DNA from: Isurus oxyrinchus
Lineage: Eukaryota
DNA length: 64,000 nucleotides
Assembly (NCBI GenBank): GCA_026770705.1
Contig: JANJGN010000088.1
Location: 1,240,001 to 1,304,000, forward strand
Reading direction: 5' to 3'
A program made the position numbers and the translations under genes. Shown here piece after piece: positions 1 to 64,000 of this stretch (positions within the stretch are counted from its first letter, which is position 1; each line of letters begins with the position of its first letter). A model generated the notes under the pieces. The model saw nothing but the letters and a program-made list of their open reading frames with translations. It made no database searches and was not told the DNA's origin.

Positions 1-964
1 TTGAAAGTCCCACATGTTTATCAACACATATTCTTTATCTTAGATGGCATCATAGTTTTTCAAAAGTAACTTCCTAAAGGTCTGATTCTCATTGGTCAGT
101 GTGTTTGTATCAGATCTCCTGGCCTGAATGGATGAAATCCATTTTTTTAAAAAAGTAAAGTAAAGCCTCTAAACCATGGGTATGCTGTGGCATTGAAAAT
201 CTACACATAAATTCTTAGATTCTTAAAGCTGCTAGAAATCTTGTGACATTTCTATTTATCTCTAAATAAAAGTAGAAGGGTCCATTCTGTTTGAGGTGGA
301 ATGGATTAATTCAGCATTCTGAAAGCTGAAGCTGCTGGTGGAAAGAGTTAACTCCCTGCTAGTCTGCAAGTGGGTGGGGCAAAGGCTGGTTTGTCTCAAA
401 CAACGGAAAACCCTGTTATATCTTTAGAGTATGTTCGACGTGATTTTTGGCCAGAAATCTCAACTCAAACCTTCTAACTTGAATTGTAATGTTTGAGTAT
501 ACTTTCCTTTCATGCAATTCATAATCTGAGGCTTTTAACTCAAAGCGCTGCACTCCACACACAAATGACAATTAAGGTAAGAAAACACACTAAAGCTCAC
601 ACTCAAATTCTGCATTGCGCGCAAACACACATATGTAGAAAGATATGTATACTTCCATTCTTATAACATTTGTCTTAGTAACTTAAAACGTTCATAGTCT
701 AAACGAAACGTCAAGTAGCACTGCGGCGTAAAGGGATCTTCTAGCCGTCCACCTACAGGGACTCTAAAAGAGTTACAGGGACAATTAAAACGATTGAAGC
801 TCACAACACCAACAACCCCTAGAGGTCTCTCTCTCTCTCTTTCTCTCTCACTCTCTTTCTCTCTCTTCTAAATTTTAGTCTGGCATGGCTGATGTTATGT
901 TTATAGTCCGACTACTATTATTGCTTTCTCACAAGGAGACAAGTTCCTCCATGTTCCAGGGTTC

Positions 965-2590
965 TCTCACTACACCGGACACTGGGAAATGGTCAATTCC
1001 GTTTTACTGCGCCAGTTTTCTCACTACACCAGACACTAGGAAATGGTCAATACTGTTTTACCGCGTCGGTTTTCCCACTGCACCGGACTTTAGGAAATGG
1101 TCAATACCATTATACCACACCGGTTTTCCCACTACACCAGATACTAGGAAATGGTCAACACTGTTGTACCGCACCGGTTTTCTCACGACACTGGACACTA
1201 GGAAATGTTCAACACCATTATACCGCACTGGTTTTGCCACTACCCCAGACACTAGGAAATGGTTAATACCGTTATACCACACCGGTTTTCCCACTACACC
1301 AGACACTAGGAAATGGTTAACACCGTTATACCGCACCAGGTTTCTCACGACACCAGACACTAGTAAATGGTCAATACTGTTTTACCGCACCAGTTTTCCC
1401 ACTACACCAGACACTAGGAAATGGTCAATACGGTTTTACCACACCGGTTTTCTCACTACACCGGACACTGGGAAATGGTCAATTCCGTTTTACCTCACCG
1501 GTTTTCTCACTACACCGGACACTAGGAAATGGTTAACACCGTTATACCGTACCAGGTTTCTCACGACACCGGACACTAGGAAATGGTCAATACTGTTTTA
1601 CCGCACCGGTTTTCCCACTACACCAGACACTAGGAAATGGTCAATACGGTTTTACCACACCAGTATTCTGACGACACTGGACACTAGGAAATGGTTAATA
1701 CTGTTTTACCACACCAGGTTTCTCACGACACTGGACACTAGGAAATGGTCAATACTGTTTTACCGCACCGGTTTTCCCACTACACCAGACACTAGGAAAT
1801 GGTTAACACCGTTATACCGTACCAGGTTTCTCACGACACCGGACACTAGGAAATGGTCAATACTGTTTTACCGCACCGGTTTTCCCACTACACCAGACAC
1901 TAGGAAATGGTCAATACGGTTTTACCACACCAGTATTCTGACGACACTGGACACTAGGAAATGGTTAATACTGTTTTACCGCACCAGGTTTCTCACGACA
2001 CCGGACACTAGGAAATGGTCAATTCCGTTTTACCTCACTGGTTTTCTCACTAAACCGGACACTGGGAAATGGTCAATTCCGTTTTACCGCACTGGTTTTC
2101 TCACTACACCAGACACTAGGAAATGGTTAATACTGTTATACCGCACCGGTTTTCCCACGACACCGGACACTAGGAAATGGTCAATACCATTTTACCGCAC
2201 TGGTTTTCTCACGACACCAGACACTAGGAAATGGTCAATACCATTTTATCGCACCGGTTTTCCCTCTACACCAGACACTAGGAAATGGTTAATACCGTTA
2301 TACCGCACTGGTTTTATCACTATACCAGACACTAGGAAGTGGTTAATACCATTATACCACACCGGTTTTCTCACGACACCAGACACTAGGAAATGGTTAA
2401 TACCGTTATTCTGCACCGGTTTTCCCTCTACACCAGACACTAGGAAATGGTTAATACCATTATACCACACCGGTTTTCCCACTACACCCGACCCTAGGAA
2501 ATGGTCAATGCCATTTTAACACACCAGTTTTCTCACTACACCAGACACTGGGAAATGGTCAATGCCGTTTTACTGCACCAGTTTTCTCAG
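965..2590. repeat. 54-bp minisatellite, ~30 copies
   Basis: Unit ~ACTACACCAGACACTAGGAAATGGTCAATACCGTTTTACCGCACCGGTTTTCTC; period 54 (1035 to 1089); produces the 18-aa periodic ORF 885..2519. Confidence 0.95.
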
Positions 2591-2829
2591 AACCCTCTCT
2601 AAGAAACGGTCTGTACTACCAATTTACCACAGGGCCATTGGTCAAGTTGAGCCACACTGTCCTTAGTTGCTCCAATCACAGACCCATACTCTGGTTCAGA
2701 TCCTCAAGTCGGCCCACTCGCTTCTGGTCTCGAACATAGCCACCCGATCTAATGAGTGGGAAATGAGCGTATTCACCCATCCTCTGCTGTTAACGTTCAA
2801 TTCAGTGCCCATGACCGATATTGCGAGGG

Positions 2830-2846
2830 TCCTGCCAACTACGCCA
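2830..2846 (-). promoter_or_regulatory. Primer-binding site complementary to the tRNA-Ser 3' end
   Basis: TGGCGTAGTTGGCAGGA versus TGGCGTAGTCGGCAGGA, the reverse complement of the vertebrate tRNA-Ser 3' end TCCTGCCGACTACGCCA; one mismatch; 2 nt from the CA end. Confidence 0.75.
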
Positions 2847-3124
2847 ATTGTTGTGGTAAAAAGATGAGACCACTCAAGTGTGTGAGTTTCCAGTAAGTAA
2901 AGGTTTTATTCAAGCATATGTTCGAAAGATCATCTTGGTTTCCCAAGGATCTCTCACAATGCAAAGTCTGTATCACAGTTTTATTGTGCTTGGTTCTCAA
3001 GTTGCAAAATACTGTGTGGTACAACCCACAATCACTCACCTATTAAGACCCACCCAGCACGACGTTCGCACAGAAGCACTATGTGCTCCCTCAGGGAGAT
3101 CGGCTGTTTTGTGACAAATATTCA

Positions 3125-3514
3125 AAATAGAAAAAAAAAAATCCTGAATTGTCCCCTCATGTGACACTGTCACATGCCCATAATCTTTACAAAAACTTTA
3201 ATAACATTTTGTAAAACCTACATGAAACCTCATCCCGCCCGTGGATGAGGCTTCATGCTTTTTCTAATTCCCGCCAAGGATCCTGGCCTGCCCGCCAACC
3301 TGAAGGTTGGACAGTCAGGTCCATTAATTAGCCAATCAGTCAATTGGCCATTGACAAGTCGGCGGGCATGCAGCTGATTTCGCTGTGCCCCCACCTACTG
3401 GAAAATTTAAACAGGGCGAGATCACATCGGGAGTTCCGCCTGATGTCACTGCGCCTCATTTTACGCGTCACCACCGGGCCCTGCCCTACGCTTGACGACA
3501 GGAAAATCCAGCCC
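3125..3514. mobile_element. MITE-like non-autonomous element (partial), same family as 12533-13180
   Basis: Shares the palindromic core ctcatcccgcccgtggatgag and flanks with ~12880-12902; ends in the TIR-like sequence gaaaatccagccc. Confidence 0.6.
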
Positions 3515-3532
3515 TTAGTTTATTTTAGCATT

Positions 3533-6500
3533 TTACACCCTGGACAATGCATCCGCGATCACCTTATCTTTACCGGCAATGTGAACAATCTTTACATTGA
3601 ATGGTTGAAACAATCGACTTCATCGAAACAGTCTCGCATTTCGAGTTTTAAACTTTTCAATGAACGCCAGCGGATTATAGTCATTGTAGATTAGCATTTC
3701 TCTGTTATCTTGTTGGACATAAACTTTGAAGAGACTACAACAATGCTAGTGTTTCTTTTTCTACCGTAGAGTACTACCTCTGATATTGACTAAGCTTCTT
3801 GGAAAAGTATCCCACCAGCTTCTCTGTCCCTTCAAATTCACTTTTACCTCCTAAGTAACTTATTGGATCTTTCTTTGGTCCTTCGTCTAAGTATGGGAAC
3901 ACAGTGCCTAACTGTCCCAGTATTGTATTGGCTAGTCAAATTGCAAGAGGTTCGCCTAGGGTGCTGTCTACTTCTCCTTCTACATTGCCCTTACTGTCTC
4001 TGTCATTCTCCAATACTCCAGCCACCTGGCATACTTGCTCTGTCTTATCATCTTCTCTGCGATGATATTGCTTCAACATGTTTATGTGACATAACCGTTC
4101 CTTCTTCCTATGCTCAGGAGTATCTATCAGAAAAGTCACTTCACTAACTCTCTGAGCCATCTTCTAGGGACCACTGAATTTTGCTTTCAGGGTTTCACCC
4201 TGCAAAGGTAATAATACCAATACTTCATCTACTGCTTGGAACGTTCTGGTTGTAGCATGTTTCATTTTGGCTTGGGAAATTTACATGCTCCTGTGAGTCT
4301 TTCTAGAAACATGGACACGTAATCCAACATGGAGGATTCACCTTTCTGATTTAGGAACTTTTCCTTAATCACTTTTAATAGATCTCTTATTTCATGACCA
4401 TAGAGCAATTCAATTGGATTAAATCCAGTAGATTCATTTGGAGAATCTCTGGTAACAAATAATAACAAATCTAATCCTTGTCCCAATCCTTTGGGTATTC
4501 ATGACAATAGGCCTTAATCATGGTTTTGATAGTGTGATGGTATGTCTCTAAAGCTCCCTGTGTCTGTAGGTGATAGGTAGTATACTTTAGATGTTTGACA
4601 TCCAAATTGCTGATTATGTCCTGGAAAATTTTAGACATGGAGTTAGAACCTTGGTCAGAATGTATTTCAATTGGTAGGCCATAATGTGTGAAAAACTGAG
4701 TTAACTTTCCCACTACCACCTTAGCTTTAATTATCCTTAAAGGAATAGCTTCTGGACATCAAGTTGTCACATCCATGATTGCAAGGGTGTATTGATGTTG
4801 TGCTTTCATTTCGGTTAAAGGTCCTGCGCAATCTACTAGAAGCCGACTGAATGGTTCTTCAAAAGCTGGTATAGATTTTAAAGGTGCTAGTTTGATTGCT
4901 TGTTGATGTTTACCTACTACCCAACATGTATGACACATCTTACAAAATTGCACCACGTCCTTATGAAGCCTTGGCCAGTTAAAATGCCGATTTATTGATG
5001 CTTGGGCTTTCCATATTCCTACATGTCCTGCAATCGGGATTTCAGGTGCTGCTCACAATATCTCCTTACAATATTTGGGTGGTACCACTATCTGATAAAT
5101 TACTGTCCAATCCTCATCCGCAGGTCTTTGAGGATGTCTCCCATTCCTGATCAGAACTCCGTTTTTAATGTAAAAGCACTCTGGAACTCCTTTAGCCTCA
5201 ACTTCAGTGTGAGCTGACTGTGCTAAGTTGTTTAACTCTGGATCTGCTTTCTTAGCATCAATTAATGAAGACATGCCAAACACTTCCATTGAATTATCCT
5301 CGTCCTTAAAGAAAGTTTCAGCTACTCTAACATCTGGTCGTGGTATTACTTTGACTTCTGGTGATGGGCTTTGTTTAGCTATTACCCTGGTCACTGCACA
5401 TGATGGGAAAATGCCAGGAACCTGTTCTTGTAACTGCTCTGTCTCTTTAGCTTCTCTCGGACTTTACGTAATTATGTGTGAAGCTATAACCTTCACTCCT
5501 GCCAAATCATTCCCCAGAATCAACTCCATCCATGGGTAATTTCTTACCCACTCCTACAACAACCAATCCAGACAACAAATCATTCCAGTTGTACTTTGTA
5601 GAATGGAACTGGGACATACTCTCCACTTATACCATTTAACAATACTTTAGCTTTCTTTGAACTCTCTGGAGGGAAAACTGGGCCCTTCTCCAGCAAAAGA
5701 GTTTGAGTAGCTCCTGTGTCCCTTAATTTAGTTATGGGTTTACACAGAATCACAGAATCACACAGTGCAGAAGAGGCCCTTTGGCCCATCGAGTCTGCAT
5801 TGACACGTGAGAAACACTTGCAACATTTAGCTGCAACATTTGATGAAAAAGGGGTTATCTTTCCTTTAGACAAAACCCCTTTATATCTCTCATCTGCGTT
5901 CACTTCACCTGCATTCAGAGCAGCGTTTACTTCCAGGCCCTTATTTGTAGTTAAAACTACAATTTGATCCCCGGCCTTTTCTCTTTCGTTCCCTTTCCGG
6001 ACTCACTCTTACAAACCCCACTAAGTCCCATGGGCTTCTCTCACAACTGCCAACATTCTGAACAAATATGTTCCACTTTATTACAATGGAAACACTTAGG
6101 CCTTTGAGTTTCACTTCCACCCTCAGTACCTTCCTTCCTGATCAGCGGAGGAGATCTCAAGTATTCCCAGCTATCTATTCTTTACCCTGGCTACTCGCCT
6201 TCCTTTCACTTGCCTACTTTCTAATCTCTTCACATTTTATGGGGTGATGGGAAAAAAGTTTTAGGAAAAGAGTTTTATGGATCAGCTCATAATGGTCAGC
6301 CATTACTGCTGACTGTCTAGCAGTTGCAACCCTTTGGTCTTCAACCTGGGTTCTTATTACACAAGGTAGGGAGTTCTTAAATTCTTGCAAGAAAATGTTC
6401 TGTCTGAGAACTCCATAGGTAGTTTCAACTCCTAAAACACGTATCCACCTTTCAAAACTACTTTGCTTCATCCTTTCAAATTCAATGTAAGGCTGCCCAG

Positions 6501-8083
6501 GCTGTTTCCTTAAATTTCAAAACTTTTGGCTGTATGCTTCAGGGACCTTCTCATCTGTACTCAAAGTGGCCTTTCTCACTGCATCATAATCCCTAGGAAC
6601 CTCCTCTGACAGTGAAGCATAAATTTCCTGTGCTCTACCTGTCAATTTGTTCTGTATGGGCAATGTCCAGTTTTCCTTTGGCCAGTTCATCTTTTTAGCC
6701 ATCTTCTCAAATGTATTGAAGAATGCTTCAAAATCCCTTCTCTCAAACTTCGGAAGAGCTTGCGCAAATTTAAAGATCTCCCCTCTGGATCCTGAACTGG
6801 ACATAAGTCGTGCCTCACCTGCTGGTGTTCCTTTGTTAACAGCCAGCATTCTAAGCTGGAATTGTCTGTCTCTCTCTCTTTCTCTTTCCTCCTTTTCTAA
6901 CCTCACCATTTCTAATCCCCTTTCTTGTTTTCTTTCTCTCTCCTGCCTTTCTGCCTGTTCCCTTTGAAATGCCCTTTCTTTTCTGCTACCTCTAATTCCA
7001 TTTTTTCCATTTGCAACTTGATTTGAGCCCATTCCAATGAACCACCCCTTGGAGAACCACCCCTAGTAGAAACCTGGTGTTTCCTTTTGGCTTTTATTAC
7101 TTCCTAAATCTACACCCAAATTGTCATTGACTTTTGTTCCAAATTATCCCTGGACCTGAGCCCCCTAACTTTGTCATGACTCACTGGGGACTGTGCTGTA
7201 ATATCCAGCCCCACTGTTCCCTGAGACGCGACAAATATGAAAAGTTTGACCAAACCACCAGGTTGCACCAATTCTACGTAACTGTTTAATTTAGGTTGAC
7301 AGAATACGAGCACCAGGTTTGTAAACTGAATAATTAAATCACTGTTTACAGAACAAATTGTCTTTAACTAGTGGCAAAAGGAAAAATGAACTGCTACATT
7401 CTAACACGCTAACTTAAACTCTAACTCCTTCTTAAATCCCTATACGCACATGCACACACACAAGACACATAAGATACATAAAATATGGATTTTTAGGGTG
7501 GGATAAAACAGTTTAATAGCACCAATCCAGAGTACAGGATTCAATGAGTTAATTTTGATCAATGTCTTCCAAATTCCTTTCAGTTCTTGTTGATGACACA
7601 AAGTGGTCTTCCATTAATTTCAGTATTTAGTTCACTGGTTGAGAACTTGTTTTTCAATGTGTCTAACAGTGACTTTCCCCTTTGCCTCTTGTCAGGGGTT
7701 TTCAGAGAGAGCAGGTTACATGGAGAAAAAAGGAGAAAAACCAGCTAGCTATTATTGTGGAATTACTGGAATCTTCCACACGCAGGAGAAAGAGGGTTTA
7801 GTTCTTGTTCTTTTCAAGCTAGGAGCTATTCAGCTACACTAACTTCACACATAACCTGGTGAGGAGCCAATTAAATTGCTGTTGCCAGGCAGCTCCCTTG
7901 GTCCAGGGCTCCTTTATGGCACCATCCTGTCTTTGATGGCACATTCTGTTCCAGAACTGCAATATTGTATATATCCCTCATCCTGTTCCAGTGGACATGC
8001 CCTGTAACTGCAGCCATTTTAATTTTAATTCACAGTCCATCAGAAATGATAAGATATAGTTGTTACACTATATTTCCCATAAT
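3533..8083 (-). mobile_element. Decayed Gypsy LTR retrotransposon, Gmr1-like order gag-PR-IN-(RT deleted)-RNaseH
   Basis: gag fragments 7032-6214; CCHC knuckle CFHCNKVEHICSEC (~6055-6095); protease LRDTGA (5580-5903); integrase motifs CKMCHTC, VDCAGP, SDQGSN, QGALE (4262-5394); RNaseH C-terminus IVHIAGKDKVIADALSRV* at ~3533-3690; degenerate tRNA-Pro PBS at ~7146-7166; probable LTR ~7172-8083 (boundary uncertain). Many stops and frameshifts. Confidence 0.85.
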
Positions 8084-8249
8084 GTCTAGAAAGAATTCTC
8101 AAGAAATACATTAGTCTACTTCAAAGCTTTAATGCAAGTTTTATTATCAATCTCAACCTTAAACTATTTCAATTGCCCCACTTCACAGCCATGTCTTGAT
8201 ATCACGTGCAGTTGAATTGAATTTGCTGAATATTGGTGTTTATGTTGCT

Positions 8250-10050
8250 GATGCTCTCAGACGCATGCCAAGGTGGGTCATCCACTTGGCACTTCTGGTG
8301 CTTCAGCCATTTCTTTTGCACTGATGTGCTGGTTTCCCTCATCATTTAGCATTGAGGAATTAGTGGAGCCCCCTCCTCCTGATAGATGTTTAATTGTCCA
8401 TCACTAATTACAACTGGATGTGGCAAGACTGCAGAGGCTTGATCTAATCTGTTGGTTGTCGGATCTCTTGGCTCTGTCTGTCACATGCTGCTTCCACTGT
8501 TTGACATGCAAGTAGTCCTGTGTTGCATCATCATCAGGTTAATACCTCATTTTATGCCTGCCGCTCCTGGCATGCTCTCCTGCGCTCTTCATTGAACCAG
8601 AGTGGATCGTTTGGTTTGACAGTATTGGTAGAGTGTTACATCTGTGCCATAAGGTTAAATAGAATTCTGCTGCTGTTGGCCCACAGCATCTCATATATGC
8701 CCAGGTTTTAGCTGCTAGATCTGTCCTGAATCTATCCTAATTAGCACGGTGGTAGATCCACACAACACAGTGCAGGATATCTTCAGCGTGAAGACAGGAC
8801 TTGGTCTTCACAAGGACTGTGTGGTTGTCACTCTTACCTATGCTGTCATGGGCAGGTGCATCTGTGACAGTAGTTTGGTTAGGACCTGATCGAGTCAACT
8901 TGACACAAGAACAGAAGAAGTAAGAGCAGGAGTAGGCAATATGACCGTTTGAGTCCGCTCTGTCATCCAACATGATCATGACTGATCTTGGGCTTCAACT
9001 CCATCATGCTGCCTGCTCTCCATATCCCTTAATTCTCTGGGAGATTAAAAATCTCTCTATCCCACCCTTAAATATAGTGAATGATGGAATATCTGCAAAC
9101 CTCTGAGGGAGCAAACTCCAAACATTCTCAAGCCTTTAAGTGAATTAATTTCCCCTCATCTCCCTCCGAAATGATGGGCCCCTTATCCTGAGACTGTGCC
9201 CCTGAGTTTTAGACTCTCCAACCACAGAAACAATCTCTCAGCATCTACTCTATCAAGTCCCTTCAGAATGTTGTAGTTTTCAATGAGGCTGGCTCTCATT
9301 CTTCTCAACTCCAGAGAATATAAGCCCATTTTACTCAACCTCTCATCATAGGTTAACCCCCTCATCTAATCAAATGAACCTTCACTGTATCGCCTCCAGT
9401 GCAAGTACATCCTTTCTTAAATGTGGAGACCAAAACTGCACAGAGTATTCCAGATGAAATCTGACCAAAACCCTGTACAATCGTAGCAAGACTTCTTTAT
9501 TTGTGCACTTCAATGTCCTCACCAACTACTGCAGACCCAATCCAGCAGAAATGTCCTTTAGGACTCGTCCAGCTTGATCAGTTCTGGTGCTACCATGCCA
9601 CTCTCGGTGAAGCCCCCAACCAGAGTACATTTTCTGCTCTTGCCTCAGTGTTTCTTCCAAGTCATGTTCAACATGGAGGAGCACTGATACATCAGCTGAG
9701 GTGGAAAGGTAGGTGACAGTCACTAGGAACTTTCCTTATCCATGTTTGACCTGATGCCATGGACTTTTGAGGGCTCCCAGGGCGACTCTCTCCTGACTGT
9801 GTACCACTGTGGTGCCATTTCTGCAGGCTCTGTCCTGCTGGTGGGACAGGACAAACCCAGGGATGAAGAAGGTGGTGTTTGGGACATTGGCTGTCAGGTA
9901 TGATTCAGTGAGTATGACTGTGTCAGGCGGCTGTGTGACTAATCTGTGGGAGAGCTCTCATTATTTTGGATGTTAGTAACAAGGACTTTGAAAAGTCAAC
10001 ATGGCTGGGTGTGCCGTGCCGAGCCATTTCTGTGCTGAAGTCAATGCCAG
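8250..10050 (-). mobile_element. LINE (family B, CR1/L2-superfamily) endonuclease-region fragments interrupted by a CR1 3' fragment (~8905-9500)
   Basis: Reverse-complement similarity to 13870-14850; nested CR1 tail ORF 9183..9365 (GLTYDERLSKMGLYSLE). Confidence 0.7.
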
Positions 10051-10099
10051 GTGCTTGTCTGGTTGTATTCCTTTTTGACTTTTCTGTGGAAGTTTGGTG

Positions 10100-10440
10100 C
10101 AACTGAGTGGCTTGCTAGGTCATTGCAGAGGGCAGTTAAGAGTCAACCACATTGCTGTGAATCTGGAGTCACATGTAGGCCAGATGGTAAGGGGCAGATT
10201 TCCTTCCCAAATGGCATTAATGAACCAGATGTGTTTTTATAACAATCGATGATAGTTTTAGTAATCACTTTTACAGAGATGAGCTTTCAATACCAGATTT
10301 TTAATTAATTTAGATGAACTTAATGATTTCGTTGACATTAATTTTTACCAGCTGTCATGGTGAGATTGGACATGCGCCCCCAGAACATCAGTCTGTGTCT
10401 TTGGATTATAAACTTGGTGATATTACCACAATGCCACTCA
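10100..10440 (-). mobile_element. Shark SINE-like repeat (also at ~20205-20520, ~29630-29900, and on the plus strand at 54090-54460)
   Basis: Recurrent motif cagagggcagttaagagtcaaccacattgctgtg...tttccttccc...gaaccagatgggttttt found in several places. Confidence 0.7.
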
Positions 10441-10479
10441 TATATTCACTCAGCAAGGGGCCTGAGAATTCCTGCAATA

Positions 10480-10880
10480 TCTGAGAAGATTGTGAGGAGA
10501 TTTGATGGAGGTATTCAAAATCATGAGGAGTCTGAACAGAGCAGATAGAGAGAAACTGTTCCTGTTGGTGGAGGGGTCAAGAACCAGAGGACATTATTTT
10601 AAGGTATTGACAAAAGAAGCAATGGCAAAATGATGGCAAACTTTTTAAAGCAGCGAGCGGTTAGGATCTAGAGTGCACTGCCTGAGAATGTGGTGGAGGC
10701 AGATTCAGTTGTGACTTTTCAAAGCAAATCAGATAATTATGTGAAGTGGGAAAACTTACATAGCTGTGGGCAAATGGCAGGGGAGTGACACTATGTGAAT
10801 TGCCCTTGCAGAGAGCCAGCATTGACACAGTTGGCCGAATGGACTCTTCTGTTCTGTCACCATTCTGTGATTTCATAAAT
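10480..10880 (+). mobile_element. CR1 LINE 3' fragment
   Basis: Typical CR1 ORF2 end and 3' UTR (gagagccagc...ggccgaatgg...ttctgt, terminal attct-type repeat). Confidence 0.75.
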
Positions 10881-11269
10881 AGGACTGGGAATCTGTTCCA
10901 GTATCTGGTTAACAGATTTATTCCTCAAATATCTCATCCTTGAGAATATTCCCCGATTGATACTACTTGGGGGATTCCCACATGCACTGGACTGGACTCA
11001 CCTCCAACAACCACAACCATCTCCAACTAATGGAGAGTCTTCCCCCTAATTCTTATTGATGTCAATTTTGCTTGGACTGCTTAATGCCACCTCAGTTAAA
11101 TGCTGCCTTGATGTAATATTTCTGCAATCTTAGATCCTTGGTGTATTCCCCCCAAGTTTGGATGGTGAGAATTTCCTCATACATGGGATGGGAAATTCCA
11201 CCACCGCACCCCCAATATCTATTCCTGAGGAGTATTTTCCACCTATTTGTCTTTGGAAGATTTTTTTCT

Positions 11270-11820
11270 TATTTATTCATTCACAGGATGTGGGCATCGC
11301 TGGCTAGGCCAGCATTTTATTGCCCATCCCTAAATTCCCCTTGAGAAGGTGGTGGTGAGCTTCCTTTTTGAACCGCTGCAGTTGATGTGGTTTAGGTTAC
11401 ACCCACAGTGCTGTTAGGAAGGGAGTTCCAGGATTTTAACCCAGCGACAGTACAGGAACGGTGATGTAGTTCCAAGTCAGGATGGGGTGCGGCTTGGAGG
11501 GGAACGTGCAGGTGATGGTGTGCCCATGCATCTGTGCCCTTGTCCTTCTAGGGAGTAGAGGTCATGGATTTGTCGAAGGAGCCAAGATGAATTGCAAGGT
11601 GCATCTTGTGCGTGGCACACTCTCCTGCCACTGTGTGTTCGTGGTGGAGACAATGAATGCGAAGATGGGGGATGGGATGCCAATGAAGCAGACTCCTTTG
11701 TGCTGCTTCTTGAGTGTTTTTGGAGCTGCACTTGTCCTGGCAAATGGAGAGTATTCAATCACATTCCTGCCTTGTGCCTTGTAGATGGTGGACAGGCTTT
11801 GGGGAGATAAGCTACTCACT
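11270..11820 (-). mobile_element. LINE family B 3' end
   Basis: Reverse complement of 60020-60570 and 50370-51225 (LSTIYKAQ.RxVxEY motif; gcatttattgcccatccctaa 3' end). Confidence 0.75.
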
Positions 11821-13810
11821 GGAGATAGTTACTGTTCTCTGCAGCCGTGACAGGAAGCTCTGGAGTTGTTGCCTACCCAGTGCCAGAGTTAAGGACATCA
11901 CCTTGTGTCTGGAGAGGAACTTGGAGCCAGTGGGGGAGCATCCAATTGTCATGGACCCTGTGGGAACCAATGACATAGGTCGAACCAAGAATGATATTCT
12001 GCTCAGAGAATTTGAGGAGTTAGAGTCCAACCTAAAATGCAGAACATGAAAGGTAATCATTTCTGGATTGTTACCTGAGCCACATGCCAATTGTCCTTGA
12101 GTTAAACAGATTAGAGAATTAAACTCTTGGCTGAAAGAGTGGTGTGGGAAGAAGGGATTTTGATTCATGGGGCACTGGGAGCAGTACTCTGGGAAGAGTG
12201 AGTGACTCCATTGGGATGGGCTTGACTAGAGTTGGGCTGGAACTAGGACTGTGGACAGGGGTGGGAGGGGTCAGATGAAGGGGGATTTAGAAACCCAAAG
12301 AGAAAGACAACTGTATAGTGATGTGGGTAAAGACAATCAGAGTGGGACAGGAAGGACAAAGATTTTAACCAAAAAATGTTCACTAGCAAATAAGGTCATT
12401 GTAAGGAATAAAAGTAAAAAAATGAAATTAGAGTTTCTTTATATGAATGCACAAAGCACCTGCAACAAGGTAGATGAATTAGTGGCACAAATGTAGGTAA
12501 ATCATTTAGATCTAATTTCCATTACAGAAACGTGGGGAGAATTTTCTCCCTGTCGGGTGGGCCAGTCGGGAGTGCGCGCAGCCATTTTATGTGGGCAGGC
12601 CAATTAAGGCCCGCCCAGCGTTATGCGCACCCAGTAGCGCTCAGGGGAGGAGGGAGAGTCAGGGCCCGCGCTCTTTCATGCATGCGCGCGAAAGTGCGCC
12701 AAAATCTCCCTGAGGCACAGAGCTGCCCCGGGGAGATTAAGTTCAGCCTCAAAGTTTAAAATAAAGAAGGTTAAAAATCATTTACACTTGTCCCCTCATG
12801 TGGCAGGGTCACATGAGCTGGGACATGTTTATGAAATGTTTTAAAAATATTTATTATTTTCATAAACCCTTCATTAAATCTCATCCCGCCCGTGGATGAG
12901 GTTTCATGAAAAACGCGAAGGCTGGCTGGGCTCTTCACCTGCCCAGCAACCTTATGGCTTGACAGGCAGCCCTGTCAAATTGGTTAAGTGGTTAATTAAT
13001 GACCTTAATAGGCCTTTGACAGTTCAGCGGGTGCGCAGTTGGCTCCGGTGCGCGCCCACCGAACGCAAGATCGGAAGGATGAACAGTGATGTCAGGACGC
13101 ACTCGCGACATCACCGTGCGTCATTTTACCTGTCAGCATGCAGGGCCCACCTCAGCATGCTGAACAGATAATGCTGCCCATGGTTGCAGGTGGTCAAGGT
13201 CAGGAAATAAATATTTCAGAAAGACGGACACGGTTGAAAAGGAGGTGGGGTAACCCTTACAGCAAAGAATGACATAAGGACATAAATGAGAAAGGATCTG
13301 GCCCCTGAAGGTCATGAAGTTGAATCAGTATGGGTGGAAATTAAGAATTGCAAGAGTCAGAAAACACCATTGGCAGTAGTTTATAGGCAACCTAACAGCA
13401 GTTATACCATTGGGCAGAGCATTAAACAAGGAATTACTGGCGCCTGTATCAAAGGAAATGTCATAATTGTGGGGGACTTGAAGCTTCATATAGACTAGGA
13501 GAATCAATTTGGCAAGAATGGTCCAGAAGATGAGTTTGTAGAATGCTTTCGTGACAGTCCCTTGGAGTATTACATAGTGGAACCAACTAGGGGTAAAGCT
13601 ATCGTGAATCTAGTATTGTGTAATGAAGCAGGGTTAATTAGTAATGACCTCGACAAAGGCCCATTGGGAAATAATGACCATAACACACTCAACTCTATGT
13701 TCAGTTTGAAAGTGACATTTTCCAATCACAAACAAAAATCTTAAACTTAAACAAAACAAGTTACATAGGTATGAGCAGAGAATTGGTTAAGGTTAATTGT
13801 GTGAATAGAC
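11820..13810 (+). mobile_element. CR1 LINE 5' part: ORF1 SGNH-esterase-like region and ORF2 endonuclease, interrupted by a MITE
   Basis: VGTNDIG motif (ORF 11714..12049), LYMNAQS (12251..12496), ESVWVEI...VVYRQPNS...VGDL (13286..13498); multiple stops. Confidence 0.85.
12533..13180. mobile_element. MITE-like element inserted in the CR1 endonuclease
   Basis: Imperfect TIRs ggggagaattttc / gataatgctgccc, CpG-rich interior, central palindrome; splits the CR1 'ITETW-LQ' motif. Confidence 0.7.
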
Positions 13811-13869
13811 TAGAGGTGGCGGAACAGTGGTATTTAGTGGGGAGGGAGTTGGCCAGGGAGTCCTCAACT

Positions 13870-15320
13870 TCACCGCTAGACCCCAAGAAGTCTCATGGCA
13901 TCAGGTCAAAGATTGGCAAGGAAACCTGCTGATTACCACATACTGCACCCGCTCCCCTCTACCCCACCTCAGCTGATGAATCAGTATTTCTCCATGTTGA
14001 ACATCAGTTGGAAGAAGCACTAAGAGTGGAGTGGGCACAGAATGTACACTGGTTGGGGGACTTCAATGTCCACCACCAAGAATGGCTAGATATCACCACA
14101 ATTGATCAAGCAGACCGAATCCTAAAGGACATAGCTGCTAGACTGGGCCTGTGTCAGACAGTGAAGAAAGCAACAAGAGGGAAAAACCTATTTGACCTCA
14201 TTCTAACCAATCTACCTGTCACAGGTACATCTGTTCATGACAGTATTGGTCAGAGTGACTGCCGCACAGAGTGACTGTTGTGGAGAAGCCCCATCTTCAC
14301 ATTCAGGATACTTTCCATCCTATGTTGTGTGGCACCACTACCAGGCTAAAGGGGATAGATTTCAAACAGATCTAGCATCTTAAAACTGGGCATCCATAAG
14401 GTACTGTGGACCATCAGCAGCAGCAGAACTGCTCAGAACCACAATCTGTAACCTCCTGGTCCGGCATATCCCCACTTGACCATTACCATCAAGTTGGGGA
14501 ATCGACCCTGGTTCTATGAAGAGTTCAGGAGTGCATACCAGGAGTAGCACCAGGCATAACTAAAAATGAGGTGACAACCTGGTGAAGTTACAAATCAGGA
14601 CGAGGTGCATACCAAACAGTTAAACAGCAAGTGGCAGACAGCGCTAAGGATCAGATCTAAGCTCTGCAGTCCTGCCACATCCAGTCATGAATGGTGGTGG
14701 ACAACTAAACAACTAACAGGAGGAGGAGGCTCCACAAATATTCGCTCCTCAATGATGGGGGACTCCAGCACCTCAGTACAAAAGATAAGGCTGAAGGACT
14801 TGCTACAATCTTCAGCCATAAGTGCCGAGTGGATGATCCATCTCGGCCTCTTCCTGAGGCCTCCAGCATCACAGATGGCAGTCTTTAGCCAATTCAATTC
14901 ACTCCATGTGTCATCAACTAAAGGCAGGAGGCATATGATACTGCAAAAGTTGTGGGCCCTGACAATATCCAGCAATAATACTGAAGACCTGTGCTCCAGA
15001 ACTAGCTGCATCCTTAGCCAAGCTATTCCAGTACATCTACAACACTGGCATCCACCCAGAAATATGCAAAATTGCCCAGGTATACTCTGTCCTTAAAGCA
15101 GAACAAATCCAATTGGCCAGTTGCCGCACCATCAGTCTACTTTCGATTATCAGCAATTTGTCGGAAGGGGTTATCGACATTGCTATCAAGCGGCACTTAC
15201 TCAGCATTAACCTGCTCGATGACACTCAGTTTGGGTTCTGCCAGGGCCACACATCTCCTAGCCTCATTACAGCCTTGGCCCAAACATGGACAAAAGAACT
15301 GAATTCAGGAGGTGATTCTC
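13870..15320 (+). mobile_element. LINE family B ORF2 fragment (endonuclease to RT start)
   Basis: WLGDFNVHHQEWL, LDL-like 'LFDLILTN', ISLLSIIS...QFGFCQG motifs; degenerate. Confidence 0.85.
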
Positions 15321-15419
15321 TCTGTTGGCAAAGGTCATTGCCTGTCCCTACAATGGTACGAAATATTGGGGGGGAGGGTTCAGTTGCATGGAAATATAAA
15401 AAAATCAAAGTTTAAGGAG

Positions 15420-18400
15420 AGGGTAAGGGTGCAGGTTAGTGACGAGGCTGATTGTTACCACAAAGTGAAAGGTAGGGACAGAGTGTGTGAACACCATATT
15501 GCACTGAAGAATTATATAAGAGTAGGGAAAGTCGACAATTGGGCAATTTTAAACGCTTTGTATCTGAATGCGTGTAGCGTTCGGAATAAAACTAATGAGT
15601 TAACAGTGCAAATAGAGATAACTAGGTATGATTAGGTGGCGATTACTGAGACGTGGTTACAGGGAGAACAGGTTTGGGAGTTGAATATCCAAGGGTACTC
15701 AGTGTTTCGGAAGGATTGGCTGGAAGGAATTGGAGGTGGTGTAGCTTTGTTAGCAAAGGAAGAGATCAGTGCTATCGTGAGGAATGATATAGGCACTGGA
15801 GAGCAAGACGTAGAGTCAGTTTGGATAGAAATAAGAAATAGCAAGGGAACGAAGTCCCTGGTGGGAGTTATCTATAGGTCCCCAAACAGTAGTTCAGCAG
15901 TAGGGCACTGTATAAACCAGGAAATACAGGGAGCATGTAAGAAAGGCAAGGCAATAATTATGGGTAATTTTAATATGCATATAGACTGGACAAATCAAAT
16001 TGGCAAGGGTAGCCTCGAGGGAGAGTTCATAGAGTGTATTAGAGTTTGTTACTTGGAACAATATGGAACCAACTAGGGAGCAGGCTATTCTGGATTTGGT
16101 TTTGTGTTATAAGATGGGATTAATTAATGATCACATAGTAAAGGATCCTCTAGGGAAGAGTGATCATAGCATGCTGGAATTTCAAGTTCATTTTGAGAGT
16201 GAGGAATGTGAGTCCCACACTCGTGTTCTCGAGTTAAACATAGGTAACTGCAAAGGCATGGGAGCAGATTTGGTCCTAGTGGACTGGGCAGGAAGACTGC
16301 AAGGTGGGATAGTTGATGAACAGTGATAGATATTTAAAGAGATATTCAATTACTCCCAAGTATAATATATTTCAAAGAGCAATAAAGATGGTAAGAGGAG
16401 GAAAAAGCATCCATTGCTAAGCAAGGAAGATAAAGATAACATTGAGCTAAAAACTAAGACATACCAAATTGCAAAATCAGTGGCAGGCTGGAAGATTGGG
16501 AAACTTTTAAAGATCAACAAAGGGTTACTGAAAAAAAATAAAAAGAGCAAAGGTAAATTATGAAAGAAAACTTGTGCAAAATGTAAAAACTGATAGCAAA
16601 AGCTTCTACAAGCATGTAAAAGAAAAGGGAGTAGCGAAAGTGAATGTTGGTCCCTTGGAGGATGAGACTGGGGAGTTAATAGTGGGGAATGCAGAAAGGG
16701 CAGAGACGCTGAATCAATATTTTGCCTCAGTTTTCACGGTGGAGGACACTAGTACCACCCTAATAGTAACAGGTAGTGCAGAGGGTATCGAGAAGGAGGT
16801 ACTGAGAACAATCTCCATCACTAGAGAAAAAATACTGAGAAAACTATTGGAATTAAAGGTTGAGAAGTCCCCAGGAGCTGATGGCCAACATCCCAGGGTC
16901 TTAAAGGAAGTGGCAGCAGAGATAGTGGATGCATTAGCTATAGTATTTCAAAGTTGCCTGGATTCTGGAAAGGTTCCAGTGGGTTGGAAAAATCTAATAT
17001 AATTCCCTTACTCAAAAAGCAGGGGAGGCAGAAAGTAGGAAACTCTAGACAAGTTAGTTTAACGTCTGCCGTTGGGCAATTGTTGTACTCCATTTTTAAG
17101 GAAGTAGTAATGGGGCATTTGGAAAGTCAAAATGCAATCCATCAGAGTCAGCATGGATTTATGAAGAGTAAATTATATTTGACTAATTTGCTAGAATTCT
17201 TTGAAGATGTGACAAGCAAAGTGGATAATGGGGAACCTATAGATGTAACATACCTGGACTTCCAGTGGGCCTTTGATTAGGTGCCGCACAAAAAATTAAC
17301 ATGCAAGGTAAGATCAAACGGGAGTTAGGGGTAATATATTAGCTTGGATAGAAGACTGGCTAACCAGTAGAAAGCAGAGAGTCGGGATAAATGAGTCTTT
17401 TTCTGGATGGCAAGCTGTAACTAGTGGGATGCCACAGGGTTCAGTCCTTGGGCACCAACTATTTACAATCTATATTAATGCCTTAGATTCACGGATAGAA
17501 GGTACTACAGCTAAATTTGGAGATGACATCAAAATAGGTGGGAAAGTAAGTTGAAATGAAGAGATAAGAAACTTACAAATGGATATGGACAGGTTAGGTG
17601 AATGGGCCAAAATTTGGCAGATGGAGTTATTCATTTTGGTTGGAAGAATAAAAAGGCGACATTATTTAAGTGGAGAGAAACTTCAGAATGCTTCAGTGCA
17701 GAGGGATCTGGGTGTCCTCGTGAATGAATCGCTGAAAGCTAGTATGCAGGTACAGCAGGTAATAAGGAAGGCAAATGGAATTGTGGCATTTGTTGCTAAA
17801 GGAATAGAGTATAAAAATAGGGAAGTGTTGTTGCAACTGTGTAAGGCATTGGTGAGACCTCACTTGGAGCACTGTGCACAGTTTTGGTCCCCTTACTTGA
17901 GGAAGGATGTAGTTGCATTGGAGACGGTTCAGAGGAGGTTCACTAAATTGATTCCAGAGATGCGGGGCTTATCTTATGAGGAGAGATTGAGCAGTTTAGG
18001 CCTATACTCGCTAAAGTTTAGAAGGATGAGAGGAGATCTAATTGAGGTATATAAGATGCTAAAGGGGATAGACAAAGTAGAGGTGGAGCAGATGTTTCCC
18101 CTTGTGGGGCATTCTAGAATGAGAGGCCATAGTTTTAGGCTAAGGGGCAGTAGATTTAAATCAGAGATGAGAAGGAATTACTTTTCTCAAAGGGTGGTGA
18201 ATCTGTGGAATTCACTACCTCAGAGAGCAGTGGATGCCGGGACGATGAATAAATTTAAGGAGGAGATAGATAGATTTTTAATTAGTAACGGGTTGAAAGG
18301 TTATGGGGAAAGGGCGGGAAATTGGAGTTGAGGCCAAAATTAGATCAGCCATGATTGTGTTGAATGGTGGGGCAGGCTCGAGGGGTTGAATTGCCTACTC

Positions 18401-18425
18401 CTGCTCCTAGTTCTTATATTCTTAT
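15420..18425 (+). mobile_element. CR1 LINE, near full-length ORF2 (EN+RT) with 3' UTR, inactivated
   Basis: LYLNACS, AITETWL, GNFNM, QHGFM, YLDF, FGDD, RPHLEHCAQFW, LWNSLP motifs spread over ORFs 15312..18331 with stops and frameshifts. Confidence 0.95.
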
Positions 18426-18879
18426 GTCGTTGGATGCACTTTCCCATTCTTTGTGCTGGAGGAGACTCCCTCATATATGGGACTGGAAAGCAGCACACTC
18501 CTGTTCCTGGAGTCAATTCCACCAACAAATGTGCTTTAGCAAAAGTTTGCTCCCATATGGGACTGGGACCCTCCCACCTTCTCTGCACCTGGTGTGTAAT
18601 TCTCCCATTATAGTTTCCTGGGTATATTCCCCCAATGTCTGTTCGTGGGATGTATTCCCCTTATGACGATACCGACTGAGTATTCCTGCAATTTCTGCGA
18701 CTTAGCACCTCCCCTAATTCTGGCCAGAGGATGTATTTCCCTCAGTGACTGCACTGTGACCATGTTGCAACCCCAATGGATGGTCGTGTGCTCTCCCTAT
18801 GATTGTATGAGGGATTCCCTCATATTTACGAAATGACTGCACTGGGGAGAGTTCCCTCTTACAAGGGTCTCCGGTTTCA

Positions 18880-21310
18880 CCCCCCGACCTTACCCCAATA
18901 TCTTGGCCTGAGGTTTATTTGACCAAAATGAATGTGACTGGGGGAGAAATCACTGGGAGAATGGTTAATCTCCTCCAATATCTGGTCCTTGGGTATATTC
19001 TCCTAATATCTACCTCTTATGCATATATCCAAATGAATGTGCTTGGTGAGGAATTCTCTCACACATCAGACTGAGAGTCTCTTTCAATATCTGGGCTGGA
19101 TTTGTATTCCCCCAATATCTGATCCTGGGCTGTAATTGTCTGATGAATGTAATCAGGGAAATTCCCACATACGTGTGACTGGGTTTCTTGCCCCCAATTT
19201 CAGGTCCTGGGTTGTATTGCCCAATGACTGTACTTGGGTGTTCTGTTATATATGGGTCTGAAAATCTCCTCCAATATTTGGTCCTAAGTTCCAATTCCCC
19301 AATATTTGGTCCTTAGTTGCATGCCCCCACTGTTTGTACTGGGTGGATTCCCTCATAGCTGTGACTGAGAATCTTCCCCTATATACTTTCCACAGGTACG
19401 AGCCCACACTTTTTGTCCTGAGGAATCTCTTTTACAGGGTACTGAAAATCTCCCCCTAGTATCTGGTCTTGAGGTGCATTTCCCCAAAAAGACATTTGCC
19501 TCATTCACAGAACTGAGAATTCCCAACCTTCCTGACAACCTATGGCTGTTGGGTGCACTCCCCAGTTCTTTGTACTTGTGGGATTTCCTTGCTCATGGAT
19601 CTGGGATCCCTTCCTCCACCTTACCTGTTTCTGGAGCCTTCCCCCCCACCCTCCACCCAGTGAACAAGCTTGGCAGGAAATTAGTTCATGCATTTTTCTG
19701 AAAATGTCCCCAATATCTGGACCTGGGTTGCATTCTCTAATATCTGTCCCCACTGTGGTTCAGTCTCATAATATCAGTTTGCTGGAGGATATTCCCCCTA
19801 TGACATACAGGTGGGCTATTTGCACACTCTTTGTGGTCTGGTGATCCCACCACCCCACCCCCGCCACCCCCCAAATATTTGGCCTTAGGGTGTCTCTGTG
19901 ACTTGTGTCTAGCCCTTGGGTTTATTCACCCAGTATCTGGTCTTGAGCTGTATTCCCCCATTGACTATTTGGGGGAATTTCCTCATACATGGGGCTGGCA
20001 ATCTCCCTCAATATCAGGTCCAGGGATGTTCTCCACCCATGACCATATGGGGGAAAGCTATTCCCTCATGCATGGGGCTGTGATTATTTTAAGATATCTG
20101 TTCCTGGGATGTAAGCCTCCAATACCTGATCCTGGAATTTTCTTCCCAATGGCCCTACTGGGGGGATTCCATCATGCATGTTGCCCATCCCGAATTAGCC
20201 TTGAATGTGGCTTGCTAGGCCATTTCAGAGGGCAGCTAAGAGCCAACCACATTGCTGTAGGTCTGGAGTCTGATGTAGACCAGACCAGGTAAGGACAGCA
20301 GATTTCCTTCCCTGAAGGACATCAGTGAACCAGATGGGTTTTTACAACAATCAATGATAGTTTCATGGTCACCATTACTGAGATGAGCTTTGAATCCCTG
20401 ATTTTATTAACTGAATTTAAATTCCACCAGCTGTCATGGTGGGATTTGAACCCATGTCCCTAGAGCTTTAGCCTGACCCTTGGATTACTAATCCAGTGAC
20501 TACCACTCTGGCACCATCTCCTCCTGTTTCCCTAGTGAATGTGATTGGGGGATATTCATTCAGCAGACTGTGAAACTCCTTCAATATCTGGTCTTGGGTG
20601 TGTATTCCTCAATAACTAGGAGATACATGGGACTGGGAATCAATGTCTGGTTCTGCGGGTGTATTCCCCAGAAACTGAGGAATTCACTCATACATGGAGC
20701 TGGGAATATCCTCCAATATCTGGTCCCTGTTTATATTCCCCAGTAACTGAGGAATTCACTCATACATGGGGCTGGGAATATCCTCCAATATCTGGTCCCT
20801 GGTTATATTCCCCAGTAACTGGGGGATTCACTCATACATGGAGCTGGGAATATCCTCCAATATCTGCCCTTGGGCATATTCCCCAGTAACTGAGGAATTC
20901 ACTCATACATGGGGCTGGGAATATTCTCCAATATCTGCCCTTGGGCATATTCCCCAGTAACTGGGGGGATTCATTCATACATGGGGCTGGGAATATTCTC
21001 CAATATCTGGCCCTTGGGTATATTCCCCAGTAACTGGGGGGATTCACTCATACATGGGGCCGGGAATATCCTCCAATATCTGGTCCCTAGTTACATTGCC
21101 CAGTAACTGGGGATTTCATTCATACATGGAGCTGAGAATATCCTCCAATATCTGGTCCCTGGTTATATTGCCCAGTAACTGGGGGATTCACTCATACAGG
21201 GGGCTTGGAATATACTCCAATATCTGCCCTTGGGTATATTCCCCAGTAACTGGGGGATTCACTCATACATGGGGCTGGGAATAGCCTCCAATATCTGGCC
21301 CTCGGTATAC
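18880..21310. repeat. 72-bp minisatellite: ~9 homogeneous copies at 20655-21310 plus degenerate copies at ~18880-20170
   Basis: Unit tattccccagtaactgaggaattcactcatacatggggctgggaatatcctccaatatctggtccctggtta; period 72 (20662 to 20734). Confidence 0.85.
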
Positions 21311-21391
21311 TTGCCCAATGAGCACACTCATTCTCCCTCAGTTCTATCCATCTCTTCACACAACCACTTATTTCATTTCATGTTTTCATTT

Positions 21392-21397
21392 TTTATT
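21392..21397 (-). terminator. Poly(A) signal of the distal TM2'
   Basis: AATAAA ~425 nt downstream of the TM2' stop codon. Confidence 0.65.
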
Positions 21398-21820
21398 GAG
21401 TCAATTTCAAAACAAATCTTTAATATCAGTGAAAACATTTTTGAAAAAGCTGCAGGCAGTAATCTGAACAACATTTGTGTTAAGAATACTTTACACAAAA
21501 CCCAGAGAATCAGCCCTTCCCTCCTTCCCATACTCAGACTCCCTCCTGACTCCCCCTTCCCTAATCCCCCATTCCCATCTCCCCTGCTCCCTATTCCCGC
21601 TCCCCTCTCTCCTTCCAAACTCACCCCTCCCATCCCAATTCCCCTTCCCAATCTTCCCCAGTCCATTTGAAGTTTTATCTCCCAGAATGAGCTGTTGCAG
21701 TGCAGTAGCTGAGTATTTTCCAGTGTGTGATGGAAAGCTCCATTCCCAAACATCACAGGGATATTTCTGGACAATTCACATCTTGTATAAGTCTGAATGT
21801 GAGCTGCATGTGCCTGCTGG

Positions 21821-21832
21821 TCACTGCTGAAT
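21821..21832 (-). CDS. IgW: IgW TM2' (distal cytoplasmic exon), IQQ*
   Basis: TTTATTTTAAAG|ATT CAG CAG TGA; paralog of 24436-24447; weaker AAG acceptor. Confidence 0.55.
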   Translation of the reverse strand: MQQ

Positions 21833-22523
21833 CTTTAAAATAAACAGCGGAGTAAGATACATGTGTGTGCCAATCATATATCAGGTGGTATCACCCAAAA
21901 AGCCAGGTAGTCTGTCTGTCTGTTAGGAAATGGACCCCGAATGACAGGGGATTTGTCCTTATTCTGGGGGATGGACCCTAAAGCAAAAGGGGTCTGTCCT
22001 TATTCTGGGAGACGAAGCCTGCAAAATGAATTCTTCTTTGCGCTCCAGACCGTGATCATTGAGGATTCTGTTGTTCAGGGTCACAGTTACTGTCATGTGT
22101 TTCCCAAGGTTAAATGTCGTGTAACCCAGCAGAACAAACTGCCCTTGTTCTTGGAGACAGGGGCCTAAAGGACAAGTGGTCTAATTAAATTCTGGGCAGT
22201 GGATGCAAAAGGAGAGGTGGTCTGACCCGATTCTGGGACATGGGGCCTTAAGGACAGGTTGTCTGACCCTGTTCAGGGACATGGGCCTAAAGGACAGGGA
22301 ATCTGACCTTCTGGGGTGAATCAAGACCCTCAGATCAGGTAAAGAGAAAATCTTCAAGGTGCCAGTGGCTGTGAAAGGTTGCCCACTGTGCTGTCCGTCT
22401 GCACCCAGTCTGGTAGCTGGAATCTCAGAGTCAGATAATAAGATGTGGCGATAAATTGAAGATAAATCATGACTTTACTGTATGGGTACGTTGTTGTTCA
22501 TTTGATAGTTAAAGTCTGGTTAC

Positions 22524-22666
22524 CTTGACAACAGTAACAAAGGTGCTGTAGAGGAAACTTAGAATAAACAGAATGGCGAAGGCAGCAACTGTCAGTGCGT
22601 TGTCGTCTCCTTCCAAACCTTCCACTTCTTCCTTTCCTTCCTCTCCTATCATATTTGGAAGGTCAA
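22524..22666 (-). CDS. IgW: IgW TM1' (distal transmembrane exon)
   Basis: TTTCAG|xDLPNMIGEEGKEEVEGLEGDDNALTVAAFAILFILSFLYSTFVTVVK|GTAACC; acidic spacer and Ig CART-type TM motif; 143 nt, phase 1/0. Confidence 0.9.
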
Positions 22667-23389
22667 CTGAAACAAAGAGAAATTGGAGCTGATAAAGATG
22701 ACACTGGGCATTTCATCAAGGTCCACAATGTCTCAGTTTGAAGATAATAGCGAGGGAGGAGATCACAGCGGAGGAGAACTGGGAGCTGTGAATAATTAAA
22801 AAGTCTTTCTCTCTTGACCTGTCACTTCTGGTCCTGTCTCCCACTTTGTCTTTCTCCCTCTCTCACTGCCTTTCCTCTATCTCTCAGAGATTCTGTCCCC
22901 TTGTTTCTGCTTCACTGTCACTCTCAGTATCTCTGTCTGTAACACTTACTGTTTCTCTCAAATGTGCACAAACAACAGATGATGCTAAAACTGTTTCCAA
23001 AATCTCAGTCCTTCAGTCACCCCAGTTGTTTCCTCATTTCTCTATCGTATTATCCAATCTACCAGTTCAAACACAAGTTTTCAACTCCCTGACTCCAAAA
23101 ACACTCTAATCCGCAAACAAACCATTGATTGTGAAGCGCCCTGAGATTATCCCCATCGCCAGGGTGAGATTTTTAATGACTTCAAATATTTATTTCTTTT
23201 TGAATCTCTGCTTCTATAACATTTTAATCAATCTAATAGTTCCTGAGGCAGCATTAAATGAACTTGTGTAGTCACCAGGTACAACAACTGCTCAATGGCA
23301 CAAATTCTTGTGAGTGGTGATGTGAGCGAGTGAGGCACCAAATGGGATCAGAAAGTCTGCGATTCATGGATTACTGTGATGTGGTTTTG

Positions 23390-23725
23390 TGCATCGCAAT
23401 CTCACCCCGGATCAGAAAATTGTGGGTTCAAGTTCCACTCCAGATACTTGAGTGCATAATTCAGGCCGACACTGTGATGCAGGACTGAGAAAGTGCTGCT
23501 GTGCAGGAGGTACCGCCTTTCAAATGAGGCATTAAACGATGGCCCTCAGGTTGATGTGAACTTGTAAATGGTCCCACAGCACAATTGGAAGAAGAGCAGG
23601 GGAGTACTCTGCAATGTTCTGAGCCAGCCAACATTTATCCCTCAACCAAAACACCTAAAACCAGATGATCTGGTCATTATCACAGTTCGTATGGTGGGAA
23701 TTACTGTGCACAAATTGGAACTGGT
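23390..23725 (+). mobile_element. tRNA-derived SINE, Deu-domain-like (copies also at ~26810-27140, 29920-30310, 31600-31990, 38425-38815)
   Basis: B-box-like gggttcaagtycc, followed by the conserved core gtgctgcactg..ggaggtgccgcctttc..atgag.cattaaac. Confidence 0.7.
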
Positions 23726-24008
23726 AAACCAAGAAAGACCAAAGCCATCCTGATGTTCGGATGATACAAGGATAATGGAGTTGTGCACTAATCATAGCAA
23801 CCAGTCTCTTATCAATTAGTCCACAATAAACCCAGACAGGAGGCAAGGTAAGCCCAATGGTGGGAGCATTGGAAACCATAGGTCCAAGGACCCCTGTTCC
23901 TCACAAGCATGTTACACTCACCGCACATCATGTCCGAAGATACTCATTTACTGTCTCCCGAAACACAACAATAATGAACACTCAAAACCGAAACCTTTTC
24001 ACATTATG

Positions 24009-24014
24009 TTTATT
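24009..24014 (-). terminator. Poly(A) signal downstream of the proximal TM2 (duplicated copy of the secretory poly(A) signal)
   Basis: AATAAA in a context nearly identical to 27426-27431. Confidence 0.6.
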
Positions 24015-24435
24015 GAAATTGGATCAGTACATTGACATTTTGCCACATACGAAACACTTTTGAAAAAGTTGCAGGCAGTAATCTGAACATTTGCTTTGAG
24101 AATATTTTGCTCAAGACCCAGAGAATCAGCCCATCCCTCCTTCCCATATCCACACTCTCTCCTGACTCCCCCTTCCTGACTCTCCCATTCCCATCTCCCC
24201 TGCTCCCCATTCCCACACACCTCTCACCTTCCTAATGCGTCCCTCCCATCCCAATTCCCCTTCCCAATCTTCCCCAGTCCTTTTGAAGTTTTATCTCCCA
24301 GAATGAGCTGTTGCAGTGCAGTAGCTGGGTATTTTCCAGTGTGTGATGGAAAGCTTCACTCCCAACATCACAGGGATATCTCTGGACAATTCACATCTTG
24401 TATAAGTCTGAATGTGAGCCGCATGTATCTGCTGG

Positions 24436-24447
24436 TCACTGCTGAAC
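24436..24447 (-). CDS. IgW: IgW TM2 (proximal cytoplasmic exon), VQQ*
   Basis: GTTTATATTACAG|GTT CAG CAG TGA; phase 0 matches the TM1 donor; 3-residue tail analogous to the Ig K-VK tail. Confidence 0.7.
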   Translation of the reverse strand, partial: VQQ

Positions 24448-24539
24448 CTGTAATATAAACAGCGGAGTAAGATACTTGTGTGTGCCATAGTCTATCTATC
24501 AGGTGGTATAACCCAAAAAGCCAGGTGGTCTGTCTGCCT

Positions 24540-25200
24540 ATTAGGAAATGGACCCTAAAGGACAGGGGATTTGAACTTATTCTGGGAAATGGACCCAAAA
24601 GCAAAAGGGGTCTGTCCTTATTTTGCGAGATGGGCCCTGAAGGACAGGGGGTGGGATTTCCTGGCCCCAACTGCCCTGGGATTGTCTAGTCCCGCCGAAG
24701 GTCTGTGGAGCTTTGGCTGGGCCACTTCAACTTCCACGGCGGGTTCCACCACAGCGGAGCTGGACAATTCTGTCCGGGTATCTGTCCTTATTCTGGGAGA
24801 TGACGCCTGCAGAGTGAGTTCTTCCTTGTGCTCGGGCCATGATTATTGAGGATTCAGTTGTTCAGGGTTGTAGTCATTGTCTTGTGTTTCCCAAGGTTAA
24901 ATGTAGTGTAATCCAACAGAACAAACTGTCCATGTTTTTGGAGATGGGGGCCTAAAGGACAAGTGGTCCAATCTTATTCTTAGAGGTGGATGCTGAAGGA
25001 GAGCTGGTCTGTTCCTATTCTGTGACATGCGGCCTTAAGGAGAGGTTGTCCGACTCTATTCTGGGACATCATATCTAAAGAAGAGGTGGTCTGACCATAT
25101 TCTGGGACATGGGACCGAAAGGAGAAGGAGTCTGACCATATGCTGGGAGATGGACCCTAAAGGACAGGCTGTCTGACCTCATTCTGGGACATGGGGAGTG
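24540..25200. repeat. Degenerate 41-bp minisatellite in the TM1-TM2 intron (also ~21925-22315 and 25660-25740)
   Basis: Unit ~tattctgggacatggggcctaaaggacaggtggtctgaccc; period 41 (25057 to 25098). Confidence 0.75.
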
Positions 25201-25204
25201 AGTG

Positions 25205-25660
25205 GGCTGTCCTACGGGGAAAGGTTGGACAGACTGGGCTTGTTTCCACTGGAGTTTAGAAGAGTGAGGGGTGATTTAATTGAAGTATACAAGATCCTGA
25301 ACAGCCTTGACAAGGTGCATGTGGAAAGGATGTTTCCTCTTGTGGGTGAGACCTGAACAGGGGGGCACTGTTTTAACATTAGGGGTCCACCTTTTCGGGC
25401 AGAGATGAGGAGAAATTTTTTCTTGGATGGGTGTGCGACTTTGGAATTCTCTGCCTCAGTTGGTGGTGGAGGCGGGGCCATTGAATATTTTTAAGGCAGA
25501 AGTAGATAGATTCTTGTTAGGCAAGGGCATCAAAGGTTATTGGGGTTAGATCAGAATGTGGAAATCGAAACACAAGAAGATCAGCCATGATCTTATTGAA
25601 TGGCGCAGCAGGTTCGATGGGCCGAATGGTCTACTCCTGTTCCTATTTCTTATGTTCTTA
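25205..25660 (+). mobile_element. CR1 3' fragment present only in the proximal TM cassette
   Basis: GLFPLEFRRVRGDLIEVYKIL-type coding remnant plus CR1 3' UTR; absent from the 21430-24050 copy. Confidence 0.85.
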
Positions 25661-25944
25661 TTCTGGGCCATGGAGCCTTATGGACAGGTTGGCCTGTCCG
25701 TATTCTGGGACATGGGGCCTAAAGGACCCTTCTTCTGGGGTGAATCAAGACCCTCAGATCAGGTAAAGAGAAAATCTTCAAGGTGCCAGTGGCTGTGAAA
25801 GGTTCCCCACTGTGCTGTCCGTCTGCACCCAGTCTGATAGCTGGAATCTCAGAGTCAGATAATAAGATGTGGCGATAAATTGAAGATAAATCGTGACTTT
25901 ACAGTATGGGTACGTTGTTCATTTGATAGTTAAAGTCTGGTTAC

Positions 25945-26087
25945 CTTGACAACAGTAACAAAGGTGCTGTAGAGGAAACTTAGAATAAACAGAATGGCAA
26001 AGGCAGCAACTGTCAGTGCGTTGTCGTCTCCTTCCAAACCTTCCACTTCTTCCTTTCCTTCCTCTCCTATCACATTTGGAAGGTCAA
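25945..26087 (-). CDS. IgW: IgW TM1 (proximal transmembrane exon)
   Basis: TTTCAG|xDLPNVIGEEGKEEVEGLEGDDNALTVAAFAILFILSFLYSTFVTVVK|GTAACC; 143 nt. Confidence 0.92.
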
Positions 26088-27425
26088 CTGAAACAAAGAG
26101 AAATTGGAGCTGATAAAGATGACACTGGGCATTTCATCAAGGTCCACAATGTCTCAGTTTGAAGATAATAGCGAGGGAGGAGATCACAGCGGAGGAGCAC
26201 TGGGAGCTGTGAATAATTGAAAAGTCTTTCTCTCTTGACCTGTTGCTCCCCGGTCCTGTCTCCCACTTTGTCTTTGTCTTTCTCCCTCTCTCACTGCCTT
26301 TCCTCTATCCCTCAGAGATTCTGTCCCCTTGTTTCTGCTTCACTGTCGCTCTCAGTTTCTCTTTCTGTAACACTTACTGTTTCTCTCAAATGTGCACAAA
26401 CAACAGATGATGCTAAAACTGTTTCCAAAATCTCAGTCCTTCAGTCACCCCATTTCTCTATCATATTATCCAACCTACCAGCTCAAACACAAGTTTCTGA
26501 CTCCTTGGCTCCAAAAACACTCTAATCCGCAAACAAACCATTGATTGTGAAGCGCCCTGAGATTATCCCCATCGCCAGGGTGAGATTCTTAGTAACTTCA
26601 AATATTTACTTCTTTTTGAATCTCTGCTTCTATAACATTTTAATCAACCTAACAGTTCCTGAGGCAGCGTTAAATGAACTTGTGTAGTCACCAGGTACAA
26701 CAACTGCTCAATGGCACAAATTCTTGTGAGTGGTGATGTGAGCGAGTGAGACACCAAATGGGATCAGAAAGTCTGCAATTCATGGATTACCGTGATGTGG
26801 TTTTGTGCATCGCACTCTCGCCCCTGGATCAGAAAATTGTGGGTTCAAGTTCCACTCCAGATACTTGAGTGCATAATTCAGGCCGACACTCCAATGCAGG
26901 ACTGAGAAAGTGCTGCACTGCAGAAGGTGCCGCCTTTCAAATAAGGCATTAAACAATGGTATTGAGGTTGATGTAAACTTGTAAATGGTCCCACAGCACA
27001 ATTGGAAGAAGAGCAGGGGAGTACTCTGCAATGTTCTGAGCCAGCCAACATTTATCCCTCAACCAAAACACCTAAAACCAGATGATCTGGTCATTACCCC
27101 AGTTCTTATGGTGGGAATTACTGTGCGCAAATTGGAATTGGTAAACCAAGAAAGACCAAAGCCATCCTGATGTTCGGATGATACAAGGATAATGGAGTTG
27201 TGCACTAATCATAGCAACCAGTCTCTTATCAATTAGTCCACAATAAACCCAGACAGGAGGCAAGGTAAGCCCAATGGTGGGAGCATTGGAAACCATAGGT
27301 CCAAGGACCCCTGTTCCTCACAAGCATGTTACACTCACCGCACATCATGTTCGAAGATACTCATTTACTGTCTCCCGAAACACAACAATAATGAACACTC
27401 AAAACCGAAACCTTTTCACATTATG

Positions 27426-27431
27426 TTTATT
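27426..27431 (-). terminator. Poly(A) signal of the long secretory form
   Basis: First canonical AATAAA seen downstream of the CH10 stop (~335 nt). Confidence 0.65.
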
Positions 27432-27763
27432 GAAAATGGATCAGTACATTGACATTTTGCCACATACAATGAACCCTTCTTGGGGTCTCACACAGGTTTC
27501 ACACTTGGTCAAATGCAGCACAAAAAACGTTTGAAAACCAACTCAGGACTTCAGATGTTTGGAGAGAACGATGTTTGTTGTAGGATCAGATGGTTAAATT
27601 TAAATAATTTCTTTCTCAGTTATTGAACAAGGTCAGATTTTGTTCACATTTTCTAGTGATCTGCGACAAAAAGCGAGATTTCATAGCAACCATGACAATC
27701 CTCTGGTTGTCTTAACCATCCATTTACAGGGATTATGTAAATGGGTGATTGAATCATTAGATG

Positions 27764-28146
27764 CTATGAACAGGATTTGAAGCCTTCAGTTAGAACAAGT
27801 GACACATTGACCAGGGTGGGTTTGCTGTGAGATTTATTGATGCTCCTGAACAGATTTGTTGTGACTGACTCGTGTCCCACCACACAGGAGTAAGTGGTGC
27901 CGCTGTTCCACTCGTCTGCGGAGACTGTCAACCGACTGCCCGAGTTCCAGCCACTTCTGCCATCCTCGGTCACCGGCTGGTTCACAAATCCTGACTTCAG
28001 AAGGGTGTCGTTGGCCATCCAGGCCAGGTAGATCTCTGCAGGGGAGAATCCGGTGACCAGGCAAACCAGGGTCGCGGTGTGGTCTGTCTCCATCTCATCT
28101 TGTGAAGGGGGAAGGAGGTAGACTTGAGGGTGAGTCTTAATGTCAA
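27764..28146 (-). CDS. IgW: IgW terminal C exon (CH10) with long secretory tail
   Basis: C1-set Ig domain PQVYLLPPS...LVCLVTGFSP...W...YSCVVGHE, then tail KPTLVNVSLVLTEGFKSCS* with N-V-S sequon and penultimate Cys; TTCCAG acceptor. Confidence 0.95.
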
Positions 28147-28379
28147 CTGGAAACAGAGACAATGTAGGTTAGACTGAGCCCCCTCTCATCCTGCATACAC
28201 TCGACACGTTCTGCTTTTAACACAAATCTGGGCAACTTCTGCGTCCCCAGGGACACCTCCTCTATCAGAAAGTAAAGGCAATGACCTCTTTCTGGCCATT
28301 GTTGGGGTAGGGTGCAAGGGGCAGGATCATCAATCTTGCTGATTTTAAACTTGGGGAGGCAATGAACCATTGGGAATCT

Positions 28380-28775
28380 GCAAGAACAGTGTGCGGATGG
28401 TTAATAGGGATGTGCTGACCTTAAAATGATCGAATTAATCAAAACCCTTACAATCATGAGGGATTTCACCGGCAGGAGAGTCAGTAAACAGAGGGCAGAT
28501 ATTAAAGAGGAGCTGGCAAATGAACCAGTGGGAAGATGAGAATTTTTTTTTGCTCTGCGAGTTACGATTATTTGAAATGCGCTGTCTGAAGGAGGGTGGT
28601 GGAAGCAGTTAAATAGCAACTTTCACAAGGGAATTGGACATATGCTTGGAAAGGAGCAAATTTTAAGCCTATTGGGAAAGAGCAGATTGGGTGTCAGATT
28701 AATTCAATAGCTCTTGCAAAGAGCTGGCACAGGCATGATGGACCAAATGGCCTCCTGTGCTCCATGATTCTCTTA
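28380..28775 (+). mobile_element. CR1 3' fragment
   Basis: Degenerate CR1 ORF2 end and 3' UTR (gagctggcacaggcatgatggaccaaatggcctcct). Confidence 0.65.
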
Positions 28776-29213
28776 GAAATACCAGAGATCCACTTCCCAG
28801 CCCCTGCTTACTGTTGTAAAGAGGTAGGCTTCAGGAATTAATCTTGTCCTGTGGTGTCTGCTCCGTCTCCCTTTCCTCTTAATGGACTTGCTCATCTTCA
28901 ACCTACACCTCAGATGGACCTCTCTCACCGCTCCAATAGCTGGCTTGTTTCAGGCACTTCTTAATGTTGTGATAGCTGCTAATTCCTCTCCGTCTATCTC
29001 CCCTCACTGTGAACCCATCCCACAAGGACTTGTGTGATTTGGAGTGAGGCCATTGTGGAGATTTGAGGTTTTATCTGATCCATTTCTTAGCAGGTTTCGC
29101 ACATCTCTGGGCCATTAACACAGTGTGACACCCCATACTAGATAGTTTACCACTTGATGGTCATAAATCACTTCATTTTCTCAGACCAGACCCACAGCTT
29201 CATCCACACGTAC

Positions 29214-29534
29214 CTTGGGCTTTCCTGATTGACCTCTTCTCAGGCGTTGGCAAACTCTTGTCCTCCACCAAACACAAATACTCTACCCCACTCTCCCACT
29301 CTGCAGCAAGGACTGTCAGTCTGCTGAAGATCATGTCTTTGTCTCCATTCCTCTTGGGACCCTGAGTCTTCACTCCATCTTCTCTCTTGATTCCATCCGC
29401 CTGCCAGGTTACCCTGACTCCCTCTAAATCACTGTGAAGTACCTCGCAAAGTATAGTCGCTGTCCTGTTCCTCCAGATCTCTTCAAAAGGAGGCTTCCTT
29501 AAGGTGACTGAGATCCCAGTGTCCAAACATTCAT
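29214..29534 (-). CDS. IgW: IgW CH9 exon
   Basis: ECLDTGISVTLRKPPFEEIW...ILCEV...W...YLCLVED; TCCTAG/GTACGT splice sites; 321 nt, phase 1-1. Confidence 0.93.
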
Positions 29535-30382
29535 CTAGGAGAAAAATTATCATTGTTATTTCGTGATTCCCTCATGGGATGTGGACATGGCTTGCAAGGC
29601 TGGCATTTCATTCACATCGCCACATGTACAATAGTGGCTTGTTCGACTCTTTCAGAGGGCAGCTCTGAATCAGCCACATTGGTGTCTGCCTGTAGCCACA
29701 TCTGGGGCAGACAGGGTTAGGACAGCAGGTATCCTTCCCTCAAGGAAGATGAACAAAGCTGTTGGGTTTTTAATGACAATCTAATGCCTTCAAAGTCACT
29801 TTACTGATTCTAACGTTTTATTACCAATTTTTACTTTCTGCAACTGAATTCAAATTCTCAAGCTGTCTTAGATTTGAACTCAGTTGTCTGCATTAGTGAT
29901 TGTACATGTCAACCTTGGCACGTTGGTAGGGCAAGCTCCTCTACCTGCGATGGTTGTGCGTTCACGACCCACTACGGATACTCGAGCACAAATTCAAGAA
30001 TGACAAACCCCATGCCGACACTGAGGGAATGCGGCACTGTTGGGTATGCCGTCTCTCAGTAAGAGACATTAAGCCACGGCCCCTTCTCAGGCCAGCCAAA
30101 GAGATCACATCTTCGCCAATTTGGAAAAAAAGGGGAGAGGGGCCAAAAATTAACAGATTACCTGGTCTTCATCATAAAGCAGTTTATCGGGCCTTGCCTT
30201 ATGCAAATTAGTTGACGCTTTCTTTGCATTGAAACAGTGACTACACCTCAACAAAAGTACTCTTTTGGCTGTGAGGCACATCCTGAGGATGTGAAAGCTA
30301 CAACATTAATGCTATTGTCTCTTTCTTTGTCCAGACCTCTAGAATACTACCCCACTCACATAGTCACTACATTACCACATAC

Positions 30383-30700
30383 GTTGGAAGTTCTTCACCG
30401 TCTCACTGGTGTTGAAGTTGGAGGGTGGATGAGACACTGCACAGGTGAAGGTTGAGCCTTTCCTCCATTCCTCTGCACTCACAGTCAGGTAGTGCCTGAC
30501 GCAGAATGTCCTGGCCTGTTCCAGAGCAGTGTGTCCAGCGTGGGCCTTGGAGGAGATCACAGCACCATCTTTCTCCCAGGTGACATTTATGAGGTCTGGG
30601 TAGAATCCAGTGATCACACACTGGAGTGTGGCTGTGCTCTTACCCTTGATCTCTTCAGTTGGTTGAAACAGCAATCTGACCTTGGAACTTTTTGTCTCGA
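30383..30700 (-). CDS. IgW: IgW CH8 exon (type B, divergent copy)
   Basis: ETKSSKVRLLFQPTEE...LQCVITGFYP...W...FTCAVSHPPS; TTCCAG/GTATGT; 318 nt. Confidence 0.92.
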
Positions 30701-30790
30701 CTGGAATAGACAGACAAAACCAAGAAGCTGTTAAATTCCTTCCCTGAAAGTGAACAAAGTTAGTTATGTAATTTCTGATCTCTCACCCAC

Positions 30791-31093
30791 CTTTTACACT
30801 CTTTGCCCGTTTTGAAATGGGTGAGGATGAGGAACCACTTTGAGCAGAGCACACGAACTCCACCCCGCTGTCCCATTCCTCCGCAGTGGTTCGGAGTCGG
30901 CTGGTGACGATGTATTGTGTTCCTTCCTCTCTCTGTCGCTGGGTTGAAACCCCTTTACTTCGCTCCTGCCCGTTCATGTTCCAGGTGATGCGGACCTGGC
31001 TCGGATTGGAACGGACCACTATACACACCAGGGTAGCTGTCTTGTTGATCCAAACCTCTTCCATAAGTGGACTTTGGATAAAGACAGATATTT
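30791..31093 (-). pseudogene. IgW: IgW CH7 exon (type A): open frame but canonical splice acceptor destroyed
   Basis: Near-identical to CH3, but the acceptor reads CCCAAAATATC instead of CCCAG|AAATATC (1-nt deletion); donor intact. Confidence 0.8.
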
Positions 31094-33704
31094 TGGGAAG
31101 GGGAAATTATACAAATCAGAAGAACGGGCATTAATTAGTATCAGCCACTTGTGGCCTTCAATAGGAATCCAGTTTAATGTGTTTCACCTGGAGCTGCTAA
31201 TCGATCATGCGACACTGCACCTAAATATTTTAACAAGTTGAACATTAGAAAATCCCAGGGTTGTTTAAAAAATGTCTTGCAATTCTCAGTTTGCAAGTTT
31301 TGACTGAGAAAACATCGTAGGACAAGCAAGAACCCACTGGATCCCTTTTGAATCTGTCTGCCCTTACCGTGACCAAGAGATCCACAGTGAGGACTGCAGT
31401 TGAGTTGTGGGGTGAGTGGCTTTTAGATGCGACAATGTTACTAACAATGCAATCTCTGGTTTGTGAAATGGAGTGAAACAGAGATACAAACTGCTTAGCA
31501 AAAGGAACAATTCAGTAAATGCTTTTTCACTGCGTGGGGCTGTGGAATGATTTTTGATGTTGAGCACACTGAATGAACGAAGGGCCCATTTCTTTTAGCT
31601 GCGGCTCAGTTGATAGCACGCTCACCTCCGAATCAGAAGGTTGTGGATTCATGTCCCACAAAACTCAAAGTTGATGCCCCAGTGCAATACTGAGGGAGTG
31701 CTGCGCTGTCGGAGCACTGCCTTTTGGATGAGAATTGAAAATGAGGCGCCAAATGCCGCCTTAGGTAGATGTAAAAGAAGGACATCAGGGAAGATCGTTT
31801 CAATACCCTGATCAGTATATATCCCTCACTCAACATCACAAAAACAGGATCCCTGGTATTTGTCACATTACTCTTTGTGGGAACTTGCTGTGTATAAATT
31901 GGCTGCTGTGTTTCCAACTTTACAACAGTGGCTGCACTTCAAAAGTACTTCATTTTGGCATGTCCTGTGGTCACGAAAGATGACATGTAAATGTGAGCCT
32001 TTCTTTACTTTTCTTCCTCTAATTGGAGCCGGCCCGGATCACATCAGTTTTAAAATTCTTATCCTAATGTTCACGGCTTCACCTCTCCCTATCTCTGTAA
32101 TCTTCTCCAGCCCTACAGCCGCCCAGAAACTCTGCACAACTCTAGACACTTGTACATCCTTATCTTCCTTTCCCCCTGCATTGGTGGCTGTGTCTTCAGC
32201 CGTCTAGGCCCTAATGCCTGGAATTCACTGCCTAAACCTCAGCCACCTGCCACCTCTCTCCTCATTTGAGATGCTGCTTAAAACCTCTCTATTTTGCCAA
32301 GATTTTGGCCACAAGATCTCCTCCTGGAGGCTCAGCATCAGTTTTGCTTTGGCTTTGGTCCTGTGAAGCACCTTGGGATGTTTTACTACATTAAAGTCTC
32401 TATATCGATTCAAGTTATCATTGGTGATCATTCCCTGTCAAAGAAGGTTAGTTTGCATTGGCAGAGCAACTCCCATGAATCAGGGGAGTAACAGAAGTCC
32501 CCTCTTCCTGCAGGTTGGGGATCATTTCTGCATAACACGGACTTCCCCTCATTTCATTCCGGAGTTTACCGGCCTGGGAAGGGAATGATTGATTGAATTC
32601 TTCACATTTTCTCCTTTGTGCTCAACTCCCACGGATCGCAATCTCTTCAGATATCCCGCAGCTCACTGCGTGTTCTGTATACTGTTAACACAGACACACA
32701 CGCATATACACACAGACACGCACATGCACACACACATTCACTGCGTGAATCACAACTGCTTTGATCCACACTAATTGTTCTCGCTCAATGTAATGTTAAC
32801 ACTTACAGAGTGACTGGATTACTTCATCTGTGTCCATATCAAAACCTGTCATGAACACCACATATTGACTCTTCCGGCTGCAGTTTCAGCTGATGTTCAG
32901 TGTCTGTCTAATAGGACTGTGTCTTTTATTAGGTTATTTATTCTGTTTCTCTCTCTCTTGCCTTTTAAACAAAACCTTGATCAATTTCCTTCCAGATTGG
33001 GATTGCTCAGTATATTAATGATTAAGTCTAGGTGTTTTTCACGTTGATCTCCCATCATAAAACCTCATAGGGTTGGGAACAATCCCCTTATCACTGTAAA
33101 ATAATAACATTATTGGGCAAGAGGTGTTTAATTCCATTTATCCTTTGTGCGGAATTTTGAAAAAACACTTCCCTGACTTGGATTCCTGTGAACATTGAGC
33201 TCCTGACATTGACTGAGATGAGTATCCAGACTGGGAGAGTGATGGGAACTGTTTCTATTTCTGCAACCCAGAATTTCATCTAAAACAGACCAGGCCATTC
33301 AGGGCACCAGTTAAATCCTTGTGTGCTGAATCACCAACTTGCCTCAGGATCATTGAAGGGGGCCAATCCGGCTATTTCACTGGATCAATGAGTCCTACTC
33401 CAGCACCTCCCAACCTCCCGGCCTCTCTGGGTGACAAACAGGCTTCTAATCCTTTCCAACTTGAGAGTCAGACTTGAGAGACAATGGTCAGTCGGTGGGG
33501 TCGGGTCCCTATTCACTCTGACCCAGCGCAGGTCACAAAGAAATGACCATTCAGATAAGGAGTGGGTTGTCTGGGGGAACCCAAACTAGGGCTGTAACTT
33601 CTCGCAGTATTCACACTTTCATTCTGACGGATACCCTGGGATAGATTTGAACCTGCCAGATGGTTTGTAATAAAATTCAACGACCAATTCCATTCACAAA
33701 CTCA

Positions 33705-33856
33705 TCACTTTATTTCACATTTTTGTTGGTAGCAGTCATATTGGAGCTGATCACCATTTTTGAGGGTCACATTGAGGTTAGTCTGGTAGAGAAACTTCGG
33801 CATACAGTCAGAACAAGAACAAGGAGAACATGGAACTGGACGACATGCGTTTCCAC
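33705..33856 (-). CDS. IgW: Cysteine-rich secretory tail exon secA' (after CH6)
   Basis: TTCCAG|(G)GNACRPVPCSPCSCSDCMPKFLYQTNLNVTLKNGDQLQYDCYQQKCEIK*; 152 nt; AATAAA at 33709-33714. Confidence 0.85.
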
Positions 33857-34234
33857 CTGGAACTGGAAGAGTTGCAGATTTAAGTGTTATGCATTTTCAC
33901 CTCCCCTCCCCTCTACTGGGGAAGTGGGAGCTCCATGCAGCCCCTGGCCTCTGCTCTGTCCTGTCTTCTAAAGATCCTAAAAGAACTAGATCATGTAGAC
34001 ACTGACGAGCTGTTTTTACCTTGTCCAGAACAGTAAAATCAGTGGGTATGGCCTCTGTTTGAAGGGGGCAGGATGAACAATTGTTCTTTCTTTACTTGGC
34101 CTCTAGATTACTCGTCCACCTAGGTAATAACTACATCACCACACCTACGTTGTGAGTTTGAATTTGCCTGGCCCCAAGAGAATTTATATGAGAAGACCAT
34201 GATGTCAAGATTGGAATCAGGCCCAGGACCTTAC

Positions 34235-34552
34235 CTGGGACATTCTTCACCTCCTTGCTGATGACGAAGTTGGAAAGTGGATGAGACACTGTACAGCTGA
34301 AGGCTGATCCTGTCCTCCACTCCTCTGCACTCACAGTCAGGTAGTGCCTGACATTGAAAGTCCCTGCCTGTTCCAGAGCGGTGAGTCCAGCATGGGTGTT
34401 GGAGGAGATCGGAACACCATCTTTCTGCCAGGAGACGTGTAAGAGCTCTGGGTAGAATCCAGTGATCACACACTCGAGTGTGGCTGTGCTCTGATTCTTG
34501 ACCTCTTGGGCTGGGGGAGGCAGCAGCCTGACCTTGGGACTTTTTGGCTCGA
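34235..34552 (-). CDS. IgW: IgW CH6 exon (type B)
   Basis: EPKSPKVRLLPPPAQE...LECVITGFYP...FSCTVSHP; AG/GTAAG; 318 nt; protein identical to CH4. Confidence 0.93.
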
Positions 34553-34642
34553 CTGGAATAGACAGGCAAAACAAAGAAGCTGTTAAATTCCTTCCCTGAA
34601 AGTGAACAAAGTTAGTTATGTAATTTCTGATCTCTCACCCAC

Positions 34643-34945
34643 CTTTTACACTCTTTACCCGTTTTGAAATGGGGGAGGATGAGGAACCACTTTGAGCAGA
34701 GCACACGAACTCCACCCCGCTGTCCCATTCCTCCGCAGTGGTTCGGAGTCGGCTGGTGACGATGTATTGTGTTCCTTCCTCTCTCTGTCGCTGGGTTGAA
34801 ACCCCTTTACTTCGCTCCTGCCCGTTCATGTTCCAGGTGATGCGGACTTGGCTCGGATCTGAACAGACCACTTTACACACCAGGGTAGCAGTCTTGTTGA
34901 TCCAAACCTCTTCAACAGAAGGATTTTGGATAAAAACTGACATTT
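34643..34945 (-). CDS. IgW: IgW CH5 exon (type A)
   Basis: MSVFIQNPSVEEVWINKTATLVCKVVC...W...FVCSAQ; CCCAG/GTGGG; 303 nt. Confidence 0.93.
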
Positions 34946-36656
34946 CTGGGAAGCGGAAAGTGAAAACTTCAGAAGGATTGACATTATCTGGTGTTGGCAG
35001 CCTTCAGAATTTTAGGGTGGTCTCTCCCTACTGATGTTGGTGGATGATAGGTCAACACAGAAGTGACTTTAAACTGCCACCTGTTTTAATCTCTTGAGTT
35101 AATACTGGGTGAAATACACAGCATTTAAGTTTGCAGCAAACTGAGCCTTTAGAAAATCCAAGGGTCGCTTTAGCAATGTCTAGTAATTCTTGACTCGCAT
35201 GTTATGATTGAGAAAACATAATCAGAGCACTAAGAACCTGCCGTATCCATTTTGAATTTGTTTGCTGTGCCTGTGACCAATAGGCCCACAGTGAGGAGTG
35301 CAATTGCATTCTAGGACTGAGCAACATTTAGATGTGACACTGTGAATCAATTGCAAAGCCCAGTTTGTTAAATGGAGTGAGGCAGATGCAGATCGCTTAG
35401 CAATGGAAACAATTGAATAAAGGCTTATTTACTTACAGCCCCTCCACCTCCCCGCTGTTGTATGGTTGATTTGTGACACTGAGCAGATTGAATCAATGAG
35501 GTGCCCTTTTTGGAGACAGCCTCGGATTGCCTCCATTTCAAAATCCTTATCCTAGTGTTGACATCTCGCTGGCCTTGCCTCTCCATATCTCTGTCACATT
35601 TGCCAGCCCAATAACCGTCTGAAAATGCTGCTTTCCACCAACATTAACCTCTTGTACACCCCACACTCCCTTCGCCCTAACAGTAGCAGCTGTCCATCAG
35701 CCATCTAGACCCTGCTCTGTGTAAGTCTATCCCTGAATCACAATTACATGGCCAACCCTCTCTCCTCCTTTAAGACGCTCCATAAAAACGACCTCTGCCC
35801 CCGCCTCCTCCTTTGGTTCTTTATCAATTTCTGTCCGATTACTCTCCAATGCAGAACTTTAGACCTCTGTCCACACTAAAGGTGATATATAAAAGCAGGT
35901 TATTGTAGATAAGTCTCTGTGAAGATAGATGATTAGTGTGCAGTGGCAGAGCAAGCCACAAATCAGATGTAGTGACAGCTCCTTTGCTGGAGCTCGGGGA
36001 TAATTTATGCAAAACGTTTACATCCCATCTCCAGTTTCATGTCCAAGAGACTAGATAAAAAGCAAATGTTTTACCGAGTACTTCATACGTTTTCCCCATT
36101 GCCAGCAGTTTCCCAAAAGACCATTGTCACTTCAGATATCCCGCAGCTCACTGCGTGTTCTGAACACTATTCACGCGCACAAACACACATTCACTGTGCG
36201 AATCACAACTCTTCTCCCTCTATATAATGAACAGTAGACACTTGGGTATGATGGGAAGGATGACAATTACTGCATCAGGATCAAATCCTTTCATGAGCTT
36301 CGAGAACCAACTCCTCCGGCTGCAGTTTCAGATGATGTCCTGTACACAGGGTGGTGGGATTTTCCAATGGCCATTTGGGTGGCTCGCCACATCTGCTGCA
36401 GAGGGACCCACTGCAGTGGAGCCAGAAAATCCCGGCCAGTGTCTGACAAGACCCTATCTTTCATTAACTTGAGATGGGTGAACGGAAGAGTTTATCACTT
36501 CTGCTGCCATGGATTTCCATCCAGAACCTACCGGATTGTACAGGAGCCAGATGGAACCCTGCAGCCGGTCTCAGCGGTTTGCCTCAGGACCAGCATCATT
36601 GAAATGGGACAGCCTTCTTTTACTGGCTCAACGTGATTCAATTCACAACCAGCCCA

Positions 36657-36829
36657 TCACCGAATTTCACACATTTGTTGACAACATTTATACTGGCATG
36701 GATCAGCATCAGAGAAGGTCATGTTACAGTTAATCTGATATAGGAACCTCAGCATCCAGCCAGAACAAGAATCAGTCAGACAAGAGCAAGCAGCATTTCC
36801 ACCCGGAACAGGAAGATTTGTGTTTCCAC
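36657..36829 (-). CDS. IgW: Divergent cysteine-rich secretory tail exon secB (after CH4)
   Basis: TTCTAG|(G)GNTNLPVPGGNAACSCLTDSCSGWMLRFLYQINCNMTFSDADPCQYKCCQQMCEIR*; 173 nt; frame open; homologous to secA. Confidence 0.78.
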
Positions 36830-37207
36830 CTAGAACTGGAAGAGCTGCGGATTTAAGTGTTATGCATTTTCACCTCCCCTCCCCTCTACTGGGGAAGTGG
36901 GAGCTCCATGCAGCCCCTGGCCTCTGCTCTGTCCTGTCTTCTAAAGATCCTAAAAGAACTGGATCATGTAGACACTGACAAGCTGTTGTTACCTTGTCCA
37001 GAACAGTAAAATCAGTGGGAATGGCCTCTGTTTGAAGGGGGCAGGATGAACAATCGTTCTTTCTTTACTTGGCCTCTAGATTACTCGTCCACCTAGGTAA
37101 TAACTACATCACCACACCTACGTTGTGAGTTTGAATTTGCCTGGCCCCAAGAGAATTTATATGAGAAGACCATGATGTCAAGATTGGAATCAGGCCCAGG
37201 ACCTTAC

Positions 37208-37525
37208 CTGGGACATTCTTCACCTCCTTGCTGATGACGAAGTTGGAAAGTGGATGAGACACTGTACAGCTGAAGGCTGATCCTGTCCTCCACTCCTCTG
37301 CACTCACAGTCAGGTAGTGCCTGACATTGAAAGTCCCTGCCTGTTCCAGAGCGGTGAGTCCAGCATGGGTGTTGGAGGAGATCGGAACACCATCTTTCTG
37401 CCAGGAGACGTGTAAGAGCTCCGGGTAGAATCCAGTGATCACACACTCGAGTGTGGCTGTGCTCTGATTCTTGACCTCTTGGGCTGGTGGAGGCAGCAGC
37501 CTAACCTTGGGACTTTTTGGCTCGA
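37208..37525 (-). CDS. IgW: IgW CH4 exon (type B)
   Basis: Ig C1 domain; TTCCAG/GTAAG; 318 nt; 89-nt intron from CH3. Confidence 0.93.
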
Positions 37526-37614
37526 CTGGAATAGACAGGCAAAACAAAGAAGCTGTTAAATTCCTTCCCTGAAAGTGAACAAAGTTAGTTATGTAATTTC
37601 TATCTCTCACCCAC

Positions 37615-37917
37615 CTTTTACACTCTTTGCCCGTTTTGAAATAGGAGAGGATGAGGAACCACTTTGAGCAGAGCACACGAATTCCACCCCGCTGTCCCAT
37701 TCCTCCGCAGTTGTTCGGAGTCGGCTGGTGACGATGTATTGTGTTCCTTCCTCTCTCTGTCGCTGGGTTGAAACCCCTTTACTTCGCTCCTGCCCGTTCA
37801 TGTTCCAGGTGATGCGGACCTGGCTCGGATTGGAACAGACCACTTTACACACCAGGGTAGCTGTTTTGTTGATCCAAACCTCTTCCATAAGTGGACTTTG
37901 GATAAAGACAGATATTT
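37615..37917 (-). CDS. IgW: IgW CH3 exon (type A)
   Basis: ISVFIQSPLMEEVWINKTATLVCKVVC...; CCCAG/GTGGG; 303 nt. Confidence 0.93.
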
Positions 37918-40527
37918 CTGGGAAGGGGAAATTATACAAATCAGAAGAACGGGCATTATTTAGTATCAGCCACTTGTGGCCCTCAATCAGAACCCAGTTT
38001 AATGTGTTTCACCTGGAGCTGCTAATCGATCATGCGACACTGCACCTAAATATTTTAACAAGTTGAACATTAGAAAATCCCAGGGTTGTTTAAAAAATGT
38101 CTTGCAATTCTCAGTTTGCAAGTTTTGACTGAGAAAACATCGTAGGACAAGCAAGAACCCACTGGATCCCTTTTGAATCTGTCTGCCCTTACCGTGACCA
38201 AGAGATCCACAGTGAGGACTGCAGTTGAGTTGTGGGGTGAGTGGCTTTTAGATGCGACAATGTTACTAACAATGCAATCTCTGGTTTGTGAAATGGAGTG
38301 AAACAGAGATACAAACTGCTTAGCAAAAGGAACAATTCAGTAAATGCTTTTTCACTGCGTGGGGCTGTGGAATGATTTTTGACATTGAGCACACTGAATG
38401 AACGAAGGGCCCATTTCTTTTAGCTGCGGCTCAATTGGTAGCATGCTCATCTCCGAATCAGAAGGTTGTGGATTCATGTCCCACAAAACTCAAAGTTGAT
38501 GCCCCAGTGCAATACTGAGGGAGTGCTGCACTGTCGAAGCACTGCCTTTTGGATGAGAATTGAAAATGAGGCGCCACATGCCGCCTTAGGTAGGCGTAAA
38601 AGAAGGACATCAGGGAAGCTTGTTCCAATACCCTGATCAGTATATATCCCTCACTCAACATCACAAAAACAGGATCCCTGGTATTTGTCACATTACTCTT
38701 TGTGGGAACTTGCTGTGTGTAAATTGGCTGCTGTGTTTCCAACTTTACAACAGTGGCTGCACTTCAAAAGTACTTCATTTTGGCATGTCCTGTGGTCACG
38801 GAAGATGACATGTAAATGTGAGCCTTTCTTTACTTTTCTTCCTCTAATTGGAGCCGGCCCGAATCACATCAGTTTTAAAATTCTTATCCTAATGTTCACG
38901 GCTTCACCTCTCCCTATCTCTGTAATCTTCTCCAGCCCTACAGCTGCCCAGAAACTCTGCACAACTCTAGACACTTGTACATCCTTATCTTCCTTTCCCC
39001 CGGCATTGGTGGCTGTGTCTTCAGCCGTCTAGGCCCTAATGCCTGGAATTCACTGCCTAAACCTCAGCCGCCTGCCACCTCTCTCCTCATTTGAGATGCT
39101 GCATAAAACCTCTCTATTTTGCCAAGATGTTGGCCACAAGATCTCCTCCTGGAGGCTCAGCATCAGTTTTGCTTTGGCTTTGGTCCTGTGAAGCACCTTG
39201 GGATGTTTTACTACATTAAAGTCTCTATATCGATTCAAGTTATCATTGGTGATCATTCCCTGTCAAAGAAGGTTAGTTTGCATTGGCAGAGCAACTCCCA
39301 TGAATCAGGGGAGTAACAGAAGTCCCCTCTTCCTGCAGGTTGGGGATCATTTCTGCATAACACGGACTTCCCCTCATTTCATTCCGGAGTTTACTGGCCT
39401 GGGAAGGGAATGATTGATTGAATTCTTCACATTTTCTCCTTTGTGCTCAACTCCCACGGATCACAATCTCTTCAGATATCCCGCAGCTCACTGCGTGTTC
39501 TGTATATTGTTAACACAGACACACACGCATATACACACAGACACACACATGCACACACACATTCACTGCGTGAATCACAACTGCTTTGATCCACACTAAT
39601 TGTTCTCGCTCAATGTAATGTTAACACTTACATAGAGACTGGATTACTCTATCTGTGTCCATATCAAAACCTGTCATGAACACCACATATTAAGTCTTCC
39701 GGCTGCAGTTTCAGCTGATGTTCAGTGTCTGTCTAATAGGACTGTGTCTTTTATTAGGCTATTTATTCTGTTTCTCTCTCTCTTGCCTTTTAAACAAAAC
39801 CTTGATCAATTTCCTTCCAGATTGGGATTGCTCAATATATTGATGATTAAGTCTAGGTGTTTTTCACGTTGATCTTCCAAGATAAAACCTCATAGGGTTG
39901 GGAACAGTCCCCTTATCCCTGTAAAATAATAACATTATTGGGCAAGAGGTGTTTAATTCCATTTACCCTTTGTGCGGAATTTGACAAAACACTTCCCCAA
40001 CTTGGATTCCTGTGAACATTGAGCTCCTGTCATTGACTAAGATGAGGATCCAGACTGGGAGAGTGATGGGAACTGTTTCTATTTCTGCAACCCAGAATTT
40101 CATCTAAAACAGACCAGGCATTTCAGGGCACCAGTTAAATCCTTGTGTGCTGAATCACCAACTTGCCTCAGGATCATTGAAGGGGGCCAATCCGGCCATT
40201 TCACTGGATCAATGAGTCCCACTCCAGCATCTCCCAACCTCCCGGCCTCTCTGGGTGACAAACAGGCTTCTAATCCTTTCCAACTTGAGTCAGACTTGAG
40301 AGACAACGGTCAGTCGGTGGGGTCAGGTCCCTATTCACTCTGTCCCAGCGTAGGTCACAAAAAAAATGACCATTTAGATCAGGAGAGGGTTGTCTGGGGG
40401 AACCCAAACTAGGGCTGTAACTTCTTGCAGTATTCACACTTTCATTCTGATGGATACCCTGGGATAGATTTGAACCTGCCAGATGGTTTGTAATAAAATT
40501 CAACGGCCAATTCCATTCACAAACTCA

Positions 40528-40679
40528 TCACTTTATTTCACATTTTTGTTGGTAGCAGTCATATTGGAGCTGATCACCATTTTTGAGGGTCACATTGAGG
40601 TTAGTCTGGTAGAGAAACTTCGGCATACAGTCAGAACAAGAACAGGGAGAACATGGAACTGGACGACATGCGTTTCCAC
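40528..40679 (-). CDS. IgW: Cysteine-rich secretory tail exon secA of short IgW (after CH2)
   Basis: TTCCAG|(G)GNACRPVPCSPCSCSDCMPKFLYQTNLNVTLKNGDQLQYDCYQQKCEIK*; 7 Cys, N-V-T sequon, AATAAA at 40532-40537; position matches the known 2-CH short IgW with a Cys-rich tail. Confidence 0.88.
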
Positions 40680-41354
40680 CTGGAACCGGAAGAGTTGCAG
40701 ATTTAAGTGTTATACATTTTCACCTCCCCTACTCTTGTGCTGGGTAAGTGGGAACTCCACATGGCCTCAAAACTCTGCTCAGTCCTGTCTTTGTAGGATC
40801 CTAAAGGAACCTGATCAGGTGGACAATGAAAAGCTGGTTCACCTTGTCCAGAATAGGACGATCAGGGGAAATGACTTGTGCTTGAAGGGGGAAGGGCGGG
40901 GGATTCATTTCAAAATTAATGCAGCAATGGATTGATCAATCTCTGGAACAGGTTCAGGAGATGGTGAAGCAGATCCATGCAATTCCTTCAAATGCAAAAT
41001 TGGAAAGATTTCTTTCTTAATACAGCAGTTGGGAGGGAGTAGAAAAGGAAAAGTTAGGAGGCGATTTCAACCGTGGATGGTAATAGATAGGTTGGTATCA
41101 GATGGATCATTTCACAGCCTGTCCCATTTTCATTTCTAGTCACAGAGAGTCACATTGAATGAGGGTGTAAACAGGCAGCTGACCCATTTCCAGCAGTTTC
41201 ACTGCTTGCTGCGTTAGGTTAAAATTACTCCCCTTAAGGGTAGCTTCAATAACAAAACACAAAATACTGAACATTCACCTTTCCCAACAGGGTTGATATT
41301 AGTGACAGCAATTCACAGATTGAGGGTGGGCATTGGCACGTTAAGTTAATAAGT

Positions 41355-41575
41355 CAAAAACAGAAAATGCTGGAAAAAACCCAGCAGGTCTGACAGCATC
41401 TGTGGGTAGAGAAACTGAGTTAACATTTCGAGCCCAATATGACTGAAAAAAGGCCACACAGACTCGAAACATTAACTCTGTTTCTCTCCCCGCAGATGCT
41501 GTCAGACCTGATGAGTTTTTCCAACGTTTTAGTTTTTTTTTAGTTTTCCAGCATCTGCGGTATTTTGCTTTTATC
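41355..41575. repeat. Palindromic Penelope-like terminal repeat (related pieces at ~61430-61535 and 61915-62045)
   Basis: aaaatgctggaaaa..cagcaggtctgacagcatctg ... cagatgctgtcagacctgatgagtttttcca inverted arms. The family assignment is from recall. Confidence 0.55.
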
Positions 41576-41640
41576 TTAAGTTAATACCAGTCTGCATTAC
41601 TGATGATATATTCATTTCTCCCCCCTCAGGCACCACTTAC

Positions 41641-41949
41641 CCCCTTCGTTTCTCGTGTATCTCATGCTGATCCTCTTATTGAATCTTGAAAGTGTGTGGG
41701 ACACTTCACAGGCGTACTCAACCCCTTTCTTCCATTCCGCCACAGGAACAGTCAGGTAAGTGACTGTTTCAAATGTAGTGTCTGTGCTTTGTCGGGAAGT
41801 CAGAACATTACCCGCTTTGTCCTCCTGGCCTTTCTTCCAGGAAACCTTTATGCCGTCGGGATCAAATCCGGATATCATACAGCCCAGGACAGTGGTAGTT
41901 TGATTGTAGACAAACTCCGCGGATGGAACAAGGGTGGTGACAATCGGCG
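41641..41949 (-). CDS. IgW: IgW CH2 exon
   Basis: PIVTTLVPS...LGCMISGFDP...W...YACEVSH; TCCAG/GTAAGT; 309 nt. Confidence 0.94.
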
Positions 41950-42349
41950 CTGGAGAGGTAAAACATTGCAATGTTTCAGATTACACTGTTGTTTTGCCAC
42001 AAGAAAGATGTACTCTATTCCCTCAGCATCTCGAGTAACTGTCACGATGCCAACTCCCATTCATCATCAATTTGACTGGGTTCCCTCTGACCCTCCCCTG
42101 AAATATTTGCTAATCCTTTCAGTTCTAGATTCCGGCAAATGGGCTCAACCTTTCAAATTTTAGATCCTGAGTTTCTTACTACACACGTTCAACTTTTTCT
42201 TCCTGGTACCTGACAATCTCACAGTGCCGATAACCAGTCTGAGATTGGCACAAATAGGGTAGCACTTCATAAAACTGAGACTTTGGGGATTTCAGGCAGA
42301 ATTTACAATTCTCCATAATAATGGGGACAAATTTAATCTCGACTTGACA

Positions 42350-43715
42350 TTCCCCCAGTAACCTTTGACTCCCTTGTTAGTCAAGAATCTATCTTCATCT
42401 GCCTTAAAAATATTCATTGTCCCTGTTTCCACCGCTCTCTGGGTAAGAGAGTTCCAAAGATTCACGACACCATGAGAGAAAAAGATTTCTTCTCATCTCC
42501 ATCTTAAATGGGAGACCCCTTATTTTCAAACTGTTCCCCCAAGATCAAGTCTCTCCCACAAGGGGAAATGTCCTTTCAGCATCCGCCCTGTCAAGTCCCC
42601 TCAGGATCTGATATGTTTCAATGAGATCACCTCTCAATTTTCTAAACTCCAATGGATACAGGCCCAGCCTGTCCAACCTATCCTCATGAGATAACGCCCC
42701 CATCCCAGGTATCAGTTGAGTGAACCTTCTTTGAACTGCTTCTAATGATTTAAACACTTTCCTAAATAAGCAAGACCAAAACTGGACACTGTACCCTTGA
42801 TGTGGTCCCACCAATGTCCCATACAACTGTAGCAAAACACCCCTACTTTTCTATTCCATTCGCATTGCAATAAGCAACAACATTCCATTTGCCTTCTGAA
42901 CCACTTGCTGTGTCTATATTCTAACTTCTCCTGATTCATGTACCAGGACACTCAGATCCCTCTGCTCTTCAGAGTTGTGCAGTCTCTCTCCATTTAAATA
43001 ATATGCTGCTTTTCTATTCTTCCTGCCAAAGTAGACAAGTTCACATTTTCCCACGTTATACTCCATCTGCCAAATTTTTGCCACTCACTTAACCTATCTA
43101 TGTCCCTTTGCAGACTCCTTATATCCTCTTCACAACTTACTTTCCTACCTTTCTCTGTGTCATCAACAAATTTAGGAACTATACATTCGGTCCCTTCATC
43201 CAAGTCATTGATATAAATTGTAAATATTTGAGGCCTCAGCACTGATCCCTGTGACACTGTACTCATCACATCTATTCAACACAAAAAAGACCCATTTGTC
43301 CCTATTCTCTGCTTCCTGTTAGCTAACCAATACTCCATCCATGCTAATATATTTCTCCCTACACCAGGAGCTCTTATCTTGCATCATAATTTTTTATGTG
43401 GCATCTTGTCAGATGCCTTCTGGAAATCTAAGCACAGCACATCCACAAGTTCCCCTTTATGGATGTTGCTTGTTACTTACTTATAGAACTCCAATAAATT
43501 AGTTAAACATGATTTCTCTTTCACAAAGCCGTGTTGATTCTGCCTCATTGCATTGAGCTTTTCTAAGTGCCCCGCTATAACTATTTAATATCAGATTCCA
43601 GCAGTTTCCCTACAATAGATTTTAAACAAACTGGCCTGCAGTTTTCTGCTTTCGGTCTCCTTCCTTTCTTGAATAGAGGAATCACAGTCACAATTTTACA
43701 ATCTGATGGGACCTA
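42350..43715 (-). mobile_element. CR1 LINE RT/3' fragment in the CH1-CH2 intron
   Basis: QGSVL...FTIYINDL...KFVDDT (42994..43269); VQRRFT...GDLIE (42545..42835). Confidence 0.9.
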
Positions 43716-43903
43716 ATGTCCTTCCTTTTGTTACCGCAGTACTGCTGGCATGCAGCGATCAAATATATGGGTCCAAGAATTCAATCAGGTTCTATTGTGC
43801 AGCAAGCTCTTACATTGGTGGCTGATGTTTTCTTGTCCGATTTCATCATCACCCACCCCAACACCAGTACAGTTTTAAATGACAAATAATATCTTGTACT
43901 AAC

Positions 43904-44218
43904 CTTTAGGTTTCATGATCTGACGCTCCACCATTTCATTTGACTTGTAACCCGCCTTACAGTGGTAGACTGTTTTGGCATTCCAATCTGATGCAGAGAC
44001 TTTGAGCACGCTGCTCATCATGTAATTCTTATCATTCCCCTGGACTGCCGCATACGTCTGAATTCCAGTGGTAATGACCCGATTGTTACTGGACCATATC
44101 AGAGTGATGCTCTTAGCATGAAAGTCCTTGACCAGGCAGAAGAAGCTGATCTCATCTTGGTCCCTGTCCATGCCACAGGAAGGGTTGGGGATGAAGACCG
44201 ATGGTGCAAACTGGGCAA
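43904..44218 (-). CDS. IgW: IgW CH1 exon
   Basis: [17 protein letters not shown]...FFCLVKDF...W...YHCKAG; the extra Cys in PSCG sits at the usual light-chain-bonding position; TTTCAG/GTTAG; 315 nt. Confidence 0.94.
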
Positions 44219-44404
44219 CTGAAATATAAATAGTTTCACACAGATAAGCCTAGTAAAGAAACACATATAAATATACGAACTAGGAGCAGGAGTGGGCCTT
44301 TTGGCCCTTTTGGCCCTGCTCTGCCATTTGATAATGGCTGATCTGATTGCAGCCTCAATCTACTTTCCTGTCTACCCTCTTTCACCTTTGACTCCCTTGT
44401 TAAT

Positions 44405-46150
44405 CAGTGTAGAGGGAGCTTTACACTGTATCTAACCGCGAGCTGTACCTGTCCTGGGTGTGTTTGATGGGGACGGTGTAGAGGGAGCTTTACTCTGTAT
44501 CTAACCCCATGCTGTACCTGTCCTGGGAGTGTTTGATGGGGACAGTGTAGAGGGAGCTTTACACTGTATCTAACCGCGAGCTGTACCTGTCCTGGGTGTG
44601 TTTGATGGGGACAGTGTAGAGGGAGCTTTACTCTGTATCTAACCCTGTGCTGTACCTGTCCTGTGTGTGTTTGATGGGGACAGTGTAGAGGGAGCTTTAC
44701 TCTGTATCTAACCCCGTGCTGTATCTGCCCAGGGAGTGTTTGATGGGGACAGTGTAGAGGGAGCTTTACTCTGTATCTAACCGCGAGCTGTACCTGTCCT
44801 GGGTGTGTTTGATGGGGACGGTGTAGAGGGAGCTTTACTCTATATCTAACCCCGTGCTGTACCTGTCCTGGCAGTGTTTGATGGGGACAGTGTAGAGGGA
44901 GCTTTACTCTGTATCTAACCCTGTGCTGTACCTGTCCTGTGTGTGTTTGATGGGGACAGTGTAGAGGGAGCTTTACTCTGTATCTAACCCCGTGCTGTAT
45001 CTGCCCAGGGAGTGTTTGATGGGGACAGTGTAGAGGGAACTTTACTATGTATCTAACCGCGAGCTGTACCTTTCCTGGGTGTGTTTGATGGGGACAGTGT
45101 AGAGGGAGCTTTACTCTGTATCTGACCCCGTGCTATACCTGTCCTGGGAGTGTTTGATGGGGACAGTGGAGAGGGAGCTTTACACTGTATCTAACCGCGA
45201 GCTGTACCTGTCCTGGGTGTGTTTGATGGGGACAGTCTAGAGGGAGCTTTACTCTGTATCGAACCCCGTGCTGTACCTGTCCTGGGAGTGGTTGTTGGGG
45301 ACAGTGTAGACGGAGCTTTACTCTGTATCTAACACCGTGCTGTACCTTTCCTGGGAGTGTTTGATGGGGACAGTGTAGAGGGAGATTTACTCTGTATCTA
45401 ACCCCATGCTGTACCTGTCCTGGGAGTGTTTGATGGGGAAAGTGTAGAGGGAGCTTTACTCTGTATCTAACCCCGTGCTGTACCTGCCCTGGGAGTGTTT
45501 GATGGGGACAGTGTAGAGGGAGCTTTACTCTGTATCTAACCCCGTGCTGTACCTGCTGTGGGACTGTTTGATGGGGACAGTGTAGAGGGAGCTTTACTCT
45601 GTATCTTACCCCGTGCTGTATCTGTCCTGGGAGTGTTTGATGGGGACAGTGTAGAGGGTGCTTTTCTCTGTATCTAACCCCGTGCTGTACCTGCCCTGGG
45701 AGTGTTTGATGGGGACAGTGTAGAGGGAGCTTTACTCTGTATCTTACCCCGTGCTGTATCTGTCCTGGGAGTGTTTGATGGGGACAGTGTAGAGGGAGGT
45801 TTACTCTGTATCTAACCCCGTGCTGTACCTGTCCTGGGAGTGTTTGATGGGACAGTGTAGAGGGAGGTTTACTCTGTATCTAACCCTGTGCTGTACCTGC
45901 CCTGGGAGTGTTTGATGGGGACAGTGTAGAGGGAGCTTTACTCTGTATCTTACCCGGTGCTGTATCTGTCCTGGGAGTGTTTGATGGGGACAGTGTAGAG
46001 GGAGCATTACTCTGTATCTAACCCCGTGCTGTACCTGTCCTGGAAGTGTTTGATGGGGATAGTGTAGAGGGAGATTTACTCTGTATCGAACCCCATGCTG
46101 TTCTTGTCTTGGGAGTGTTTGATGTGATGGTGTCGAGGGAGATTTACTAA
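44405..46150. repeat. 69-bp minisatellite, ~25 copies, just upstream of CH1
   Basis: Unit cagtgtagagggagctttactctgtatctaaccccgtgctgtacctgtcctgggagtgtttgatgggga; period 69 (44405 to 44474). Confidence 0.96.
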
Positions 46151-46209
46151 AATTGTACAATCCTAGGGAGCATGGCAGTTCAGAGGGAGTTTTATTCAGT
46201 ATCTCAGTG

Positions 46210-49200
46210 TCATAGATGATGGGGAGGGTTTATACTAACTTGGCTGGGGGATGGGATCCTGTGAGGAGGTTCAGCAGGGAAAGATGCACAGCCAAAATTA
46301 GAAGAGAGAGCAAGTGGGTCAGGAAGGCATAGAAATTATAGGCCAGTTAAGGCACAACGGAGTTTGGCAAGGTTGGATGGTATTTATTTTAATGCAAGGA
46401 GTCTGACGAATCAGGCAGATGAGTTGAGGACATAAATTGACACATGGAAGCATGATGTCATTGCTGTCACAGAGACATCATGGTTGAGAGAGGGGCAGGA
46501 TTGGCAGCTCAATAATCCAGGATGTAGGGTCTTCAGGTGATATAGGGAAGGAGGTAAAAGAGGAATGGGTATCGCATTATTGATCAAGGAATCAATTACA
46601 GCAGTAAGGAGGGATGACATCTTAGAAGGCTCCTCAAATGAAGGCATATGTGTAGAACCTAAAAACAAAAAAGAGGCAATCACATTGCTGGGAGTGTGCT
46701 ATAGGCCCCCAAACAGTCAGAGAGAAATATGAGAGAGAGCAGATATGTCGGCAAATTTCAGAGAAGTGTAAAAGTAATAGAGGAGTAATGGTGAGGGATT
46801 TCGACTTCCCCAACGTTAACTGGGTTAGTCATAGTGTGGTAGGTTTAGAGGGAGCGGAATTCTTAAAATGCATCCAGGAGAGCTTTTTAAGCCAGTACGT
46901 AGAAGGTTCTACAAGAGAGGGGACGGCCCTGGACTTAATTTTAGGGAATGTAACCGGGCAAGTGGTAGAGGTATCAGTGGTGGAGATAGCGATCATAACT
47001 CCATTAGATTCAAGGTTCTTATGGAAAAGGACAAGGATGGGCCAGAAATCATAATTCTAAATTGGGGGAAGACCGATTTTAATAAGATCAGGTATGGTTT
47101 GGCCAGAGTGGACTGGGAGCAGCTACTTTTAGGCAAATCTGCTTCAGAGCAGTGGAACTTATTCAAGAAAGAAATAGGGAGAGCACAGGGCCAACATATT
47201 CCAGTAAAGATAAAGGGTGGGACCAACAAATCCAGGGAACTCTGGATGTTGAAGGATATACAGGATTGGATAAAGAGAAAAAGGGAGGCTTATGGCAGAT
47301 ACCGAGGGCTCAAAACACAGAAGCCCTAGAGTATAGAATGTGTAGGGGGGAACTTAAAAAGGAAATTAGGAGAGCAAAAATGAGGCATGAGAAAACGTTG
47401 ACAGGTTAAAATAAAGGAAAATCCCAAGTTATTTTACAAATACATTAAGAGTAAAATGATAACTCGGAAAGAATAGGGCCCATTGTGGTAATTTGTGTGT
47501 GGAGCCAGAAGACATAGGTAGGGTTCTAAATGAATACTTTGTGTTGATGTTGACAAGTGAGAGGGATGACATGGGTATGGAAAACAGGCAGAAGGACTGA
47601 GATATGATTAAAGAAATTAGCATCGTTCTAAGTGGCCAGGCAGGCTTAAAAGTAGATAAATCTCCAGGCCCAGATGAATTGTATCCTAGGCTGTTGAGTG
47701 AGGCAAGGGAGGAGATAGCAGGGGCGCTGGCAATAATTTTCAATACTCCCTAGCCACAGGAGAGGTACCAGAGGACTGGAGGATGGCCAATGTGATACTG
47801 TTATTCAAGATGGGAGGCAGGCATAAACCAGGGAACTACAGGCCAGTCAGTCTAACCTCAGTGGTGGGGAAACTATTGGAAGCAATTCTGAGGGACAGAA
47901 TTAATCTACACTTGGAGAGACAGGGATTAATCAAGGACAGAGAGAATGGTTTTGTTAAGGGGAGGTCATGTCTGACCAATTTGTCTGAATTTTTCAAAGA
48001 GGTGACCAGATGTGTAGATGATGGCAATGCTTTGACATTGCCTACTTAGACCTCAGCAAGGCTTTTGATAAGGTCCTGCATGAGAGACTGATAATGAAGG
48101 TAAGAGCCCATGGGATCCAAGGCAATTTGGCAAATTGGATCCAGAATTGGTTGAGTGGCCGGAAGCAGAGGGTGATGGCTGAGTCCAGTGGGGTTCCACA
48201 GGGATCGGTCTTGGGTCCCTTGCTGTTTGTGGTGTATATAAACGATTTAGACGTGAATGTAGGAGGGTTGATCAGTAAGTTCGCAGATGACACGAAAATT
48301 GGTGGGGTGGTAAATAGTGAGGAGGATAACTTTAGATTCCAGGTGGACATAGATGGGCTGGTCAGATGGGCTGATTAGTGGCAAATGGATTTTAATCCGG
48401 ATAAGTATGAGGTGATGCACTTGGGCAGGACAAACAAGGCACGGGAAGTATATTCATATAGCAAGCAATGTTTTAAGTGTTAGTGCCAGCATTTTGTAGT
48501 AAACTGCATATTTTTACTATGCACAGAAGGAGCTGAAATGTACAGTATTTATAGAAAATGTCAACATTGATAGCCAATTGCAATGTTAGATCTTATTAAA
48601 CGGTACCATTGAATGGTAGGACCCTGGGAAGTACCGAGGATCAGAGGGACCTTGGTGTGCATGTCCAACGGTCCCTTAAGGTAGCGGGACAGGTAGATAA
48701 GGTGGTTAGGAAGGCATATGGGATACTTTGCTTTATTAGCCAAGGCAGAGAATATAAGAACAGGGATGTTATGCTGCAACTATAAAAAACGCTGGTTAGG
48801 CCACAGCTAGAGTATTGCGTGCAGTTCTAGAATCCGTATTGTAGGAAGGATGTGATTGCACTCGAGAGAGAGCAGAGGACATTTACCAGGATGTTGCCTG
48901 GGCTGGAGAGTTTTAGTTATGAGGAGAGATTGGATAGACTGGGGTTATTTTCCCTGGAGCAGAGGAGATTGAGGGGGGGACGTGATTGAGGTATATAAAA
49001 TGATGAGGGGCTTAGATAGGGTAGACAGGAAGGAACATTTCCCCTTGGTGGAGGGATCATTAACCAGGGGGCATAGATTTAAAGTAAGGGGCAGGAGGTT
49101 TAGAGGGGATGTGAGGAAGACTTTTTTCACCCAGAGGGTAGTGGGAATCTGGAACTCATTGCCTGAAAGGGTGGTAGAGGCAGAAATCCTCATAACATTT

Positions 49201-49358
49201 AAGAAGTATTTGGATGTGCACTTGCAATGCCATGGCATAGAAGGCTATGGGCCTAGTGCTGGAAAATGGGATTAGAATGGTTAGGTACTTGTTTGACCGG
49301 CGCAGACTCAATGGGCTGAAGGGCCTTTTTCTGTGCTGTAGACCTTGCTGACTCTAAG
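46210..49358 (+). mobile_element. CR1 LINE, near full-length inactivated ORF2, with a ~155-bp unrelated AT-rich insert at ~48450-48605
   Basis: YFNARS, DFDFP, GNYRPVSLTS, GVPQGSVLGP, KFADDTK, GIWNSLP motifs and a CR1 3' UTR. Confidence 0.93.
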
Positions 49359-50149
49359 ACAACACACAATGAGCAATTCGGCCCATCATGCCTATGATAT
49401 CTCTTTGGCAGAACTAATCTCACTCTCCTGATATTTTCTGATTGTGCTGGAAAATGTTTTCCTTTTACTATTTATCCAATTCCCTTTTGAAAGTTACAAT
49501 GGAATCTGATCCTTCTGTTTCAGGCAGCTGAGTTCCTTCAATTCTATCCTGGATAACTGTTGAAAAATGTCCCCACCACTGCGATCAGGCTGACTGGTCA
49601 GTAATGTGTGAAATAATCCTGCTTTTAATTTGCTCCCTTAAATCTTCAAACTACTTTCTCAAAATATCATTCAGAATTTTAAAAACTCTTTCCCCCTGAA
49701 GAAAATAAATGAAAACTTCCTTAATGCTCACCAATTAATCTTGAGATATTTTAAATATCCACTGGAGCTAAGACATTAAACTGGAATGGGTCTCATACAG
49801 TGCAGCACCAACATCCTACTGCAGTCCTCCCTGCTCACACTGACCTGACCCTTTCAACATCTTTCCAGACCTGCCCAAGCTTTTCCCCGATCGATAAGGG
49901 TTAAGACTGTTCTATTGAACTTGTCGGACACAGGGAGAGAGAGAGAGAGAGAGCAATCTCTTTCCTTTCTTCCTCTTTCCTTCCCTCTTTCTTATCTTTC
50001 ATCCTTCAGTTTCTTTCCTTTTTAGTTTTATGTTTTCTTCTCCTTTATCATTTAACCTCTTTCTTTATTCTCTCTCTCTCTCTCTCCCCCCTTCTCTGCT
50101 GAGGGAAAAAGAAAGGAAGGGGAATCCAGTGAGTACATTCGGACAAGAT

Positions 50150-51225
50150 GCTGATCAATAAGTAACATTCACCCCACACAGGTGCCAGGCAATGACCATC
50201 TCCAACAAGAGAGAATCTACCCTCATCCCTTGACATTCAATGGCATTGCTATCGCTGAATCCCCCACTATCAACGTCCTGGGGATTACCATTGACCAGAA
50301 ACTGAGCTAGAACATACTGTGGCTACAAGAGCAAGTTAGATCCTGGGAATCCTGTGGAGAGTAACTCACCTCCAGACTCCCCAAAACCTGTCCACCATCT
50401 ACAAGGCACAATTCAGGAGTGTGATGGGATACTCTCCACTTGCTGAATGAGTGCAGCTCCCACAACATTCGAGAAGCTCGACACCGTCCAGGACAAAGCA
50501 GCCCCACTTGATTGGCACCTCACCCACAAACATTCACTTCTTCGACCACTGACGCACAGTGGCAGCAGTGTGCGTACCATCTAAAAGATGCACTGCAGGA
50601 ACTCACCAAGGCTCCTCAGACAGCACCTTCCAAACCCACGACCACTACCATCTAGATGGACAAGGGCAGCAGACACATGGGGAACACCCACCTCCTGGAA
50701 GTTTCTCTCCGAGCCCCTCACCTTCCCGACTTGGAAATATATCGGCTGTTCCTTCACTGTCGCTGGGTCAAAATCCTGGAACTCCCTCCCTAACAGCGCT
50801 GTGGGTGTACCTACACCACAGGGGACAAGATCCTGGAACTCCCTCCCTAACAGCGCCGTGGGTGTACCTACACTACAGGGGACAAAATCCTGGAACTCCC
50901 TCCCTAACAGCGCTGTGCGTGTACCTACACCACAGGGGACAAAATCCTGGAACTCCCTCCCTAACAGCGCTTTGGGTGTACCTACACCACACAGGGGACA
51001 AAATCCTGGAACTCTCTCCCTAACAGCACTGTGGGTGTACCTACACCACAGAGACAAAATCCTGGACCTCCCTCCCTAACAGCGCTGTGGGTGTACCTAC
51101 ACCACACGGACTGCAGTGGTTCAAGAAACCAGCTTACCACCACCACCTCTAGGGGCAATTAGGGATGGGCAATAAATGCTAGCCTGACCAGCAAAGCCCA
51201 CATCCCATAAATGAATGAAAAAAGA
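50150..51225 (+). mobile_element. LINE family B 3' fragment containing a 57-bp x6 internal tandem expansion (50769-51106)
   Basis: Collinear with 59800-60570; unit caaaatcctggaactccctccctaacagcgctgtgggtgtacctacaccacagggga starts at 50769, 50826, 50883, 50940, 50999, 51055. Confidence 0.85.
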
Positions 51226-53070
51226 TAACCACTGCAAAAAAAGCCATGTCTAAAATCATCTGGGCACAAGAAATGTTTAACTGTCCAGTTTTCAACATCT
51301 TTCTGGTAAAGAAGAATGTGAATTGGAATCGCACAGACCGAGGTATTTTATTCCAGTTAAATTAACCCCTCACTAAGTGTTTGTGCTCAGTGATGTTAGA
51401 ATCAAACACTCCAGGCTAGAAGTACATCTCGGGCTGTGACACTAAATGGGTGGTTATTGGATCACCCGCCCCTTATAACAGAGCCTGTTATTCAGTTCCA
51501 TTTCAGTCAGTGGAATTAAATATCAGGCACTGGGTTTAACAGGCGGCCGGTCTGATACCACCGGTTTCACACCACCACCCGAGACAAATTTCCACTCCAC
51601 TGAATCCATGTGGATATACGAGGTGGAATGAAATTCTACTGTGCGCTTTTTCTAAAATTCAGTTGTTTGGGTAAAGTTCTGTGGGGGACATATTGAAATC
51701 ATCATTGCCCTTTTTATGTTAATCGAGTAAACGATGCAACTGAAACACACAAATTTCAATCAGATGCAGAAAAATTAGTATAAGTAGATCCTGGGAGAAT
51801 TTACCATTCCCAGAAATATTCAGAGAAATGCAATTCCCTTCACAGAACCTTGGCTCTCCCACCCTGGCCGGTTTAAAGCCACCACTGAAACTCCTTTACC
51901 TCGAATAGATCATAAACATGCCCCTGAAATAGGATCTTGTTTCCCTCAAGTCGGACTTTAATTTGGGAAACTGTCTCCATCAAAAAGGAGCGATCAGAAC
52001 CCCCTGAATATTAAACACTTGCTCCACTAACATTGCGACAAGAAATATTTTCCTTGCCCATTGGATTCCTAGTCAGGGTGATATTTAATTGTTGAGTTCA
52101 TATATGTCCGTGAAATTTCATTGTTTTAATCCAATAATTGGAAACACTGAAACAGTGATGGGAAAAATATGATATCAATAAATTAACAACTAACAGATCC
52201 ATTGCTGTTATTGCCCAAGAACAATTTGAGCCACACAGAAACCCTTCCAGTTCTCAATCCTTCAGTGTGAGAGCTGATGTTCTGGAGGTGACAGATGATT
52301 TAAACTCTCTATTGAGAGCTCGTACATCACCGATTGTTAAACAATTATTATTAAAGCACAAATCAAATCTTAACTCAATGAGATACAATCTTATTCCACA
52401 TGCAGTCTGTTTCCTGTCCGACTGGACAGTTCACAACTGGTTTATACTGCAAGCTTGTTGGGGTGAAGCATTTTTAACAAACACAAAAAGTATTTCTCAC
52501 TCTGTGTAAACCATTATCCCTCTGTGATCACTAACTTATCAAGTGAAATACGGAACTTATTCTTTTTACACCTAAAAACTGTTTCAGCAATGGTCAAACA
52601 GTAAAAAATAAAACTTTAAACAACTGTGACACCAAATATTAAATCACAACACAATTGGATGATGTGTTTTAACTCAGATTATAACAAAATCTTAACCTGC
52701 TTGTAAATAGCCGAAAGTCCAAAATCACCAAACCTGCCCCAAAATAACAAGTGTCCTGAAAACTATAATCTGGATCAAGCAGAATATATTAAGCAGATGC
52801 TGGAATCTTTAGTATATTACGAAAATCAATTCTGCAGTGCTAAATCTTAACTCTTGAGAGTAAATCCAGTTATCAGATTTCAGCTCCATATACTGGGTAT
52901 ATTCTTGACTCTACAGAAATCCAACTCTCTCAGGCAGGATCATGTAATTGTTCTAAATATCTCACTGATTTCAGATGAATTATACATTGCACTTGAATTA
53001 CCAAATTCACTAAAAACAAAAATTAAAGAAAGTAAATATTAGGCAAGGAAGGAATTGAGAAGTTTCTTAC

Positions 53071-53118
53071 CTGAAGTCACTTCCAGGAAGGTTCCAGTGC
53101 CCCAGTAATCAAGATAGT
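53071..53118 (-). CDS. IgW: IgW JH segment YLDYWGTGTFLEVTS
   Basis: WGxG motif; GTAAG donor at 53070; phase 1. Confidence 0.96.
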
Positions 53119-53157
53119 CACTGCGCTCCATCTCCTCATTGACCCAATACAATAACT
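53119..53157. promoter_or_regulatory. J recombination signal, 23-bp spacer
   Basis: CACTGCG (53119-53125) + 23 nt + ACAATAACT (53149-53157). Confidence 0.9.
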
Positions 53158-53493
53158 GAACTTGTCCACGATATGTAATAATCTCAGGGTAATGTAAACA
53201 TAAACCGTGTTTTAACCTGGAACAGTGTTTCCTGTATCTTAATCTGAAATTCCATCCTAAACCTGTTCCAAATGTATGAATAAATGAAGCATTTTTGCAG
53301 TTTTCTTGTGCGTGGACACCAGCTCCTGCACATTACCAACAAACAGAATTGCCTCCTTTTTGTCTTTTATCTTCCCTGAAATCAACATTTCCTCCAACAA
53401 CCCGAGTCAATGTTTAAATATTTCACTCTGGGAAACACGAATGTGGAATCCATGGACACAGACTCTGATACACATGGTCATTTGTAGTGAGGG

Positions 53494-53558
53494 AGTTTGT
53501 GTCAAGCTCTCTACTGCTGTGGTTCCATATCACAGTGCTTCACCCCAGATCATAAATC
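53494..53558 (-). other. IgW: D3 segment (core ATATGGAAC, 53522-53530) with 12/12 RSS
   Basis: 5' RSS CACAGTG-12-TCATAAATC; 3' RSS CACAGCA-12-ACACAAACT. Confidence 0.85.
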
Positions 53559-53897
53559 ATGGGTATAAGATCCAACCTGAAATAAACTGTCCCAAACAAG
53601 CAGCCAGTAGTTTTATTAACTCCTCCATCTGTATCCGTGTGTCCCCCATGCACCAGGTGGCAAACTCAGGGTTTTCCAGGACTTTACAGGAAGATGAGAT
53701 AATCCACAAGGAGTTTTCATTGTTCTTCATCCTCTCTCTGTTACTCACTGTTCCTTCACCTTTCAAATAATATCTTCAAAGAAAGTTGTTCACACAGCCA
53801 GATTATTTAATTGGGATCTGATTTATATCCACGGGTCAGGAGGTAAAGGTCGGTGATATCGCCCAAAGGGTCCAGTTTAAATCGTTTTCCTGTGACA

Positions 53898-53978
53898 GGT
53901 TTTTGAATGGAGGGATCCCCCGTCTCTCTCACTGTGCCACGTAGTATAGACACTGTGATCCACACCCGTACATTAACC
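53898..53978 (-). other. IgW: D2 segment (core TCTATACTACGTGG, 53937-53950) with 12/23 RSS
   Basis: 5' RSS CACTGTG-12-ACATTAACC; 3' RSS CACAGTG-23-TCAAAAACC. Confidence 0.92.
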
Positions 53979-54623
53979 TCCTCCCCTTTCACTGTCACTG
54001 AGCCCAGTCACTTCATATTTAAACCACACTGACACTGCTACAAGTGAGCAGTCCTGCTCTCGGATTCACACTGACGATGGTTTGGGATGTGATGTTTCAG
54101 TGGTTCTGTTACTGGATCAGTGATCTGAAGGCCTGGGTTTAATATTCCAGGGAATCCCGAGTTCAATCCCTCTGTGGGAATCTGGGAATTTCGCTTTAAA
54201 AATCTGGGGAAAATGCTGGGATCAGTAAAAGTGACCATGAAGTTGTTGGATTGTCATAAAATAACCCAACTGGTTCACCCTTGTCTTGAATGAAAGGAAA
54301 TCTGGTCTGGTCTATAGGTGACTCCAGTCTCACACTCAATGTGGTTGACTCTTACCTGCCCTCTGAAGGGGTCAGTGAGGCTATCGGTTACCATAATCTT
54401 CTCAGGTTAACGAGGGATGGGGAACAAATGTCAGACTTGACAGTGACCTCTTCACCCGACAGCTGTTACTCACTCTTGTTTCTGTCTTTCAAATAACATC
54501 TTCAAAGAAAGTTGTTCACACAGCCAGATTATTTAATTGGGATCTGATTTATATCCACGGGTCAGGAGATAAAGGTCGGTGGTATCGCCCAAAGGGTCCA
54601 GTTTAAATAGTTTTCCTGTGACA

Positions 54624-54705
54624 GGTTTTTGAATGGAGGGATCCCCCGTCTCTCTCACTGTGTCACTCCAATATAGACACTGTGATCCACACCCGTACAT
54701 TAACC
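54624..54705 (-). other. IgW: D1 segment (core TCTATATTGGAGTGA, 54663-54677) with 12/23 RSS
   Basis: 5' RSS CACTGTG-12-ACATTAACC; 3' RSS CACAGTG-23-TCAAAAACC. Confidence 0.92.
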
Positions 54706-55054
54706 TCCTCCCCTTTCACTGTCACTGAGCCCAGTCACTTCACATTTAAACCACACTGACACTGCTACAAGTGAGCAGTCCTGCTCTCGGATTCACACTG
54801 ACGATGGTTTGGGATGAGGTGCTACAGTTTATAGAGATGTTTTTAAACGTGTCCCGAGCCCGAGTTTCTGTTGGCTCCCAGGTTTCCCATCACATCTCCA
54901 GCCCAGGAATCCCCAGCGAATAGTCCCATTCCCATTTCCGGGGGAAGGCAGATCCCAACACAATCAGGATGGGAATAAAGCTGTGCTGATAACTGAGGGT
55001 GAGCGATCATTCCTCCCCTTTCACTCATTCCCCCGACTGCAGATTCTCTCACTG

Positions 55055-55093
55055 AGTTTTTGTCCCAGTCCAGCCCTGCTTCCTCTCACTGTG
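55055..55093 (-). promoter_or_regulatory. V recombination signal, 23-bp spacer
   Basis: CACAGTG (55093-55087) + 23 nt + ACAAAAACT (55063-55055). Confidence 0.96.
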
Positions 55094-55389
55094 TCTTGCA
55101 CAGTAATAGGTGGCGGTGTCGTCCACTCTCAGATAAGGAATCTCAATGGAGGTTGTGGAAGATTCAGTTGAAAACGTGATTCGACTCTGAACTCCAGGCG
55201 CGTAGTAAGTGCTATATCCTTGATGGTAACTAAGTAACCATTCCAGCCCTTTCCCAGGGACCTGTTTCACCCAGTGCATCCTGTAGCTGCTGAGACTGAA
55301 CCCACTCACTGTACAGGACAGTGTGACAGAGTGCCCCGGCTTTTTCACAGCTGATTTGGGCTGGGTCAGCACGACAGCGGACCAGACAC
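55094..55389 (-). CDS. IgW: IgW VH exon (germline, unrearranged)
   Basis: AVVLTQPKSAVKKPGHSVTLSCTVSGFSLSSYRMHWVKQVPGKGLEWLL...RITFSTESSTT...YYCAR; canonical Cys/Trp/Cys; short FR3 as in shark IgW V; TTAACAG acceptor. Confidence 0.96.
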
Positions 55390-55501
55390 CTGTTAATAAA
55401 AGAGAAAAAGAAGTTAATAAACCCATTGCACAAAGAGAGGGTCAAAGAGTCTCTGAATAAGCAGCCGCTCTGTGTGGGGATAAAGCCACAGGACCCCTCA
55501 C

Positions 55502-55547
55502 CTGTCAGACAGAGCAGAAGGACACAGAGATAAGGAGCAAACCCCAT
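55502..55547 (-). CDS. IgW: IgW leader exon MGFAPYLCVLLLCLT(G)
   Basis: 46-nt hydrophobic signal exon, GTGAG donor, 112-nt intron. Confidence 0.95.
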
Positions 55548-55632
55548 CGCCCTGTGTTTTCAGACACAGACTCAGACACTCCAGAAATCGGCTGCTTCAG
55601 GGCGCCTGTGTTTGGAGCTGGAGTCAGTGCTG

Positions 55633-55640
55633 TTTAAATA
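55633..55640 (-). promoter_or_regulatory. Candidate TATA-like box of the VH promoter
   Basis: TATTTAAA ~90 nt upstream of the ATG. Confidence 0.55.
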
Positions 55641-55856
55641 GGGAAGTGGAGTGAGTGAGGGTCCCACAGTTTAAACAGCAGCCCCACCCACTGAAACCAG
55701 AAGCTCAGCTTCCTGTCCCCGCCTCCAGCACAGATTTCAATTCTCTACAAGTTATTTATTTATTCAACAGGCAGAGGATCAGCAGCAATAATAGATAAAT
55801 CACACTTTGTCCTGATCATTTATCTCAAAGGTAAACAGTTTGTGTACAACAGATAA

Positions 55857-58070
55857 ACTGAGACACCAGTCAGTGTGAAACACCCTGAGAGAGGAGGACT
55901 GAGGGACACCAGTCAGTGAGATACTCCCTGAGAGAGGAGGACTGAGGGACACCAGTCAGTGTGAAACTCCCTGAGAGAGGGGGACTGAGGGACACCAGTC
56001 AGTGTGAAACTCCCTGAGAGAGGGGGACTGAGGGACACCAGTCAGTGTGAAACTCCCTGAGAGAGGAGGACTGAGGGACAGCAGTCAGTGTAAAACTCCC
56101 TGAGAGAGGAGGACTGAGGGACACCAGTCAGTGTGAAACTCCCTGAGAGAGGAGGACTGAGGGACACCAGTCAGTGTGAAACTCCCTGAGAGAGGAGGAC
56201 TGAGGGACACCAGTCAGTGTAAAACTCCCTGAGAGAGGGACTGAGGGACACCAGTCAGTGTGAAACTCCCTGAGAGAGGAGGACTGAGGGACACCAGTCA
56301 GTGTGAAACTCCCTGAGAGAGGAGGACTGAGGGACACCAGTCAGTGTGAAACTCCCTGAGAGAGGAGGACTGAGGGACAGCAGTCAGTGTGAAACTCCCT
56401 GAGAGAGGAGGACTGAGGGACACCAGTCAGTGTAAAACTCCCTGAGAGAGGAGGACTGAGGCACACCAGTCAGTGTGAAACTCCCTGAGAGAGGAGGACT
56501 GAGGGACACCAGTCAGTGTGAAACTCCCTGAGAGAGGACTGAGGGTCACCAGTCAGTGTGAAACTCCCTGAGAGAGGGACTGAGGGACACCAGTCAGTGT
56601 GAAACTCCCTGAGAGAGGAGGACTGAGGGACACCAGTCAGTGTGAAACTCCCTGAGAGAGGAGGACTGAGGGACACCAGTCAGTGTGAAACTCCCTGAGA
56701 GAGGAGGACTGAGGGACACCAGTCAGTGTGAAACTCCCTGAGAGAGGAGGACTGAGGGACACCAGTCAGTGTGAAACTCCCTGAGAGAGGACTGAGGGTC
56801 ACCAGTCAGTGTGATACTCCCTGAGAGAGGAGGACTGAGGGACACCAGTCAGTGTGAAACTCCCTGAGAGAGGAGGACTGAGGGACACCAGTCAGTGTGA
56901 AACTCCCTGAGAGAGGAGGACTGAGGGACACCAGTCAGTGTGAAACTCCCTGAGAGAGGAGGACTGAGGGACACCAGTCAGTGTGATACTCCCTGAGAGA
57001 GGAGGACTGAGGGACACCAGTCAGTGTGAAACTCCCTGAGAGAGGAGGACTGAGGGACACCAGTCAGTGTGAAACTCCCTGAGAGAGGAGGACTGAGGGA
57101 CACCAGTCAGTGTGATACTCCCTGAGAGAGGAGGACTGAGGGACACCAGTCAGTGTGAAACTCCCTGAGAGAGGACTGAGGGTCACCAGTCAGTGTGATA
57201 CTCCCTGAGAGAGGAGGACTGAGGGACACCAGTCAGTGTGAAACTCCCTGAGAGAGGACTGAGGGTCACCAGTCAGTGTGATACTCCCTGAGAGAGGAGG
57301 ACTGAGGGACACCAGTCAGTGTGAAACTCCCTGAGAGAGGAGGACTGAGGGACACCAGTCAGTGTGAAACTCACTGAGAGAGGAGGACTGAGGGACACCA
57401 GTCAGTGTGAAACTCCCTGAGAGAGGAGGACTGAGGGACACCAGTCAGTGTGATACTCCCTGAGAGAGGAGGACTGAGGGACACCAGTCAGTGTGAAACT
57501 CCCTGAGAGAGGGGGACTGAGGGACACCAGTCAGTGTGAAACTCCCTGAGAGAGGAGGACTGAGGGACACCAGTCAGTGTGAAACTCCCTGAGAGAGGAG
57601 GACTGAGGGACACCAGTCAGTGTGAAACTCCCTGAGAGAGGACTGAGGGTCACCAGTCAGTGTGATACTCCCTGAGAGAGGAGGACTGAGGGACACCAGT
57701 CAGTGTGAAACTCCCTGAGAGAGGAGGACTGAGGGACACCAGTCAGTGTGAAACTCCCTGAGAGAGGAGGACTGAGGGACACCAGTCAGTGTGAAACTCC
57801 CTGAGAGAGGAGGACTGAGGGACACCAGTCAGTGTGATACTCCCTGAGAGAGGAGGACTGAGGGACACCAGTCAGTGTGAAACTCCCTGAGAGAGGACTG
57901 AGGGACACCAGTCAGTGTGAAACTCCCTGAGAGAGGAGGACTGAGGGACACCAGTCAGTGTGAAACTCCCTGAGAGAGGAGGACTGAGGGACACCAGTCA
58001 GTGTGAAACTCCCTGAGAGAGGAGGACTGAGGGACACCAGTCAATGTACAGATATCTCCCTGAGAGAGAG
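55857..58070. repeat. 43-bp minisatellite, ~51 highly homogeneous copies
   Basis: Unit actgagggacaccagtcagtgtgaaactccctgagagaggagg, with 40/41-bp variants. Confidence 0.97.
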
Positions 58071-58084
58071 ATAATGAGACAAAA

Positions 58085-58740
58085 ATATACTTTATTTATA
58101 AAATTGGTAAAAGTACATTAAATAACAGTTTAAATTTGATGTCACCAAAAGTACCAGAAGACAGACCAGTTTCTTTCAATACAGGACATGAGTTATCTCA
58201 CGACTTTCATCTTTACATTTCATGTCAAACATTGTCTCTGGTTCATACAGCCTGAGGGGGTTTACATGGGTTCCAGCCCCTTGGTAAACTATGCCTGATG
58301 TGCCTTAGACAGTGGCCCTTCCCACTGAGCCTTTGCGGCAGATGTCCCAAGATTTAATGCCTCCCTCAGCACGTAGTCTGAACGTCCCAGTCTGCAACAC
58401 TCATTCATGGACAGATCTGTGCACTGGAAAACCAGCAGGTTTCAGACAGACCAAAGAGTGTCTTTCACCGAGTTGATGGCCCACCTGCAGCAGTTGATGT
58501 TTATCCCACTGTCTGTCCCTGGGAACAGCCTGTAGAACACCGAGTCCTGTGTTACAGATCTGCTCAGGGTGAATCTTGACACAAAGCACAGCATCTCTTT
58601 CCAGACCTACTTTGTAAATGCAGTGGGAGATGGTCTCACCCCCACCACAGTCATCTCACAGGCAGTGTGCTGAGGCAATGAGCTTCTGTTCATACAGGGA
58701 AGGATTTGATGGGAAGGACCCTTCTCATCATCAGCCAAGC
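58085..58740 (-). mobile_element. Tx1/L1-like LINE 3' fragment
   Basis: Degenerate C-terminal Cys-rich region on the minus strand (C..CGGGETI type) and an AATAAA-type end near 58090. The assignment is from pattern recall. Confidence 0.5.
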
Positions 58741-58899
58741 TACAATAAATGCTGGCATTGCCAGTGGTGTCCACATGTCAAGAATGAATGAAAAACAGAG
58801 GTAACTGGATGGAAGTTGGGTTATAAATTGAGCACAAGTTGTCACAGGGTTAAGACAATAAACATTACATTTGTGTGGGAATCGGGAAAGACACCTCTC

Positions 58900-60590
58900 A
58901 CCATCTTCAGCCAGAAGTGCCGAGAGGGTGATTCTTCTCGGCCTCCTCCTGAGGTCCCTGGCACCACAGATGCCAGTCTTCAGCCAATGCGATTACTTTT
59001 CTAACATCAAGAAACGGCTGAAGGCACTTTGGATAATGCAAAGGCTATGGTCCCTGAAAATATTCTGGCAATAGTACTGAAGGCTTGTGCTCCAGAACTT
59101 GCCGTGCCATTAGCCAAGCTGTTCCAGTACAGCTACAACACTGACATCTACCCGGCTACGTGGAAAATTGCTCAGGTATGTCCAGTACGGAAAAAGCAGG
59201 ACAAACCCATCCCGGCCAATTACCACCCCATCAGTCTACTCTCGATTATCAGTAAAGTAATGGAAGGGGTCATCATCAGTGCAATCAAGCAGCACTTGCT
59301 TAGCAATAACCTGCTCACTGATGCCCAGTTTGGGTTCTGCCAGGGCGACTCAGTTCCTGACCTCATTACAGCCTTGGCTCAAACATGAACAAAAGGGCTG
59401 AACTCCAACGGTGAGGTGAGGGTGGCTGCCCTTGACATCAAGGCAGCATTTGACCGAGTGTGGCATCAATGAGCCCTAGCAAAACTGGAGTCAATGGGAA
59501 TCAGGGGAAACTCTCCACTGGTTAGAGTCATACCTCGCACAAAGGAACATGGTTGTGGTTGTTGGAGGTCAATCATCTTAGCTCCAGGACATCACTGCAG
59601 GATTATCTTTGGGTAGTGCCCTTGGCCCAACCATCTTCAGCTGCTTCATCAATGACCTTCCTTCCATCATAAGGTCAGAAGTGGGGATGTTCACTTTTGA
59701 ATAGACAATGTTCAGCACCATTCACGACTCCTCAGATACTGAAGCAGTCCATGTCCAACTGCAGCAAGACTAGGACAGCATTCAGGCTTGTGCTGATAAG
59801 TGGCAACTAATATTCGTACCATGCAAATGTCAGGCAATGACCATCTCCAACAAGAGAAAATCTAACCATCGCCCCTTGATATTCGATGGCATTACCATCA
59901 CTGAATCCCTACTATCAACATCCTGGGAATTACCGTTGGCCGGAAACTGAACTGGACGAGACATATAAATACTGTGGCTCCAAAAGCAGCTCAGAGGCTG
60001 GGAATCCTGCAATGAATAACTCATCTCCTGACACCCCAAAGCCTGTCCACCATCTACAAGGCACAAGCCAGGAGTGTGATGGAATAGTTCCCACTTACCT
60101 GGATGAGTGCAGCTCCAACAACACTCAAGAAGCTGCACACCATCCAGGCCAAAACAGCCCCGCTTGAATGGTACCCCATCCACAAACATTCACTCCTTCC
60201 ACCACCGACACACAGCAGCAGCAGTGTCAACCATCTACAAGATGCACTGCAGCAACTGACCAAGGCTCTTTTGGCTTCACTTTCCAAACCCAATGACCAC
60301 TACCATCTAGAAGCACAAGGACAGCAGGTACATGGGAACACCACCACCTGGAAGTTCCCCTCCAAGTCACTCACCATCCTGGCATGGAAATATATCTCCA
60401 TTCCTCATTGTCGCTGGGTCAAAATCCTGGAACTCCCTTCCTAACAGCACTGCTGGTGTACCAAACCACACGGGACTGCAGACGTTCAAGAAGACAGCTC
60501 ACCACCACCTTCTCAAGGGCAACTAGGGATGGGCAATAAATGTTGTACAATCCAGAGAAGCCCACATAGCATGAATGAATTAAAAAAAAA
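58900..60590 (+). mobile_element. LINE family B RT and 3' end
   Basis: NYHPISLLSIISKVMEG, QFGFCQG, ALDIKAAFDRVWH, LGPTIFSCFINDL motifs; poly(A) remnant at ~60582. Confidence 0.9.
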
Positions 60591-62699
60591 CATTGTGTTA
60601 AATGGTCACTCTCAGAGGGGCAGGTCTTTGGATGCAGAGTTTCCAGGAACAGAACACAGACACCAAGAGAGGATTTTGGAAACAGAAGGCCGCTCAGTCA
60701 TCTGGGCAGACAAATGATGCTAGAAACACAATTCTGAGCACCAGACCTCAGGGAAGAGGTGAATACCTTAGAAAGGGTGCAGAGGATGTTTTTACCAGGA
60801 TGTTACCAGGGATGAGGACTTCAGTTATGAGGAGAAGTGTGAAATGCTGGGACTGTTCTCTTTGGGAGCTCCAGAATTGCCTCCTTAAACCTCTCCACTT
60901 CTCTCCCTTCCTTTAAGACACTTTTCCAATCATAAAACTCTTTAAACAAGCATTTGGTCATCTACACTAATATCTCTTTATGTGGCTTGGTGTTAAATTT
61001 TGTTTAATAATGTTCCTGTGAAGCACCGTGGAATGTTTTACAATGTTAAAGGTGCTGTATAAATACAAGTTGTTGTTGTTGTTGGAACAGTGAATGTTCA
61101 GAGGTGACCTAATAGATGGTGTGCAGTTTTATAAAAGACCACCTGTCCCCCGACCTCCCCCATTGCTTACAAATGGTTCTTGGACTTTACAATTTATAAA
61201 GAACAAAACAGACAGAAAAGAGTTTGGCTCAATCATAAACTTGTTGCTTTATTTTGCCCACTAATATCCCCAGTACAGATACCTCAAAGATCCGTTGAAA
61301 TGACATAGAAACCATCACCCCCCCAGAAGAATAAACAACCTGTCCCCAGTACAAAACACCCTGGGGTTTGACTGACAGACCACAAGCTCATAAAAAATAA
61401 ACACACCTTCTACGAAATGAAAGCAAGTAAAAGCTCTGAAGAAGAGCCATACGGACTCGAAACGTTAACTCTGTTTCTCTCTCCACAGATCCTGTCAAAC
61501 GTGCTGAGATTTTCCAGCATTTTCTGTTTTTAATTCGATGTTCTACAAAAGTTCCCCAAAATTAAGCAAATACCCCAGTTCAAATCCTCCTGTGACTAGC
61601 TGAAATGAGCACCTTCAATTCCCAGCTGCTCCATACTGCGAATTGACCGCTGTCCCCCTTGAGCCACAACAAAGTCACTGCGACTTGTTAAAATCTGACA
61701 AAACACAGACAAAACATTCCACCTTTATCCCAAAACCTTACAAATCCTCAGACCATTTGGCTGAAACACCAACAGTACCCAACATGGCTGGACTGTCTAA
61801 TGTTGATTGTTGGTCCTGAGTCAAGATGACCAGTCCTGACCCTTCTTCCACCTGCAGGCCCCAACTCTGCTATGCTCTTCTTTTTATAATGATTCAACTC
61901 AAACATATTCCCTGTTGTTCTGTTGAAGGGTCATGAGGACTTGAAATGTCAACTCTTCTCCGCTGATGCTGCCAGACCTGCTGAGTTTTTCCAGGTAATT
62001 CTGTTTTTGTTTTGGATTTCCAGCATCCGCAGTTTTTTGGGTTTTTTTCCCTGTTGTTCATGCTGCTCCAATATCTGGTAACTAACACCTTCTTAATTTA
62101 TTTCATGCAAACTCCTGACGAATATGATCAGCTCATGCTGGTTGAAAAAATACAGTCATTCCATGGAAAAATAGCCCAGATGAATATGATCAGCTCTCAT
62201 ACTATTTAAACAATTCTCCTGCTGTTTTGAAGCAGTACAGTAACAGCACCTAGGTTGATGAAGGTTAGAATGTCCCATTCCTCTCCTCGAGAGGAACCAC
62301 TCATAGATACAATGGCCAGATTCCAGAATCGTTGTCTATGATGCCGGCCTTAGTTGTGTTACAATTCCTTAATTGTATTATGTGGATGGCGTGTTCCTTG
62401 TACCATTGTATAGGGTAATCCGTCTCTTAATCGCATTAGCCAATGGCAGGTAATGGCATTTCCCTGGTACTATTGTCCCAAGATAGCAATCAGTCAATGT
62501 CTGAATCCTTTTGATGAGCCACTGTCTTTTACGAAATGTCCGAATTAGCCGCTTGCTGCCCAGCTCTGTGCTGTTGGCTGCAGCTTGGGTTTTGTATGTT
62601 ACAGTTCAAAACATGAAGTCAAAACATGTCCATGGGTTTGGATTTTTCTATTCCATAAATTTCCCAGTTGGAGGGACTTCCAATCCTGCAGTTTTGAAA

Positions 62700-63030
62700 G
62701 GATAGATATAGACAAACTCATCCATCTGGTGAATGGGTCAGTAACATGACTTAAAATCATTGGCAAAAGATCGAGAAGGGAGGTGAAGAGAATTGTTTTC
62801 GCTCAGAGAGTTGTTGGGATCTGGAAAACTCTGACTGAAAGATGGTGGAAGCTGTTTCCATAAATAATTTTCAAAGGGAGTTGACAGCTAACTGAAGAGG
62901 AAGAACTTAGAGGGTTACAGACAAAAAGCAGGAGTGTGGGACTGAACACAACTGCTCTTTCACAGAGCCAGCACAGGCACAATGGGCTGAGTGGCCTCCT
63001 TGTGCTGTAAGGTTTTATGGTTCTATGATT
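62700..63030 (+). mobile_element. CR1 3' fragment
   Basis: cagagagttgttgggatctggaa...gagccagcacaggcacaatgggctgagtggcctcct...ttctatgatt. Confidence 0.75.
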
Positions 63031-63229
63031 CGAACTTACTGATTGAACCAAAGTTCATCTCCTCTGATGGTAACCTGCATCTACAGAGCTCCTTTCACAA
63101 ACTCAAGACATCCCAAAGTACACTGCAACCAATGAAGTACTTTTTGAAGTGTCGTCACTGTTGCAATGTAGGAAAGGCAGGAGACAAATTGTGCACAGCA
63201 AGATCCCACACACAGCAATGAGATGAAAT

Positions 63230-64000
63230 GACCAAATAATTTTAATGATAAATTGGGAAAATAAATTGAATAATATGATGAAGAATAAGCAATGGCAAAC
63301 ATTTCAAGAATTAATTCAAATTTGTAACGTATATACATTCCATTAAAGAATAAAAACACCCATGGAGAAAGAATTCCTACAAGAGAAGTTGAGGATAGTA
63401 TGAGATTCATGGAAGAGGCTTATAATGTTAGAATAGTAAGCCTGAGGATTGGGTGGATTTTAATATTCAGGAACTGATGACCAAGTAATTGATAAAGAAA
63501 GAGAAAATAGAAGAGGAGAGGAAACTAGAAGAAAACACCAAATCATATTCTAAAAGCTTCTGTCGTAATGTGTGTAGTTCTAGACAACTTACCCACGGAA
63601 GGATATACTAACCTTGAAGAGAATGCAGCAAAGTTTCATTAGACTTGTTTCTGGGGCAATTTTTTAATTCTTCTCTGGCCACGGGGGAGGTGCCAGAGGA
63701 CTGTAGAACAGCTAATGTTGTTCTGCTATTTAAGAAGGGTTGTCAAGATAAGCCAGGGAACTACAGACCAGTGAGTCTCACGTCAGTGGCAGGGAAACTA
63801 CTGGAGAAAATTCTGAAGGAGAGAATCTATTTCCACCTGGAGAGGCAAGGTTTGTTCAGGGATAGTCAGCATGGCTTTGTCAGAGGGAGGTCACGCCTAA
63901 CAAATTTGATTGAATTTTTTTGAGGAGGTGACCAGGTGTGTAGTTGAGGGTAGTGCAGTTGATGTAGTTTATATGGATTTCAGCAAAGCCTCTGACAAGG
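63230..64000 (+). mobile_element. CR1 ORF2 fragments (run off the window end)
   Basis: PGNYRPVSLTSVAGKLLE...SQHGFVRGRS..TNLIEFF, YMDFSKA. Confidence 0.9.

Follow-up and report, generated by a model that had tools for sequence, protein, structure and literature searches.

Tandem duplication of the membrane cassette in IgW heavy-chain clusters of the shark Isurus oxyrinchus

Introduction

Immunoglobulin heavy-chain loci usually carry one TM cassette per cluster. Shark IgW, the orthologue of IgD, is described in the sections drawn on here as a minicluster gene with 6-8 C exons and with 2-C and 4-C membrane forms (PMC4279169, PMC5192425, PMC6795676), and tandem duplications of IgW/IgD C exons are described, in the parts likewise used, from sharks, coelacanth, sturgeon and teleosts (PMC5192425, PMC12227049). 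In mammalian IgM, an upstream secretory poly(A) site competes with splicing to the membrane exons (PMC2874999, in the part consulted).

The window analyzed here, a stretch of 64,000 nucleotides from contig JANJGN010000088.1 of Isurus oxyrinchus, shares with known shark IgW the layout V-J-CH1-CH2-(CH3-CH4)n-CH5-CH6/secretory tail-TM1-TM2 and the CH2 and CH4 donors to TM1, but departs from IgW as those sections describe it in having, in three of the contig's five clusters, two complete TM cassettes, a secretory-type AATAAA after the proximal cassette, and ten C exons. Like the C-exon duplications of IgW/IgD, it appears to reflect an accordion-like duplication of a block homogenized by conversion; unlike them, what was doubled is the terminal TM cassette and a poly(A) signal, so the gain is an alternative end, not extra domains. 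The competition known from mammalian IgM would have its counterpart here, except that the secretory-type site recurs behind the first membrane cassette. Our literature search did not find duplicated IgW TM cassettes, which Rumfelt 2004, Zhang 2013 or Hsu 2016 may already describe.

Results

The gene in the window is a shark IgW heavy-chain cluster on the minus strand (Table 1). A conventional VH with RSS and a J segment forms a minicluster 5' of the C exons, a C region of CH1, CH2, CH3-CH4 blocks, CH5 and CH6 with secretory tail is homologous to the IgW long form, and the membrane forms are spliced from CH2 or CH4 to TM1-TM2, all as in IgW. A pattern search located no D segments, and the third CH3 of the window cluster has lost its acceptor AG. 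All 10 matches to CH2 are multi-domain heavy chains of shark or ray; those bearing the class name IgW are P0005, P0008 and P0010, and P0003 and P0004 are automatically named 'mu-like'. The full sequences agree with IgW P0005 from Triakis in domain series and tail, CH2 shares 64% identity with P0005 (82% with a Cetorhinus 'pancreatic IgW' model), and the TM end (...VTVVKVQQ) matches the Mustelus membrane form P0007. A PDB search returned generic IgM/IgA/IgG matches only, and Pfam has no family for TM1. IgNAR, which has a single-domain NAR-type V and five C domains, was excluded by the conventional VH framework and by CH1 plus nine further C exons. The layout of one TM cassette per cluster fails in three of the five IgW clusters, leaving class membership unaffected.

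Table 1. Features of the IgW cluster, in positions of the window
Feature	Position	Strand	Remarks
VH exon	55056-55400	-	V-set domain; conventional VH framework
23-spacer RSS of VH	55056-55093
J segment	near 53100	-	motif WGTGT
CH1	43910-44220
CH2 exon	41640-41952	-	RNA contig of organism B joins its end to TM1
Three tandem CH3-CH4 pairs	30382-37917	-	CH4a/b ends joined to TM1 in RNA contigs
CH5 exon	29214-29540	-	CH5-CH6 joint in contigs
CH6 exon and secretory tail	27764-28146	-
First AATAAA past secretory stop	27426-27431	-	putative secretory poly(A) signal
Proximal cassette B (tail VQQ)	24051-27467	-	secretory poly(A) region, intron, TM1, insert-bearing intron, TM2, 3'UTR
TM1-B exon (DLPNVIG...VTVVK)	25945-26087	-	AG/GT intact
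CR1-like insert	25205-25660	.	carried by B and single-cassette cluster G688, not by A or G1089
171-nt insert	24626-24796	.	B cassettes only; spanned by contig of organism C
TM2-B coding part (VQQ-stop)	24436-24447	-	acceptor CAG
AATAAA downstream of TM2-B	24009-24014	-	across junction; duplicate of 27426-27431 hexamer
Distal cassette A, duplicated part (tail IQQ)	21433-24050	-
TM1-A exon (TM1'; DLPNMIG...VTVVK)	22524-22666	-	AG/GT intact
TM2-A coding part (TM2'; IQQ-stop)	21821-21832	-	acceptor changed to AAG
Native membrane-form AATAAA	21392-21397	-	outside duplicated unit; present in 5/5 clusters

The first-pass annotation of this stretch had reported two tandem TM1+TM2 cassettes with intact ends and open frames, TM1 copies one residue apart, and tails of VQQ and IQQ, and each of these points was confirmed, TM1 and TM1' differing at 2 of 143 nucleotides (V/M and one silent change). 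The copy-specific inserts that it listed, a CR1 piece and a MITE-like element, are likewise present in B and not in A; the former, whose CR1 label comes from that initial reading, is a high-copy repeat by run depth. Over 1.83 kb the two copies of the duplicated unit are 94.5% identical, and the remaining blocks 81% and 89%. The TM2 acceptor is CAG in B and in both single-cassette clusters, and TM2-A has three A-specific substitutions in a span of 8 nt; its AAG is a legal acceptor with a good pyrimidine tract, and all splice sites of cassette A are canonical. Splicing from TM1-B to TM1-A would run out of frame into the tail LTFQI-stop, and this joint was seen in no contig. At the position in CH6 where a cryptic donor for TM splicing is expected, GT is lacking in all five clusters.

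An AATAAA had also been assigned to each cassette, and both are present, but the one behind B is a secretory-type copy rather than a membrane signal. The 3'UTR of cassette B is cut about 34 nt short of the native membrane poly(A) signal, which B lacks, and the G/U-rich sequence downstream of the hexamer is identical at 24009 and 27426. In run X16, depth arithmetic places the end of a secretory 3'UTR contig near 27411, just beyond the 27426 hexamer, although contigs cannot show RNA ends.

The contig carries 8 TM1 copies against 5 CH6 exons, both cassettes occurring in the window cluster, in its twin G532 (99.3-99.6% identical over about 97 kb) and in the paralogue G945 (97.5% identical), which has B and A with the same junction and its own variants on either side. 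The double-cassette clusters have ten C exons; the number of CH3-CH4 blocks varies among clusters (1, 2 or 3), and paralogous clusters of one genome have 6, 8 or 10 C exons and 1 or 2 TM cassettes. In a second heavy-chain family, examined as a control, 10 kb at each of 10 loci contained no second TM1. The V/M change is confined to the window cluster and its twin (99.4% identical), the A copy of G945 having kept V and changed another TM1 residue from G to R; V/M is therefore not a cassette-level difference, and the GTG/ATG codon proposed earlier as a marker fails across clusters, while the TM2 codon proposed with it (GTT/ATT) works, as do 3'UTR differences. Apart from the IQQ tail, found in 3/3 A cassettes, no conserved protein difference separates the cassettes: V to I is the only one shared, and each A lineage has TM1 changes of its own. 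Since VQQ is the tail of Mustelus P0007 and of both single-cassette clusters, IQQ is derived.

Distances are 2.3% between B copies, 2.4% between A copies, and 6.2-6.9% between B and A overall (10-15% in the 3' half); the cluster flanks differ by 1.4-4.1%. Because B-A divergence exceeds that between clusters, the duplication is likely, judging from these alignments, to be older than the cluster expansion. Trees of the 5' and 3' segments separate both B copies from A and the single-cassette clusters with bootstrap values of 99-100. In the 3' half, the distance from B to each of A, G688 and G1089 is much the same (10-11%), and these three differ among themselves by about 5%. G688 is a mosaic, carrying B's CR1 insert and B-type sites to 24969 and mostly A-type sites from 24946. 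TM1-A and TM1-B differ at 1-2 of 143 nucleotides, against about 5.5 expected from the neighboring intron (P 0.02-0.09); selection on A could explain this, but the adjoining intron is almost as well conserved as TM1, which suggests conversion. Homology at the junction breakpoint was not significant (450 of 1000 shuffles reached the score).

Six of 24 sequencing runs were examined (X13, X15, X16, X17, X18 and X21), and spliced joints establish the RNA origin of X15-X18. Other individuals or species are the source of the RNA contigs, whose depth is low (about 15) and which show presence, not absence, levels or ends. Loose ends at the TM1 acceptor comprised CH4a/b ends (X16, X17) and a CH2 end (X18). 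TM1-TM2 joints were seen in X16, X17 and X18, all those listed being of the VQQ type, and one X18 contig runs CH2-TM1-TM2 into that tail. No A-type (ATT) TM2 contig was among those listed for these three runs, although contigs cannot show absence. In X16, site 21805 was non-A at 15.8 of 15.8 depth.

Assignment of contigs to B relied on counts of differences and on a small number of listed sites, not on contig sequence; on this basis one spliced contig matches a B cassette. X16 record 10, with 9 substitutions, 1 gap and the TM2 codon GTT, has the count predicted for the B cassette of G945; the prediction for G688 is likewise 9+1, but with GTG as the TM2 codon. For X16 records 9 and 11 the counts are those predicted from G1089. 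X15 record 9 differs from window B at 3 sites with no gap, where a G688-like allele requires at least 4. The VQQ contigs of organism B fit neither cassette type of this genome: their 4-5 differences from A compare with 0-1 for A and 8-10 for B. B-lineage DNA was present in runs of two other species, as B-type intron contigs of organism B (X17 record 17) and organism C (X13).

Discussion

These comparisons indicate that the tandem duplication of the TM cassette is real and not a local misassembly, as the first-pass annotation had held. The case is stronger than reading the sequence alone could make it, because a diverged paralogous cluster, G945, has the same junction. A misassembly that placed two haplotypes, or two paralogues, of a single cassette side by side is very improbable. 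No read or contig spanning 24050/24051 was among those listed in the runs examined (X21 sampled at about 4 in 100), no loose end at 21433 was among those listed, and G532, so close to the window cluster, could itself be a false duplication; yet G945 is 2.5% diverged with variants of its own on both sides of that junction, B-A divergence of 10-15% is above allelic levels, the sequence inspected has no N gaps, and organism C has B-lineage and A/single-lineage contigs side by side.

We regard it as most probable, at roughly 65%, that a real and likely old duplication left B as the likely main source of membrane mRNA and A as a likely redundant, little-used spare. The mRNA of B would end at the duplicated secretory-type AATAAA at 24009, and this ending would halt most transcripts short of A. 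Under relaxed constraint A may have drifted, as in the TM2 acceptor (CAG to AAG), the V to I change and the private TM1 changes, with gene conversion presumably maintaining the likeness of the 5' halves. Single-cassette clusters such as G688 may be the product of B/A recombination back to one cassette, and the B-then-A site pattern of G688 is what such a collapse is expected to leave. That each of the two A lineages has its own TM1 residue change (V to M in one, G to R in the other) speaks for A as a spare; against it stand the still canonical splice sites of A, the retention of the double arrangement in at least two cluster lineages, and a TM1-A change count below the intron expectation.

Some weight, well short of that, belongs to the proposal that both cassettes are used along a poly(A) ladder, in which the choice follows B-cell activation and tunes how much IgW is on the surface, not its protein sequence. 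The repetition at 24009 of the hexamer and G/U-rich sequence of 27426 would suit such a ladder, as would the legal splice sites and native poly(A) signal retained by A, and in mammals the secretory IgM site is weak and regulated by CstF64, U1A, hnRNP F and ELL2, according to the part of PMC2874999 used here. Against it, A-type contigs are absent among those listed for X16, a weak point because contigs drop rare forms, and two of the five clusters dispense with the second cassette. Its explicit version, with three steps (secreted, membrane B, membrane A) at which resting IgW B cells would read through to A and activated cells stop at B, is somewhat less probable again. If a ladder did operate, the state of the B cell would pick the membrane exons and 3'UTR of its receptor; the literature searched yielded no such arrangement. 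The alternative anchors or 3'UTRs suggested at first reading fare unevenly: two 3' ends are structurally possible, but pairing with specific donors is unsupported, as CH2 and CH4 both lead into TM1 and all listed TM1-TM2 joints are of the VQQ type. We thus think it unlikely that each anchor has its own CH donors (for example CH2 against CH4) and gives a different receptor tail. The 2-C and 4-C membrane forms of IgW, as the sections cited describe them (PMC4279169, PMC5192425), and the IQQ tail common to the A cassettes favor such pairing. But the X18 contig takes CH2 to VQQ, the CH4-TM1 contigs of X16/X17 overlap TM1 contigs that run into a VQQ-type TM2 (an overlap that does not prove phase across contigs), V/I is a conservative difference in a tail of three residues, V/M is not cassette-wide, and clusters with one cassette exist. 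Still less likely is an import, with B pasted from an older IgW paralogue now lost or unassembled and with the same present-day function; the near-equal distance of B's 3' half from A, G688 and G1089 and the lack of significant junction homology agree with it, but none of the 8 TM1 matches is such a donor, and the G688 mosaic suits collapse.

The duplication extends the accordion-like evolution of IgW beyond the constant exons to the membrane cassette. As the cassette proteins are almost identical, the effect on receptor function is likely small. The arrangement nonetheless amounts to a natural experiment in how shark B cells choose poly(A) sites, with one type of signal before and after a membrane cassette and products distinguishable by sequence.

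Contig depth in X13, which does not measure copy number, was about 12-13 over the TM regions and 8-9 over CH5-CH6, near 8:5.

Results

The window of Isurus oxyrinchus contig C88 (G000:C88:1240001-1304000) contains a single minus-strand minicluster of the immunoglobulin heavy chain, arranged as V, J, CH1, CH2, three CH3-CH4 pairs, CH5, CH6 with the secretory tail, and the TM exons. Its domain series and tail are of the IgW type. Its CH2 shares 91% identity with a model from Carcharodon, 82-83% with models from Cetorhinus and 64% with the IgW of Triakis, and the membrane isoform of Mustelus terminates in ...VTVVKVQQ; judged by its sequence, the gene is IgW, from a shark near the lamniforms Carcharodon and Cetorhinus.

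Features of the IgW cluster and of a second heavy-chain family (window positions unless a contig is named)
Feature	Position	Strand	Remark
V	55090-55400	-	V-set domain, 23-spacer RSS
Direct repeat between V and J	53738-54828		365 nt, 94.5%; likely the D-segment region
J	near 53100	-	
CH1, CH2 and CH3-CH4 blocks	30382-44220		
Tandem unit B	24051-27467		proximal cassette
AATAAA, first after secretory stop	27426-27431	-	36 nt past start of duplicated unit
TM2-B	24436-24447	-	VQQ*
AATAAA behind B	24009-24014	-	copy of secretory-side hexamer 27426-27431, downstream sequence identical
Tandem unit A	21433-24050		distal cassette
TM2-A	21821-21832	-	IQQ*
AATAAA, native membrane signal	21392-21397	-	about 34 nt beyond end of duplicated unit
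Minisatellite, 54-nt unit	857-2668		in/around cluster
Minisatellite, 72-nt unit	20546-21317		in/around cluster
Minisatellite, 69-nt unit	44267-46221		in/around cluster
Minisatellite, 43-nt unit	55803-58068		in/around cluster
Second-family loci L039-L048 (n=10)	G000:C126, C26, C38, C42, C100		one TM1 each, about 5 kb downstream

The first-pass annotation had described an intact TM1+TM2 pair occurring twice in tandem with VQQ* and IQQ* tails, and this is borne out by self-alignment, by the AG/GT ends of both TM1 exons and by their open frames, the two exons differing at 2/143 nt. The TM2 acceptor is AAG in A versus CAG in B and in both single-cassette clusters. An AATAAA does follow each cassette, as annotated, but that of B is the duplicated secretory-side signal rather than the native membrane one: because the unit begins 36 nt ahead of the former and stops ~34 nt short of the latter, B is left with a secretory-side copy in place of the native signal. 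At both breakpoints (27467, 24050/24051, 21433) an AATAAA follows 34-36 nt downstream, a post hoc observation, so that the length of the B 3'UTR is preserved to within 2 nt. Homology at the junction was not significant, its score being reached by 450 of 1000 shuffles.

Eight TM1 copies and five CH6 exons of this class were found in the genome, all on C88, which carries four IgW clusters besides that of the window. G532 (B+A) lies in inverted orientation and matches the window's cluster at 99.3-99.6% identity along about 97 kb, and is therefore not independent evidence. G945 (B+A) is about 97.5% identical, its V only 90%, and has the same junction with variants of its own nearby; this diverged cluster upholds the earlier claim of a real duplication, and an assembly artefact is very improbable. 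G688 and G1089 have one cassette each. Among sequencing runs, read as assembled contigs, the B-only insert is crossed by one contig of organism C, and organisms B and C (both other species) each have contigs with the B-type intron; no junction bridging was shown in the runs examined. A second heavy-chain family, probably IgNAR, is present at ten loci; its CH6 (last C exon) is 63-64% identical, its TM1 is different, and none of the ten has a second TM1 within the 10 kb examined per locus.

Over 2529 shared columns, distances are 2.3% (B-B), 2.4% (A-A) and 6.2-6.9% (B-A), the last reaching 10-15% in the 3' half; TM1 and its flanks show about 99% identity, and the cluster flanks are 1.4-4.1% apart. 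In trees omitting G532, which is near-identical to the window, both B copies stand apart from A and the single cassettes (bootstrap 99 for the 5' segment, 100 for the 3' segment). G688 has B's CR1, is B-type at its sites up to 24969 and from 24946 onward is mostly A-type, a mosaic that fits later B/A collapse in some clusters; its TM1-TM2 intron also holds an expanded 41-nt array. On the simplest reading of these sequences, the duplication would have preceded the expansion of the clusters, with conversion in the 5' half and such collapse later on.

Runs X15-X18 are not recorded as RNA and were taken as RNA since their contigs join across introns. CH5 is joined to CH6. Ahead of TM1, X16 and X17 have the CH4a/b ends (copies from the tandem blocks) and X18 has the CH2 end, in agreement with the 2-C and 4-C IgW membrane forms described in two reviews (PMC4279169, PMC5192425). 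The GT at the expected cryptic donor of CH6 is absent in all five clusters. At the GTT/ATT codon suggested for telling the cassettes apart, every TM1-TM2 joint among the contigs listed reads GTT (VQQ); none listed is A-type, which at their low depth is no proof of silence. Contigs were assigned to cassettes by difference counts and listed sites. X16, which bears the species label of the best DNA runs and shares its sample with X15, has two TM2-3'UTR types: one has difference counts that fit G1089 (6 substitutions; 3 plus a private deletion), and the other, with 9 substitutions, 1 gap and GTT, matches the G945 B cassette, G688 predicting the same 9+1 count but GTG. An X15 contig differs from the B cassette of the window in 3 places, none of them a gap, so at least one B-lineage allele is needed. 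The VQQ contigs of organism B have no close match to A or B of this genome.

The V/M difference noted between the TM1 copies is present in the window but is not cassette-wide, being private to the window and G532; the G945 A copy retains V and has a G to R change instead. The three A copies share a single protein difference, I in place of V in the tail; three substitutions in an 8-nt stretch at the acceptor accompany it. From sequence, the A-copy changes look like drift in a shielded copy. Counting against drift, TM1-A differs from TM1-B at 1-2/143 nt versus about 4% in the adjacent intron (P 0.02-0.09), a conservation for which either selection or conversion could suffice.

Discussion

The doubled IgW membrane cassette is real and sets these clusters apart from the usual IgH layout with one cassette. 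For IgW/IgD, duplication of C exons in tandem is well established in published work (PMC5192425, PMC12227049, PMC6795676); an IgW gene with two TM cassettes was not found described in the literature searched, which covers the primary shark IgW papers incompletely. The second cassette is probably redundant. We favor, at a probability of about 0.65, a reading in which membrane transcripts of the double clusters would join CH2 or CH4 to TM1-B, continue into TM2-B and terminate at the duplicated 24009 signal, and A, presumably shielded by that signal, would be little used.

The main rival to this B-dominant reading is regulated read-through, in which the secretory-type site copied behind TM2-B would let resting cells reach A. 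The analogy is with the mammalian secretory site, described as weak and controlled by CstF64, U1A, hnRNP F and ELL2 (PMC2874999), and we regard such regulation as unlikely here, though worth weighing. Less likely still are donor-specific membrane anchors, which we consider doubtful, and, a little below them, import of B from a lost IgW paralogue, with an assembly artefact last.

Additional observations

The window, G532, G945, G688 and G1089 have 10, 10, 10, 8 and 6 C exons, with 3, 3, 3, 2 and 1 CH3-CH4 blocks, respectively; the reviews consulted give IgW six to eight C exons (PMC4279169, PMC5192425, PMC6795676), and a Scyliorhinus model (P0002) apparently has ten too. The acceptor AG of the third CH3 exon (window about 31095) is lost in the window's cluster and G532 and kept in G945, so the window's gene is likely to yield chains of nine C domains instead of ten, or to skip the block. 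The inverted pair (G000:C88:1245189-1342136 versus 456372-553263) is at least 97 kb long, with 99.3-99.6% identity that drops to about 95-96% beyond one end; it may reflect a recent segmental duplication, a conversion event, or the inclusion of a second haplotype in this contig.

What the first reader, a model, noticed from the sequence alone, without database searches (positions are those of the whole stretch)
33705..40679. Three Cys-rich secretory-tail exons interleaved among the C exons: a built-in size ladder of secreted IgW
Seen: three phase-1 terminal exons absent from the ORF track, each with an intact AG acceptor, open frame and stop. They are secA after CH2 (40528-40679), secB after CH4 (36657-36829) and secA' after CH6 (33705-33856), in addition to the classical tail on CH10. 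Established: cartilaginous-fish IgW has a short 2-CH form with a Cys-rich tail and longer forms made by alternative RNA processing. Inference: this one cluster can put the same VDJ on secreted chains with 2, 4, 6 or 9/10 C domains and three different tail sequences, by choosing among poly(A)/splice exits. That is isotype-like diversification without DNA switching. I do not know of a described locus with a Cys-rich exit repeated after every CH pair, but I cannot search to confirm novelty.
Basis: partly seen in the sequence, partly recalled or inferred. Interest (0 to 1): 0.92.

Follow-up and report, generated by a model that had tools for sequence, protein, structure and literature searches.

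The report
Shark IgW gene with three secretory exits
A shark IgW antibody gene has its middle pair of constant exons in three copies and three short cysteine-rich "stop here and secrete" exons among them, which extends by one module a design already published for nurse shark IgW.

Summary
On the minus strand lie three phase-1 terminal exons, each with an AG acceptor, an open frame and a stop: secA 40679-40528, secB 36829-36657 and secA' 33856-33705. They follow CH2, CH4 and CH6 of a ten-exon IgW cluster, which reads V-D-J, CH1, CH2, three CH3-CH4-type pairs, CH9, CH10 with tailpiece, then duplicated TM exons.

The tails belong to the known Cys-rich tail family of IgW-short and IgX-short (horn shark, sawshark, nurse shark, skates). 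secA and secA' encode the same peptide. secB is 53% identical to secA and lacks AATAAA.

The novelty claim is too strong. Nurse shark IgW already has a deposited chain with four C domains and a paralogous Cys-rich tail after CH4 (AGY29600.1). It also has chains with eight C domains (AGY29605.1, AGY29606.1). Reviews report secreted forms with 2, 4, 6 or 8 C domains. New here are a third exit after CH6, ten C exons and a different shark; among hits the basking shark is closest.

RNA-type contigs show a secA/secA'-type exon spliced at the predicted acceptor. They give no coverage of secB and do not identify the upstream exon. There is no exit after CH8, and CH7 has lost its acceptor AG. First-stage notes report two similar clusters elsewhere in this genome (unchecked).

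The parts
43904..44218 (-). CH1 exon (315 nt, phase 1 at both ends)
   Evidence: Pfam C1-set E 8.6e-16. Splice sites. 81% identical to basking shark 'pancreatic IgW, short secretory form-like'.
41641..41949 (-). CH2 exon; donor AAGGGG|gtaagt feeds secA 961 nt downstream, or CH3
   Evidence: C1-set E 6.5e-16. 67% identical to horn shark IgW secreted form and 82% to basking shark IgW short.
40528..40679 (-). secA: Cys-rich secretory terminal exon after CH2 (49 aa plus a junction Gly, 7 Cys, NVT sequon, stop). AATAAA at 40537-40532 overlaps the last codons, with GT-rich sequence just downstream.
37615..37917 (-). CH3 exon (first copy of the CH3-type exon)
   Evidence: C1-set. Donor at 37615 confirmed by a spliced contig joining 37615 to a CH4-type acceptor (X4 record 10). 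71-73% identical to nurse shark CH3.
37208..37525 (-). CH4 exon; donor TCCCAG|gtaagg lies 378 nt upstream of secB
   Evidence: C1-set E 1e-19. 75-77% identical to nurse shark CH4, with the same ending, EVKNVP against EVKNVQ.
36657..36829 (-). secB: diverged Cys-rich terminal exon after CH4 (56 aa, 8 Cys, NMT sequon, stop at the homologous position). No AATAAA; the nearest variant is AGTAAA at 36624-36619, 33 nt after the stop.
   Evidence: No RNA-contig coverage in four runs.
34643..34945 (-). CH5 exon (second CH3-type copy; 19 of 303 nt differ from CH3)
   Evidence: CH5-specific contigs in run X1 end or branch at 34945 and 34643 (records 2-4).
34235..34552 (-). CH6 exon (second CH4-type copy; 3 nt differ from CH4). 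Same donor as CH4, 378 nt upstream of secA'.
33705..33856 (-). secA': recent copy of secA placed after CH6. Identical peptide, AATAAA at 33714-33709, and an extra in-frame AG 6 nt upstream that secA lacks.
   Evidence: Contigs X1 record 1 (33699-33857, 0 mismatches, 29 more letters beyond the acceptor) and X4 record 9 (33721-33863, 0 mismatches).
30791..31093 (-). CH7 exon (third CH3-type copy) with an intact frame. Its acceptor AG is lost through a 1-bp deletion (cccag|AAAT has become cccaAAAT).
30383..30700 (-). CH8 exon (older, diverged CH4-type copy; 56 of 318 nt differ from CH4). No tail exon follows it.
29214..29534 (-). CH9 exon, the canonical IgW CH5
   Evidence: 84% identical to nurse shark IgW CH5; C1-set
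27764..28146 (-). CH10 exon, the canonical IgW CH6, carrying the classical mu-like tailpiece ...KPTLVNVSLVLTEGFKSCS*
   Evidence: 86.5% identical to the nurse shark last domain plus tailpiece
25930..26090 (-). TM1 exon, proximal copy (...DDNALTVAAFAILFILSFLYSTFVTVVKV); approximate borders
   Evidence: Lies in a 1.8-kb duplication (22230-24050 against 25660-27467, 94.5%).
22510..22670 (-). TM1 exon, distal copy; approximate borders
55094..55400 (-). Germline VH exon ending ...DTATYYCAR, followed by the RSS heptamer CACAGTG at 55093. D and J RSS pairs lie at 54684-53537. Approximate 5' border.

Best explanation
This is a germline, unrearranged IgW (omega, the IgD orthologue) heavy-chain minilocus of a shark. 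A module made of a secretory terminal exon followed by a CH3-type and a CH4-type exon is present three times. The layout is V-D-J, CH1, CH2, [secA, CH3, CH4], [secB, CH5, CH6], [secA', CH7, CH8], CH9, CH10 with tailpiece, then two TM cassettes.

The three short exons are members of the known Cys-rich tail family of IgW-short and IgX-short. They have a 3' splice site but no 5' splice site, and they carry their own stop. secA and secA' also carry AATAAA.

After CH2, CH4 or CH6 the transcript therefore has two options. It can splice into the nearby tail exon and be cleaved and polyadenylated, giving secreted chains with 2, 4 or 6 C domains. Or it can splice on to the next CH exon and end at the CH10 tailpiece or the TM exons.

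Shown here: the exons, their frames and signals, their homology, and that a secA/secA'-type exon is spliced in RNA-type contigs. Inferred: that all three exits are used, and the competition between polyadenylation and splicing, by analogy with nurse shark IgW and the Ig mu secreted/membrane choice.

secA' arose recently by a duplication or unequal exchange with a breakpoint next to the tail-exon acceptor. secA and secB are old paralogues.
For: Exons, frames, AG acceptors, stops and poly(A) hexamers are. All ten CH exons are Pfam C1-set with lengths divisible by three.

Module structure comes from self-BLAST: 40895-37205 matches 34072-30380 at 95%, and 37959-36636 matches 34987-33687 at 91.6%. 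The flanks are mosaic: upstream of the acceptor secA' matches secB at 97%, while the exon and the downstream sequence match secA at 99% and 95.5%.

Tail family membership: horn shark P83743 and P83742 'IgW chain C region, secreted form' at E 1e-16; sawshark 'splenic IgW, short secretory form-like' at E 3.5e-15; nurse shark IgW short; skate IgX short.

Nurse shark AGY29600.1 has four C domains and a paralogous Cys-rich tail directly after a CH4 ending EVKNVQ. AGY29605.1 and AGY29606.1 have the CH3-CH4 pair twice.

RNA-type contigs: X1 record 1 covers 33699-33857 with no mismatch and then continues with 29 unlike letters, which is a splice at the predicted acceptor. Its other end lies about 10 nt past AATAAA. 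CH3, CH4 and CH5 contigs end at the predicted borders.

secA against secB gives dN/dS 0.35 and dS 0.95, with an in-frame 21-nt length difference and a shared stop position. V with RSS and the TM exons are present.
Against: No contig in four runs touches secB. secB has no canonical poly(A) hexamer. It is the most divergent member of the whole tail family, at 34-51% identity where the others share 54-78%.

The upstream partner of the spliced secA/secA'-type contigs could not be read. They may be ordinary CH2-secA short-form transcripts, or may come from paralogous clusters.

The runs are Logan contigs only guessed to be RNA, and one label (organism A) may be another species.

CH7 has no acceptor AG, so a true ten-domain chain from this cluster is doubtful.

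The dN/dS rests on only about 29 synonymous sites. The upstream intron of secA against secB (77% identity) is less diverged than the exon (69%), so the neutral yardstick is uncertain.
Confidence: 0.75

Rival explanations
1. Only the classical exit is functional. secA makes the ordinary IgW-short chain. secB is a slowly decaying relic, and secA' is an unused passenger of a recent segmental duplication whose third module is already degenerating.
For: secB has no AATAAA. It has replaced the conserved Cys before the core with Trp, is the most divergent tail in the family and has zero contig coverage in four runs. CH7 in the same recent module has lost its acceptor. No contig shows a CH4-secB or CH6-secA' joint.
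Against: secB keeps a 57-codon open frame, the stop at the homologous position, the N-x-T sequon, an ancestral NLPVPGGN stretch shared with horn shark, and dN/dS 0.35 against secA. In nurse shark the exit after CH4 is used (AGY29600.1). secA' has the same acceptor context as secB, an intact AATAAA, and a donor upstream that is identical to that of CH4. Both RNA contigs carry the secA' base T at 33822, and one appears to use the AG 6 nt upstream that secA lacks. Contigs show presence, not absence.
Confidence: 0.2
2. Assembly artefact: the repeated module and its tail exons are a falsely expanded duplication of a single CH3-CH4 unit.
For: The three units are similar (91-95%). DNA runs hold only 0.42-0.44 of the sampled words of the stretch.
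Against: The copies are clearly different sequences. secB is only 69% identical to secA. The introns between tail exon and next CH exon are 2.6, 1.7 and 2.6 kb long. CH8 differs from CH4 at 56 of 318 nt and CH5 from CH3 at 19 of 303. False duplications are normally near-identical. CH5-specific contigs exist in an independent run. First-stage notes report the same layout in another cluster 280 kb away (unchecked).
Confidence: 0.03

Closest known systems
Nurse shark (Ginglymostoma cirratum) IgW clusters: Zhang, Du Pasquier & Hsu 2013, J Immunol 191:3410. The paper is not held here; its abstract, recalled from memory, speaks of two interspersed secretory exons. Proteins AGY29600.1, AGY29605.1, AGY29606.1, AAT02198.1.
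   Same: V-D-J miniclusters with the CH3-CH4 exon pair duplicated. There is a Cys-rich secretory exon after CH2 and a paralogous one after CH4, plus a classical tailpiece on the last exon. Secreted forms of different length arise by RNA processing (PMC4279169, PMC5192425).
   Different: Here the pair is present three times, giving ten C exons against the six to eight reported, and a third Cys-rich exit sits after CH6. The species is different: CH1 and CH2 are only 52-58% identical to nurse shark and 81-82% to basking shark. The tail after CH4 is far more diverged from the tail after CH2 (51-53%) than in nurse shark (78%).
IgW-short / skate IgX-short secretory tail (Rumfelt et al. 2004, J Immunol 173:1129; horn shark P83742 and P83743; Raja eglanteria AAA75596.1)
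   Same: The tail has the same architecture: a variable Cys-rich stretch followed by a conserved core, F/L-x-Y-Q/H-T/S-x-L-N-V-T-(L/F)...Q-Y-x-C-x3-C-E/K-I-K. It is encoded on a separate exon joined in phase 1 to CH2.
   Different: In those descriptions the tail is a single exit after CH2. Here it occurs three times and also follows CH4 and CH6.
IgD of teleosts, lungfish and reptiles with tandemly repeated C-delta exon blocks
   Same: The orthologous isotype, in which blocks of C exons duplicate and alternative splicing gives chains with variable domain number (PMC4279169, PMC6795676).
   Different: No terminal secretory exon is carried inside the repeated block in those loci as described in these reviews.
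Ig mu secreted/membrane choice in mammals (competition between poly(A) site and splice site); from general knowledge
   Same: One primary transcript, with the product set by whether an upstream poly(A) site is used before a downstream splice acceptor is reached.
   Different: There the secretory end is a read-through tailpiece of the last C exon, and there are two outcomes. Here there are separate alternative last exons and four or more outcomes.

Membership tests
Cartilaginous-fish IgW (omega) heavy-chain minicluster | Germline VH, D and J segments with RSS directly upstream of its own C exons | tested here: met
   An open VH exon ends in YYCAR with heptamer CACAGTG at 55093. Paired heptamers lie at 54684/54662 and 53957/53936, and a J-side heptamer at 53537.
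Cartilaginous-fish IgW (omega) heavy-chain minicluster | C1-set constant exons homologous to named IgW C domains, ending in canonical CH5 and CH6 with a mu-like tailpiece | tested here: met
   All ten exons are C1-set. CH1 and CH2 are 81-82% identical to basking shark IgW short. CH9 and CH10 are 84% and 86.5% identical to nurse shark IgW CH5 and CH6. The tailpiece reads KPTLVNVSLVLTEGFKSCS.
Cartilaginous-fish IgW (omega) heavy-chain minicluster | Transmembrane exons downstream | tested here: met
   Two TM1 copies encode ...TVAAFAILFILSFLYSTFVTVVKV, near 26000 and 22600.
IgW-short / IgX-short Cys-rich secretory tail exon | Sequence homology to tails of expressed IgW-short chains | tested here: met
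   Profile hits to horn shark P83743 (E 1e-16) and sawshark IgW short (E 3.5e-15). The conserved core is shared with nurse shark, skates and sawfish.
IgW-short / IgX-short Cys-rich secretory tail exon | Separate exon with a phase-1 acceptor, its own stop and a poly(A) signal, and no donor | tested here: met
   Met for secA and secA', where AATAAA overlaps the last codons. For secB the acceptor, frame and stop are met, but only the weak variant AGTAAA is present.
IgW-short / IgX-short Cys-rich secretory tail exon | Found spliced to the preceding CH exon in mRNA | tested here: inconclusive
   A secA/secA'-type contig is spliced at the predicted acceptor, but the upstream exon was not readable. 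No coverage of secB.
IgW cluster with interspersed secretory exons (nurse shark type) | More than one Cys-rich terminal exon placed among the C exons, including one after CH4 | tested here: met
   secA follows CH2, secB follows CH4 and secA' follows CH6. Nurse shark AGY29600.1 has the homologous CH4-tail junction.
IgW cluster with interspersed secretory exons (nurse shark type) | Tandem duplication of the CH3-CH4 pair | tested here: met
   Three pairs here; two pairs in AGY29605.1 and AGY29606.1.
IgW cluster with interspersed secretory exons (nurse shark type) | Transcripts for each length class | tested here: inconclusive
   Only contigs of four runs could be laid, once, on 6 kb. No CH4-secB or CH6-secA' joint was listed.

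The most novel reading that the evidence does not exclude
The unit of tail exon plus CH3 plus CH4 behaves as a self-contained evolutionary cassette. Each duplication lengthens the chain by two domains and also adds a new secreted size class. In this cluster all three exits are used. secB supplies a functionally distinct tail with a rewired cysteine pattern (8 Cys; the conserved Cys before the core is lost and three new ones appear inside the core). Because CH7 has lost its acceptor, the chain with six C domains ending in secA' is the main long secreted product.
Probability: 0.25. Interest if true: 0.55.

Novelty: new variant of a known kind. Interest (0 to 1): 0.38.

Why it matters
IgW/IgD is the least understood ancient antibody class. 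Sharks vary its effector end by RNA processing rather than by classical class switching. This locus shows that the published nurse-shark design, with a Cys-rich exit after CH2 and another after CH4, is not peculiar to one species. It can also grow by adding whole modules of tail exon plus a CH pair. The locus gives precise junctions, diagnostic bases and tail peptides for testing whether chain length and tail type are regulated by tissue or by B-cell stage. It does not reveal a new principle.

Tried and rejected
1. The primary paper (Zhang et al. 2013) and two reviews (Hsu 2016; Matz et al. 2021) are not held. I relied on two open reviews and on the deposited nurse shark proteins instead.

2. 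Full-text searches for 'secretory exon(s)' together with IgW found nothing.

3. A protein search scored on the sawshark tail alone returned only the query. The word index does not reach these short, variable tails.

4. Reads could be laid only once, on 6 kb, so CH2 and secA lay outside the stretch. All four runs are contigs. No joint from CH4 to secB or from CH6 to secA' was listed, and loose-end letters for the tail-exon contigs were not shown. This is neither support nor refutation. The '-' strand record coordinates are read by the usual BLAST/PAF convention, which I could not verify.

5. A tail remnant after CH8 was sought by tblastn and blastn. None was found.

6. The idea that the window is nurse shark was rejected: CH1 and CH2 are 52-58% identical.

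7. Orthology of secA and secB with the nurse shark tails after CH2 and CH4 could not be assigned. Paralogues within a species are more alike than across species, which fits either concerted evolution or independent duplication.

8. The AlphaFold model of the secA tail has mean pLDDT 62. Only a small three-stranded sheet at residues 24-48 reaches 65-81, so it is too weak for a fold search.

9. dN/dS rests on few sites, and the intron yardstick conflicts with it.


Full report
WHAT IS THERE

The window has no N runs. On the minus strand lies a complete germline IgW minilocus. An open VH exon ends in YYCAR with its RSS at 55093, followed by D and J RSS pairs.

A 25-copy array of a 69-bp unit and retroelement fragments fill the J-CH1 intron. 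Ten constant exons follow, each scoring as Pfam C1-set. Each has a length divisible by three and phase-1 borders.
- CH1 44218-43904
- CH2 41949-41641
- CH3 37917-37615
- CH4 37525-37208
- CH5 34945-34643
- CH6 34552-34235
- CH7 31093-30791
- CH8 30700-30383
- CH9 29534-29214
- CH10 28146-27764, ending in the classical tailpiece KPTLVNVSLVLTEGFKSCS

Two TM1 copies lie downstream.

THE THREE EXONS

Each has an AG acceptor, an open frame in phase 1 and a stop.
- secA lies 961 nt after the CH2 donor. secB and secA' each lie 378 nt after the identical CH4 and CH6 donors.
- secA and secA' encode the same 49 residues and differ by one synonymous base.
- secB is 53% identical to secA, carries seven extra residues and stops at the homologous codon.
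- secA and secA' have AATAAA overlapping their last codons, followed by GT-rich sequence. secB has lost the hexamer and has only AGTAAA, 33 nt past its stop.
- tblastn and blastn find exactly three copies in the window and nothing tail-like after CH8.

HOW THE LOCUS WAS BUILT

Self-comparison and alignments show three units, each made of a tail exon, an intron, a CH3-type exon and a CH4-type exon.
- CH4 and CH6 differ at 3 of 318 nt. CH3 and CH7 differ at 7 of 303, and CH3 and CH5 at 19 of 303.
- CH8 differs from CH4 at 56 of 318 nt, so it is the older copy. It is followed by canonical CH5 and CH6.
- Around secA' the sequence is a mosaic. Upstream of the acceptor it is 97% identical to the sequence before secB. 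The exon and the downstream sequence are 99% and 95.5% identical to secA. This points to a recent unequal exchange with a breakpoint next to the acceptor.
- secA and secB are old paralogues, with dS about 0.95 and dN/dS 0.35 on only about 29 synonymous sites.
- CH7 has lost the G of its acceptor AG by a 1-bp deletion, so a true ten-domain chain is doubtful.

WHAT THE TAILS ARE

A profile of the three tails, searched against 1.84 billion proteins, hit horn shark 'IgW chain C region, secreted form 2' (P83743, E 1e-16) and sawshark 'splenic IgW, short secretory form-like' (E 3.5e-15). A wider search added nurse shark 'IgW short', skate IgX-short-type chains and sawfish.

All share a variable Cys-rich stretch followed by the core F/L-x-Y-Q/H-T/S-x-L-N-V-T...Q-Y-x-C-x3-C-E/K-I-K.
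- secB keeps an ancestral NLPVPGGN segment shared with horn shark.
- secB is otherwise the most divergent member. The Cys before the core is replaced by Trp, and three new Cys sit inside the core.
- An AlphaFold model of secA is weak (pLDDT 62). It suggests a disordered Cys-rich part and a small three-stranded sheet.

The species is not nurse shark: CH1 and CH2 are 52-58% identical. The nearest hit is basking shark, at 81-82%.

WHAT IS ALREADY KNOWN

Two open reviews give the published picture.
- PMC5192425 states that nurse shark has eight IgW loci with six to eight C exons.
- PMC4279169 and PMC5192425 both state that secreted forms with 2, 4, 6 or 8 C domains arise by alternative splicing.

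The primary paper (Zhang, Du Pasquier & Hsu 2013) is not held. From memory, its abstract speaks of two interspersed secretory exons besides the tailpiece.

I could confirm this from the deposited proteins.
- AGY29600.1 (595 aa, 'secreted IgW heavy chain') aligns to the window's CH1-CH4 and then ends in a Cys-rich tail. That tail is 78% identical to the nurse shark tail after CH2 and follows a CH4 ending EVKNVQ, where the window has EVKNVP.
- AGY29605.1 and AGY29606.1 (982 and 996 aa) contain the CH3-CH4 pair twice, then CH5 and CH6 with the tailpiece.

So repeated Cys-rich exits and a size ladder made by RNA processing are known. This locus adds a third pair and a third exit after CH6.

EXPRESSION

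One search for runs and one laying of reads were allowed. I laid four contig-only, probably-RNA runs from four studies on 33300-39299.
- In X1, a 188-letter contig matches 33699-33857 without mismatch and then continues with 29 unlike letters. This is a splice at the predicted acceptor. Its other end lies about 10 nt after AATAAA.
- In X4, a contig matches 33721-33863 without mismatch. It appears to be joined 6 nt upstream, at an in-frame AG that exists before secA' and secB but not before secA.
- Both contigs carry T at 33822, the secA' state.
- The upstream exon could not be read, and paralogous clusters exist (first-stage notes, unchecked). Assignment to CH6-secA' is therefore suggestive only.
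- CH3, CH4 and CH5 contigs end at the predicted exon borders. One spliced contig confirms the CH3-type donor and the CH4-type acceptor.
- secB has zero coverage in all four runs. Contigs show presence, not absence.

MECHANISM

Shown: the three exons have acceptors but no donors, carry stops, and (for secA and secA') carry strong poly(A) signals. Every CH donor is phase-compatible with them.

Inferred: after CH2, CH4 or CH6 the transcript either splices into the nearby tail exon and is polyadenylated, or splices on to the next CH exon. This would give secreted chains with 2, 4, 6 or 9-10 C domains, plus membrane forms. It parallels nurse shark IgW and the Ig mu secreted/membrane choice.

Rough C-region sizes, from summing exon lengths without joining sequences:
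- two C domains with tail A: about 258 aa
- four C domains with tail B: about 472 aa
- six C domains with tail A': about 672 aa
- nine or ten C domains with tailpiece: about 960-1060 aa

VERDICT

I rate it a new variant of a known kind, of moderate interest.

Noticed in passing
window 31085-31100 (minus strand): CH7 has lost the G of its splice-acceptor AG by a 1-bp deletion (cccag|AAAT in CH3 and CH5 has become cccaAAAT), while its reading frame stays open. Transcripts must skip it or use a cryptic AG at 31058/31057.
   Followed up: partly
window 44405-46148: A 25-copy tandem array of a 69-bp unit (91% matches) sits in the J-CH1 intron. That is where a switch-like or regulatory repeat might be expected; its function is unknown.
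   Followed up: partly
window 22230-24050 and 25660-27467: A 1.8-kb tandem duplication (94.5%) downstream of CH10 gives two TM1 exons with nearly identical products (...TVAAFAILFILSFLYSTFVTVVKV).
   Followed up: partly
window 38500-39300 (twin copy about 31680-32480): An interspersed repeat inside the intron between the tail exon and CH3 attracts very high contig depth (up to about 13,600) and hundreds of partly matching contigs in all four runs. It is a widely transcribed repeat family, not part of the IgW message.
   Followed up: no
window 33857-33864 and 36830-36837 (minus strand): secA' and secB have a second in-frame AG 6 nt upstream of the main acceptor (cag|ttccag| and cag|ttctag|). secA has GG there. 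One contig in X4 seems to use it, which would add two residues at the junction.
   Followed up: partly
window 42545-43269 (minus) and 46788-49275 (plus): Reverse-transcriptase-like ORF fragments (LINE remnants) lie in the CH1-CH2 and J-CH1 introns.
   Followed up: no
   Followed up: no

What the first reader, a model, noticed from the sequence alone, without database searches (positions are those of the whole stretch)
36657..36829. secB: a strongly diverged but still open paralogous tail with a rewired cysteine pattern and no canonical poly(A) signal
Seen: secB (57 aa, 8 Cys) aligns with secA (50 aa, 7 Cys) at GGN..PVP, SCS, FLYQ.N.N.T, QY.C.QQ.CEI. It carries an in-frame 21-nt length difference, keeps the N-x-T sequon (NMT vs NVT), and shifts Cys towards the C-terminal half. 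In secA the AATAAA overlaps the last codons (GAAATAAAG); secB reads GAAATTCGG, leaving only AGTAAA at 36619-36624. Inference: keeping the frame, stop position and sequon despite heavy divergence suggests selection for a distinct tail (different disulfide-linked multimer or partner), expressed at a lower level.
Basis: partly seen in the sequence, partly recalled or inferred. Interest (0 to 1): 0.78.

Follow-up and report, generated by a model that had tools for sequence, protein, structure and literature searches.

The report
Second secretory-tail exon of shark IgW
This is an intact extra "secreted tail" exon after the fourth constant exon of a shark IgW antibody gene, an already described kind of exon, whose rear half has changed a lot and whose use is unproven.

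Summary
On the minus strand, 36829..36657 is an open phase-1 exon. It has an AG acceptor, 57 codons, 8 Cys, an NMT sequon and a TGA stop. It lies 378 nt after a CH4-type exon of an IgW (IgD-like) heavy-chain cluster. Two secA exons (40679..40528 and 33856..33705) encode one identical 50-aa, 7-Cys tail.

secB and secA share 27/50 residues and 68.7% of bases, with a 21-nt in-frame gap. secB has lost the AATAAA that overlaps secA's last codons. Only AGTAAA (36624-36619) follows within 1.58 kb.

New here: secB keeps the ancestral length. It aligns without gaps to the horn-shark IgW secreted tail (28/57, E 2e-18). Its N-half is ancestral-like. Its C-half changed at 9 of 18 sites invariant in four CH2-linked tails and gained three Cys.

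Evidence for constraint is modest: dN/dS 0.36 (0.13-0.86), and three or more new Cys by drift has P about 0.015. The exon is no better conserved than its introns, and no transcript was found.

Interspersed IgW secretory exons and a four-domain secreted form are already described for nurse shark. This scan met three-tail IgW clusters before, elsewhere in this genome (s1-864001, s1-868797). Verdict: real and probably usable, but a known kind.

The parts
36657..36829 (-). secB exon. A phase-1 terminal exon of 173 nt: 57 codons once the last base of the upstream CH exon is counted, then TGA at 36659-36657. It has 8 Cys and an NMT sequon.
   Evidence: Gapless 28/57 match to the horn-shark IgW secreted-form tail, E 2e-18.
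36830..37207 (-). Intron between CH4a and secB (378 nt). GT donor at 37207-37206 and AG acceptor at 36831-36830. Further AGs lie at about -8/-7 and -18/-17 of the acceptor.
   Evidence: It is 98% identical (392/400, with the end of CH4) to the stretch in front of secA2.
37208..37525 (-). CH4a exon (Ig C1-set). Its donor would splice either to secB or, skipping it, to CH3b.
   Evidence: Pfam C1-set E 1.4e-19. Boundaries.
36619..36624 (-). AGTAAA, the only poly(A)-type hexamer near secB. It starts 32 nt after the stop and is followed by CA dinucleotides and a G/T-rich stretch.
   Evidence: Function is inferred, not shown.
40528..40679 (-). secA1 exon after CH2: 50 aa, 7 Cys, NVT sequon. AATAAA at 40537-40532 overlaps the last codons.
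33705..33856 (-). secA2 exon after CH4b. It encodes the same protein as secA1, with 1 synonymous base difference. AATAAA lies at 33714-33709. It is a mosaic: the upstream intron is like secB's, while the exon and the downstream intron are like secA1's.
34643..34945 (-). CH3b exon, the next acceptor when secB is skipped.
34946..36656 (-). Intron after secB. It is an old paralogue of the intron after secA1/secA2, 42-73% identical in the blocks of 40 or more aligned bases. A stretch of about 270 nt that follows the secA stop is missing here.
41641..41971 (-). CH2 exon. The upstream bound is that of the ORF only. The last exon base is 41641 and the donor is GT at 41640-41639. This donor serves secA1.

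Best explanation
secB is the second of three secretory (alternative terminal) exons interleaved among the constant exons of a shark IgW (IgD-orthologous) heavy-chain cluster on the minus strand.

The layout is VH, CH1, CH2, secA1, CH3a, CH4a, secB, CH3b, CH4b, secA2, CH3c, CH4c, CH5, and CH6 with the ordinary tailpiece.

Proposed working (inferred). The CH4a donor (last exon base 37208) splices to the acceptor in front of 36829. This completes a Gly codon. Translation runs 57 codons to TGA. Cleavage and polyadenylation follow the weak AGTAAA at 36624-36619. The product would be a secreted V-C1-C2-C3-C4 IgW with a Cys-rich tail.

Shown. secB is an old paralogue of the CH2-linked IgW-short tail. 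It keeps that tail's ancestral 57-aa length and N-half. Its C-half lost Cys25, gained Cys35, Cys45 and Cys50, and kept the N-x-T sequon and the C-terminal QY.C.QQ.CEI motif. secB and its downstream intron escaped the homogenisation that made the CH3/CH4 pairs 95-100% alike and secA1 and secA2 identical.

My reading is that the exon is still usable and under partial constraint, giving the four-domain form a tail chemically distinct from the two- and six-domain forms.
For: - **Gene context.** Ig C1-set exons flank it, and ten CH-type ORFs lie on the minus strand.
- **Exon anatomy.** AG acceptor, phase 1 matching the CH4a donor, open frame and stop.
- **Homology to an expressed tail.** A profile search of 1.84 billion representatives gave 3 hits at E <= 0.001. 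Two are IgW CH2-plus-tail proteins: horn shark P83743 (E 4e-21) and a sawshark 'splenic IgW, short secretory form-like' protein (E 1.8e-14). secB alone against horn-shark form 1/3 gives 28/57, gapless, E 2e-18.
- **The acceptor is used in a relative.** In run X3 (organism A, guessed RNA) contigs stop matching exactly at 36830 and continue into sequence that reads as the end of a CH2-type exon (RISMRY motif). In that relative a CH exon is therefore spliced at this same acceptor position, onto a tail whose first ~50 nt are at least 90% like secB.
- **Signs of constraint.** dN/dS 0.36, 95% 0.13-0.86. 16 amino-acid changes against a simulated mean of 19.9, P 0.034. Three or more new Cys, P 0.015.
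- **Literature.** Secreted IgW forms with 2, 4, 6 or 8 C domains made by alternative splicing are stated in passages of PMC4279169, PMC5192425 and PMC6795676. 'Two interspersed secretory exons' in nurse shark IgW (Zhang, Du Pasquier and Hsu 2013) is recalled only; that paper is not held.
Against: - **No transcript evidence for secB in this species.** 0 of 19 listed runs is on record as RNA. 8 small guessed-RNA runs with the same species label hold none of the sampled words. The three runs that hold the stretch behave as DNA, with contigs across introns, and show no CH4-secB joint.
- **No protein with a CH4-plus-secB-type tail** in any protein search. All relatives found are CH2-linked.
- **The canonical AATAAA is gone**, and about 270 nt of the secA 3' region is missing.
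- **No excess conservation.** Exon identity to secA (68.7%) is not above the flanking non-coding identity: 79% upstream, 42-73% in the alignable downstream blocks.
- **Heavy change in the C-half.** 9 of 18 sites invariant in four other tails are changed, with 12 secB-only changes against 0 secA-only, P 0.0005. This fits decay as well as new function.
- **An open frame is weak evidence.** It is expected by chance in 7-24% of neutral trials.
Confidence: 0.58

Rival explanations
1. secB is a decaying relic. It is an old copy of the IgW-short tail exon that lost its poly(A) signal and is now skipped. It drifts at the neutral rate and is open only by chance.
For: - Exon identity to secA (68.7%) is no higher than in the neighbouring non-coding DNA (79% upstream; 42-73% downstream).
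- AATAAA is replaced, and the next AATAAA or ATTAAA is 1.58 kb away.
- A stretch of about 270 nt of the secA 3' region is missing.
- 9 of 18 otherwise invariant C-half sites are changed, including Cys25.
- An open frame with the stop kept is expected in 7-24% of neutral trials.
- No transcript or protein was found.
Against: - dN/dS 0.36, with an upper bound of 0.86.
- Fewer amino-acid changes than neutral, P 0.034, and three new Cys each needing 2-3 base changes, P 0.015.
- The acceptor, the sequon and the two C-terminal Cys are kept.
- The N-half is at least 90% identical in bases to an expressed tail of a relative, although the surrounding introns are far more diverged.
- The transcript searches were weak: small runs, contigs only.
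Confidence: 0.32
2. secB is used as a terminal exon but not through AGTAAA. Transcripts would run on to a distant signal (for example ATTAAA at 35090) or be cleaved at a non-hexamer site, giving a long 3' UTR. Alternatively the exon is spliced at one of the upstream AGs, adding two residues.
For: The only nearby hexamer is a weak variant. AG dinucleotides lie at about -8/-7 and -18/-17 of the acceptor.
Against: Nothing observed favours it. The relative's contig breaks exactly at 36830, not at the upstream AGs. Behind AGTAAA there is a plausible CA and G/T-rich context (by eye).
Confidence: 0.07

Closest known systems
Interspersed secretory exons of nurse shark IgW clusters (Zhang, Du Pasquier and Hsu, J Immunol 2013; recalled, paper not held). 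Secreted IgW forms with 2, 4, 6 or 8 C domains are stated in the reviews PMC4279169, PMC5192425 and PMC6795676 (passages read).
   Same: A separate small exon lies in the intron after an even-numbered C exon of an IgW cluster. It encodes a tail with its own stop, so that the choice of splice and poly(A) site sets the number of C domains in the secreted chain.
   Different: This cluster has three such exons and ten C exons, against six to eight C exons in the reviews' account. The middle exon is a strongly diverged paralogue and the outer two are identical. I could not read the nurse-shark sequences, so I cannot say whether its second exon is the orthologue of secB or shows the same Cys pattern.
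IgW-short (two C domain) Cys-rich secretory tail, e.g. Heterodontus francisci 'IgW chain C region, secreted form 1/3 and 2' (P83742, P83743) and Pristiophorus japonicus 'splenic IgW, short secretory form-like'.
   Same: The length is the same (57 aa in horn shark). The N-half is shared (..NLPVPGGN..C.C...SCSG), and so are the FLYQ/N-x-T block and the QY.C.QQ.C.I.K/R end. The BLASTP match is 28/57, gapless, E 2e-18.
   Different: Those tails follow CH2; secB follows a CH4-type exon. secB lacks Cys25 and has extra Cys at 35, 45 and 50. It differs at 9 of the 18 C-half sites that the four CH2-linked tails share.
Classical mu/alpha-type secretory tailpiece (here the end of CH6, 27764-28162)
   Same: It sits at the C-terminus of a secreted heavy chain and carries an N-linked sequon and Cys, and so is a candidate for covalent assembly.
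   Different: The classical tailpiece is continuous with the last C exon and short (about 19 residues after the last Ig domain here, from the CH6 translation), with a Cys near the end. secB is a separate 57-codon exon with 8 Cys. BLASTP found no similarity to the CH6 tail region.

Membership tests
Interspersed secretory exon of cartilaginous-fish IgW | Lies inside an IgW heavy-chain cluster, in the intron behind a C-domain exon | tested here: met
   It lies 378 nt behind CH4a and 1.7 kb before CH3b. C1-set domains are confirmed.
Interspersed secretory exon of cartilaginous-fish IgW | Splice acceptor in the phase of the upstream C-exon donor (phase 1), with an open frame to its own stop | tested here: met
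   AG at 36831-36830. The CH4a donor leaves one base (G) that completes GGT. 57 codons run to TGA.
Interspersed secretory exon of cartilaginous-fish IgW | Encodes a tail homologous to the Cys-rich tail known from IgW-short cDNA or protein | tested here: met
   Horn-shark P83742 tail: 28/57, gapless, E 2e-18. Profile hits at E 4e-21 and 1.8e-14.
Interspersed secretory exon of cartilaginous-fish IgW | Poly(A) signal directly behind or overlapping the stop | tested here: inconclusive
   secA has AATAAA overlapping its last codons. secB has only the variant AGTAAA, 32 nt after the stop.
Interspersed secretory exon of cartilaginous-fish IgW | Transcripts joining the upstream C exon to the tail exon | tested here: inconclusive
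   No RNA holder was found. The runs laid were DNA-like and showed no joint. A relative's guessed-RNA contig joins a CH2-type exon to a secB-like N-half at the same acceptor. No CH4-secB join was seen.
Classical mu/alpha secretory tailpiece | Short extension continuous with the last C exon, with a sequon and a Cys near the end | tested here: not met
   secB is a separate exon of 57 codons. Its last Cys is 4 residues from the end. There is no BLASTP similarity to the CH6 tail. Only the sequon is shared.

The most novel reading that the evidence does not exclude
The tail ladder alternates (A after CH2, B after CH4, A after CH6-equivalent). A single choice of splice and poly(A) site would then set both antibody length and tail chemistry. 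On this reading secB is a neofunctionalised 8-Cys tail: an even number of Cys, three new ones in the C-half, and the Cys25 shared by all four CH2-linked tails lost. It would give the four-domain IgW a different assembly state or partner from the two- and six-domain forms. It would have been kept apart from the gene conversion that homogenised everything around it.
Probability: 0.22. Interest if true: 0.55.

Novelty: new member of a known kind. Interest (0 to 1): 0.3.

Why it matters
IgW/IgD is the least understood ancient antibody class. Sharks make it in several lengths by choosing among terminal exons.

If the tail after CH4 is functionally distinct from the tail after CH2, the isoforms would differ in more than length. 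They could differ in covalent assembly, and that is testable with recombinant chains.

If secB is a relic, it shows that tail exons can drop out of the ladder while the neighbouring C exons are kept uniform by conversion.

Either way the kind of element is already described for nurse shark, so the gain is incremental.

Tried and rejected
**Expression**
- The look-up of sequencing runs found no run on record as RNA.
- Read laying showed that the three holders are DNA-like. It showed only 40 of 235 base differences, so I could not read the variant secB copies those runs hold.

**Orthologues**
- Word search with secB was blank.
- Word search with CH4a gave only a 57%-identical genomic read-through ORF, P0005.
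- Word search with the sawshark tail region found only itself.
- The profile search found two CH2-linked tails and one unrelated repeat protein, P0003, which I left out of the alignments.
The secB branch could not be tested on its own.

**Structure**
- A PDB profile search was blank at E <= 10.
- Pfam has no family for either tail.

**Papers**
- Zhang 2013, Rumfelt 2004, Hsu 2016 and Matz 2021 are not held.
- Searches found reviews only.
- I therefore cannot say whether a diverged four-domain tail is in print. Supplements are closed.

**Rejected ideas**
- secB as a copy that simply diverged from secA: rejected, because the horn-shark and sawshark tails show that secA carries the deletion.
- Kinship to the classical tailpiece: rejected, no similarity.

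Full report
**What is there.** The window's minus strand carries one IgW-type (IgD-orthologous) heavy-chain cluster. ORF listing and in-frame translation show a VH near 55.4 kb and ten C-type exons. Three tested exons (CH2, CH4a, CH6) match Pfam C1-set at E 1e-15 to 6e-21.

Reading 5' to 3' on the minus strand the order is:
- CH1 (about 44.2-43.9 kb)
- CH2 (ends 41641)
- secA1 (40679..40528)
- CH3a (37917..37615)
- CH4a (37525..37208)
- secB (36829..36657)
- CH3b (34945..34643)
- CH4b (34552..34235)
- secA2 (33856..33705)
- CH3c, CH4c, CH5
- CH6, with an ordinary tailpiece

The species name is coded in the run tables. Earlier notes of this scan call the genome a Scyliorhinus catshark; I did not verify that.

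**Check of the observation.**
- secB has an AG acceptor (36831-36830) and is phase 1. The last base of CH4a (G, 37208) completes GGT.
- It runs 57 codons with 8 Cys to TGA.
- secA1 and secA2 encode one identical 50-aa tail with 7 Cys and differ by one synonymous base.
- secA and secB share 27 of 50 aligned residues and 103 of 150 bases, with one 21-nt in-frame gap. NVT and NMT sit in the same columns.
- secA's AATAAA overlaps its last codons. secB reads AATTCG there. The only AATAAA, ATTAAA or AGTAAA within 1.58 kb is AGTAAA at 36624-36619.

**Polarity of the differences.** A profile of secA plus secB was searched against 1.84 billion representative proteins. It gave 3 hits at E <= 0.001.
- Two are IgW CH2-plus-tail proteins: horn shark 'IgW chain C region, secreted form 2', with its cluster mate 'form 1/3', and a sawshark 'splenic IgW, short secretory form-like' protein.
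- The third (P0003) is an unrelated repeat protein. I dropped it.

The horn-shark tail is 57 aa long. secB aligns to it without a gap (28/57, E 2e-18). The 7-codon difference is therefore a loss in secA, not a gain in secB.

In the five-tail alignment:
- In the N-half (columns 1-24) secB matches horn shark at 16/24 and sawshark at 10/11.
- In the C-half (columns 25-57) secB matches horn shark at only 12/33, against 24/33 for secA.
- Taking horn shark as reference, the C-half has 12 secB-only changes and 0 secA-only changes (binomial P 0.0005).
- Of the 18 C-half sites invariant in the four CH2-linked tails, secB keeps 9 and changes 9: C25W, P27L, K28R, T33I, L35C, V37M, L39F, G42A, K57R.
- The Cys pattern is indeed rewired. 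It loses 20 and 25 and gains 35, 45 and 50.

This test assumes that the foreign tails are fair references. If the secA/secB split is older than these species, part of the asymmetry is just orthology of secA to those tails.

**Surroundings and history.** Three sec-to-CH4 units were aligned.
- Units 1 and 3 are 94-100% alike over the sec exon, the intron and CH3.
- Units 1 and 2 are 95-100% alike over CH3, CH4 and the stretch behind CH4.
- Unit 2's sec exon and following intron are only 42-73% like the others in blocks with 40 or more aligned bases, and have large gaps.
- The 400 nt in front of secA2 are 98% (392/400) like those in front of secB. The secA2 exon itself is secA1-like. A recombination or conversion joint therefore lies within about 25 nt of the acceptor.
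- Behind the stop, about 35 nt of secB still align with secA. Then about 270 nt of secA sequence have no counterpart. Homology resumes in a block that holds secB's AGTAAA (AGTGAA in secA).

I infer that secB and its intron are an old duplicate that escaped the recent homogenisation. The exact order of events cannot be told from one locus.

**Selection or drift?**

For constraint:
- NG86 over 50 codons gives dN 0.32, dS 0.88 and dN/dS 0.36, bootstrap 95% 0.13-0.86.
- In neutral simulations of the C-half with the observed 33 base changes, the 16 amino-acid changes seen are fewer than the mean of 19.9 (P 0.034).
- In the same simulations three or more new Cys appear in 1.5% of trials. Each real new Cys needed 2-3 base changes. 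This test was chosen after seeing the data.
- The first ~50 nt of secB are at least 90% identical to an expressed tail of a relative, much more than the introns would predict.

Against constraint:
- The pairwise dN/dS mixes the constrained secA lineage with secB.
- dN (0.32) is about equal to the Jukes-Cantor distance of the upstream intron (0.25). It is at or just below the range I compute from the downstream identities (about 0.35-0.66 for the better-aligned blocks; my arithmetic).
- The frame stays open with its stop in 7-24% of neutral trials.
- The sequon is kept in 19% of neutral trials.

The balance leans to partial constraint but does not settle it.

**Expression.** The look-up of sequencing runs on 36500-36840 listed 19 runs, none on record as RNA.
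- 6 rows (three data sets filed twice, organism C) hold 0.49 of the words.
- 5 rows (organisms A and B) hold 0.06.
- 8 small guessed-RNA rows with the same species label as the holders hold 0.00.

Four runs were laid on 36300-42000. The three holders cover introns evenly at depth of about 10 and show no CH4-secB joint, so they are DNA. Their copy differs by about 2.5% (7 letters in 280 over 36582-36861), so it comes from another individual or another cluster. Only two of these differences were listed (36627 and 36634, in the 3' flank).

Run X3 (organism A, guessed RNA) has depth 1237 in one bin over the 5' part of secB. It breaks exactly at 36830 into sequence that I read by eye as the end of a CH2-type exon (RISMRY motif). 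In that relative the same acceptor position is therefore used, behind CH2, for a tail with a secB-like N-half. That supports the acceptor and the ancestral nature of secB's N-half. It does not show use of secB here.

**How it most likely works.** Steps shown:
- the exon, its phase, its homology and its context.

Steps inferred:
- Splicing of CH4a to secB competes with splicing to CH3b.
- The transcript ends after AGTAAA. Behind that hexamer lie CA dinucleotides and a G/T-rich stretch (by eye).
- The weak hexamer would make this the minor choice.
- The product is a four-C-domain secreted IgW whose 8-Cys glycosylated tail differs from the 7-Cys tail of the two- and six-domain forms.

What the tail binds or how it multimerises is unknown. 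There is no Pfam family, no PDB relative and no similarity to the CH6 tailpiece.

**Comparison with what is known.** I read passages of three reviews.
- PMC4279169 states that IgW has at least seven secreted forms with 2, 4, 6 or 8 C domains made by alternative splicing. It also states that the two-domain form has a long Cys-rich tail unlike other Ig tails.
- PMC5192425 states that nurse shark IgW clusters have six to eight C exons.

The primary paper that, as I recall, reports 'two interspersed secretory exons' (Zhang, Du Pasquier and Hsu 2013) is not held. I could not compare sequences. I also cannot claim that the diverged tail is unreported: searches found nothing on it, and supplements are closed.

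This scan has already met three-tail IgW clusters elsewhere in this genome. s1-864001 was followed up and judged known in kind, with use unproven. s1-868797 and s1-871038 are further notes.

**Verdict.** The feature is real and correctly described. It is a member of a known kind, the interspersed IgW secretory exon. The added points are:
- secB keeps the ancestral length and N-half.
- Its C-half has left the constraint pattern of the CH2-linked tails, with three new Cys.
- It escaped local homogenisation.
- Its canonical poly(A) signal is gone.

Function as a distinct tail is plausible (about 0.58) but unproven. Decay is the main rival (about 0.32).

Noticed in passing
window 44405-46148: A tandem array of 25 copies of a 69-bp unit (91% matches) lies upstream of CH1 in the IgW cluster, between the 53.5-55.1 kb V-D-D-D-J stretch of scan note s1-869093 (not checked by me) and CH1. 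Its role is unknown. It is worth comparing with the other IgW clusters, given reports of switching between shark clusters.
   Followed up: partly
window 31093-31101: In front of CH3c, the equivalent of the seventh C exon, the motif that ends in the acceptor AG in CH3a and CH3b ends in AA. This agrees with scan note s1-869189. If the exon cannot be spliced, the longest isoform would change.
   Followed up: partly
window 33857-34256 and 33705-33856: secA2 is a mosaic. The 400 nt before it are 98% like those before secB, while the exon and the following intron are 94-100% like secA1. The joint lies within about 25 nt of the acceptor.
   Followed up: yes
window 40230-40500 (approx.): About 270 nt behind the secA1 stop (and likewise behind secA2) have no counterpart behind secB. 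This is either an insertion in the secA lineage or a deletion in secB. Homology resumes in the block that carries secB's AGTAAA.
   Followed up: partly
window 38401-39355 and 41266-41647: Contig depth in DNA runs reaches tens to hundreds of thousands, with many loose ends. These are high-copy interspersed repeats inside the secA1-CH3a intron and the CH2-secA1 intron.
   Followed up: no
window 36779-36830 (run X3, organism A): A relative's guessed-RNA contigs join a CH2-type exon end to a tail whose first ~50 nt are at least 90% like secB and then continue differently. By eye that continuation reads as a further C.C..CSCS-type stretch like the horn-shark tail.
   Followed up: partly
window 12000-18400 and 46700-49300: ORFs that by eye look like reverse-transcriptase/endonuclease pieces of retrotransposons (no family scan run) lie downstream of the cluster and upstream of CH1.
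   Followed up: no
window 885-2519 and 50765-51106: A 544-aa ORF made of short tandem repeats lies at 885-2519. A 57-bp x 6 tandem repeat lies at 50765-51106.
   Followed up: no
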